Origin: an uncultured archaeon | Lineage (GTDB): Archaea > Asgardarchaeota > Jordiarchaeia > Jordiarchaeales > Jordiarchaeaceae | Length of the DNA stretch: 28,593 nt | Assembly: GCA_964510585.1 (NCBI GenBank) | Contig: CAZECW010000054.1 | Location: 1-28,593, forward strand | Direction of reading: 5' to 3' | Shown: positions 1 through 28,593 of the stretch, piece after piece | How positions within the stretch are numbered: the first letter of the stretch is position 1 | Layout of the letters: each line of letters opens with the position of its first letter | Position numbers and translations under genes: made by a program | Notes under the pieces: generated by a model | What the model saw: only the letters and a program-made list of their open reading frames with translations | Told to the model about the DNA's origin: nothing | The model's database searches: none

Positions 1-140
1 CCCCCATGAGGGTGCCAACATAGACGCCGTTCCCTTTGAGGGAAGGGCGTGTTAACTGGGTGATGGCACACCCATTGCTTCGAAGGCTCCCGATGAGCCA
101 GAAGCAAGAATCTCCCGACTTTAGTCGCGGAGAGTGTCAA
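1..140 (+). mobile_element. IS200/IS605-family right end with degenerate tnpB 3' end (omegaRNA scaffold region), truncated by window edge
   Basis: Subterminal hairpin TCTCC-CGACT-TT-AGTCG-C-GGAGA (111-133) followed by GTGTCAA ending at 140; TCAA is the typical right-end cleavage motif. Shares TTAACTGGGTGATGGCACACCCATTG and the terminal ~36 nt with the copy at the other end. The peptide NIDAV...(frameshift)...VNWVMAHPL matches the TnpB tail of that copy. Confidence 0.88.
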
Positions 141-248
141 AGGCAAACAAAAATAGTTAAATAAAAAACCTTTTCCAATATATGTGGGCAAAAAATAAAA
201 ATAGCTAAACAGAGATTCTATTATTAGATTAAGACCGGAGGAAAGCAA

Positions 249-785
249 ATGAAAAGCCTAGGGTTCGTTTTCAAAATAGTCGTAGTGGGTGACGGAGCAG
301 TAGGAAAAACTTCACTCATAAAACAGTGGACAGAGGGCTCATTCAGAACAGACTACATTATGACCATAGGTTCGAATTTTGCTGTTAAAAGTTTGGTTAT
401 TGATGATAAGCCTGTTAAGTTGCAGATTTGGGATTTGGCGGGGCAGCCGCATTTTAGTGATGTTCGGGTTTTATTTTATAAGGGTGCCATGGGTGCAATG
501 TATGTTTACGACGTGAGTCGTACTGATAGTTATGATAATGTTCTTAATTGGGATAGAGAGTTGACTAATATTTGTGGTCAGATCCCAAAGGTTTTGCTCG
601 CGAATAAGGTGGATTTGAACGATCAGCGTAAGGTTAGTTCTGAGATGGGTAGTGTTTTGGCAGCCAAGTTGGGCGATGCTCCATATTTTGAAACTAGTGC
701 GAAGTCTGGTGTTGGTGTGAATGAGGCTTTTGAGAAAATTGCCCAGCTTGTGTACGAGTTAGCTAAGAAGAGGCAGCCCGCCTAA
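249..785 (+). CDS. Rab-like small GTPase (Ras superfamily)
   Basis: G1 GDGAVGKTS, G2 YIMTIG, G3 WDLAGQ, G4 NKVD, G5 ETSAK. GGAG upstream of the ATG. No C-terminal Cys prenylation motif. Confidence 0.96.
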   Translation: MKSLGFVFKIVVVGDGAVGKTSLIKQWTEGSFRTDYIMTIGSNFAVKSLVIDDKPVKLQIWDLAGQPHFSDVRVLFYKGAMGAMYVYDVSRTDSYDNVLNWDRELTNICGQIPKVLLANKVDLNDQRKVSSEMGSVLAAKLGDAPYFETSAKSGVGVNEAFEKIAQLVYELAKKRQPA

Positions 786-790
786 AATTG

Positions 791-1297
791 TTATTTTTTG
801 AAGCCCTTTTTTGGTTGGCTGTTTCTATATTCGTTTTTTGTTAAGCTATTGTTTTTGGGTTTTTTTTTGTGGCATCTTATGCATTCGAATGCTAGGGGTT
901 CACCTGTTTCGTTTAAGCACAGAGCGTCGCATTCACCAAGTTTTCCGTCGCCGCATATGTGTAGGGCTGTGATTTTAGAGGTGTTCGCGCAGTGGTAACA
1001 TTCGTATGCGTACTCCACATTGGACACCCTTTTTGAACTGTTGAGCGATAAAACGTATTTTTCTATGAGTATTCTTCCGCACACTCCACATGCGTAGATT
1101 ATTTCGTCATAAATTACTGTGGTGGGACATCCACAGTTGGGGCATTTTTTATGAGGGGTTTTGGTGTGGGCGCCTAAAAAGTTTTTAGCATTTAATTTTT
1201 GGTGCCAAGTGCACCATCTGCATATTTCATATAGGATGCTTTCCCATTCGGATTGTAGATTATTTGGGAGGTGTTTTGCATTATGGCTTTTCTCCAC
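791..1297 (-). CDS. Multi-CxxC zinc-ribbon/zinc-finger protein, function unknown
   Basis: CRWC, CPNC, CGVC, CYHC, CIRC plus CDALC in 168 aa. GTG start, with an in-frame stop 3 codons upstream. Confidence 0.75.
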   Translation of the reverse strand: MEKSHNAKHLPNNLQSEWESILYEICRWCTWHQKLNAKNFLGAHTKTPHKKCPNCGCPTTVIYDEIIYACGVCGRILIEKYVLSLNSSKRVSNVEYAYECYHCANTSKITALHICGDGKLGECDALCLNETGEPLAFECIRCHKKKPKNNSLTKNEYRNSQPKKGFKK

Positions 1298-1541
1298 ATC
1301 ATATTAACCCATATGTGGAGCTTTTACACGTTGTTTTGTTCACTTGATCCGGTGACTTATTTTGGATGTTTTGGACTTATAAAGACCACAACTTCTGAAG
1401 GGAAAATGATTTCGTCCACGCTCGGTTCCTTTTTATCCTATAATTTTAGTCCAAATGGTGATGTGAGGCGCTTTTTAATAAATGGACTAAATTTGGGGTT
1501 TACTTTTGGCTCAAATTTTTTGTTTTTGCTTGCTCATCGTA

Positions 1542-1889
1542 TCATTTAGGGAGTGTGCTTTTTTGTGTGGGTTTAAAGTTTTGTTTAGGAGTTGTGGCTG
1601 GTTTTTTGGTGGTGGGTGGGCGTCCCATTTTTCTTAGAGCCCAAGCTGCTTTTCTTTGAACTTTTATGTCTTTATCGTTTAGGGCTTTTTTTAGTGGGTT
1701 TAGTGCTCTAGTATCCGCCAATTCTCCAAGGGCTCCAGCTGCGGCCCAACGCACTAAGGGGTTTTCGTCGTTTAGTGCTTGGATTAAGCTTTCAACAAGG
1801 TTTCTCCAGCATTCAATGTATTGTATAAATTTTGGCGTCCCCTTTTCTTGGTTTTCCACCTTTTTCTCGGTGAATGATTCCGTTTTCAT
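1542..1889 (-). CDS. HEAT-repeat (PBS lyase-like) protein
   Basis: Two repeats, LIQALNDENPLVRWAAAGALGEL and LKKALNDKDIKVQRKAAWALRKM. ATG at 1889 (MKTESF) with GGAG ~10 nt upstream is preferred over the overlapping TTG at 1982. Confidence 0.88.
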   Translation of the reverse strand: MKTESFTEKKVENQEKGTPKFIQYIECWRNLVESLIQALNDENPLVRWAAAGALGELADTRALNPLKKALNDKDIKVQRKAAWALRKMGRPPTTKKPATTPKQNFKPTQKSTLPK

Positions 1890-1917
1890 TTTTTCGGTTC
1901 TCCTCAAAATTTGATTC

Positions 1918-2859
1918 TTATTCTTCGTTTTCTTGTTCCCAAAGAGTGTCTTTTGCGCTTTTTCCTGTTCTTTTTTTATCAATATTCAGAAGCTGTCTTA
2001 GTTCTTTGTTCTCTTTGGGGATTCGGAGGATGTTTTTGGATTCCCTTTCATATGTTAGTTTGCTTCTGTTGGTGTTTTGGTTAGTTTTTGTGTTAGTGTT
2101 AGTTGAGTAGACTTTCTCTATTTTTGTGGGTGTTTTGTTTCTTCTTGCGAAGTATGCTTTTTTGTAAGTATCTTCGTTGTGGTTGGAGGGATAACTGTAG
2201 TTGTTTGGGTTGCGTTTGGGGTTGTTTTGATGATTGTTATAATTTGTGTCTTGGGATAGGAATAATTGGTTTTGCTGATGATTTGTTGCTATTTGTTGGC
2301 GTATTTTTTTGAATGCTGCAATGGTGATTATCGAGGGAATCAGTATTAGAGCTATCAGTTCTAAGGCTGGGGTTTGCATATATTGTGGTATGGGATAAGA
2401 GCCTTCAGTGAGGAAATAGTATGCAAGTATTGCAGTGATGGATATTGTGGATATGGGTGTTAATCTTAGGGCCCACTTCATTTTTCTTTTGGCCAGTGCG
2501 GCTACGGTGACTGTTATCATAGTTGAAGCGTATAGGCTTATAAGAAGCCTTTGTGTTGCATGTGTTTCTGTCCAGCCGGGAAGGGCGCTGTAAAACACTG
2601 CGTGTACTGTGAAGAAAAGGAATACTCCCAGGGCGAACCTCCAGTGCTTTTTATAAAAATTTACTGTATTGTTTATGAGCCAGCGCACCAAACGTGTCTG
2701 ATCTCTGAGCATGTAATAAAGCAGGAAATCATGTCTAACCCAGAGGAGGCATAGACAAAAAATGTAGCCTAAGATAAGTATTATCACTATCACTAAGACT
2801 GATTGAAGCAGCGATGCGATGTTGGATAAGAAGTTTTCAAACATTTCCCTAACCCTCAA
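1918..2859 (-). CDS. Polytopic membrane protein (about 5 TM) with long N/Q/T/K-rich hydrophilic C-terminal tail
   Basis: Several hydrophobic stretches in the first ~185 aa, then a low-complexity tail. Same strand as, and close to, its neighbours. The start may be the ATG of MFENF. Confidence 0.8.
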   Translation of the reverse strand: MRVREMFENFLSNIASLLQSVLVIVIILILGYIFCLCLLWVRHDFLLYYMLRDQTRLVRWLINNTVNFYKKHWRFALGVFLFFTVHAVFYSALPGWTETHATQRLLISLYASTMITVTVAALAKRKMKWALRLTPISTISITAILAYYFLTEGSYPIPQYMQTPALELIALILIPSIITIAAFKKIRQQIATNHQQNQLFLSQDTNYNNHQNNPKRNPNNYSYPSNHNEDTYKKAYFARRNKTPTKIEKVYSTNTNTKTNQNTNRSKLTYERESKNILRIPKENKELRQLLNIDKKRTGKSAKDTLWEQENEE

Positions 2860-3029
2860 ACTAGACCAGTTTCCGAGTGGGAACCCTCAGATTTTCCACC
2901 ATGTGTTTAGAAGAGGGGCAGATATGGGGGTTTCCGCAATTGTTTATGATCTCTCTCTTCTTCGGTGAAACTAGATTTGGGTTTTCCGGAATGTAAATGT
3001 TGGGAAAGTCTGCGCTTATGGAGTCTGAT

Positions 3030-5318
3030 TTAGTCTTCGTCTTCTTGTCCCTCCCCTGTTTCACTTGGCCCGTATAAGTCACCCTCAAAATTTTTGTAAA
3101 TGATTTCTCGGCTTTTCCTTAGACGCATGAAAAGTATCGCGCTTCCCACAAACCCGGAACCACTCATTGCGAGAACAATAGGCGTAGTGTTGCTTCCGTT
3201 CTGGTTAGAGCTTCCCAAAGAGAGGCCGAGTAGCGCTTGGGGCTCTGAGTTATAGTCTTCTCCCTGAGTTACCACACTAATTGTTTTGCTGGTGGAGACA
3301 ACAGTGTAGGATTGGTTGAAAAGAAGGAGTACTGTGTATTCGCCCAGACTCTGGGGTGTCCACTGTGCTTGGAAATATTCAGTATTGTTCATCCTGTACT
3401 CCTCTGAGTAGACTAGTTTTCCAGCTAAATCTATTACCATTAGGGTTACTGGGTCTTGGGGCTGGGGCGTGAAACTCAGCCTGCTGAAGTTTGCCGTAAT
3501 TTGGAGGGTGCTTCCCAGTACAACCTGTCCATTTTTGGCGTCGGTTTCAAGCCCGGGCATTAATAGGTGGACTGCGAACTCCAGGCCTCTAGTCACCGAG
3601 TCAACGGTTATGTTGCCTGCATAGGTGCAGAATATGGTATAAATCCCCCTGGTGCTTGGAGTCCAGTTGAGGAAAAACTGACCCGAGCTGCTGGTGTATA
3701 TAATGTGGCTTACGGGGTGACTGTTGGGATCATAAATGGTTACATTTATACTTACAACTTCTTGGGGAGGCTGATAATTAAGTGTCAGCTGTCCCTCAAC
3801 GGTAACTGTGTCCCCTACATAGATTAAGCCTCCGCCTATACCTGCGAGATTTACTGAGAGACCTGCCTTCATCTTTACGGTGACTTGAGTGCTTGTCCAG
3901 TTCTTGGGCAAACCATTGTAGTCTCTAATCCACGCTACTACTTCATAAACTCCCATTTTTTGGGGGAACCATTGGGAGGCAGCATAGCCCGAACTATTGG
4001 TAAAAACGTATCCTACCAGAGTGTACAAGTCGGGATTACTGGTGAAGGATGCGTTAGGATACTCTAACTTGTTTAGTACACTCCACCGAAGTAATATATT
4101 TGAAGCTGCATTGCCCTCTACAGTTACACAGGAGTTTAGAAGAACTCCGCCTTCACCTAGATAAATGGTGCTGGGATTGGCTGTGAATTCAGTTATTCGG
4201 TAATCAGTGGGTTGAACTGTGAAGGGTTCAATGAAGAATATCTGTCCATCAGTAGCGTTTATGGTGTAGCTGAGGCCTGAAATTTGTGGTATTTGGAATG
4301 AAGTGTAAACTGGCCCGCTACTACTTGTGAGTACTTGGTCTGTATGAGCTATGTTTTGGCCGTCGTCGACTACTGTAATGTTAAGAGTTACTCCTCCATA
4401 ACGGGTTAAATTGAAGTTGCTGATTGCCGAGATGCTGACATTTACTGTTTCCGAAGCATTATATTTGTAAAGGTTTGGCAAAATCTGTACGCTGTAGGGG
4501 TTTTTGTTGTGTAGCCAGATTAGCGTGTTTGTCAGAGTTTGCATGAGGCTGTTTCCGTAGGGGCTTTGGCTTATGGTTGTTATGTTGTGTAGCGCCCAGT
4601 GCAACAAGTGGGGATTACTCTCGTATTGGTTGTAGATGCTAAGAAAGTAGTCGTCGTACTGGGTGAGATCCTTTGCTAGGGGAATAAGTTTGGGGGAGCT
4701 GGTTAAGGTAAGGTTATCCTCACTAAGTGGTAAGAGAATGTATCTTTGAGTAATCTCCCCATATAGGAGGCTGATGCTATAATTCACATATTGAGGATAC
4801 TGGTAAACTATATGGTAATGAACATCCCAATTGTTATACTTGGTTGAAATGCTGAGCACATGGACTCCTGTCTTGTTGACGACTTCCCGAGGCGTAATCT
4901 GAGCACCTAAATGGTTCAGGAATATGTAGCCTGCGCTTCCCACGGTAAGTACTGGTTTGCCTATTCCCGCAATTATTTCAGATGCACTCTGATTTATACT
5001 TGTGCAGGAGGTGTCGAGAATTAGGACATCGAACACATCGGCTATTGTGGGATTGTTAACGAGTGTTTCTAGGTATACTTGGGTAACTGTAAAACCTTTT
5101 TGTTGGAGAACGCTTTGCCAATCGCCAAAGTAGTTGTTTGCTGGACTGGTGATTAATAGTATGTTGGGTAAATTTGACTTCTGTGTGGTTGGGTTTCTGT
5201 TAAATCCAAGGGCTATGGGATTCAGGTTGCTTAATGGTGGCTGGTTTGAGATTAATAGGAATCCGGTTAAAGCTAATAGTGATATTGTTAGTAGTGTTAG
5301 GAATGTTTTTTGCTTCAG
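3030..5318 (-). CDS. Large membrane-anchored surface (glyco)protein: signal peptide, flavodoxin/GATase-like alpha/beta domain, Ig-like beta domains, C-terminal TM and acidic tail
   Basis: The frame is open 94 codons upstream of the track's GTG (5036) to a CTG at 5318 with GGAG 10 nt upstream. The extension encodes KQKTFLTLLTISLLALTGFLLI (signal-peptide-like). Many N-x-S/T sequons, beta-rich repeats, and TM IVLAMSGSGFVGSAILF followed by RLRK. Confidence 0.85.
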   Translation of the reverse strand: MKQKTFLTLLTISLLALTGFLLISNQPPLSNLNPIALGFNRNPTTQKSNLPNILLITSPANNYFGDWQSVLQQKGFTVTQVYLETLVNNPTIADVFDVLILDTSCTSINQSASEIIAGIGKPVLTVGSAGYIFLNHLGAQITPREVVNKTGVHVLSISTKYNNWDVHYHIVYQYPQYVNYSISLLYGEITQRYILLPLSEDNLTLTSSPKLIPLAKDLTQYDDYFLSIYNQYESNPHLLHWALHNITTISQSPYGNSLMQTLTNTLIWLHNKNPYSVQILPNLYKYNASETVNVSISAISNFNLTRYGGVTLNITVVDDGQNIAHTDQVLTSSSGPVYTSFQIPQISGLSYTINATDGQIFFIEPFTVQPTDYRITEFTANPSTIYLGEGGVLLNSCVTVEGNAASNILLRWSVLNKLEYPNASFTSNPDLYTLVGYVFTNSSGYAASQWFPQKMGVYEVVAWIRDYNGLPKNWTSTQVTVKMKAGLSVNLAGIGGGLIYVGDTVTVEGQLTLNYQPPQEVVSINVTIYDPNSHPVSHIIYTSSSGQFFLNWTPSTRGIYTIFCTYAGNITVDSVTRGLEFAVHLLMPGLETDAKNGQVVLGSTLQITANFSRLSFTPQPQDPVTLMVIDLAGKLVYSEEYRMNNTEYFQAQWTPQSLGEYTVLLLFNQSYTVVSTSKTISVVTQGEDYNSEPQALLGLSLGSSNQNGSNTTPIVLAMSGSGFVGSAILFMRLRKSREIIYKNFEGDLYGPSETGEGQEDED

Positions 5319-5322
5319 TTTT

Positions 5323-5393
5323 ATTACTCTCCTTTTTTTGGTTTTCGAAAGATGAAGTGTTGAGTATATAAAGGATTACTCTCCTTTTTTTGG
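5323..5393. repeat. Perfect 19-bp direct repeat flanking a TATA box
   Basis: ATTACTCTCCTTTTTTTGG at 5323-5341 and 5375-5393 (52-bp period). Confidence 0.9.
5365..5372 (-). promoter_or_regulatory. Archaeal TATA box for the surface-protein operon
   Basis: TTTATATA on the minus strand ~47 nt upstream of the proposed CTG start, with purine-rich sequence further upstream. Confidence 0.65.
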
Positions 5394-5777
5394 GGGTATT
5401 CCAAGCAATTTTTAGTGTTTTTTGTATGTTTACAAATTTCTTTTTCCTTAAAAAAGGATTTGAGAGCTAATAATTTCTTTTTCTGTTTTTCTCAGTTTTT
5501 AAAAGGCTTTAAATGTTGATGTTTTCGGGGGGTCGGAAAAAGGGGGTGCAAAAAATGTTCAAAAATCATATATTTTTTTATATATTAATTGCACCAGGAA
5601 TAAGACGCATTTACACAATCCCTCCAAAAATTTTCCCAAAAAAATGAGCTTTGCTCAAATAAGTGAAAAACCCAAAAACTCTACAAATGGGAAACGTGTC
5701 CAAAAACATCCCCAAAAGAGACTTAATCCTGATACGCTCTCCCACTATTTTTTCAAAAAATGTTTTACGGGCTATCC

Positions 5778-7217
5778 TTATTCTATTTTTCCAAGATTTA
5801 TTTTTAGCATCTCAGGGCTCCATTTCCAAGTTTTGGTTTGCGTGTCAAAAAGTTCAAGTAGTGGTATTTGGCTGCCCTCCTGATGGCTTCTGAAAAATAA
5901 TTTATATTTTGCTAAGGGGAGAAGTGTTCTGCGAATGGCTCTCTCAAGTGGGGTTATACTGCCTAGAGGAGCTTCTAACCAGCAGGCTAATGCATTCTCC
6001 TTATTTAAGGTTCTCGTCCAGTAGATCCAAGTTTTGGGGAGTCTTTTTATAGCCACTACAAATGAATGAAGTGTGTCTGGGTCTGATTCGATTATGAAGA
6101 GTATATGCTCATTTAAGCCTATTTGATCTATTCCCAATGCGAGCTGAAGTGTTCCCATCTTCAGAAGGTTCTCCCTAGTCCTAATTATGGTGCGGGCATT
6201 GTATCCCAAATTTTGGCTCAAATCTTGCACGGTAGCATTGAAATTCTTGGATAAGGCGTCGATTAGCTTTAATTCCTTAATGGTTACGCCTCTCACTTTT
6301 CCAAGTGGAGAGGCTGGAGGGCGTTTTTTACCCATTTCTTCTGGGGAAAGAACTTTGCCCCAACCCTTGCTCAACACATTGCTGAGGTAGAGAGACCAGG
6401 CCTTCCAGTCTATTTTCCAGTTACCTTCATCCACATCGTAGAAGTCTATAGAAAAAGAACCCTCAAATGAATCGATTATCCAGATCCAGAATCTCGGAAC
6501 TCTCTTCTCAAATTCTTTGTAAACCAAGTTAACTGCTCTGGGGGGTACAGCAATGGAGAAGAAGGTGTAAAGGTCTACTCCTCCGTAGAGTTCTTGTCTT
6601 GAGAGGAGGTAGGGGCTTTTGACGTAGGCTTCTCCCTCCACCAGGATAAGCATATTGGTTAATCCTATCATGGGGTAATTTACTCTGGGAAATATTCCCA
6701 GGCGGCACCGTTCCTCAAGCATCTTTTTGCGGCGTTGGATGGTGGTGTAACTGGTATTTGTCTCGTCAGCTATCTCTTTTATTGTAATAAATATGTTGCT
6801 CCTAACTTTGTCCAGAATCTTTAAATCCTTCGCATCGAGCTTAACTCGGTAATCATAAACCATGTCCTGCAAGATTTGCCTCAACTGCTCAGAGGTTAGG
6901 CTATTTTCTCCGCCCAATCGCATATACTTGTCCAACTGTTTAAGTGTGGAAATCACCGAGGGTATGAATTCCTCACCCATTATGGTGTCTGCCCTAATTA
7001 AATCTGAGAACCTTTCCTCCTTCTCTCCGCCCGGTATTTCCCCCTTATACTTATATATGAAGAATCTTGTCAGAAGTTGCTTTTCCTCCTCGGGAAGTAT
7101 GTCCGGTAAGAACAATTGAAACTGCTCCTCAAGTGAGAGTGATTCAGGGTTTTCCACGGTTTTTAGGGGCTCCATTCCCAAAAAATTTTTGATATTCTCA
7201 AGCTCGCCCAAAAACAT
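5778..7217 (-). CDS. Tandem (duplicated) Lrp/AsnC-like winged-HTH transcriptional regulator
   Basis: Two HTH segments, ITIKEIADETNTSYTTIQRRKKMLEE and ATVQDLSQNLGYNARTIIRTRENLLKMG, each followed by an Lrp-like linker (VNYPMIGL, IDQIGL) and an alpha/beta domain. Confidence 0.75.
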   Translation of the reverse strand: MFLGELENIKNFLGMEPLKTVENPESLSLEEQFQLFLPDILPEEEKQLLTRFFIYKYKGEIPGGEKEERFSDLIRADTIMGEEFIPSVISTLKQLDKYMRLGGENSLTSEQLRQILQDMVYDYRVKLDAKDLKILDKVRSNIFITIKEIADETNTSYTTIQRRKKMLEERCRLGIFPRVNYPMIGLTNMLILVEGEAYVKSPYLLSRQELYGGVDLYTFFSIAVPPRAVNLVYKEFEKRVPRFWIWIIDSFEGSFSIDFYDVDEGNWKIDWKAWSLYLSNVLSKGWGKVLSPEEMGKKRPPASPLGKVRGVTIKELKLIDALSKNFNATVQDLSQNLGYNARTIIRTRENLLKMGTLQLALGIDQIGLNEHILFIIESDPDTLHSFVVAIKRLPKTWIYWTRTLNKENALACWLEAPLGSITPLERAIRRTLLPLAKYKLFFRSHQEGSQIPLLELFDTQTKTWKWSPEMLKINLGKIE

Positions 7218-7432
7218 CCCTCAACAACAAGTCTTACACCTACAGGAAATAAGATTTTCTAAAAAAAAACGTACATAAGCTGCGCTTCTTAGACAAAGAA
7301 CGAAAACATGTTTTTATAGCAAATAAAAAATAGTCCCAAAAAAAGGAATAAAAATGCAGATAAGTAAAAGATCTGCCGCAAGAAGGGTCTTCTGGGAGCG
7401 GGTGAAAACTATTTACACATTTTTCAACAAAT

Positions 7433-8152
7433 TCATAATAGCCTTTTAACGGCCTCTTTTAGCTTTTCCGAATCAATAATGCTAATGGGGTTCAGGTGGT
7501 AATCCTTCTTGCACAGGGCCAAAATTATCTGTGCGTCCTCCGCTTCCCGGCAACCTACCAAATCAAAAAGGGTTTCTGGACTTGTAATACCGCCAACCAG
7601 AAGTTCCCAGAAAAATTCAGCTTGCGCAGCTAAAATTCTCAGCTTTCCACGAAGAACAATTTCCCTTGACTTGTAGCGGGACGACTCGGAGATAATGTTT
7701 TCCATAAGCCAGCAGCGGGTTTTCACAATATCTACGTTTAGCCATTCTTGGTTTTTTAAATCATAGGCTGCCACATTGTGCTTGTTAATTATTTTGGCGT
7801 CTGGCAGGGATGCACAAGAAGCCACCCATCCCGTATCGAACTTCTCTACCAGTTTTTCCAAGAAATCTGATGAAACGCTTGGAGCTATGTACAATATTCT
7901 TTCGGATTTGCTGTTTCTCTCTTCTTCAAAAAGGGCTCTAAGCTCCCCTATGGCGCTCTCGGGCTCCTCTGAAACGTTCAGATCGGATTCCCATAATCTT
8001 CGGTGGGGCGCAAAAATAGCCACTTCCCTCAGAACGTCACGAGTAAGGAAACCTACTAAGAGCACTGGCCGCCGAAGTGTGAAAACAAGTTGTCCTAGCA
8101 CCGCCAGGCCTTTTTCGCTGAAATAGTTGAGGAGCCCCTTCAAATAATTCAC
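7433..8152 (-). CDS. Hypothetical protein coupled to the MglA-like GTPase (possible DENN-core-like fold)
   Basis: The GTG start overlaps the GTPase stop region; 239-aa open frame. The fold suggestion comes from by-eye pattern only. Confidence 0.75.
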   Translation of the reverse strand: MNYLKGLLNYFSEKGLAVLGQLVFTLRRPVLLVGFLTRDVLREVAIFAPHRRLWESDLNVSEEPESAIGELRALFEEERNSKSERILYIAPSVSSDFLEKLVEKFDTGWVASCASLPDAKIINKHNVAAYDLKNQEWLNVDIVKTRCWLMENIISESSRYKSREIVLRGKLRILAAQAEFFWELLVGGITSPETLFDLVGCREAEDAQIILALCKKDYHLNPISIIDSEKLKEAVKRLL

Positions 8153-8724
8153 CTAGTCTGATTCCTAATAGCTAGACGTATCATGTCCCTAAAAACTTTG
8201 TATACTCCCTTGCATTTTACGGCTGATGCGCCATAAATCGGGATAGAGCTGGGCAGTCCTAAATCCTGCCGGAGTTTTTCTGGTGTAACTGAGTTGGGCA
8301 AGTCCTGCTTATTTGCCTCGACCACTATGGGGATCTTGTTTTCTGTGAAGGCTATTAGCTCCTCGTAGCTTCTTATGTTATCCTTTAACCTATGTTCCTG
8401 TGAGTCAGCGATAAAAAGAACAACATCTGCGTTCTTGGCCACCTGTTCCCTAGTTGCCAGAAACCTCTTTTGGCCAGTAGTGGTGTGGATGTGAAATATA
8501 AAGCTATATGGGGGAAATTCTAGTTGGAAAGCTAAGTAATCCTCCCAAATGGTGCGTTCTTCGCTGGTTGAGACTTCGTAGGGTTGACCTGTTATGTTTT
8601 GGGGGAAGAGTTTCGCTATGGCTCTTAGATTCGTGGTTTTGCCTGAGGATGCTGGCCCCCAAAAGACGATTTTCACCTGTATTAGTCCCTCATTAAAATT
8701 GGTTTGCGTCTTGTCTTGTTCCAA
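8149..8724 (-). CDS. mglA: MglA-like small GTPase
   Basis: KIVFWGPASSGKTTNL, ERTIWEDY, HIHTTTGQ (MglA TVPGQ-type G3), DVVLFIADSQ, ANKQDL, GASAV. Confidence 0.9.
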   Translation of the reverse strand: MEQDKTQTNFNEGLIQVKIVFWGPASSGKTTNLRAIAKLFPQNITGQPYEVSTSEERTIWEDYLAFQLEFPPYSFIFHIHTTTGQKRFLATREQVAKNADVVLFIADSQEHRLKDNIRSYEELIAFTENKIPIVVEANKQDLPNSVTPEKLRQDLGLPSSIPIYGASAVKCKGVYKVFRDMIRLAIRNQTR

Positions 8725-8739
8725 CAGGTTTCTCCCCTT

Positions 8740-9315
8740 TTAGTCCTTCTCTCTTATCACGGCGGCGTCGAGTCGGTTCAGGACGTCCTCTATTTGCTCC
8801 TCGCTTATCTCAATGGTTTTCCTTATGTTTTCGTTGTTCTTTATATCTTCCTCGATTCTCTTCACGTACTGGGTCATCTTTGCCCTAATAAATCCTATAT
8901 TTGCTCTTTCATTGGCGAAGATTAAAAGTAGGAGTGATTTATCCTCGTTGATGTCGCTGATTTTGCAGACGTATAATTGCTTTGACTTGTACATGACCAT
9001 GGCGTTCTGGAACTCGTCAGCGCCCAAATGCTTTTCTACCTGACGTGCTACACCTGCTAGAGCTGCGCCGAGGGCTCCCGCGTTCCATGCGTTCTTTATT
9101 CTGAAGCTTCTAGACTTCGCCAGGGCCTTACCGTCGCTATCCACAAGCAATAGTCCTTCTATGTCGCCTTTTCCCAACATTCTTTTATAGGCTTCCAATA
9201 GGCTGTCGAGGGTGTCTGATAGTTTATTGGTCAAGTAAAAATGTCTTAATTTGTCTTCCTCTTCTCTTTCTTGGGTGTTAAACCAATCCTCACCGTTAGA
9301 CTGTAACTTATCCAT
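8740..9315 (-). CDS. mglB: Roadblock/LC7 (MglB-like) protein with N- and C-terminal extensions
   Basis: IEGLLLVDSDGKALA...GALGAALAGVARQVEKHLG...QLYVCKI...LLLLIFANERANIGFIR is a roadblock pattern. Lies directly upstream of the MglA-like GTPase. Confidence 0.85.
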   Translation of the reverse strand: MDKLQSNGEDWFNTQEREEEDKLRHFYLTNKLSDTLDSLLEAYKRMLGKGDIEGLLLVDSDGKALAKSRSFRIKNAWNAGALGAALAGVARQVEKHLGADEFQNAMVMYKSKQLYVCKISDINEDKSLLLLIFANERANIGFIRAKMTQYVKRIEEDIKNNENIRKTIEISEEQIEDVLNRLDAAVIREKD

Positions 9316-9392
9316 TTCTTTTTAACTCCTTCGAAATTCTCCAAATATTTTTTAAACATTTAATTTAAACACATCGAGTGACATTTTTGGGG

Positions 9393-10358
9393 TTAGAGTG
9401 TTGATTGTATCAGTTGCGAGCCCTTGTAGGTCCTCACTAGCCTCCTTATTCCCTTATCAATCCTCTCAGGCTTCATCCCGAAATCCATCAATATTCTTTT
9501 TAACTGGCTAGTGTTTGGAGCATTAAACAATATCTTGGGGGAGATGACTTCGGGCCTTAGAAAAGCTTCGCGAATCGGTTCCACATCGAAGGGTTTTAAC
9601 TTCCCCTCGGAAAACATGTTTCCAATGTCTCTGTATTTTTGAACAAGTTTCAGAGCCTTTTTTGCGCCAATTCCCCTAACTCCGGGGTTGAAGTCTGTAC
9701 CTACAAGAATTGCCAAATCCACCAGTTGTTCATAGGTTATATTGTTCTGTTTAAGAACCTCTTCCAAGGTGCTGCACTCCACAATATTTTCGCTGAAATT
9801 CATGTTTCTCAGAACAGCTCTAGCTCCAAATAGAAGGGCGTCATAGTCTTGTGTGAGAACATAATCAGCCTTGCCTATTTGCGTTAAGTAGGCTGCCTGA
9901 GTTTCTCCCTCCCCGGGAGATTTTATCCAGGGAATTCCCATAGAGGTTAAAAGCTCTTGGGTTTCACCTATTATGGTATCGTAGAGTATCTCAGGCGATA
10001 AGGATAGGGTTCTGGCAATTGTGTACTCCCTGTTTCTTTGCGCCTTTCTCAGATAGCCATACTCCCTAGCTAGAGATTCTACCAGATGTTCCCTTTTACC
10101 CTTTAGCCTTGGATGAGAGCCGTCAAACACGTATATTGGTTTAATATGTCGTTCTAGCAAGTTGATAGTTCTGTAAAAAACACCATAAATGTGGGAAGTT
10201 ACGCGCCCCTCTTGGTTGAAAAGGGGGAGATTTTGTCTTCTAATTTTGGTTAAAAACTGGAACAGCGTGTTAGAAGCATCAACGGCCAACCTGGCATTTT
10301 TCAGGTCACTTAAAGGAATAGGTTTGAAACTAACAATGGAGCCCAGTTTCACACCCAC
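9393..10358 (-). CDS. fen: FEN1/XPG-family 5' flap endonuclease (divergent, PIP box truncated)
   Basis: DASN, YVFDG, EGETQ, QDYD, GTDF and H3TH GIGAKKALKLV motifs. GTG at 10358 (MGVKL) preceded by GGAGGTG. Confidence 0.93.
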   Translation of the reverse strand: MGVKLGSIVSFKPIPLSDLKNARLAVDASNTLFQFLTKIRRQNLPLFNQEGRVTSHIYGVFYRTINLLERHIKPIYVFDGSHPRLKGKREHLVESLAREYGYLRKAQRNREYTIARTLSLSPEILYDTIIGETQELLTSMGIPWIKSPGEGETQAAYLTQIGKADYVLTQDYDALLFGARAVLRNMNFSENIVECSTLEEVLKQNNITYEQLVDLAILVGTDFNPGVRGIGAKKALKLVQKYRDIGNMFSEGKLKPFDVEPIREAFLRPEVISPKILFNAPNTSQLKRILMDFGMKPERIDKGIRRLVRTYKGSQLIQSTL

Positions 10359-10419
10359 ACAAACCACCTCCAAAAACAGACCGCATAGTTAAGAACAATT
10401 TTTTGGGCAGCAGGAATGT

Positions 10420-11778
10420 TCATATTACCTCCTCCTGACATGGCGCTTGCTCCTTCTTCTCCCCAACGGTTAAGTGATTGATTGGTAGAATTTGGGATAG
10501 CTCTCGCGAACTATACTTTTCTCTATACTTTCTCCTACGTATCAAATGGTACAAGTACTCTTTACTCTGCCTTGCGTCCACCTGATTCACTACCTGAGAG
10601 GCTGTCTCCCCCACACTCACAATGAAGATTGAGGAGTTCCAAAGTCCAATTTTTTGTGCCTCCATCATCCTCTGGCACTTTACTCTGGATTCCTTCAAAG
10701 CCTTCTCTATTCTTGGTTCCAGAATTAAACTCTTTTCCTGTGACAGCGAGGATATGGCAATCCATGATGCGGGATCATTTTTCTTGAACTTTTTAGTCAC
10801 CAATTTCTCGATCGTGTCCTTAAGCTCTTTTTCAGCTTTCCTTAACTCTATATCCACATCCATAACTGGCTGCAGAAGAAGAATATATCCTAGGCTTCCT
10901 TCACCAAAATTTTCGCCAAGCAAAATTCTATCTAGGACTGGTTTTATGTCTGAGTTGTATTCCAATTCGCTAATCTCGAGCTCCTCAAAATACCTTTCAC
11001 CCAGTTCGTGTACCCGGTTGCCATCGGGAGCTAGTAGAGGCAAGTAAAGGCACCGTTCGGCCTCCAGCTCGTCACATATCAATCTTGTATCGTATCCCTC
11101 CCTCTTCAGAATTTTCCTAAGACTTTGCATCTTCTCTCTCGCCAGTTTAACAGCCTCACCGAAATCTCGGGAAGTCTCCCAAACAGAGACCAGAGTGCGA
11201 AGCTCTTTTCCCCTCCTGTAGACCTCAAAACTGAGATTGAAGCCCTTCTCCCAGCAGGATGATAGTATGGAGCTCCCAGCCCCCCTACCAGTAACTTCTG
11301 CAAACTGGAAAACCTGGAACCCTCTCCAACCAATACTGTACACTGCACAATCATCAAGAATGTAATCCGCAATTAGAGAATTGGGAAACTTCCTCTTAAA
11401 GATCCAATGGAAAGACGCCTCTCTACGCCGCCTCATGAAAAGTGTGAAAAACGAAATCCCGGCAGCTTCAAAAATTATGGTGAACATTGGATGAACTCCA
11501 TAGTGAGACGACAATCCTACAAGAGCGTAGCAGGTGTTACCTACTGCCAGTACTGTCACAACTTGGCTGCTTCTGCTAAACTTCCTATCCAGCAGAAACT
11601 TGGCCAAGAGGTAAAAAGCAAAATAAACTGCTAGAATGTAAAGAATCCCTATGGGGCTACCATTAGAGCAAGCATCCAGCCCGGTGCGAATCAACCTAAT
11701 GGCAAATGAAACACCCAAAGCTAAAGCGCACACTATGAACCCATAATATATGATTTTAAGAAGCACGGCTTCCAACAT
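10420..11778 (-). CDS. Membrane protein (about 4 N-terminal TM) with large cytoplasmic alpha/beta region, function unknown
   Basis: Hydrophobic segments in the first ~115 aa. The start overlaps the stop of the RadB-like gene. Confidence 0.82.
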   Translation of the reverse strand: MLEAVLLKIIYYGFIVCALALGVSFAIRLIRTGLDACSNGSPIGILYILAVYFAFYLLAKFLLDRKFSRSSQVVTVLAVGNTCYALVGLSSHYGVHPMFTIIFEAAGISFFTLFMRRRREASFHWIFKRKFPNSLIADYILDDCAVYSIGWRGFQVFQFAEVTGRGAGSSILSSCWEKGFNLSFEVYRRGKELRTLVSVWETSRDFGEAVKLAREKMQSLRKILKREGYDTRLICDELEAERCLYLPLLAPDGNRVHELGERYFEELEISELEYNSDIKPVLDRILLGENFGEGSLGYILLLQPVMDVDIELRKAEKELKDTIEKLVTKKFKKNDPASWIAISSLSQEKSLILEPRIEKALKESRVKCQRMMEAQKIGLWNSSIFIVSVGETASQVVNQVDARQSKEYLYHLIRRRKYREKYSSRELSQILPINHLTVGEKKEQAPCQEEVI

Positions 11779-12517
11779 CCTTAAACGCTTTTAAAAGACT
11801 AGGACTAACTGGACTTAGTCCCCTACTTGTAATCTGATAAAAAATCTCCCCTCTAATGTCTAGATAATGGTTAATAATTTCGGCCTTAAGGACCGACTTT
11901 ACAACTGTCGTTGAAAAGCGCAGAGTAACTTGGGAGAACTTGTTTAACCCCATTCCCATCGAAGGAATATTCTCCCCTTCTATCCCCTCCATGTTTGATA
12001 TCACTTGGTTTAGTATGAGCATCGCTATGTTTCTTCTTCTTCTACACAGTCCAAGCATTTCCGGCAACTGTTTCTCCACCACCTCACGATATCTGGAAAA
12101 CTGTGTATCGGGTGACAATCCCCTCCGATACTGGGAAGCAATAGTGTCCACAACTATCAATCTAGTTCTGCTGGAAACATAGGCGTCCAGCACACTGATT
12201 ATTTCGGTTTGCTCATCTAAACTCTTGGGGACGATTAGGGTTATTCTCTCTAGTGAATCATCGTCCGGAAAAATCTGCGAGAACCTTTTGAAGGAGAACT
12301 TGTTATCACCATCAATGTAAAGAGTCTGGTATCCTTCCCGAGAAAGGTTTCCCGCGGCCTGCATGGCAAGCGTGGTTTTACCAGTAGCAGCCTCACCATA
12401 GATGTGACTAATCACTCCTGTGGGTAAGCCGCCTCCAATCAAATCATCTATTGGACTCTGGGTATGTACCAACAATGCACCATTATTTCTAACCCTAAGT
12501 GAACTCAACATCACCAC
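11756..12517 (-). CDS. RadB-like / Rad51-paralog RecA-fold ATPase (no N-terminal HhH domain)
   Basis: IDDLIGGGLPTG, Walker A GEAATGKT, LYIDGD, Walker B LIVVD, ILNQV. The start may be the ATG at 12511. Confidence 0.88.
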   Translation of the reverse strand: MVMLSSLRVRNNGALLVHTQSPIDDLIGGGLPTGVISHIYGEAATGKTTLAMQAAGNLSREGYQTLYIDGDNKFSFKRFSQIFPDDDSLERITLIVPKSLDEQTEIISVLDAYVSSRTRLIVVDTIASQYRRGLSPDTQFSRYREVVEKQLPEMLGLCRRRRNIAMLILNQVISNMEGIEGENIPSMGMGLNKFSQVTLRFSTTVVKSVLKAEIINHYLDIRGEIFYQITSRGLSPVSPSLLKAFKDVGSRAS

Positions 12518-12896
12518 CTCTCCTAACCAGCATTCCCTCCCTCTCCAAATACTCTAACCTTTTTAGAACCCACTCACCACTCAAACCCAGTTTTTCAGCC
12601 TTCTCCAGAATGGCTAGAAGCGGAACTCTCCCCTCCTTTCCCAGGCTCTGAACTATTTCTTCAAACCTCTCAGTTTTAGTACACATTCCTTCAGGATTAT
12701 ATTTTCCCCCTGCCTTCTCAGCCTGCCTTTTCTGAACAATTTTTGCCGCGGCTTTCCAAGAGCCTACAACGTCCTTTTGCAAATCTGGTGCCTTCAACTT
12801 TTTACCACAACGGGGACAGGACGGCTTCGCGCTGAGAGTGGCTGCAAAGTATTGATTACAGGAAGGGCACTCAACAACCATGTACTTTCTTCCCAT
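12495..12896 (-). CDS. Zn-ribbon (DUF1922-like) protein with C-terminal winged helix
   Basis: VVECPSC...PSCPRCGK, then AAAKIVQKRQ, then EKAEKLGLSGEWVLKRLEYLEREGML. ATG at 12896 has GGAG ~9 nt upstream; ATG at 12923 is the alternative. Confidence 0.78.
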   Translation of the reverse strand: MGRKYMVVECPSCNQYFAATLSAKPSCPRCGKKLKAPDLQKDVVGSWKAAAKIVQKRQAEKAGGKYNPEGMCTKTERFEEIVQSLGKEGRVPLLAILEKAEKLGLSGEWVLKRLEYLEREGMLVRRGGDVEFT

Positions 12897-12915
12897 TTTT
12901 CTCAACTCCGGATTC

Positions 12916-15123
12916 TCAATCATCTCCCCAATTCCAAATCTCCAATCCCTTCTCTTCTCTACGGATCTTGATGCGTTCCTCCAAACTTTTTCCAATTTTT
13001 TTAACGGTTTCCACGCCCTCCATACTTGCAACCTCCGCGACACAGTGTACCATCCAGTTTAAACTACCAATGACCGATTCTAGGTCACCTTGGGAAACGG
13101 CGTGAAGGGAGCTAGCCTCCCTGATGCTCTTACCATTAATGTAGTCTAGAATCGCTAACCCCATCACTTGCGGCTGCGGTCTACCATACTCCAACTCCAC
13201 TGCACTCAAAACAAGGTCTAGGAATTGGAGCTCATCATCAATATCCTCATACACCCTACTTCTAATCATAATTCCAGTTATAGGTTTAAGGTAGAGTCTC
13301 ATAATTAATCTTCCAAAACTGGTGGGTTTAAAGGTGCCATTGGTGGTTTCCACGATTAACCCTTCATCAATCAGTTTTTTCAGAAAATTATCTGCGTTGA
13401 GGCACTGCGAAATCAAACCCCTATAGGCAGGATAATTCCTATCTACAAATTGGGCGAGCTTAATCAAGTGTCTACACAACTTTTTTTCCTCTCGTTTATG
13501 GTAAGAGCAGGTACACTGGAAGTTTCCCTCCTCATCAAAACTACAGACATTCACAACTGGCTTCTTCACCGTAGCCTCAACCTTCTTGGGCGACACTTGC
13601 ACACTCAAATTTTCGCTGTGAATTCTACCCGCTGCCTTAAACTCACTTACTTCAGAATGATTCACCACAGCGTCCGGAATGTTAAGTGAAGTTACCTGAA
13701 CAAGCGCCTCAAGGCTTAGGTGGGGATTCTTAGACTTCTCATTCCTCCACCAAAATGTTTTTTCGAAAAATTTCAGTATATCCTCACTGCTAGCTTCCTC
13801 GCATTCAAATGTTCTGAGGAGTATTTGCTCCTCAAGGTTTGGTGGATAACCAATGGAGCTCCCCACATCATCATATTTAGGCCGCAGCTCCCCATTCCTT
13901 AACTCGAAATATTTTTTCCGTATCATAAAATGATCCGCATCTGAATCGCACAGCACCACACTGTAGCCTACACTATCATAGTTAGGTCTCCCCGCTCTGC
14001 CCAATATCTGGTGAAACTGATTAGCATTCATAAGTTCAACTTCAAACTCGTCGGTAACCATCTCCACCCGGTTGTAGACATAAAAGTCCCTCAAGATAAC
14101 CAGCCGAGCTGGAGCGTCGATTCCTGCAGAGAGGGTAGTAGTACAACACACCACCTTCAAAAGCCCTCTGCGGAAAGCATCTTCAACAAGCTCCCTGGAA
14201 TCATGATTTAAACCCGCGTGGTGAAAACCCACACCCGCCCTCATCAACTCAATCAGACGTTTAGAATAGTTCTTACTTTCAGCAAAACTTGAGAGTGTTG
14301 CCTTCTCCTCCTCGGTCAAGCAACATGCAACTGAATCAACCAGTTTGCGGGCTAGACTCTCAGCATCTCTCCTATGAGCGACAAAGATAAGAGCTTGACC
14401 ATTACTCTGAACAATTCTTGAAACAAGTTTCCTTATAGCTCCAAGTTTATCCGGCTCAACCAAAACATAATTCTTTAAAGGAACAGGCCGGATGTCTGAC
14501 TCTATCAATCGGCATCCCAACCAGTCCGCTACCTCTCTGGCATTAGCTATAGTTGCGCTTAATCCAATGAGCTGCACCCTCAGCCTCTCCCTTATCCTAA
14601 TTAACACACTTTCCAGCCTTCCCCCCCTCACTCCTTCGCCCATCACATGTATCTCGTCCACAACAATGACTCGCACATCGTAGAGCCAGTTGGGATTTAG
14701 ACGAAGAAGGGAGTCAAATCTCTCAGTGGTGGTGACCAGTATGTCTGCATCCTCCAAAATATCGGGAGTGTGGTGGAAGTCTCCAGTGGATATTCTGATT
14801 CTCAAATTCAAACCTCTATACTTTCTGGCGAGTATGCCGAATTTTTCTCTGGCCAGAGCTTTCAGGGGAGCTACATAAACCGCTTTTCCGCCTTCCAGAA
14901 CCCATTTTAAGATAGCAAGTTCCCCCACCAGAGTTTTGCCACTGGCGGAAGGAGAACAAATCAGGAGATCGGCTCCCTCAAATAAACCCTCCTGAATCGC
15001 CATTGTTTGAATGGTTCGCAAATGGCTTATGCCCTGTTGCTTGAGAATCTCACGAATTTTCTCAGGCACCTTACTCTCATCCAGCCTTAAGAAAACTCCT
15101 AGACTCTTTGAACCATTCCTCAT
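12916..15123 (-). CDS. hel308: Hel308/Ski2-like SF2 DNA helicase with an inserted SWIM-type zinc finger
   Basis: SPSASGKT, DEIH, GLSAT, GVGFHHAGL, TTTLSAGIDAPA, QILGRAGRP. Insert FQCTCS...LCRH fits CxC-xn-CxH. Confidence 0.92.
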   Translation of the reverse strand: MRNGSKSLGVFLRLDESKVPEKIREILKQQGISHLRTIQTMAIQEGLFEGADLLICSPSASGKTLVGELAILKWVLEGGKAVYVAPLKALAREKFGILARKYRGLNLRIRISTGDFHHTPDILEDADILVTTTERFDSLLRLNPNWLYDVRVIVVDEIHVMGEGVRGGRLESVLIRIRERLRVQLIGLSATIANAREVADWLGCRLIESDIRPVPLKNYVLVEPDKLGAIRKLVSRIVQSNGQALIFVAHRRDAESLARKLVDSVACCLTEEEKATLSSFAESKNYSKRLIELMRAGVGFHHAGLNHDSRELVEDAFRRGLLKVVCCTTTLSAGIDAPARLVILRDFYVYNRVEMVTDEFEVELMNANQFHQILGRAGRPNYDSVGYSVVLCDSDADHFMIRKKYFELRNGELRPKYDDVGSSIGYPPNLEEQILLRTFECEEASSEDILKFFEKTFWWRNEKSKNPHLSLEALVQVTSLNIPDAVVNHSEVSEFKAAGRIHSENLSVQVSPKKVEATVKKPVVNVCSFDEEGNFQCTCSYHKREEKKLCRHLIKLAQFVDRNYPAYRGLISQCLNADNFLKKLIDEGLIVETTNGTFKPTSFGRLIMRLYLKPITGIMIRSRVYEDIDDELQFLDLVLSAVELEYGRPQPQVMGLAILDYINGKSIREASSLHAVSQGDLESVIGSLNWMVHCVAEVASMEGVETVKKIGKSLEERIKIRREEKGLEIWNWGDD

Positions 15124-15139
15124 TCGGCATCATCACCAT

Positions 15140-16990
15140 CTACTCTTCAAGTAGACCAATGAAATCGTCCATGGGGCGGGCGGGTTTAAAATTCCCCGAA
15201 TACCTTTCAATTTGTTCTTGAATCAACTTTTCAAGCTGCATCTGAGACTCGTAAGCGGTTTTGCAAATCACAACCCCATTGCGAGAAACAATTATCTGCC
15301 CCTTACCATTAACAGCACGTTCAAGTATTCCTATGGCTGCCTCAGGATATCTCTGCACCAAGTCCTCAACAATACGCATCACCTCAGCACTCTGAGTAAT
15401 AACTAGAAAAACAGGCAAATCAGCCAGTACCCCCTTAGAACCAATAAGACTCTCTAGCCTCTCCTTAATAGCCGCATCAAAAACCATTTCTCCAATGACT
15501 GACTCACAACTCTTTGCGCCGCTGGGTTCCCCCAAATTTTCCAAAGTGTAATTCGTAATTGTTGAATCTTCTAAATTGGTCTCCATTTTGCAGCGTCCAC
15601 CCCTTCCTGACGCCTTCCCCTTTGAACCCCTCCTTTTATTAGTATCCTTAGTCGTCTTTTGGACTAACGTTCCTCTGGAAAAATGCTCATCCCCTAGTGA
15701 TAATTCATTTTCTCCTTTTAACGCGTCTAACTGAGCATCTAACTTGAGTGAACTTTTCCCAAAGATGGTGGCTTCTTTAAGGGACCTCAGTTTTTCAATA
15801 ATTCGCTGAGCGTACTCGTTGATTCTGGCAAACTCGCCCTCAGTTATTTTTGTGGGGCTTGCAGTTAAACTGTAGAAACGCTTAAATTCAACTTGATCCA
15901 GATTGGCATTCTTGAAAACAATTTCTACCGCCTTGAGGGGGTTACCAAACACCGCTTTTCCAGTCAACTCCTTGTATGCTTCCTTAAGGGCGCAGATTAC
16001 AGCTTCATTCAGGTGGCGGGCGCCATCTTCTAAACTGCCCTCTGCATAGTTTTTCTGAGCCAAGTTCCACAGAGAATCCACCTGGTGAGTATAAAATTCA
16101 TCACACTCCATTCCTGCAAATGCTGAGGATTCAGCTAACGGTTTAGGTTCGATGGCTTCCTCCAACAAGGGCTCTTCAGAAATATCTTTGTCTTCAACTT
16201 TCTGAGCTACGCTTTTTATTTCAATTCGGCCAAAAAGCGTCTCATCCATGATGTCTTCTGATAACTTCTTGATCTCACTTTGCTCCTGCTTCAAAATCCT
16301 CTTGAAATTGGCAACTCCCAACTCATGTATAACTAGTGACCCAGCAATAGTTATAACTATGAAAATAGAATTCAGAACCAGAAGCAGTTGAGATAACTCG
16401 GCGGGTAGATTGAGGAATGTTAGGGTTGGGAGTGCGATTGTGAGGAGAAATGTAATCATTAATCCATTTTTCGCTCTCATATAGGACTTTTTCAAGACTT
16501 CAAACTTGTCTGGTCTGAAAACTCTATCCGCCATTCTTGATATTATATCCTTCCGGATTTTGAGCAGGAATGGCAACTCAGATATTGGAACAACTTTAAC
16601 CGTATCTGATGAGTCTCCTTCATCGCGGGAGTGGCTCACAAGGAGTTTTTCGACAACTATCATAGCTGGCTTATCCATATAGTAAGGGACGTTCACACCA
16701 AAGAAATTTCTCAGTTCCAAGCCCCTTACTAGGGAACTTGGATTACTGGCCAAGTAATATGGCAAAACGTGGGAAACTTGGTATAACTGCCTTTTGTCCT
16801 CCGCAACTTTTTCTATGGTGCTGGTCTTATATGCTATTAGATCAAGAATATTGTACTTTTTTCGGCGTAGAATTCTCCAAGCTACACCAACTTGACTATT
16901 CTCAAGAGGCTTCACATTGCAACCGTTTTCCAAAAAAATTTCTGAAGCCTCTTTTTCTACAGAGGCTTCTCTATTTGTCTGTTTCTTCAT
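15140..16990 (-). CDS. Multidomain membrane protein (PD-(D/E)xK-like N-terminus, 2 TM, HEPN-like helical domain), function unknown
   Basis: ATG at 16990 (MKKQTN) with GGAG upstream avoids overlap with the HTH gene. Two hydrophobic helices (GLMITFLLTIALPTLTFL, LLLVLNSIFIVITIAGSLVI). Domain labels are pattern-based. Confidence 0.8.
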   Translation of the reverse strand: MKKQTNREASVEKEASEIFLENGCNVKPLENSQVGVAWRILRRKKYNILDLIAYKTSTIEKVAEDKRQLYQVSHVLPYYLASNPSSLVRGLELRNFFGVNVPYYMDKPAMIVVEKLLVSHSRDEGDSSDTVKVVPISELPFLLKIRKDIISRMADRVFRPDKFEVLKKSYMRAKNGLMITFLLTIALPTLTFLNLPAELSQLLLVLNSIFIVITIAGSLVIHELGVANFKRILKQEQSEIKKLSEDIMDETLFGRIEIKSVAQKVEDKDISEEPLLEEAIEPKPLAESSAFAGMECDEFYTHQVDSLWNLAQKNYAEGSLEDGARHLNEAVICALKEAYKELTGKAVFGNPLKAVEIVFKNANLDQVEFKRFYSLTASPTKITEGEFARINEYAQRIIEKLRSLKEATIFGKSSLKLDAQLDALKGENELSLGDEHFSRGTLVQKTTKDTNKRRGSKGKASGRGGRCKMETNLEDSTITNYTLENLGEPSGAKSCESVIGEMVFDAAIKERLESLIGSKGVLADLPVFLVITQSAEVMRIVEDLVQRYPEAAIGILERAVNGKGQIIVSRNGVVICKTAYESQMQLEKLIQEQIERYSGNFKPARPMDDFIGLLEE

Positions 16991-17018
16991 TTTTGTTCTC
17001 TCCCAAATTTGCGTTTTT

Positions 17019-17285
17019 CTACAGAGGCGGTCCTCCAGAAGGTGGGGGAAGGAAGGAATACTTGTCCTCCCGCCGCCTTTTTTCGGGACTGTCTTTAGGT
17101 ACCTCTTGTGTTGACTTGTCCGAAGAACTCCTTTTGGTGTCAAGTCCCAGCTTCTTCATGCGTCTCAAAATTGTGGTCTCAGATACTCCAAGCCTTTCAG
17201 CGATTTGCCTTACGGTTAATCCCTTGCTGTATAACCGTTTGAGCTCTTCTTCAGTAAACTTTCTACTTGACGCCACTGTTAACAC
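17019..17285 (-). CDS. Small helix-turn-helix protein heading the left operon
   Basis: FTEEELKRLYSKGLTVRQIAERLGVSETTILRRMKKLGL. GTG at 17276 is an alternative start. Confidence 0.85.
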   Translation of the reverse strand: MLTVASSRKFTEEELKRLYSKGLTVRQIAERLGVSETTILRRMKKLGLDTKRSSSDKSTQEVPKDSPEKRRREDKYSFLPPPSGGPPL

Positions 17286-17291
17286 CTGAGA

Positions 17292-17320
17292 ATTTTGGAG
17301 GCCAAAATATCCTTTATAAA
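17292..17320 (-). promoter_or_regulatory. TATA box (TTTATAAA, 17313-17320) with downstream inverted repeat ATTTTGG-AGG-CCAAAAT (17292-17308)
   Basis: Sits at canonical distance from the HTH start; the inverted repeat lies around the expected transcription start. Confidence 0.6.
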
Positions 17321-18089
17321 TACATAGTATTGCCTCAAAGCGGCTCTATTTCAACCATTTTAGGGGAATTTTTTGTCTTTTATTAACTTTTAAAGAATTT
17401 TTTTCCTTCTTTCAAAATTTTTTACCAAAATTTTGTATTATTCCCTATTAGGAGCCAAAATAACACCTTTTTTCAATTAAAAAATTTGAGTGGAAAATAC
17501 CCAGAAAATATACTGTGCAAAAAATATCCAAAAACAGCCCTAAAAACGCTATAAAAATGTACAACTACAAAAAAGTAGCTTGTCGCAAACCACTCTTCAA
17601 AACCATAAAAAAGGCCAAAAAAGCTCTATATTTTCCGCATCTTCTTTCTCTGATTTTCCGGTGTGCTACAAATGTTTGCTGACCTAAAGGTGACAATAAT
17701 ATATACTTTTAGGGGCATTTTTTGAACATTTTTTGTACTAGCCGATTCAATTAGCCAAAACCAAGCCCCTGCAAGAGGGTGAAAAAAGGAATTATAAAAA
17801 ATTAAAAATAAAAAAAGATAAAAAAATGACATAAAAAAAGGAAATAAGACAAAAAATTTTCCAAAACAAAAAAATAAAACAAAAAAACACTCAGAAACCA
17901 ATAAAAATCACCTCGGAGAACCAGGCAACAGCCTTTATAAAGGAAAATTAAACCAAACAAAACCAGTGCGGCGCAAAAATAAAGCACAACCTAAAATATC
18001 CACCCCCACCTACTCACCTGCATTCTGCTGCTCAAGCGCCGCACTCCAAAAACAGAAACACGCATCGCTAAAACACAGGAAAAGATCTG

Positions 18090-18362
18090 GTGAACTTGAT
18101 GCCCGAAGTCTATTGTAAGAATTTAAACAAGATGGTTGATGGAGGATACTGCTCCTTTATATGTAACCTTCCAGAAACCGAAAAAAGAATCTTCTACAAC
18201 CCCTTCAGAGGCATAATCGCCGAATGCAACTTTAACGAGGCTCCCCCAAAATCTGAAACCAAAACCACTCCTACCATTACAAAAAAGGGTGAACCAGAAG
18301 AGCCCTTCAAAAATTCTCAATCAATAACTATAAAATCAAAAAAATTTTTGGAGGAAGAATGA
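18090..18362 (+). CDS. Small Cys-containing hypothetical protein
   Basis: YCKNLNK...GYCSFIC...EC pattern. Its 3' end supplies the GGAGG RBS of radA, 4 nt gap. Confidence 0.7.
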   Translation: MNLMPEVYCKNLNKMVDGGYCSFICNLPETEKRIFYNPFRGIIAECNFNEAPPKSETKTTPTITKKGEPEEPFKNSQSITIKSKKFLEEE

Positions 18363-18366
18363 AACA

Positions 18367-19434
18367 TTGGACATAACCAACATTAAGGGTGTAGGACCGG
18401 AAAAAGCCAAAAAACTCATGAATGCCGGCTACAGCACAGTGGAAAGCATCGCCTTCTCCTCACCCAGAGATCTATCCCTAGACTCCGGAATACCAGAAGA
18501 AACCGCCCGAACAATTATCGCCTCCGCCAAGCTAATTATTCGCTCCAAAGAAAACACTAAGGGCGGAAAACTGGTGGAAATCCTCTCCGGTAAAGACGCC
18601 AAAAAAGTCCTGCAAAGCATGGATCACATAACCACCGGAATAAAAGGGCTCGACCGAATATTGGGTGGAGGAATAGAAACCTGTGCAGTAACAGAGTTCT
18701 ATGGACCAGCAAAGGCGGGAAAAACACAGATTTGCCACCAGCTATGCGTCACAGTACAGCTTCCCCGAGAAAAAGGAGGCCTTGAAGCACCAGCCCTCTA
18801 CATAGACACAGAAAGAACAGTCAAATATGACCACATCAAAAGTGTGGCTGAGAGATTCGGCCTGGATCCAGACCTAGCAAGTGACAATGTATTCTACGCC
18901 TACGCTATGAATAGTGAAGCTCTATACGAGCTGGTTCACAAAAATTTGGACGAGGTGGTTCAAAACAGGGGAATCAAACTTGTGGTAGTTGACTGTCTAA
19001 CTGGCCACTTCCGCGCAGAATACTGCGGCAGAGAAAGTCTACCCCTGAGACAACAAAAAATAAACAGAATTATTCACGACCTACTGAGAATTGCGGTGTC
19101 CCACGATTTAGCTGTGGTAGTAACAAACCAAGTGCACTCCCAACCCGACCTGTACGGCAAAAGCGAGAACCCCATAGGCGGACACACAGTAGCCCACGGA
19201 GTCACCTTCAGACTGGGACTGAGCACAAGAAAATACAACATGAGAACTGTAACCGTAGTGGACGCCCCCGCGCTTCCCCCAGACGAAGCCTACTTCGCAA
19301 TAACCTCCAGGGGACTAATTGACATAAACCCCAAGGATTTGAATTCCAAAAGCCCCATCACATTCCCTGGTGAAGGCGAAATAAGAGAAAGAGAAGTAGA
19401 AAGTGTGGAGGAGGCAGAAACCGTTACAGATTAG
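18367..19434 (+). CDS. radA: RadA/Rad51-family recombinase (divergent full-length paralog)
   Basis: N-terminal HhH (IKGVGPEKAKKL), LDRILGGGIET, GKTQICHQL, VQLPREKGGL, YIDTE, LVVVD, FRAEY, RQQK, TNQV, PIGGH. Confidence 0.93.
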   Translation: MDITNIKGVGPEKAKKLMNAGYSTVESIAFSSPRDLSLDSGIPEETARTIIASAKLIIRSKENTKGGKLVEILSGKDAKKVLQSMDHITTGIKGLDRILGGGIETCAVTEFYGPAKAGKTQICHQLCVTVQLPREKGGLEAPALYIDTERTVKYDHIKSVAERFGLDPDLASDNVFYAYAMNSEALYELVHKNLDEVVQNRGIKLVVVDCLTGHFRAEYCGRESLPLRQQKINRIIHDLLRIAVSHDLAVVVTNQVHSQPDLYGKSENPIGGHTVAHGVTFRLGLSTRKYNMRTVTVVDAPALPPDEAYFAITSRGLIDINPKDLNSKSPITFPGEGEIREREVESVEEAETVTD

Positions 19435-19453
19435 AAAATTCCGGTGGTACAGC

Positions 19454-22054
19454 GTGTCTAGACGGGTGATAACATTGACACTACTCTCTCTCATAATTGT
19501 CCTAATGGTTTCCAGCCTCTTTGCAGGTCTCACCACGTCAATCAGTTACCAGTCCAAACCCATAAACGAAGTGAAACCTGTTTACGCTGCCAAATCTGCG
19601 GTGAGTGTTGCCTATCTTACAAATCAATCCACTCCCTTAAAATGGGAGAAATATTTTACAAATGGTTCCAGTCAAGCTAACCTGCAGAATACAATTGGTT
19701 TCCTCTCCTCCCTGGGCACTCGTCACACATCACAGACGGAGTGTAACACTTCTGCAGATTATATTTTTGCAGCTCTTCAATCCTATGGCTACCTGCCCTT
19801 AAGAGACTATTTCTCTGTTATTTGGCAAAATGTGTCCTACATTACCCAAAACATCTACTGTGTTAAGCCCTCCACTTCTCAAGAAATAATCCTTCTTGTC
19901 TGCCATTATGACTCTATAAGAGTCCTAAGAATAGGGGACACGATTTTGGGACTCCAAAACACAAATTGTCCCGGAGCGGTTGACGATGCTGCGGGGGTGG
20001 CGATACTTTTAGAGACCGCCCGACTGCTATATAATGTGAGCCTTGAGAAAACCATTGTTTTCGCTTTTCTGAGCGGAGAGGAGGGAAACAGCACCCAGGA
20101 ACACTGGTTCGGCTCACAGCAACTAGTGACCCAAGGATACCACTTATTCACCACTCAAATTTCAAACATAAAAAGAGTAGTTTACCTAGACACTATTGGA
20201 GAGCTCCCCTACGGCGAGGCAAATGGGCAAATAGTAATATTTTCGGAACCAACACTATGGACACATAAAAGTTCACTTATAGGCGCAGCCACCGATCTCG
20301 GAATAAATATACTTTCTGAAAACGTTCCCCGAGCTAACTCCATTTCCCAAGCTAAAAAGGAATTCTGCTCAGAATGGCACCTACAATCAGTGCTACCCAC
20401 AATAACTATCTCCCAAACTAACTGGACTCTCACCACAAGCGATAGGCTCACCCAACTTGACACCGCCTCCATAATAAGTTACACTCTTATTGAAAATGTA
20501 GCCAAAATTCTCACCGCCTCACTGGTAAGAGAATTCTTCGCACTCCCACCAAGCTCCCCCAGCCATGCGTATGAGTGGAGCGAACTCTTAAAATTCTATT
20601 CAATCGGAGTTACCTTCTTTGAGCAAGACTACATAGACTACTTATCACACCCCAGTTCAAGCGTGGTAATAATTGGACCGGGATTGAACTTTTCAGAAAA
20701 AGAACTCCAAGCCCTAGTCGCCATAAATAAGCCCCTCATATGTACTGGGAACAGTGGTATAGATCTACTTGGAGGCTTAGGCGCACAATTAACCAGCAGT
20801 CCAAGCAACACTAATTACGTTAACCTCTCAAGAGTAGATTTGTTCTACCACCCAATATGGGAAAATGTTGAGGAAAACGTCACCGTTGCAATCAATCATG
20901 GTGAAACAATTCTCATCACCGTTGGAAGCAGCTTTTTCTCATTTCTGGAATACCAGGATAAATGTTGGCTGGGCTGCTATTACGGGCATCCCTCCTCCAA
21001 GTATGTTTTTTACGTGGGGCGGGACAATCCCGCTAATCTCAGCGGCGAAGCAAAACACATTCTTAGTAATCTTGTTTCTTGGTGCTCCAAACAGGAGGAG
21101 TACCATCTGCAGCTTCAACCCTCAAAAATTGTGGGTGGGCAAAAAACAAATCTCACTATGGCTGTGAGAAACGCTCTCAGCTGGGAGGTTGTAGGGGCAG
21201 CCTCTTTTATGGTGAGCATCACCCAGAATGGTGAGCAAATATTTCAAGGTGTTGTGCCAACAATAAATGGTTATTTCACTGTAGAAGTCACACTAAAGGT
21301 GGGAAAATGTGTCCTCTCTGCCTCAAGCGGCATAATTTCTGCAACTAGAGAAGTTGGCGTAATCCCTCCCTTTAACGTTCAAATGTTTTATCCTCCCACC
21401 TCGACTCAGGATGAGTATTTGCTTTTAGCTGTGATGCTAGAGAGCTCATCTTCCCAAGACCAACATCTTCAATTATTCATACCCGAGCTTCGGGTTTATA
21501 CTCAGGTCCATCTTCCTCCAAATGGTTCAGTAATAATATATATTCCCGCAGTCTATACTCCATCGTCTCCCTATGACCAAGGTATTCATCTTTTCACGGC
21601 TATAGTTCAAGGCTATTGTTCAAGCGTTTTAGTCTTCCCGATAGCCATTTCCCCATCACTTAGAAGCACTGTTTTTGGATACGTCCTCCCCTTTGCCGCC
21701 TTACTGGCCTGCAGCATTCTTTCCTACAGAAGAGTATTCCACGTTAAGCCACCGAAGGAGATTCAGCTCAGGGAGGCTAAGAGAAGGGAGAGAAGAAAAT
21801 TCTTTGAGGGACGCATCTTAGAAAATCCAGAAGATGTTGAAATACTGATAAAGTATCTTAGGGAGGCGGGTTTCGTGGAGATGGGTGAAAACCGATTCTA
21901 CGATTCCCAAGCCATAGTTGAGATAAAAAACAAAGAGGAGAACTCCATTGTCAGAATCTTCTCCTCCCAAAGAGATTTCTATGAACATTTACAATTGAAG
22001 TTGGAGGAGTGGGGAAGCCAATCTCAAGGAGGTACTTGGAGTGATGTGGGATGA
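19454..22054 (+). CDS. Membrane-anchored surface protein with M28-peptidase-like domain, GATase-like domain, Ig-like region, C-terminal TM and cytoplasmic tail
   Basis: CHYDS, GAVDDAAG, SGEEG and YLDTIG are M28 motifs. Signal segment RRVITLTLLSLIIVLMVSSLFA after GTG 19454 (GGTGG upstream). TM VFGYVLPFAALLACSILSY. Confidence 0.88.
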   Translation: MSRRVITLTLLSLIIVLMVSSLFAGLTTSISYQSKPINEVKPVYAAKSAVSVAYLTNQSTPLKWEKYFTNGSSQANLQNTIGFLSSLGTRHTSQTECNTSADYIFAALQSYGYLPLRDYFSVIWQNVSYITQNIYCVKPSTSQEIILLVCHYDSIRVLRIGDTILGLQNTNCPGAVDDAAGVAILLETARLLYNVSLEKTIVFAFLSGEEGNSTQEHWFGSQQLVTQGYHLFTTQISNIKRVVYLDTIGELPYGEANGQIVIFSEPTLWTHKSSLIGAATDLGINILSENVPRANSISQAKKEFCSEWHLQSVLPTITISQTNWTLTTSDRLTQLDTASIISYTLIENVAKILTASLVREFFALPPSSPSHAYEWSELLKFYSIGVTFFEQDYIDYLSHPSSSVVIIGPGLNFSEKELQALVAINKPLICTGNSGIDLLGGLGAQLTSSPSNTNYVNLSRVDLFYHPIWENVEENVTVAINHGETILITVGSSFFSFLEYQDKCWLGCYYGHPSSKYVFYVGRDNPANLSGEAKHILSNLVSWCSKQEEYHLQLQPSKIVGGQKTNLTMAVRNALSWEVVGAASFMVSITQNGEQIFQGVVPTINGYFTVEVTLKVGKCVLSASSGIISATREVGVIPPFNVQMFYPPTSTQDEYLLLAVMLESSSSQDQHLQLFIPELRVYTQVHLPPNGSVIIYIPAVYTPSSPYDQGIHLFTAIVQGYCSSVLVFPIAISPSLRSTVFGYVLPFAALLACSILSYRRVFHVKPPKEIQLREAKRRERRKFFEGRILENPEDVEILIKYLREAGFVEMGENRFYDSQAIVEIKNKEENSIVRIFSSQRDFYEHLQLKLEEWGSQSQGGTWSDVG

Positions 22055-22493
22055 AGAAATAGTAGGTGGGATACTAGGCTCTCTACTAACAGATGGAATC
22101 ATACTGCTCGTTGCATTCCTTTTACTGTTCCTAGTTCTCAAAATCATTATGTTGATACTTGGAGCGGAAGAAAACAGGGTGCTTCCCCTACCCTTATCCG
22201 GGGCTCAATGGTCTGAAAAGACTAATCCATATATTCAAATAGCTGAAGCCTTAGAGGAGGGGGATCAGAGAGCCTTACTCTGGTTAATGAGCCGAAACAC
22301 ACTAAGAAGAAGGATTTTTATTGCTCTAAACTCTTTTGCGGTTGATTTGTTTTTGGGCACTGCATCCCTATTATCCGTCCTGAGCATATACCTCAAAATT
22401 AGAGCCCTCCCAGTTCAAGATTGGATTGTAATCATAATGGCAGCGGCGGCCCTTATTCTCATATGCATCTCATATTGGAGGGTAAAAAGTTGA
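22041..22493 (+). CDS. Small membrane protein (about 3 TM)
   Basis: Three hydrophobic segments; the start overlaps the upstream stop and has GGAGG upstream. Confidence 0.8.
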   Translation: MMWDEEIVGGILGSLLTDGIILLVAFLLLFLVLKIIMLILGAEENRVLPLPLSGAQWSEKTNPYIQIAEALEEGDQRALLWLMSRNTLRRRIFIALNSFAVDLFLGTASLLSVLSIYLKIRALPVQDWIVIIMAAAALILICISYWRVKS

Positions 22494-22594
22494 GAATTAA
22501 AGATGATATGGGACGCCTTCTATTCAAATTTAAGACTCCCAGAACTTACTCTAACGGACTGTTACAAACTTAGAGTTAAAGGAGGTTTAAAGAA

Positions 22595-23479
22595 GTGTCA
22601 ATTGAAAAAATAAAGGCCAAAGCAAAAAGTGTGAAGCCCGGAGAAGTGGAGTATGAAGAAGAAGTTACATTTGACAGCCCCGCCGCCATTGAGTGGTCTG
22701 ATAGAAACGCCAAAATCTTCAGCCCAATAAATGTCGCCAAGTTCATGGTAGTAATCACCGTCTGCATACTTTCCTACATTGTATCCAATGTTTACTTGTC
22801 CTATCCCTACTGGATAATTACAACTGCTGTTTGCACCTATGCCGCGCTCTGTGCAGTTAGCACCAAGGCAGCCTCACCCTTCCTCAAACTATTAAGTCAC
22901 GGAAAGTGGCCTAACAAAGAAAAGTTTTCACTGGTAAACCCCTTACAGGATTTAACCTTTTTCTTTATGAATGGAGAGGAATCCGTACTAATAATGCGTG
23001 ACAGTTACAAGCTAGCAGCCTACGCTATGATGAAGGTTAAGGAAATTCCCCTAAACATTAGAGGCGACTTCAAATACTTCTTCCGAACACTATACCTGCA
23101 AAAACTACCAGTAATCTATTTCGTAGAGAGCAGCCCGGTATCCGAGAAAATCGTGAAATACTTACCGAACATGGAAGAAAAAAGTCAAAAGTACCTAGCC
23201 AAGAAAGACCCATCACGCAGAAAAACATTTCTCTGGGGAGGAGGAGGCATATGGACAACCCGCATAGTTCTAGGAACCAAAAAAGAAATAATAGCACCAG
23301 TAAGACTTGACAGCTCCATTAAAAAACTGGTTGAAGAAGTGAAAATGAACGCCTTTACCCTAGCCACCGCATTTGAGAACTCCTACCCTCACTGCAAAAT
23401 TGAACCCCTAGTGGGCGAATCCCTCCTAGAAGCTACTAAAGCCATGCTCACTGGAGGAGGAGTATCCCATTTTTTCTAA
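22595..23479 (+). CDS. 2-TM protein; probable N-terminal part of a VirB4/HerA-like protein (joined to the next ORF by a -1 frameshift)
   Basis: TM pair at about aa 48-90 and a soluble alpha/beta region. Ends CAT TTT TTC TAA (slippery T TTT TTC); the -1 frame runs open into the next ORF. Confidence 0.82.
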   Translation: MSIEKIKAKAKSVKPGEVEYEEEVTFDSPAAIEWSDRNAKIFSPINVAKFMVVITVCILSYIVSNVYLSYPYWIITTAVCTYAALCAVSTKAASPFLKLLSHGKWPNKEKFSLVNPLQDLTFFFMNGEESVLIMRDSYKLAAYAMMKVKEIPLNIRGDFKYFFRTLYLQKLPVIYFVESSPVSEKIVKYLPNMEEKSQKYLAKKDPSRRKTFLWGGGGIWTTRIVLGTKKEIIAPVRLDSSIKKLVEEVKMNAFTLATAFENSYPHCKIEPLVGESLLEATKAMLTGGGVSHFF

Positions 23480-23505
23480 CAGGACTGGAGGCGGCTCTAA
23501 CATTC

Positions 23506-25044
23506 GTGGATCTCGCAGATTTCATGTCCAAGGGATTAGTGGTTAAACCAGCAGCAGAATTCATCAGCCCCTCCGTAGATTACGACTTATTGCTGGGAAG
23601 AGTAATTGAAACAGAAGTCTACAAGGAAGATGTGGACGTAGGACTAAAATTGGAGCACTTACACAGAGGCATTATGGTGGCGGGAGGAAGCCAGGATGAG
23701 CGTAATGCCACCAACCTAAAAATCATCTTTGAAGCATCCAAATTCTCGTGGAACTACCTAATGGTGGATACAAAGAATCAACTTAGAAGACTAGTGAAGT
23801 TGAACCCCGAAACACGCGTGTACCCCAGCAAAAGTATATGCATAAATCCTCTCGACCCAGAAGACTCAAGCATTTCCGAATACATTTCCCTGCTGCTCCA
23901 ACTATTCCAAATCCTATGGAACCTCACAGACAGGCAGAGCATCTGTTTAAGTGAAGCATTAAGGAGTGTATACGAAAAATACGAGAATGCCACTCCCACC
24001 CTTGAAGATTTGAGAAACGCTTTAATCACCCAGAGTTCTTCCAAACTTAGATCCCCACAGGAGAGAAGCGAAATAGAAGGAGTGATACGTGGGATAACGG
24101 GTTTACTAGTTTCCGAAGAATCTCTAACAATAAATGGCCGCTCCACAATGCCTTTCAGAGAACTCGCAACCAACCCCACAATTATTGAAATAACATCCAA
24201 AGACCGCCATTTTTCGAGCTTCTTTAAATGTTTAATGATAATAAAGGCTCTAGCTACAGATAAGAAAAGGTATTCAATATTTATTGACGACGCCGATGAG
24301 GTTTTCAAAAACATAAGGTTTGGATGGAAAACGCAACAAGTCTATTTCCAGGAATATTTAACAGGATGGGTGGAAGCCATAAAAAGAATGAAGGTGGGGC
24401 TGCACATTTCATCTAGTTTACCCAGACTAATCTACGATCCCATTCGCCCTCTAATAGAAACCCAAATATTCCATAAATTAATTTCAAGCGAAGACATCGA
24501 CGCAGCGGGAAACTTATTAGGCTTGGAGGAACATGCACCGGGCATACACTCCAACAAAAGGGAGAGACTCTACCAGAAAACCTACCTCAAATACCTAAAG
24601 GAGGGAGAAGCCCTTTTCCGCAGACCAGACCTGCCAACCGGATTCCCCATCAAGTTGCACTACCCCACACTAGTATCTTCCACGTCCCCCTCAGACCAAG
24701 AAATAAAATCTAGACTCCAAGAGCTTTATCCCCCCCAAAACGTTAACCCAAAAGAAAGTTTACCATCTACTACGCTTGAGAGAGATTTGAAAAACGAAAG
24801 CAAACACGCCGCAGAAATACTGCAACTACTTCACGAATACCCCCAACTCTCATCAACAAACATAGTGCTAAGCCTAAAGATGGAGATGGAACCAGAAAAA
24901 ATAAGGTACCTTCTCGAAAAGCTCAAGGAACTAGAATATCTCAGGGAAAGACTGGAAGTCTGGAAATCAAAAACAAAAAGAGTATACTCTCTAACGCTAA
25001 AAGGAGAACAATCCCTAAAAGAATACACAGAATCTAGACATTAA
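23506..25044 (+). CDS. HerA/FtsK/VirB4-like P-loop domain with degenerate Walker A, plus C-terminal winged HTH
   Basis: LLLGRV...LEHLHRGIMVAGG, YLMVDTKNQ, ICINPLDP, PTLEDL, SIFIDDAD, IETQIFHKL, LKEGEAL follow the HerA/DUF87-type motif order. Walker A reads GGSQDERN. wHTH LSSTNIVLSLKM...VYSLTLKG. Confidence 0.8.
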   Translation: MDLADFMSKGLVVKPAAEFISPSVDYDLLLGRVIETEVYKEDVDVGLKLEHLHRGIMVAGGSQDERNATNLKIIFEASKFSWNYLMVDTKNQLRRLVKLNPETRVYPSKSICINPLDPEDSSISEYISLLLQLFQILWNLTDRQSICLSEALRSVYEKYENATPTLEDLRNALITQSSSKLRSPQERSEIEGVIRGITGLLVSEESLTINGRSTMPFRELATNPTIIEITSKDRHFSSFFKCLMIIKALATDKKRYSIFIDDADEVFKNIRFGWKTQQVYFQEYLTGWVEAIKRMKVGLHISSSLPRLIYDPIRPLIETQIFHKLISSEDIDAAGNLLGLEEHAPGIHSNKRERLYQKTYLKYLKEGEALFRRPDLPTGFPIKLHYPTLVSSTSPSDQEIKSRLQELYPPQNVNPKESLPSTTLERDLKNESKHAAEILQLLHEYPQLSSTNIVLSLKMEMEPEKIRYLLEKLKELEYLRERLEVWKSKTKRVYSLTLKGEQSLKEYTESRH

Positions 25045-25370
25045 CCAAAACTACACAAAAAATAAAACAGCACCCCACCACAAAAACTCTTCAGCACGAA
25101 ACAAAATAACAATCCCATACAAAGATTCCCCACAACATCCCTGAATAGTATAGAAACCAAAATTTTCCAGAAAATTCCTATCAAGTCACACTCACTCTCG
25201 TCCCTCTCCTCCAACAACTCATAACAGTTTTCCAACAAATTTTCCTTCCCAATTTTAAATAAGCGGAACTATTTAAGAAAAGGTAAATATCCAACTTCTA
25301 AAAATTAGTACTGCAAACTTCTCGTGTTGACTTTTTTGGTAAAATCATTAGCTTTAGTTTAAACCGATAT

Positions 25371-25387
25371 TTCGCAGATTCTGCGAA
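25371..25387. promoter_or_regulatory. Perfect 8-1-8 palindrome, candidate operator
   Basis: TTCGCAGA-T-TCTGCGAA, with a further matching half-site AATCTGCGAA at 25523-25532. Confidence 0.5.
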
Positions 25388-25606
25388 GCTATTTGGGCGA
25401 TTGTGATTTTTCCGTGTGGTTTTGGGTGTATGGTTACGCTTTTCCATCAGCCCCCACCCTCATTTTCTCAAAAACTGGAATGATGGTGATAAACGCTTTG
25501 CAACTCCACTAAAGAATCCCTAAATCTGCGAAAAATGGGTTTAAAATGAAAAGAAACTTTTTTAAAAATAAGAGTGGTGATTTCTTAGAGATTTTTTGAT
25601 GTTTAA

Positions 25607-26551
25607 GTGGCGGTGAAGAATCCCTTGGAAAACTTGGTAATGATAAAGGGCGAGAAACCCTTATGGCCCTCATCCTCAAATGTCCTCGTAATTCGGGACA
25701 GTGACGGTCTCATAATGGTTGAAGCGGGATGCGGGGGCAAAGAGTTTTCCCAGAGACTGGTCAACAAAATGCGTTCAATGGGATTACCCCCAGAAAAGGT
25801 ACATACTATAGTTTTATCCCATGCACACCCCGACCACATGGGAGGAATTTCTACCTTTCTTAAAATAAGTCAACCCACGGTAATCATATCCGAAATAGAT
25901 GCCCCCTCAGCCCGCAACCCCCATCTCCTAACTCATTCCTTTGATGTTCTAATGGGCAAAGAGTATTTCCCCGAGTTGGGATTCAAAGACTCTGGTCTAG
26001 ACCTCTTAACCCTTTTCGAAAAAATATCAAACTGTCCTATGGCCAGCGCTGAACCGGATAAAACCGTTAAGGAGGGCGACAAAATTCAAATGGGCGACTA
26101 CCTGTTTGAGGTTCTACACACTCCGGGACATTCACCAGGCCACATTTCACTTGTGGACCGAGAAGAGAAAATCTGCTACTCGGGAGACGTGGTGGGTGAT
26201 ATGGTTGCTTGGTACTCGCCGAGTTCAGGAGGAGTCCTAGGATACCTTAACAGTCTGGAAAAAATTGAAAAGTTTGACTTGGAGAAAATTTATCCCTCCC
26301 ACGGTGAAATAATTACCGAAAAAGAAAAGGCCATAGGGCGAATCAGAGGAAAACTCTACGAGAGAGAAAATCTCATTCTAAAAGAACTCGAAACTGGACC
26401 AAAACAATTTAGAGAACTAGTTGAAAAAATGTTCCCGAGCCCCAACCAACAGTTTTTCCCCGGAGTCCAAATATTGGAAAGCCACCTCATCAAGCTAGAA
26501 AAAGAAAAAAAGATCACCCGCCAAAACCATCTAGTAATGCAACTAAAATAA
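25607..26551 (+). CDS. Metallo-beta-lactamase-fold hydrolase with C-terminal winged helix
   Basis: SHAHPDHMGG, HTPGHSPGH, SGDVV, PSHG. Confidence 0.94.
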   Translation: MAVKNPLENLVMIKGEKPLWPSSSNVLVIRDSDGLIMVEAGCGGKEFSQRLVNKMRSMGLPPEKVHTIVLSHAHPDHMGGISTFLKISQPTVIISEIDAPSARNPHLLTHSFDVLMGKEYFPELGFKDSGLDLLTLFEKISNCPMASAEPDKTVKEGDKIQMGDYLFEVLHTPGHSPGHISLVDREEKICYSGDVVGDMVAWYSPSSGGVLGYLNSLEKIEKFDLEKIYPSHGEIITEKEKAIGRIRGKLYERENLILKELETGPKQFRELVEKMFPSPNQQFFPGVQILESHLIKLEKEKKITRQNHLVMQLK

Positions 26552-26630
26552 CTCCCAAAAAAATTATGCGTGTAGAACTTCCTCTGGAATTGAAGACCGT
26601 GAAATAAAGAATGTAAGGCTACATGTAAGC

Positions 26631-27401
26631 TCAATAATAGATAATGCTTGAGTCGGGCTCTATCTCATAATATAGTTTTGTGGTGTCAATTGGAAATTGA
26701 GCCTTTATCACCTGCATATAGTTTCTTAATTTTTCCCCTGCCTCCTCCACTTTAAATTGAATTATTACATCGCTAAGCTGAGATAATATGGCCCTAAACT
26801 TGGTTTCATGGGCGTCCATATTTAACATGTAGAAGGCCAGATCACCGTAATGCTTGTGGAAACGTATGACTCGCCTATAAAATCTTGCAACTTCCTCCTC
26901 GGGTACTCCCATAGAGAGATCGGTTAAGCTTCCAAATATCCAAATAGCCCACGAGTCTAAAGGCAAGCTTTCTCTAACACTCCTCATAAGGGAAAACAAC
27001 CTGTCAGTGTCAAAGGGTTCATCCAGAGTATAAACCTCTTTCCGCAAATTTAATCTTTCATTAGGGGGCTGGCCAGAAAAACAGTCAATAATCCTTATCC
27101 TATCAAAATTAATAAACTCCTTACTACTTTGAACCCCTTCTCCCTTGCGCCAAGAAGACGTCGCCATAAAAAGTAAATCCTCAACTGGCCTAGCATAGTC
27201 CACTATTATCAAATAGAATTCCCTTTTGCTTGCGATGGGCATACTTAAGTTTATAAACTCCCATTGTCTGAAACCGGTCTGATGAAGTATTAAAACTATG
27301 GAATTACTTAAAATTCCCCCACCTAAACGCTCATCTAACTTTTGTATGCCGGTACTAATCAAACCATACTTAATTGAATTGCTACTTGAAGAAATGTCCA
27401 A
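26631..27401 (-). CDS. KaiC/RAD55-like RecA-fold protein with degenerate Walker A
   Basis: ISTGIQKLDERLGGGI, then HQTGFRQW where GxxGxGKT is expected; IIDCFS, LSDVIIQF, YMQVIKA. Confidence 0.8.
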   Translation of the reverse strand: MDISSSSNSIKYGLISTGIQKLDERLGGGILSNSIVLILHQTGFRQWEFINLSMPIASKREFYLIIVDYARPVEDLLFMATSSWRKGEGVQSSKEFINFDRIRIIDCFSGQPPNERLNLRKEVYTLDEPFDTDRLFSLMRSVRESLPLDSWAIWIFGSLTDLSMGVPEEEVARFYRRVIRFHKHYGDLAFYMLNMDAHETKFRAILSQLSDVIIQFKVEEAGEKLRNYMQVIKAQFPIDTTKLYYEIEPDSSIIYY

Positions 27402-27593
27402 TGCTCCACCTGTAGTATTCTTTAATTCTGGGTTCCGTTTAGCTTCTATTATAGCGGTCCAGCCTCCCCAACCTTTTAACTAAATAAATTTCAGATTCAT
27501 CTAAATGTTTAATACTGATTTACTTTTATTGGCAAACAGTGCTTTATTTTTGCTCTGCGCTATTACGCTTTAGTTATTTTTAAAAATTTTTTG

Positions 27594-27788
27594 GTCATCC
27601 AGCCGGCAAAGTTAATTGTGCGTCACCTGTTGTGGGCGGGTTTGGATTGCGAAAGAAACTCTCAAAATTAATCCCTAAAAGTGAGCATTTTGGGCGTAGA
27701 AAAAATCCCATTTTAGGCGTAAAAGGTGGAAACCGCAAAACTACACCACCCACAGTAGGTGACGCTAAGCAAATTGCGTCATCCAGCC
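27594..27788 (+). other. Structured non-coding element (candidate ncRNA or decayed MITE)
   Basis: 17-bp helix 27620-27636 with 27749-27765, including two G-U pairs, flanked by the direct repeat GTCATCCAGCC (27594-27604 and 27778-27788). Confidence 0.6.
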
Positions 27789-27927
27789 CTACCGCATAAT
27801 TTTACAAATTCTAAATTTAAGTAAGGTAGACTGCCAATTTTGTAAGAAAATAAATAAAAATTGTGCGATATTATGTGTTGCCTCTTTCACTTACCTTTTT
27901 AGTAAGTAACTTTATTTTAAATAAACT

Positions 27928-27935
27928 TTTAAATA
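27928..27935 (+). promoter_or_regulatory. TATA box candidate for the ArsR-like gene
   Basis: TTTAAATA ~38 nt upstream of ATG 27973. Confidence 0.5.
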
Positions 27936-27972
27936 CGCTGGTTGCCTAATAATTAACTTGGGGTGCAGATAC

Positions 27973-28374
27973 ATGATTCCAAGAATAAGGAAACTAAGGA
28001 TAATCACAAAGAGCGGGAAGGTGATACTGGAAGAGGATGTGAGTTCCAAAATTGTGGAAGCTCAGGATCTAGACACTGTGATAAATTTATTGAGAATGAT
28101 TTCCAACGAGTCCCGTTTCAAAATAATGCGTCTAATAGCTGAAAAAAACAACCCTGTTAGTTTTACAGAGTTACACCGATTAGCAGGCTACAGCCAAAAA
28201 ACCATAGCTCAAGCATTAGAGGACTTGCTACGCATCAGGGCCATATCAAAAGAGTACGATGGGTACATGCTATCAATAATCGGCAAACTGTTAATGAGAC
28301 AACTAACAGAAATAGCAAGCATAATTAAAAAGGTCAAGGAATTACAAGACCTACAATTAGATTTCGAGTTTTAA
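27973..28374 (+). CDS. ArsR/SmtB-type winged-HTH transcriptional regulator
   Basis: LLRMISNESRFKIMRLI...VSFTELHRLAGYSQKTIAQALEDL...YMLSIIG. ATG 27973 preferred over TTG 27958. Confidence 0.85.
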   Translation: MIPRIRKLRIITKSGKVILEEDVSSKIVEAQDLDTVINLLRMISNESRFKIMRLIAEKNNPVSFTELHRLAGYSQKTIAQALEDLLRIRAISKEYDGYMLSIIGKLLMRQLTEIASIIKKVKELQDLQLDFEF

Positions 28375-28392
28375 AAAAATGTGTTGTCAGGG

Positions 28393-28428
28393 TGGCAGAG
28401 CATAAAATTTTGTGCAAAGAATCTGCCA
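28393..28428. terminator. Stem-loop between the ArsR gene and the IS right end
   Basis: TGGCAGA/TCTGCCA outer stem enclosing the self-complementary GCATAAAATTTTGTGC. Confidence 0.4.
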
Positions 28429-28448
28429 TAACCATTTTCCCACTTTCA

Positions 28449-28593
28449 TTGACACTCCCCGCGACTAAAGTCGGGGGATTCTTGGAAGCTCATATTTGAA
28501 CCTCCAATGGGTGTGCCATCACCCAGTTAATGTGCCCTCCGTTATAGACGGCACCTATGTTCAATGCCCCTGCCACATCTCGGTGCGCTTCAA
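28449..28593 (-). mobile_element. IS200/IS605-family right end (omegaRNA region), truncated by window edge
   Basis: The minus strand reads ...CAAGAATCCCCCGACTTTAGTCGCGGGGAGTGTCAA, ending at 28449, downstream of a TnpB C-terminus. Confidence 0.92.
28490..28591 (-). CDS. tnpB: TnpB RNA-guided nuclease, C-terminal fragment (partial)
   Basis: Translates EAHRDVAGALNIGAVYNGGHINWVMAHPLEVQI*. HRDVAGALNI matches the TnpB RuvC-III (D/H)RDxxAAxNI motif. Confidence 0.9.
   Translation of the reverse strand, partial: EAHRDVAGALNIGAVYNGGHINWVMAHPLEVQI

Follow-up and report, generated by a model that had tools for sequence, protein, structure and literature searches.

Within a Rab-like small GTPase gene of an Asgard archaeon, the third codon positions change abruptly from A/C-rich to G/T-rich, and the strand-skew step centred on this switch has the same polarity and reach as the step at the oriC of the lineage. 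New in this pattern are the two-armed footprint shared with oriC, a hypervariable core of about 30 bp and a substitution spectrum that is directed towards keto bases. We see an about even chance that the switch marks a fixed site without ORBs from which DNA synthesis is primed bidirectionally; its footprint would then be the long-term mutational record of two-way priming at a fixed site. The window analysed here is a whole contig of 28,593 nucleotides from a 3.78-Mb draft genome of the Freyarchaeia/Jordarchaeia, in which genes were called with a simple in-house caller.

The switch in the GTPase gene

The gene that hosts the switch (positions 249 to 785, plus strand) encodes a protein of 178 amino acids that matches the Ras family above the cut-off (Pfam PF00071, 174.8 bits, E 1e-51). 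This match confirms the intact, uninterrupted GTPase frame described in an earlier sequence-only reading, and the G1, switch-I Thr, G3, G4 and G5 motifs are all visible in the translation. A C-terminal cysteine prenylation motif, as in eukaryotic Rab proper, was not found, and the last 60 residues contain no cysteine. Orthologues share 97-99% identity in three sister genomes and 76% in the complete genome CP147778, while the closest paralogue within the genome has 63% amino-acid identity.

Recounting gave exactly the earlier figures, with 29 of the 40 third positions in codons 1 to 40 being A or C and 3 of 40 in codons 41 to 80. After codon 40, A/C-ending codons account for 22 of 138 sense codons (third positions T 70, G 46, A 11, C 12). 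The best single split is at codon 40 (Fisher p 3e-11) and splits at codons 35 to 42 are almost equal, so that the border extends over about 8 codons (nt 351-377) and is not a single base. The earlier concern that such a switch might be common by chance was addressed by permuting synonymous codons within the gene: the observed likelihood ratio of 24.9 lies far beyond the maximum of 10.6 obtained in 5,000 permutations.

The footprint consists of a core and two arms. The core (351 to 377), as defined by the best splits at codons 35 to 42 and by an alignment of five orthologues, comprises codons 35 to 43 of the switch-I region ending in T-I-G. It is of mixed composition and its synonymous bases differ between orthologues. 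To its left, the plus strand is A/C-rich from 141 to 350, the inner end of an arm (29 of 40 third positions A/C) that is short inside the window because the contig begins at a repeat. In sister genomes, this arm extends about 2 kb further upstream through divergently transcribed genes, and the upstream minus-strand genes (sister loci L022 and L023) have a third-position keto skew of -0.5 to -0.7 on the plus strand. To the right, about 85% of third positions are G or T on the plus strand in the inner part of the arm (378 to 785), as given by third-position counts and orthologues. The outer part (786 to 5560) fades, with keto skews of 0.51, 0.42 and 0.22 at third positions on the plus strand, and third-position composition thus bears out the G/T lean to about 5560 that had been noted before. 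Since this outer part overlaps converging minus-strand genes (791-1297, a HEAT-repeat gene at 1542-1982, 1918-2859 and 3030-5036), its skew is partly the ordinary effect of their 3' ends. In a 96%-identical strain (runs X4 and X6), all 11 differences listed at 377-776 are G>A or T>C, against the direction of the skew.

As the sequence-only reading had suggested checking, the orthologues switch at the same codons, namely within codons 35 to 43 in four other genomes of the genus. In CP147778, the switch is retained despite different neighbours on both sides of the gene and is the strongest intragenic one in 400 kb, whereas GTPase orthologues of the sister family lack it. An assembly chimera or one recombination event joining the sequence at nt 369 was among the causes proposed earlier, and a multi-copy repeat does lie at the contig start, 108 nt upstream of the gene. 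This explanation is refuted by the same-codon switch in four independent genomes, by single contigs from two other studies that span 141-6000 without a joint, and by about 200 similar steps across the genome.

Steps across the genome

When a step is defined as a change of more than 0.5 between 40 third positions on each side, the genome contains 198 sharp A/C-to-G/T steps and 19 in the reverse direction, while shuffled sequences give 0 and 2, respectively. Strictly inside genes, 44 strong steps are A/C-to-G/T and 5 are reversed. The proposal of kilobase-scale keto skew with sharp borders is supported with a correction: only the A/C-to-G/T borders are sharp, and the units are two-armed footprints of about 4 kb, not blocks. 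If all nucleotide positions are used, 34 steps of oriC size are present in 3.4 Mb of the present genome, with 107 above 0.4, and 7 steps as strong as oriC were counted in 1.15 Mb of CP147778, where two-armed sites occur throughout the complete genome. Host genes and their neighbours carry arms of equal strength, whichever way the neighbours are oriented, and the arms fade within 3-5 kb; their decay to zero by about 4 kb is equal for spacings of 4-8, 8-14 and >14 kb to the next step. The sister family has similar steps at lower density, and four other Asgard lineages have hardly any in samples of 20-60 kb.

Steps within genes favour conserved residues (mean percentile 0.69, p 3e-4), and the genes that carry them are better conserved than others (88% versus 77% identity, n 8, p 0.004). 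Among ABC proteins, 8 of 10 genes in which the Walker-B motif is followed by Gly have a step, compared with 0 of 10 in which it is not. All five small GTPases sampled from CP147778 rise at T-I/L/V-G, and in the present genome the switch-I step is weak in most small-GTPase paralogues. This recurrence at equivalent protein motifs of paralogues would fit selection on mRNA structure or codon use, either through pairing of the A/C arm with a G/U arm or through a translational pause at switch I. Selection on RNA structure had also been listed as a candidate cause, but the folding test gave no signal: folding was no better than in arm-matched synonymous resamples (mean z -0.05 to -0.32), and the Rab site lay within one s.d. 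Moreover, the arms reach other transcripts and non-coding DNA, their polarity would be free under such selection, and the orthologues of the sister family are without the switch, which makes this explanation extremely improbable.

Many steps are located at the ends of transcription units and are stronger on the 3' side. The G/T content of coding strands is 0.33 at transcription-unit ends versus 0.45, with 0.53-0.56 at starts, and the A/C enrichment at the ends relaxes within about 40 nt past the stop codon. A footprint of transcription, in which the non-template strand becomes rich in G/T owing to antisense read-through or a cryptic promoter that fires both ways, is consistent with this genome-wide gradient along transcription units and with a divergent gene pair located 120 nt upstream of the Rab core in the sisters. 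It also has a precedent in unicellular fungi, where opposite skews at gene ends likewise form a gradient along transcription units into the flanks (McLean and Tirosh 2011, PMC3315797); the fungal skews differ in being of opposite sign (C at the 5', G at the 3' end), restricted to GC and free of sharp intragenic switches (PMC3315797). Against a transcriptional origin, the coding strands lean towards A/C and not G/T, divergent junctions average merely +0.02 to +0.04, the arms are equal in host gene and neighbours whatever their orientation, and the switch travels with the gene between genomes in which its neighbours differ. We consider such an origin very unlikely. This also applies to antisense read-through from the converging operon, which had been proposed for this gene: in the complete genome, the switch is stronger although other genes surround it.

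The canonical origin as a positive control

CP147778 contains three perfect ORBs upstream of orc1 at 1,639,072-1,640,013, and at this oriC there is an A/C-to-G/T step of -0.25/+0.31, which has faded by 5-8 kb. ORB clusters in two genomes of the sister family are associated with steps of -0.20/+0.24 and -0.27/+0.28, while the ORB origin of a more distant Asgard archaeon is flat. Ranked among gene junctions, with a window size that differs between genomes, the oriC junction is 3rd to 4th of about 1,050-1,085 in CP147778 and 2nd of 163 and 1st of 87 in the sister-family genomes. The oriC step of CP147778 exceeds those of all 31 other long divergent gaps. Calculated over all positions in this genome, the Rab step (0.70) is larger than that of oriC (0.57-0.61), which is sixth in 1.15 Mb. 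A true origin thus leaves a short two-armed footprint in this lineage, and short arms are no argument against initiation. Dispersed replication starts, one of the causes considered in the sequence-only reading, have therewith gained a positive control that falls short of proof. The three oriC controls represent one orthologous locus, and an Orc1-bound origin is possibly also a roadblock or a break site.

The Rab site resembles the skew switch at bidirectional origins of bacteria and archaea in being a strand-symmetric A/C-to-G/T step that is independent of gene orientation, and a strand switch of rNMPs also occurs at archaeal oriC (PMC12639248, PMC13136892). With the ORB/orc1 origin of its own lineage, it shares polarity, size and a reach of about 4 kb. 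The differences lie in its surroundings and number, because it has no ORB and no nearby orc1, is located inside coding sequence and has tens of equals per genome; furthermore, its skew fades within kilobases, whereas the replichore skew of an oriC would persist. In CP147778, the Rab gene is found at 2.72 Mb and the orc1 genes at 1.64-1.68 Mb, all three orc1/cdc6 genes being within 1,636,716-1,640,013 and 1,681,404-1,683,791. Allowing one mismatch, no ORB was detected in the present assembly or near the Rab gene of CP147778; a lone ORB-like match in CP147778 is present at 287,378. Depth along the assembled contigs is flat. The present assembly also yielded no orc1/cdc6 gene, while all five congeners have orc1/cdc6 and ORBs, and this gap is probably due to an assembly that is 96% complete.

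The chromosome-scale skew of CP147778 is weak, with borders at about 0.07 and 2.0-2.7 Mb, away from the ORB/orc1 origin, so that an origin call based on GC skew would miss it. This chromosome-scale skew had been read as bidirectional replication (PMC11291895).

Substitutions, core turnover and mismatch editing

Single-lineage synonymous changes were compared with codon-matched neutral regions in about 220 kb aligned across four genomes. On the G/T strand, A>G (1.59), C>T (1.33), A>T (2.95), G>T (1.42) and T>G (1.49) are raised relative to neutral regions, while C>G (1.48) does not reach significance. Not raised are G>A (0.83), T>C (0.80), G>C (0.79), T>A (0.98), A>C (1.05) and C>A (1.00), and total divergence in the arms is not raised either. 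Two-parameter fits with the better neutral baseline favour fixation bias over added mutagenesis (lnL -2428 versus -2465 and -2081 versus -2177), while under a simpler neutral baseline the order of the two models reverses for A/G; the choice of baseline decides whether the bias is placed in mutation or in fixation. The composition of four-fold sites did not separate transition-only from all-change models, and isoleucine codons speak for biased change from A to T in the G/T arms but are fitted well by no model. A decay of the skew was only apparent, as it vanished once a small invariant class was allowed. A stationary model that allows a few invariant sites matches the data no worse than a decaying one, so that active maintenance of the skew is possible.

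Synonymous turnover is about doubled at the centres of the sites. Among the three sisters, variability reaches 0.31-0.47 in the 5 codons to either side of the centre versus 0.19, with flat controls, and the result holds at 13 of 15 sites (amino-acid-matched p 4e-6). At the Rab core, 8 of 15 synonymous sites are variable among the three sisters, compared with 0.20 in the remaining gene. In the cores, sites with transversions or multiple states reach 30% versus 10%, and transversions are about threefold above background.

These data bear on a break or strand-invasion hotspot with keto-biased gene conversion, which we rate as rather improbable. Here, the core would be cut or invaded and repaired from another chromosome copy or strain, with heteroduplex tracts of 0.3-4 kb on each side that are resolved unequally, because NucS cuts G/T-type and not A/C-type mismatches. 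Cut alleles would be replaced, leading to fast turnover of the core, and sites would last only where the protein sequence freezes them. Such a hotspot overlaps with two-way priming, since a D-loop also primes synthesis, but its bias would be one of fixation and not of mutation. The rapid turnover at the centre is as expected of a recombination hotspot. Forward rates that are up while back rates are down would also suit it, with fixation bias fitting best under the better baseline but not for A/G under the simpler one. Arm lengths that are independent of spacing resemble tract lengths, and the position of sites at conserved residues (p 3e-4), in well-conserved genes (88% versus 77%) and at the same motif in paralogues (Walker-B then Gly, 8/10 versus 0/10; GTPases, 5/5) points in the same direction, as do GRINS, which tie keto skew to gene conversion in NucS-using Streptomyces (PMC8256042). 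On the other hand, conversion alone does not predict the footprint at oriC, and a pure keto fixation bias does not predict raised G>T and T>G. In four genomes, a comparison of low power, neither incongruent sites nor shared identity tracts were in excess in the arms. At the median, second DNA matches to the cores within the genome are no better than those of control windows, and neither a nuclease motif at the cores nor an Argonaute in the present or the complete genome was found.

Between the sisters G001 and G004, 113 of 729 windows have at most one difference. These near-identical stretches suggest recent exchange, and they are not enriched in the arms.

NucS was found in 11 of 11 genomes of the order and MutS-I in 0 of 11. 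EndoMS/NucS cuts G/T, G/G and T/T mismatches best, T/C and A/G less, and C/C, A/C and A/A hardly (PMC4838380). This specificity lies on the same axis as the skew, and we infer a link between them. In Streptomyces lacking NucS, the unedited replication errors are A>G and C>T on the leading strand (PMC11109965), and the polarity of the skew matches these errors. Other NucS-only Asgard lineages have few or no steps in small samples.

The same specificity would also suit a stall or convergence site, in which it is the A/C-rich strand that is newly synthesised, with tracts of synthesis terminating at the core. At a fork barrier, a bound protein or a transcription end, repeated trimming and refilling would be edited by NucS only, and A/C, A/A and C/C errors would survive. 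The changes raised on the A/C strand are indeed those with mismatches that EndoMS leaves uncut, a sharp edge with a gradual approach fits a barrier, and coding strands become richer in A/C towards transcription-unit ends (0.33 versus 0.45 G/T) and relax about 40 nt past the stop. We nevertheless judge such a site to be unlikely, since oriC would then have to be a barrier instead of a start, two arms are present at sites all through the complete genome, and the intragenic cores lack a binding motif.

Search for a site determinant

No DNA word of 5 to 8 nucleotides was found in a scan against local step size, and a motif search on 42 cores against codon-shuffled nulls was likewise negative. Duplex stability is flat across the cores. 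The word CC-N7-GG, derived from the ABC genes, failed at other sites, and CCATAGG in the Rab-like gene is not retained in the sisters. Argonaute was found neither in the present genome nor in four of five congeners, CP147778 being among those without it.

Other features of the window

The 31 of 40 A/C-ending codons reported for codons 1 to 40 of radA were confirmed. The statement that the window is A/C-rich elsewhere holds for about 10.4-25.2 kb but not for 5.8-9.3 kb, where third positions still lean towards G/T on the plus strand. An AC-to-GT flip described near 25260 is present in a one-armed form only: the A/C tract ends after the transcription unit and the next gene leans towards A/C again.

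Positions 1-140 are occupied by a 140-bp repeat with 85 matches on 68 contigs, 55 of them near contig ends. It has terminal hairpins and a TGTCAA end in 69 copies, and is missing at the same place in the sisters. Judged by its end sequence, it looks like a non-autonomous element of the IS200/IS605 family; no transposase gene was seen upstream of eight internal copies. A second short intergenic repeat (7264-7330) has about 21 copies in the genome and dozens in the sisters. Repeats near the GTPase gene are not switch sites.

The minus-strand ORF at 791-1297 is Cys-rich, has no Pfam match and is variable between sisters, with copies of about 70% identity elsewhere; the sister locus L022 carries a transposase-like ORF (11491-12663) in its place. 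The regions 8149-9315, 9393-15123 and 18367-19434 encode an MglA-like GTPase with a roadblock-like neighbour, a FEN1-like nuclease, a RadB-like ATPase, a Hel308-like helicase and RadA; in this cluster, RadA was assigned by Pfam and the other members by eye from their translations. For a KaiC/RAD55-like protein (26631-27401, minus strand), the Pfam match is weak and confined to the N-terminus, and a Walker A motif is not evident. An Rfam search of the window gave no match.

Proposed two-way priming at fixed sites

If DNA synthesis is primed both ways at the core, the strand that runs 5' to 3' away from the site, which is the new strand of leading type and the template of lagging type, would gain G and T, while its partner would gain A and C. 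The asymmetry would arise in the first 2-4 kb after priming and not at the steady fork; it is assigned to the first kilobases because oriC shows the same fading distance and a longer gap to the next switch does not extend it. The core of about 30 bp, in which changes of all kinds are more frequent, would be the place where primers are set, a strand is broken or a strand invades. As the Rab site has no ORB, priming there would be Orc1-independent, by a RadA D-loop, by a break or by an R-loop. A reported preference of RadA and RecA for GT-rich DNA is not counted as evidence here. With NucS as the sole mismatch editor, G/T, G/G and T/T mismatches would be cut and A/C, A/A and C/C left uncut, and such editing would most simply account for the G/T versus A/C axis. 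Coding constraint at conserved protein motifs probably freezes whatever local feature the sites need.

Several observations speak against this reading. The sites are marked by neither a DNA motif nor a stability feature; the occurrence of many at transcription-unit ends, with greater strength on the 3' side, points to transcription; the chromosome-scale skew has borders that agree neither with oriC nor with fully dispersed starts; and arm divergence is not raised, with fixation bias being preferred under the better baseline but not for A/G under the simpler one.

Comparison with known systems

Skew N-domains of mammalian genomes have sharp upward jumps in G+T skew and are not known to have sharp downward ones, and the jumps are read as initiation sites. 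The steps described here are similarly sharp in the upward direction (198 versus 19 downward), but their arms extend over about 4 kb instead of megabases, and the decay does not run linearly to the next jump or scale with spacing.

Archaeal replication from dispersed RadA-primed sites is known, with published RadA-dependent initiation being random and not fixed to sites (PMC13136892, PMC12639248). Recombination-dependent replication in Thermococcales and Haloferax is Orc1-independent and RadA-primed at many places, as proposed here; initiation is described as random and without a strand signal, whereas the present sites are fixed across the genus (PMC13136892, PMC12999951).

As in the Rab gene, the GC and TA skews of GRINS are intense and correlated at third positions of working genes, on a kilobase scale (PMC8256042). 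GRINS are commonest in Streptomyces (PMC8256042), a genus in which NucS likewise edits mismatches. GRINS are duplicated regions of 0.3-1.4 kb that are more than 80% identical to a paralogue, while the Rab gene has no such copy (63% at the amino-acid level), and in contrast to GRINS, the skew at the Rab site is two-armed, of fixed polarity and continuous across gene borders. A literature search of incomplete coverage retrieved no description of such steps, and the searched passages of a 2026 survey of archaeal skew mention neither Asgard archaea nor local steps (PMC12999951).

Implications

On either two-way priming or conversion, synonymous sites, codon bias and origin calls from GC skew in these genomes are not readable in the usual way, and the usual reading of skew is unsafe because the ORB/orc1 origin of CP147778 lies off the chromosome-scale skew border. 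If the steps are conversion hotspots, they would reveal a G/T-versus-A/C drive tied to NucS-type repair, which may also explain GRINS.

It is a tentative and rather doubtful extension of two-way priming that Freyarchaeia/Jordarchaeia routinely replicate from tens to hundreds of fixed ORB-less starts beside one oriC. Such starts, some in conserved genes and many at transcription-unit ends, would constitute a dispersed, eukaryote-like programme that is readable from sequence, a proposal to which we attach the same degree of doubt. Eukaryotes use many motif-poor origins, and Asgard archaea are their closest relatives. If the steps mark starts of synthesis, candidate sites could be mapped at nucleotide scale in a lineage that is still uncultured.

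Follow-up and report, generated by a model that had tools for sequence, protein, structure and literature searches.

Programmed -1 ribosomal frameshifting is well known from viruses and IS elements and from a small number of bacterial genes. In dnaX and in IS3/IS1 the heptamer is A AAA AAG or A AAA AAA, used with tRNA-Lys, and the shifted product of dnaX is the short one. These -1 frameshift cassettes, the bacterial dnaX gene (tau/gamma) and the orfA-orfB pairs of IS3 and IS1, are among the closest known systems to the arrangement analyzed here (review PMC5009743). Among cellular genes of Archaea, the only reported case according to a 2021 review (PMC8211752; also PMC1616953) is fucA1, encoding the alpha-L-fucosidase of Saccharolobus solfataricus, and full-text searches found no paper reporting a -1 frameshift in an Asgard cellular gene. 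In this study, we have analyzed a window of 28,593 nucleotides from a contig of an uncultured archaeon of the Jordiarchaeales, in which two consecutive ORFs, A and B, meet at a slippery heptamer. Based on the comparison with orthologs and distant homologs, programmed -1 ribosomal frameshifting at U UUU UUC is in our view the best and a highly probable reading of this junction. If true, this would be the first -1 frameshift in an archaeal cellular gene for which evolutionary conservation has been described.

ORF-A, the zero frame, extends from 22595 to 23479 on the + strand and encodes 294 amino acids, with N-terminal hydrophobic helices followed by an alpha/beta domain. Its 3' end reads CAT (23468-70) TTT TTC (23474-76) TAA (23477-79) and thus contains the heptamer T TTT TTC (23470..23476, + strand), an X XXY YYZ motif in the ORF-A frame that is directly abutted by the stop codon TAA (23477..23479, + strand). 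The -1 frame is open from 23440, reads ...SIPFFLTGLEAALTFVDL... and leads into ORF-B, which was called from a GTG start as a protein of 512 amino acids (23506-25044, + strand, -1 frame relative to ORF-A). Counted from the Leu codon CTA at 23476-78 to the stop, the B coding region comprises 522 codons (23476..25044, + strand), and the A-B fusion reaches 294 + 522 = 816 amino acids. The -1 product has the junction ...GGGVSHFF-LTGLEA..., i.e. GGGVSHFF/LTGLEAALTFVDLADFMSK, with the junction peptide ...GGGVSHFFLTGLEAALTF.... Every element described in an earlier note on this DNA, from the end of ORF-A to the 816-aa fusion, is present in the sequence. Part B begins with a strand and helices, continues with a VirB4/HerA-like domain whose P-loop is degenerate, and ends in a winged helix.

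Following the proposed mechanism, synthesis of B would depend on a ribosome that, while translating A, moves back by one base at U UUU UUC (23470-23476), either by tandem slippage of two tRNA-Phe or by P-site slippage with the stop codon in the A site. Reading would then resume at CUA ACA GGA... to yield the 816-aa protein, and ribosomes that do not slip would end at UAA and leave the 294-aa membrane part. The agent (the ribosome, not RNA polymerase), the efficiency of the shift and any role of A alone are what we infer from this layout. The aragorn program lists 5 tRNAs in this genome. Upstream of the heptamer, at a distance of 7 nt, a GGAGGAGGAG run of Gly-Gly-Gly codons (23453..23462, + strand) is by its sequence a possible Shine-Dalgarno-like stimulator; because it is kept only in part among relatives (GGTGGTGGAG, GGTGGGGGCG), we infer this role with reserve. 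The heptamer alone is no strong signal, since T TTT TTC occurs 92 times in frame in this genome (ORFs of at least 150 aa), and its weight comes from its position and its conservation.

Homopolymer runs are typical places for consensus errors and frameshifts, and MAG assemblies can carry them. The split could be an artefact from a consensus error in the T run, or the trace of decay through a frameshift that recently inactivated the gene (a pseudogene); the earlier note had considered a consensus error or a recent frameshift mutation. This explanation has become extremely unlikely. The region 23300-23700 is covered by contigs from four runs of four studies with zero indels (two rows labelled 'metatranscriptomic' are probably DNA and were used as contigs only), and the T run that was to be counted is six T, not seven, in the contigs of all four independent runs. 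A one-contig genome of the same genus carries the identical run. Given the agreement among contigs of four runs and four studies, together with the same site in orthologs, we consider the T6 run real. Moreover, the same junction is found in more than 20 independent assemblies from at least four clades, B is open over 520-550 codons and its substitutions lie mostly at third positions. Both alternatives are contradicted by the independent runs and the many assemblies, and with the evidence for purifying selection assembly error and pseudogene were dropped.

Within the genus, all orthologs are split and have retained the heptamer, which answers the earlier question of whether they might all be fused. 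T TTT TTC is invariant in 14 out of 14 distinct orthologs, each with a stop codon, at B identities of 72-98%. Only one of the ten columns from 23470 to 23479 varies among them (TAA/TGA). Elsewhere, codons that are invariant at the amino acid level are also invariant at the nucleotide level in merely 8 of 90 cases, and for two-fold codons ending in Y in 4 of 14. Nucleotide conservation of the shift site in the 14 genus orthologs exceeds what the amino acids demand, and the site is met again in at least three further clades. The ORF-A stop is either TAA or TGA across all heptamer lineages, an A/G exchange that is synonymous in the -1 frame (CTA/CTG, Leu). The numbers of variable columns per codon position are 26/14/70 in the A frame upstream of the heptamer, 7/3/11 in the B frame from 23480 to 23524 and 24/17/60 in the B frame farther downstream. 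The heptamer is the exact point at which the substitution periodicity changes from the A to the B frame.

The main rival to a ribosomal shift is transcriptional slippage, in which RNA polymerase adds one U within U6 and brings A and B into a single frame. The site is a homopolymer, the protein produced would be identical to the -1 product, and the two routes cannot be told apart by sequence alone. In bacteria and IS elements, transcriptional slippage is usually efficient only on runs of at least about 8-9 bases. At this junction the run is exactly six T in most lineages and the C at the seventh position is conserved; a T8 run is present only in G122 (T TTT TTT TGA), where slippage is more plausible. 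In addition, the combination of X XXY YYZ in the A frame with a stem-loop in each clade is an arrangement that stimulates ribosomal, not transcriptional, shifts. We rate slippage by RNA polymerase as unlikely.

The stem-loops differ from clade to clade: the related heptamer lineages have their own, with 9-16 bp, starting 4-8 nt after the heptamer (+3 to +8) and with z between -1.8 and -4.5. Of 14 control lineages, in which the gene is fused or B has a start codon, 13 show z between -1.2 and +1.5. The window itself contains a 5-bp hairpin, TGGAG (23486-90)-GCGG-CTCTA (23495-99), on the + strand at 23486..23499, beginning 9 nt past the heptamer. It had been called weak, and a value of -6.5 kcal/mol with z about 0 to -0.7 confirms this; the subclade of the window has the weakest downstream structure among the heptamer lineages. 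Most of the genus has a 9-bp hairpin with a tetraloop, and the window hairpin is a degraded version of it; in L010 and L028 the values are -14 to -15 kcal/mol (z about -3.3). Covariation of the hairpin within the genus is no better than in shuffles and is not significant, and so speaks neither for nor against it.

In this genus, B lacks a start codon of its own. The B frame from 23440 to 23505 contains neither ATG nor GTG nor TTG, a stretch that includes the conserved L-T-G-x-E starting at 23476, and in all heptamer lineages these codons are absent from the B frame 5' of the motif. This motif at the N-terminus of B is kept down to 28% identity: T2, G3 and E5 are invariant between clades at 28-33% identity, and G3 and E5 still are in the wider alignment. 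The GTG at 23506..23508 (+ strand), formerly taken as the ORF-B start, was already regarded as a poor one, and the only GGAGG (23487-91) lies 14 nt 5' of it. The codon is not conserved; it is GTA in L003, L010 and L028, GTT in L031, and GTT in a near-identical strain from run X2 through a G>T exchange at 23508, all of them synonymous Val codons in the -1 frame. As the codon varies in relatives, GTG 23506 was dropped as start of B.

The same observations bear on the possibility that A and B are separate subunits and that B is translated independently, by reinitiation at CUA/CUG 23476-78 or from GTG 23506 or ATG 23525. The ATG at 23525 is kept throughout the genus, and in a sister family A and B are clearly separate, coupled genes: L012 has an ATGA overlap (...TTT TTA TGA), Baldrarchaeota-type loci have an ATG for B 31 nt upstream, and in L013 and L015 the stop is followed by GGTGG-N-ATG for B. 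Three heptamer lineages have a possible start at or beside the junction, ATG in L012 and L064 and TTG in G122, which suggests that some relatives use, or at least could use, coupled reinitiation. In the window, however, two of the three positions of CUA deviate from AUG, GTG 23506 is not kept in relatives, and a start at ATG 23525 would remove 16 family-conserved residues that are under codon constraint in the B frame. The first 30 B codons of G103, G105 and G119 contain no canonical start codon. Independent translation would further leave both the nucleotide conservation of the heptamer and the clade-specific stem-loops unexplained, and we judge it improbable.

Single-ORF homologs provide the reference for what a -1 shift would restore. 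An exhaustive profile search has yielded many proteins of 750-850 aa encoded by a single ORF, in which the C-terminal 500 aa align with B starting at profile position 1. They occur in Thor-, Loki- and Helarchaeota and read straight through the junction. An HHalign comparison of the A alignment with the alignment of the fused proteins (probability 99.7%, E 7e-27) pairs A 125-289 with fused 108-271, and ORF-A is the counterpart of the N-terminal third in the single-ORF homologs. The -1 product and the fused homolog P0025 align gap-free across the junction, with G-V-S-H-F-F/L-T-G-L-E in the window and A-R-P-S-F-Y/L-S-G-E-E in P0025. As far as these alignments show, ORF-A and ORF-B descend from a single ancestral gene of about 800 codons and represent its two portions. 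Programmed -1 frameshifting, as proposed in the earlier note, is in this way supported by the orthologs, the frame switch and the register with the single-ORF homologs.

The family is present in 89 of 400 sampled Asgard genomes. Outside the window genus, T TTT TTC T[AG]A is found at the same junction and in the -1 relation in G127, G103/G105, G119 and a Helarchaeota contig, at about 30% protein identity, and the heptamer with its stop recurs in at least three further Asgard clades. In the remaining lineages the gene is fused or B has a start codon, and the heptamer is absent from most of them; the single-ORF forms are confined to distant lineages without the heptamer. In the B tree, heptamer clades are interleaved with fused clades. 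One and the same junction has evolved among three states: a fused gene, a putative frameshift, and a split in which B has a start codon. We tentatively propose, at somewhat less than even confidence, that the U UUU UUC-stop-stem-loop cassette is an ancient and selectively maintained Asgard recoding switch that sets the ratio of A to A-B. Its range, equally tentative, may comprise Jordarchaeia, Helarchaeota-like lineages and at least two further families. The efficiency of the shift would set how much free membrane part A stands against full-length A-B in a membrane assembly. Since both slipping tRNAs are tRNA-Phe, one may speculate, by analogy with eukaryotes, that this ratio could respond to temperature or to the wyosine modification of tRNA-Phe.

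We regard the A-B protein as a VirB4/HerA-like pseudo-ATPase that is anchored in the membrane and ends in a winged helix (wHTH). The fold was tested on an AF2 model of the fused homolog P0025 (pLDDT 83.5), to which B is homologous, and not on the protein of the window. Residues 301-694 of this model match the VirB4 C-domain 4ag5 with Z 29.2 and an rmsd of 3.6 A over 341 residues, followed by DndH-C (Z 28.2), HerA 4d2i (Z 25.3) and TrwB (Z 23); full-length VirB4 (TrwK) on model residues 93-702 gives an rmsd of about 16 A. The junction residues form a beta-strand in the model and the VirB4-like domain begins 23-35 residues later, from which the N-terminus of B appears to be part of the A fold. 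The Walker A motif GxxxxGK[ST] is absent: the window has VAGGSQDERNAT (GGSQDERN) and the family consensus is GGxxxxR, without Lys-Ser/Thr. For this reason, the protein is related in fold but probably not an active ATPase. The VirB4/HerA-like label of the earlier note consequently holds at the level of the fold, through the model of the homolog, and fails at the P-loop, which is dead. A Pfam scan of A, B and the fused homologs yielded no family match (DUF87/HerA, TrwB and VirB4 included), with sub-threshold wHTH matches only in the fused homologs, and DUF87 is carried only by very distant matches of the profile search.

In the window, A and B are preceded by a gene for a large M28-peptidase-like protein with a Pfam M28 match (19403-22054, + strand) and by a gene for a 150-aa protein (22041-22493, + strand), the second upstream gene of a four-gene module. 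The order of this module is common to L002, L003, L029 and the P0179 contig, and the gene coordinates of the latter place A and B in a -1 relation. Genes of the RadA, Hel308 and FEN1 types adjoin the A-B locus. The archaeal Ced/Ted DNA-import ATPase CedB served as a comparison system (PMC9905601, PMC11868833); no T4SS or Ced partner genes were found adjoining A-B.

The comparative signature of this junction, with heptamer, stop, stem-loop, a switch of the constrained frame and the register with unsplit homologs, is a textbook one. As Asgard archaea are the closest prokaryotic relatives of eukaryotes, the family offers a natural system to study how archaeal or proto-eukaryotic ribosomes respond to -1 signals. 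This work also corrects the annotation of B, which has been called from arbitrary internal starts with a loss of up to about 30 conserved residues.

Compared to known systems, the A-B protein resembles VirB3-VirB4 in its total length (about 800 aa) and in having its membrane part at the N-terminus. It differs from the FtsK/HerA-type P-loop ATPases VirB4/TrwK, HerA, TrwB and DndH-C by the missing Walker A Lys-Ser/Thr and by the extra C-terminal winged helix. The layout of ATGA-type coupled gene pairs is seen at the same junction in L012, G122 and L064, whereas in the window genus, G103/G105/G119 and G127 the overlap and its vicinity contain no start codon. The Asgard locus shares with fucA1 the -1 relation of its two ORFs, a heptamer of the X XXY YYZ type (A AAA AAT in fucA1), a putative stem-loop downstream and a predicted full-length product to which unsplit homologs correspond. 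Yet, fucA1 is split in two S. solfataricus strains only and intact in other Sulfolobales, whereas the Asgard site is genus-wide and recurs in several clades; its U UUU UUC abuts the zero-frame stop and the encoded protein is unrelated. With dnaX and IS3/IS1 it shares the heptamer, an optional upstream SD-like element, a putative downstream stem-loop and the proposed production of a short product (by termination) and a long one (by shifting) from one mRNA. In contrast to dnaX, the shifted product in Asgard archaea would be the full-length protein, and in contrast to both the slipping tRNA would be tRNA-Phe.

In the window, the upstream gene ORF-A (22595-23479, plus strand, 294 aa) ends CAT TTT TTC TAA, with the heptamer T TTT TTC (23470-23476, plus strand) in the X XXY YYZ register of ORF-A and the stop immediately after it. 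The downstream gene ORF-B is annotated on the same strand from a GTG start (23506-25044, 512 aa) in the -1 frame, open from position 23440 onward. The earlier note had read this junction as programmed -1 frameshifting, and the elements it named are present: the heptamer just before the stop, an 816-aa fusion, a weak 5-bp hairpin 9 nt downstream of the heptamer (-6.5 kcal/mol, z -0.7) and a GGAGG 14 nt before the GTG. As the heptamer is common on its own (92 in-frame cases of T TTT TTC in this genome), the evidence rests on context, not on the motif.

Neither a consensus error nor a pseudogene can be the origin of the split, given how many independent assemblies carry it and the purifying selection on B. 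The region 23300-23700 is spanned with zero indels by contigs from four runs of four studies, three near-identical to the window and one approximately 95% identical; the run of seven T that would speak against frameshifting is thus absent from them. The near-identical strain of run X2 differs from the window at one base in 401, a G>T at 23508 that turns the annotated GTG into GTT, so that the supposed start is lost, and that is synonymous (Val) in the -1 frame. B homologs at 72-98% identity are called as proteins of approximately 505-522 aa, apart from one shorter call of 450 aa, and no fused form occurs among them. We compared 14 distinct orthologous junctions from genus genomes, metagenome contigs and public assemblies, including a one-contig genome. 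The question raised earlier, whether orthologs are all fused or split with a conserved heptamer, is answered by all 14, which are split and read [C/A/T]AT TTT TTC T[A/G]A C with unchanged length.

Across these orthologs, heptamer and stop hold a single variable column in ten bases, where TAA/TGA corresponds to CTA/CTG (Leu) in the B frame. The FF dipeptide is encoded genome-wide by its four codon pairs about equally and flanking codons are rarely fixed (8/90 aa-invariant codons are nucleotide-invariant, and the third base is kept in 4/14 invariant two-fold Y-ending codons); the fixed TTT TTC is therefore unexplained by the protein. Coding constraint changes frame from A to B at the heptamer. 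Upstream, variable columns fall on A-frame codon positions 1/2/3 as 26/14/70; in the B frame they fall as 7/3/11 over 23480-23524, comprising the supposed intergenic region and first codons, and as 24/17/60 further downstream.

Initiation of B independently or by reinitiation fails to account for this junction. No ATG, GTG or TTG was found in the B frame between 23440 and 23505 of the window, and the GTG at 23506, already doubted as a start in the earlier note, is not conserved, being GTA in loci L003, L010 and L028 and GTT in L031 and strain X2. The N-terminal residues of B are moreover conserved and constrained: L-T-G-L-E, read in the -1 frame from 23476, aligns with the N-termini of distant homologs, its T, G and E being invariant at 28-33% identity. 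Independent initiation also leaves the conservation of the heptamer unexplained.

Separate A and B genes with canonical starts do occur, in a sister family and in Baldrarchaeota-type loci. Their layouts include an ATGA overlap with the ATG aligned to the window's CTA (L012), a B ATG 31 nt upstream of the A stop, and a stop followed by GGTGG-N-ATG. The heptamer is lost in these lineages except L012, which keeps T TTT TTA. In the sister family (L012:1440-1470 of genome G005; L023; L024) this slippery-type T TTT TTA directly precedes the ATGA overlap, B begins MTGAEL and no stem-loop was seen downstream (z ~0); this junction looks intermediate between the frameshift and start-codon forms.

The B alignment, used as a profile in an exhaustive search, yielded 1563 matches, many of them 750-850 aa proteins matching B from residue 250-310 to the end; among the source names of these single-ORF homologs are Thor-, Loki- and Helarchaeota. 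The N-terminal part of these proteins shows homology to A (A 125-289 against residues 108-271 of the fused homolog P0025; HHalign probability 99.7%, E 7e-27), and the -1 product aligns with P0025 gap-free across the junction (G-V-S-H-F-F|L-T-G-L-E versus A-R-P-S-F-Y|L-S-G-E-E). A and B thus derive from one ancestral protein. As modeled by AlphaFold from a 30-sequence alignment (mean pLDDT 83.5), P0025 has N-terminal helices and an alpha/beta domain, followed by the junction residues as a beta-strand, two helices, a low-confidence linker, a domain matching the VirB4 C-domain (4ag5: Z 29.2, rmsd 3.6 A, 341 residues) as well as DndH-C, HerA and TrwB, and a C-terminal winged helix. Since the junction sits 23-35 residues before the domain boundary, the N-terminus of B appears to be part of the fold of part A. 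The VirB4/HerA-like label proposed earlier thus holds for the modeled fold; the P-loop of the window protein, like that of the family consensus, lacks Lys-Ser/Thr, and the protein is therefore probably a pseudo-ATPase. A third architecture (family f20, e.g., G216:C56:82297-83697) has approximately 1250-1300 aa with a B-like domain at residues 540-1050, and is common in one large Asgard family (28/135 genomes).

The B family is present in 89 of the 400 genomes of the phylum, and open-frame length parts split (530-570 codons) from fused (780-970 codons) forms. Further heptamer junctions are CGT TTT TTC TAA C in genome G127, AAT TTT TTC TGA C in G103 and G105, CAT TTT TTC TAA C in G119, CGT TTT TTC TGA TG in the Helarchaeota contig L064 and GCT TTT TTT TGA in G122. 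In each, A ends ...FF*, B goes on as FFL(T/S)G.E in the -1 frame and the B frame contains no upstream start codon; in G103, G105 and G119 the first 30 codons of B also lack one. In a B-domain tree of 53 rows, heptamer clades are interleaved with fused clades, requiring at least seven state changes. These could stem from several reversions of an old cassette, or from repeated splitting, each time at this one run, of an FF-L junction whose amino acids make it T-rich.

We folded the 48 nt after the heptamer in heptamer lineages and in 14 control lineages. Outside the window's subclade, and L017 excepted, a stem of 9-16 bp begins 3-8 nt downstream in the heptamer lineages, with z-scores of -1.8 to -4.5 (G122 -4.5; G103 -4.1; G127 and L064 -3.4; G119 -3.2; genus members -1.8 to -3.0). 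These stems place their 3' arms in different codons and enclose loops of 4 to ~18 nt, so what is conserved is the location of the structure, not its sequence. Controls, fused or with a B start codon, gave -1.2 to +1.5 in 13 of 14 and -2.4 in one. A 9-bp-plus stem (CAGCUGGAU.../...GUCCAGCUG; z -2.4) begins at the junction-equivalent position of the fused Thorarchaeota-type locus L053 (genome G332); in a lineage needing no frameshift, it may be chance or a relic. Only a decayed stem of 5-6 bp (z 0 to -0.6) remains in L017, the window and the three closest relatives of the latter. The upstream GGAGGAGGAG run is most perfect in the window's subclade and not conserved across the genus; as only an idea, it might act as an SD-like stimulator compensating for the decayed stem.

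The window is an entire 28.6-kb contig (C54) from a 96%-complete MAG of 3.78 Mb; the runs holding its sequence are hot-spring metagenomes, and its genus falls in the Asgard class Jordarchaeia according to the names of close homologs (Jordarchaeaceae and 'Freyrarchaeum guaymaensis'). A four-gene module (window 19403-25044), also kept in L002, L003, L029 and the P0179 contig, comprises in order a large M28-peptidase-like protein, a ~150-aa protein, A and B. In the window, a full-length RadA (Pfam Rad51, 2e-71; 18367-19434) lies immediately upstream and a KaiC/RadB-like fragment match (26631-27401, minus strand) downstream. A Hel308-like helicase, RadA paralog or XPG/FEN1-like gene adjoins the module in several lineages (L005, L033, L064), which suggests a membrane module tied to DNA handling.

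Canonical -1 ribosomal frameshifting on U UUU UUC is the simplest account and is supported, at the level of comparative sequence, by heptamer conservation, the frame switch, the missing B start and the register shared with fused homologs. It could proceed by tandem slippage of two tRNA-Phe or, as the stop codon comes next after the heptamer, by P-site slippage during slow termination. Transcriptional slippage at the T run would yield the same protein; it is less likely, as the run is short (6), the seventh base is conserved and the structures lie downstream rather than upstream. Full-text literature searches that combined Asgard archaea with slippery sites or ribosomal frameshifting found an IS982 paper and otherwise only unrelated work. 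In agreement with the rarity of non-IS archaeal cases claimed earlier, only one archaeal cellular gene with -1 frameshifting has been reported according to a 2021 review (PMC8211752), fucA1 of S. solfataricus (PMC1616953); the review adds cases predicted in tailed viruses of haloarchaea. The fucA1 heptamer is A AAA AAT and its split occurs in just two strains (PMC1616953), whereas the Asgard T TTT TTC is found across a genus and in further clades. The Asgard junction would represent a mechanism of a known kind, one whose comparative support is unusually strong and which is widespread among Asgard archaea.

Follow-up and report, generated by a model that had tools for sequence, protein, structure and literature searches.

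Two overlapping open reading frames on the plus strand of an Asgard contig of 28,593 nucleotides (further referred to as the window) raise the question of whether they are separate genes or two parts of a single gene read through a change of frame. ORF1 (positions 22595–23479) encodes, in the zero frame, the 294-aa protein made when no shift occurs. The second part, further referred to as ORF2, lies in the −1 frame at 23476–25044 and contains 522 codons and a stop; all features described below are on the same strand. Where these ORFs have been given names in the searched collection, they are separate entries called "hypothetical protein" or "predicted transcriptional regulator". The original prediction, made from the window alone, was that they are joined by programmed −1 frameshifting. 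Comparative data, namely a conserved heptamer and constraint on both ORFs, support this reading. We consider it probable that the two ORFs are one membrane-anchored VirB4-like gene expressed by programmed −1 ribosomal frameshifting, with no transcript, peptide or reporter data at hand.

The 3'-end of ORF1 reads ...TCC CAT TTT TTC TAA (23465–23479), with six T at 23470–23475, C at 23476 and the zero-frame stop codon TAA at 23477–23479, followed by C. The positions of the T-run, the C and the stop relative to the frame of ORF1 place the heptamer T TTT TTC (23470–23476) in the X XXY YYZ phase of this frame, directly before the stop, as had been predicted. The −1 frame extends without interruption from 23440 to 25044; the predicted downstream frame 23506–25044, with its GTG at 23506, is in frame with it, and joining ORF1 to the −1 frame gives the anticipated trans-frame protein of 816 aa (294 + 522). 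Across the junction the slip product would read ...GGGVSHFF-LTGLEAALTFVDL..., and its predicted trans-frame tryptic peptide starts after the Lys of ...EATK and spans ...GGGVSHFF-LTGLEAALTFVDLADFMSK. This genome contains 3202 frames running from stop to stop over 150 codons or more; a canonical heptamer directly precedes the stop in 36 of them. Only the gene in the window has a long −1 continuation (522 codons), the next best among the 36 being 57 codons; hence the configuration is beyond chance.

Conservation of the site was studied in 15 distinct genus-level sequences of Jordarchaeia ("Freyarchaeum") collected from NCBI, JGI, ENA and Logan assemblies; a word-based search with ORF1 found relatives at the genus level only. 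One of the sequences belongs to a single-contig genome of 3.58 Mb, in which the six-T run is present and the ORF1 entry is named Ca. Freyarchaeum deiterrae by NCBI. The pattern A-TTTTTT-C-T[AG]A-C, and with it the heptamer, is kept in all 15 sequences despite dS values of 1.0–2.4 relative to the window. In the codon before the T-run the first base varies (CAT, AAT, TAT) and the third never does. The stop alternates between TAA and TGA only, which in the −1 frame are CTA and CTG, both Leu; TAA or TGA also holds this place in all frameshift-type sequences. Among the 10 sequences outside the window's own clade (the window, G001, G003 and G004), 8.7% of the codon columns with an invariant amino acid are also codon-invariant, as against 6 of the first 8 such columns at the junction: the two Phe of the slip site and Gly, Leu, Glu and Pro of the hairpin arms. 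Invariance of the slip site in 15 of 15 sequences over a background codon invariance of 8.7–11% satisfies the criterion of synonymous-site suppression. Members of the window's clade differ from one another by dS of only 0.17–0.44, therefore the site cannot be tested within that clade.

Purifying selection acts on both ORFs (dN/dS about 0.1), with synonymous sites near saturation; relative to the genus, dN/dS equals 0.08–0.20 for ORF1 and 0.06–0.11 for ORF2. The periodicity of variable columns changes frame exactly at the slip site: upstream, 24 of 41 variable columns fall on third positions of ORF1, and downstream, 11 of 20 fall on third positions of the −1 frame. The linker that precedes the first conserved ATG (23476–23526; L T G L E A A L T F V D L A D F in the −1 frame) contains no indels, and over its 16 codons pN is 0.12–0.17 and pS 0.45–0.60, a ratio of about 0.25. 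Its G-x-E motif aligns with that of fused homologs. Judged by this substitution pattern, the stretch from the stop to the first conserved ATG evolves as a −1-frame coding sequence.

The family was found in 243 of the 400 Asgard genomes searched, and the split is not confined to one genus. The identical heptamer is present at about 30% protein identity in three genomes of a second family (f12), in one of a third (f26) and in Helarchaeota contig L082, and a T8 variant of the site in family f24. Including the family of the window, the split with this slip site is known from at least four Asgard families. All split forms found in the phylum have the −1 configuration, except for one genome (G006) where both parts are in the same frame across a TGA. 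Natural single-ORF homologs of 760–850 aa exist as well, and the −1 fusion aligns with them without gaps across the motif F[FY]xxGxE. These fused homologs do not have the T-run at the junction; TTC TAT and similar Phe/Tyr codons stand there instead. Thus the observation that would have refuted the prediction, fused orthologs throughout and no conserved slippery site, was not made; the opposite was found, as fused orthologs exist and the split ones keep the heptamer exactly. Distant HerA-like paralogs encoded in the same genome (980–1041 aa) are unsplit.

The hairpin expected 9 nt downstream of the heptamer, TGGAG-GCGG-CTCTA, is indeed present at 23486–23499, and folding and the genus alignment identify it as what is left of a 9-bp stem present in other genus members. 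In the window this stem is of about 5 bp, and the 60 nt following the heptamer fold at −13.4 kcal/mol, no better than shuffled sequences (z = −0.25). In 11 of the 15 genus sequences a stem of 7–9 bp starts 5 nt after the heptamer. Base pairs are possible in 90.5% of the cells of the genus hairpin, the window's clade having lost three of the nine pairs. Covariation in this stem is limited to one compensatory pair (in G004) and is not significant. Hence, support for the genus stem comes from no more than the suppression at synonymous sites and the independent stems in other families. Four other lineages have stems of 7–15 bp located 5–7 nt after the heptamer (−22.6 to −24.6 kcal/mol), which are non-homologous, each lineage having its own. 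Their z-scores range from −2.4 to −3.9 in f12 g13 (L070, L071), f24 and f26, and reach only −1.5 in L072 (f12 g21); all but the last are significant against shuffles. A relative with its own ATG start has no such structure (z = +0.16). The downstream structure that a canonical −1 signal should have 5–9 nt after the heptamer is seen in the gene family, but it is not evident in the window's own sequence. An upstream stimulator was considered too. The candidate, GGAGGAGGAG (23453–23462), which encodes a Gly-Gly-Gly linker 8–17 nt before the site and resembles an internal Shine-Dalgarno (SD) sequence, was rejected: it varies synonymously within the genus (GGTGGTGGAG and GGCGGAGGGG are among the variants), is not conserved as such and is absent from other frameshift families. 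The 3'-end of 16S rRNA with the anti-SD was looked for in the window's metagenome-assembled genome (MAG) and was not found.

The two ORFs could be separate genes, with ORF2 translated alone via re-initiation or from an internal start and the T-run being incidental. Candidate starts are the TTG located in frame three codons 3' of the stop in 11 of the 15 genus sequences, GTG 23506–23508 and ATG 23527–23529, and gene callers do annotate ORF2 from such starts. The ATG is invariant in the genus, has no SD-like sequence upstream and may be an internal start or simply a conserved Met. Related lineages have starts of their own: an ATG overlapping the TGA stop in G009 and in the Helarchaeota contig, GTGATGA in G016, and in Baldrarchaeota an ATG with GGAGGAGG nine codons upstream. 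Within the genus, neither the TTG nor the GTG is kept throughout. In the window's clade the TTG is CTG, and the GTG, a possible secondary internal start, is replaced by GTA or GTT in three of the 15 sequences. The codons that precede this TTG (CTR ACN GGR) show variation at third positions of the −1 frame only and encode the T-G of the fused-homolog motif. No ATG, GTG or TTG occurs in the −1 frame between its upstream stop and the T-run, in the window or in any sequence compared, and in f12 no canonical start is met in the frame of ORF2 until 40–50 codons downstream, inside the conserved domain. ORF1 is preceded by an SD-like GGAGG (22581–22585) 9 nt 5' of its GTG start, and the same motif stands 7–10 nt 5' of the start in several other genes of the window; ORF2 has none at that spacing, its nearest GGAGG (23487–23491) being 14 nt upstream of the GTG, as originally noted. 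On the criterion of initiation, ORF2 qualifies as the second part of a frameshifted gene: it has no conserved start of its own, and by homology it corresponds to the C-terminal portion of relatives with a single ORF. Besides, separate genes would leave unexplained why TTTTTTC is kept exactly, even at synonymous sites, from family to family, and why there are independent hairpins. We therefore regard two separate genes as unlikely. The presence of both the T-run and the stop-overlapping ATG in G009 and L082 means that two modes of expression can coexist, and given the TTG in 11 of 15 sequences and the invariant ATG 23527, one cannot rule out that in the genus ORF2 is to some extent translated independently or by re-initiation.

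Frameshifting could also take place in transcription, if RNA polymerase added one U on the six-T run and a share of mRNAs had ORF1 and ORF2 in one frame. By inspection, one extra U gives an identical ...HFFLTG... protein; moreover, the mechanism strictly requires nothing but a conserved homopolymer, and in one lineage the run is T8. Six T is short for it, as known sites of polymerase slippage usually have at least 8–9 A or T. In every case the run has the X XXY YYZ phase and a C as its last base, and a downstream RNA hairpin is not known to play a role in polymerase slippage. Strong stem-loops 5–7 nt downstream have the spacing typical of ribosomal −1 signals (PMC8211752), and taken together these features make transcriptional slippage quite improbable. 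The remaining possibilities named in the original prediction, a homopolymer miscall in the assembly and a recent inactivating frameshift mutation that made a pseudogene, are hardly tenable and were both rejected. Homopolymer indels are common assembly and sequencing errors, and the window comes from a MAG of 217 contigs, but the six-T run is found in 15 out of 15 distinct sequences from separate assemblies, the single-contig genome among them. As for decay, both ORFs retain dN/dS of about 0.1 over dS above 1, and the same arrangement recurs in the other families.

The protein domains agree with a single gene. Pfam and NCBIfam gave nothing above threshold for ORF1 or ORF2, only weak CedD, VirB4-like and PadR hints (22.8 bits for the NCBIfam CedD model at a cut-off of 600), and no match was found in a single-sequence search of PDB sequences; the identity of the family was obtained only via profile and structure models. 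The membrane part of ORF1 (22724–22906, residues 44–104) comprises two hydrophobic segments, modelled as three helices at residues 44–67, 72–88 and 90–104 (AlphaFold model m966252e8e5a1). It is followed by an alpha/beta domain (22955–23452, residues 121–286), for which every one of the top 13 Foldseek matches is to the N-terminal domain of TrwK/VirB4 from the R388 type IV secretion system (7o42, 8rtd and others). These matches are modest: E from 1.7e-3 to 6.4e-2, query-normalised TM about 0.37, best probability 1.0, about 180 aligned columns. ORF2 has an ATPase-fold domain of the FtsK-HerA/VirB4 type (23587–24705; model m6c058de6b9a1, pLDDT 88.8), which matches HerA 4d2i at E 9.5e-13 and VirB4 4ag5 with a target-normalised TM of 0.75; the family profile finds HerA among PDB sequences at E 1e-7. 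The structure models thus bear out the "2-TM" and "VirB4/HerA-like" labels given earlier to the two ORFs. The P-loop is atypical. The region does not satisfy the Walker A criterion GxxxxGK[ST], reading VAGGSQDERNATN in ORF2; the family follows the pattern G-x4/5-R-x2-T-N, in which Arg and Thr are invariant and Lys is absent, and in the model the strand-helix loop at this place is only three residues long. The C-terminus (24772–25041) is a winged helix-turn-helix similar to MarR/PadR, supported by helices and strands at model residues 423–511 and by weak family matches.

On the evidence of these models, ORF1 and ORF2 are the two halves of one known architecture, the VirB4 N-terminal domain and the ATPase domain. 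The N-terminal-domain fold of ORF1 matches that of TrwK, and ORF2 resembles the ATPase domains of both VirB4 and HerA. TrwK/VirB4 proteins have about 800 aa, close to the 816 aa of the trans-frame protein, and the two N-terminal membrane helices of ORF1 recall VirB3; VirB3-VirB4 fusions are among the ATPases of type IV secretion systems. CedB and CedD, the archaeal DNA-import ATPases, each have part of the VirB4 N-terminal domain (PMC11868833). The Asgard protein differs from all of these in the Walker A without GK[ST], in the C-terminal winged helix and in the lack of type IV secretion or Ced genes in the window as far as Pfam can tell: no match was obtained for VirB6/VirB8/pilin-like or CedA/A1/A2 companions, a search that does not cover small membrane proteins lacking Pfam matches. 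Such small membrane proteins are encoded in the window, e.g. at 22041–22493. Neighbor genes belong to recombination and repair (RadA, RadB-like, Hel308-like helicase, FEN1), and the family is repeatedly encoded beside recombination genes.

Under the programmed −1 frameshifting proposed here, ribosomes on U UUU UUC (23470–23476) would normally terminate at the UAA next to it, yielding the 294-aa product with the membrane and N-terminal domains. A fraction would slip back by one base, the two tRNA-Phe re-pairing with UUU UUU, and would continue as CUA ACA GGA... to the 816-aa protein, an arrangement of the Gag/Gag-Pol type. The full protein would then combine two membrane helices, the VirB4 N-terminal domain, the HerA/VirB4 ATPase fold and the winged helix. 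The stem-loop 5–7 nt downstream is the likely stimulator in most relatives. This stem is degraded in the window's own clade, hence the adjacent stop codon may matter more there; with UAA in the A site and slow termination, the P-site tRNA could slip. The ribosomal nature of the shift is inferred, as are its efficiency and the role of the short product. With somewhat reduced confidence, we further suggest an ancient −1 frameshift (U UUU UUC, an abutting stop and a stem-loop) older than the divergence of several Asgard lineages, that is, Jordarchaeia, the Helarchaeota type and at least two further families. It would have been kept for the sake of both a membrane-anchored VirB3/VirB4-N-terminal "stub" and the full-length VirB4-like protein; other lineages have a start codon or an unsplit gene, and some of them would have later exchanged the shift for the start codon.

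Similar arrangements are known in other systems. In retroviral gag-pol, e.g. that of HIV-1, the signal is U UUU UUA with a stem-loop. Common to both are a U-rich X XXY YYZ heptamer, a simple stem-loop after a short spacer, and a short unshifted product whose N-terminus is identical to that of the long shifted one; HIV-1 is viral and uses eukaryotic ribosomes, whereas the Asgard gene has an archaeal host and an immediate zero-frame stop. In Escherichia coli dnaX, programmed −1 frameshifting yields tau and gamma, which share the N-terminus; the shift gives the short product, and an upstream SD-like element is essential. Both the internal SD and a hairpin act as stimulators in dnaX (PMC8211752). 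Two proteins with a common N-terminus made from a cellular gene by a −1 shift, and a downstream hairpin, are shared with our case, the differences being the short shifted product of dnaX and the SD-like element, which is not conserved in the Asgard gene.

According to a 2021 review, the only programmed −1 frameshift demonstrated in a cellular archaeal gene is that of fucA1, the alpha-L-fucosidase of Saccharolobus solfataricus P2 (PMC8211752). There, two ORFs overlap by 40 nt, the site A AAA AAT is accompanied by a putative stem-loop, and without the −1 shift no full-length protein is produced (PMC1616953; PMC8211752). The split is confined to two strains, other Sulfolobales having a full-length gene with one A fewer (PMC8211752). 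The Asgard gene is likewise a cellular archaeal gene with two overlapping ORFs and a canonical heptamer; in contrast to fucA1, its split persists throughout a genus and in several families with the heptamer unchanged, and this heptamer is rich in U and directly followed by the zero-frame stop. A 2016 review further lists a predicted Mg-chelatase case and some tail genes of haloarchaeal viruses (PMC5009743). The former is a predicted conserved frameshift at A_AAA_AAR in Mg-chelatase genes of Methanocaldococcus/Methanococcus and some bacteria, again with overlapping ORFs in archaeal cellular genes and a shift site under purifying selection (PMC5009743). It differs in the gene family, shift site and phylum, and the passage on it notes no conserved downstream hairpin (PMC5009743). 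Kept without change in several Asgard families, the site described here is a strong candidate for one of the very few conserved programmed −1 ribosomal frameshifts in cellular archaeal genes.

If the proposed frameshifting is real and as ancient as suggested, it would surpass all other cellular −1 cases known from Archaea in depth of conservation and would be the first one from the lineage closest to eukaryotes, and heptamer-plus-structure frameshifting would be an old, selected trait of archaeal translation. The locus would also offer a natural cassette with which frameshifting could be tested on ribosomes of the Asgard type or of other archaea, and the annotation of the separately named ORFs would be corrected. 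Finally, it would draw attention to an uncharacterised and widespread Asgard VirB4-like protein, which could conceivably act in DNA translocation or uptake, given the frequency of the family in Asgard genomes and its location beside recombination genes.

The window is one entire contig (28.6 kb) of a metagenome-assembled genome of 3.78 Mb in 217 contigs. The archaeon is a member of the Asgard class Jordarchaeia ('Freyarchaeia'), and the closest proteins carry the names Ca. Jordarchaeaceae, Ca. Freyrarchaeum guaymaensis and Ca. Freyarchaeum deiterrae. ORF1 (22595–23479, 294 aa) ends with the codons CAT TTT TTC TAA; the heptamer T TTT TTC at 23470–23476 is in the X XXY YYZ phase with the stop immediately after it, in agreement with the original prediction of a programmed −1 frameshift. 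An open −1 frame extends between 23440 and 25044; in the window it contains no ATG, GTG or TTG ahead of the T-run. The product of a −1 slip is ...GGGVSHFF-LTGLEAALTFVDL..., 816 aa in length. The downstream features named in the prediction were also recovered, namely GTG 23506 in the −1 frame, preceded at 14 nt by GGAGG, and a small hairpin at 23486–23499. Among 3202 genome frames of at least 150 codons, 36 have a canonical heptamer against the stop. A long −1 continuation (522 codons) is found only once among these 36, the runner-up having 57, and thus the configuration is unique in the genome.

The genus includes five other species-level genomes, one of them a single contig, and the identical split is present in every one of these and in ten further metagenomic contigs. 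The genus comparison set contained 15 distinct junction sequences, all of which read A-TTTTTT-C-T[AG]A-C at the junction. Synonymous divergence from the window is as high as 1.0–2.4, near saturation, and both ORFs are under purifying selection, with dN/dS ratios of 0.08–0.20 for ORF1 and 0.06–0.11 for ORF2.

Judging from substitutions in the genus alignment, the junction stretch past the slip site is read in the −1 frame. Variable columns 5' of the site are ORF1 third positions in 24 of 41 cases; directly 3' of the site 11 of 20 are third positions of the −1 frame, compared with 11 of 18 in undisputed ORF2. The stop is TAA or TGA only, read in the −1 frame as CTA or CTG, both Leu, and the codons that follow are AC[A/C/G/T] and then GG[A/G]. 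In the 16 codons ahead of the first conserved ATG, pN is 0.12–0.17 versus pS of 0.45–0.60 and indels are absent, whereas the true intergenic spacer 5' of ORF1 ranges from ~100 to 200 nt. The position of GTG 23506 is occupied by GTA or GTT in three genus sequences. Three codons past the stop, TTG is present in 11 of 15 genus sequences and CTG in the window's clade (the window with genomes G001, G003 and G004).

Codon invariance was assessed in ten sequences outside this clade. Where the amino acid is invariant, the codon is invariant in 8.7% of columns overall, versus six of the first eight such columns at the junction; these six are the codons of the two slip-site Phe and of the Gly, Leu, Glu and Pro that form the hairpin arms. 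In the codon before the T-run the first base varies (CAT, AAT, TAT) and the third never does. In 11 of 15 sequences the genus hairpin, GGGUUGGAG-NNNN-CUCCAACCU, starts 5 nt past the heptamer; its energy is −12 to −19 kcal/mol and z (fold energy versus shuffled sequence) about −2.5 in most. Pairing holds in 90.5% of cells across the genus, with only one compensatory change, which alone is not significant. The window's clade lacks three of the nine stem pairs, and its fold does not outscore those of shuffled sequences; the predicted hairpin had been called weak, which is accurate for the window. This clade may have a lower frameshift efficiency or may be drifting towards a start at GTG 23506. 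Three hairpin-weakening changes are seen in it (GGA, CTG, CTA; window 23482–23502), and in G004 (L005) one stem pair is regained via a non-synonymous A-to-G change (U-A to C-G).

A profile search detected the ORF2 family in 243 of 400 genomes of the Asgard phylum. The gene is an unsplit single ORF of ~760–850 aa in one large family (f7) and others, and another large family (f9) has forms of 1260–1320 aa. All split forms located by two genome searches within the phylum have the −1 configuration, except one same-frame case. The slip site itself returns unaltered in several lineages and, in G140, as a variant. The junction reads CG-TTTTTTC-TAA-CAGG in G145 (family f26), AA-TTTTTTC-TGA-C in G126 and G124 (f12), CA-TTTTTTC-TAA-CC in G139 (f12, another genus), CG-TTTTTTC-TGA-TGG in the Helarchaeota contig L082, and T8 followed by TGA in G140 (f24). 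Proteins of these lineages are only ~30% identical to that of the window. Each lineage has its own stem-loop 5–7 nt past the site, differing in sequence and loop length, at −22.6 to −24.6 kcal/mol (z from −2.4 to −3.9, except −1.5 for L072, f12 g21). At the T8 site of G140 (L040, G140:C11, ~1460–1480) the −1 frame reads TTT TTT TTG, so that a TTG start overlaps the stop, and a strong hairpin (−24.6 kcal/mol) lies downstream; the longer run could permit polymerase slippage too.

In some lineages a start codon was acquired instead. ATG overlaps TGA in G009, where T6 is retained, and in the Helarchaeota contig, together with the site and hairpin; the T-run is absent from G016, which has GTGATGA, and from Baldrarchaeota, which have an ATG plus GGAGGAGG nine codons upstream. 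No significant structure was found downstream of the G009 junction (z = +0.16). On a quick maximum-likelihood tree the frameshift and split forms are an unresolved group beside a fused clade, and only three state changes are required. A single origin of the −1 arrangement would fit this tree, but its root and deep branches are not secure. In L010 (G006:C5, ~1415–1460), from a genome of the same order, both ORFs are in the same frame with one TGA between them, GAGGTGGA and an in-frame TTG past the TGA, and the conserved F-x-L-T-G-D-E motif 3' of the stop. It could be an ordinary split or a candidate for stop-codon readthrough.

Ribosomal −1 slippage at U UUU UUC is the best-supported reading of these data and a likely one, inferred computationally without a junction peptide or reporter result. 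The heptamer phase, the 5–7-nt spacer and the stem-loops fit the classical −1 signal (review PMC8211752). In every frameshift-type sequence a stop directly follows the heptamer. We infer that an A site awaiting termination there could add a route of P-site slippage; given the weak stem of the window's clade, this route may matter there. Independent or re-initiated translation as the main route to ORF2 is unlikely. In f12 one has to go 40–50 codons past the site, into the conserved domain, to reach the first canonical start of the ORF2 frame, and hence no complete ORF2 can arise by independent initiation; that rules the route out for this family, though not for the genus. Transcriptional slippage on the T-run would yield the identical protein, but with a short run and hairpins downstream it is disfavoured, and we regard it as quite unlikely. 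An artefact or pseudogene is hardly credible: a homopolymer consensus error, allowed for in the original prediction, is contradicted by T6 in every distinct genus junction, including that of the single-contig genome, and a recent frameshift mutation, by the purifying dN/dS of both ORFs, the genus-wide split and the recurrence of the slip site in other lineages.

Aligned with natural single-ORF homologs, the conceptual −1 product is gapless across F-[FY]-x-x-G-x-E, and the Phe pair encoded by the T-run matches the conserved F-[FY] of the fused homologs (FYLTGLE and FYQTGIE in close fused forms of family f25). Fused genes use TTC TAT, TTT TAT, TTC TTT and similar codons here; therefore the T-run is not required by the protein. 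No Pfam or NCBIfam family was above threshold for ORF1 or ORF2. In a structure search the AlphaFold model of ORF2 (pLDDT 88.8) matches Sulfolobus HerA (E 9.5e-13), the VirB4 ATPase domain (TM 0.75, normalised to target) and also TrwB, DndH and defence-type HerA proteins. ORF2 ends in a MarR/PadR-like winged helix. The ORF1 model (pLDDT 81.8) has membrane helices at residues 44–104 and an alpha/beta domain at 121–286, for which all top 13 structural matches are to the N-terminal domain of TrwK/VirB4 from the R388 type IV secretion system, with modest scores (E 1.7e-3, probability 1.0). Given the domain matches of both ORFs, the frameshift product rebuilds the complete 816-aa VirB4-like architecture, anchored in the membrane at its N-terminus; without the shift, as modelled, only the anchor and N-terminal domain are made. 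The P-loop in the family alignment is G-x4/5-R-x2-T-N, with invariant Arg and Thr, the Arg at the expected position of the Walker lysine, and no GK[ST]. The Walker A region lies at 23587–23720 (ORF2 residues ~55–72), where the model shows a loop of just three residues. ATPase activity is uncertain because the P-loop is atypical; the protein may be an inactive NTPase or one of a non-canonical type.

Upstream of the frameshifted gene, a recombination/repair cluster (9393–19434) includes FEN1/XPG (9393–10373, minus strand), a RadB-like protein (11756–12517, minus), a Hel308-type helicase (12916–15123, minus) and RadA (18367–19434, plus). Homologs in other Asgard families adjoin a DEAD/Hel308-like helicase, FEN1 or a PLD nuclease (L034, L050, L008, L082, L071). 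From this association and the fold we infer a role in recombination-linked DNA handling. One possibility is DNA translocation or uptake, in loose analogy to Ced; CedB and CedD each contain part of the VirB4 N-terminal domain (PMC11868833). Membership of a Ced or type IV secretion system is not supported, as companion genes were not found in the window and no NCBIfam family reached threshold.

Synteny with the frameshifted gene, in every genus contig that extends far enough (L028, L036, L037, L038), is seen for an M28-peptidase-domain protein of 883 aa (19403–22054) and for the overlapping 150-aa ORF without a family that follows it (22041–22493). Downstream are a metallo-beta-lactamase-fold protein (25607–26551, 314 aa) and a KaiC/RecA-like fragment match (26631–27401, minus); the 314-aa gene downstream of the f12 homolog in L071 is a PLD-like nuclease, not a metallo-beta-lactamase. 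Two Ras/Arf-like small GTPases and a Roadblock/LC7 protein (249–785, 8149–8724, 8740–9315), the second GTPase adjoining the Roadblock gene, are typical Asgard 'eukaryotic signature' genes. In the unsplit family f7 the VirB4-like gene shares 4–140 nt at its 3' end with a DEAD/DEAH helicase gene in almost every genome (e.g. L050, 3021–4535), suggesting that their translation is coupled.

In the literature searched, frameshifting is reported neither for Asgard archaea nor for VirB4-like genes, and in the searched collection these ORFs are separate entries named 'hypothetical protein' or 'predicted transcriptional regulator'. Other known archaeal cases are a predicted one in Mg-chelatase and those of haloarchaeal virus tail genes (PMC5009743). 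The demonstrated archaeal −1 case, fucA1, is not conserved past two strains (PMC8211752), whereas the site in the Asgard VirB4-like genes is conserved far beyond the genus. The kind of frameshift signal is already known; what is notable is the depth of its conservation and the host lineage.
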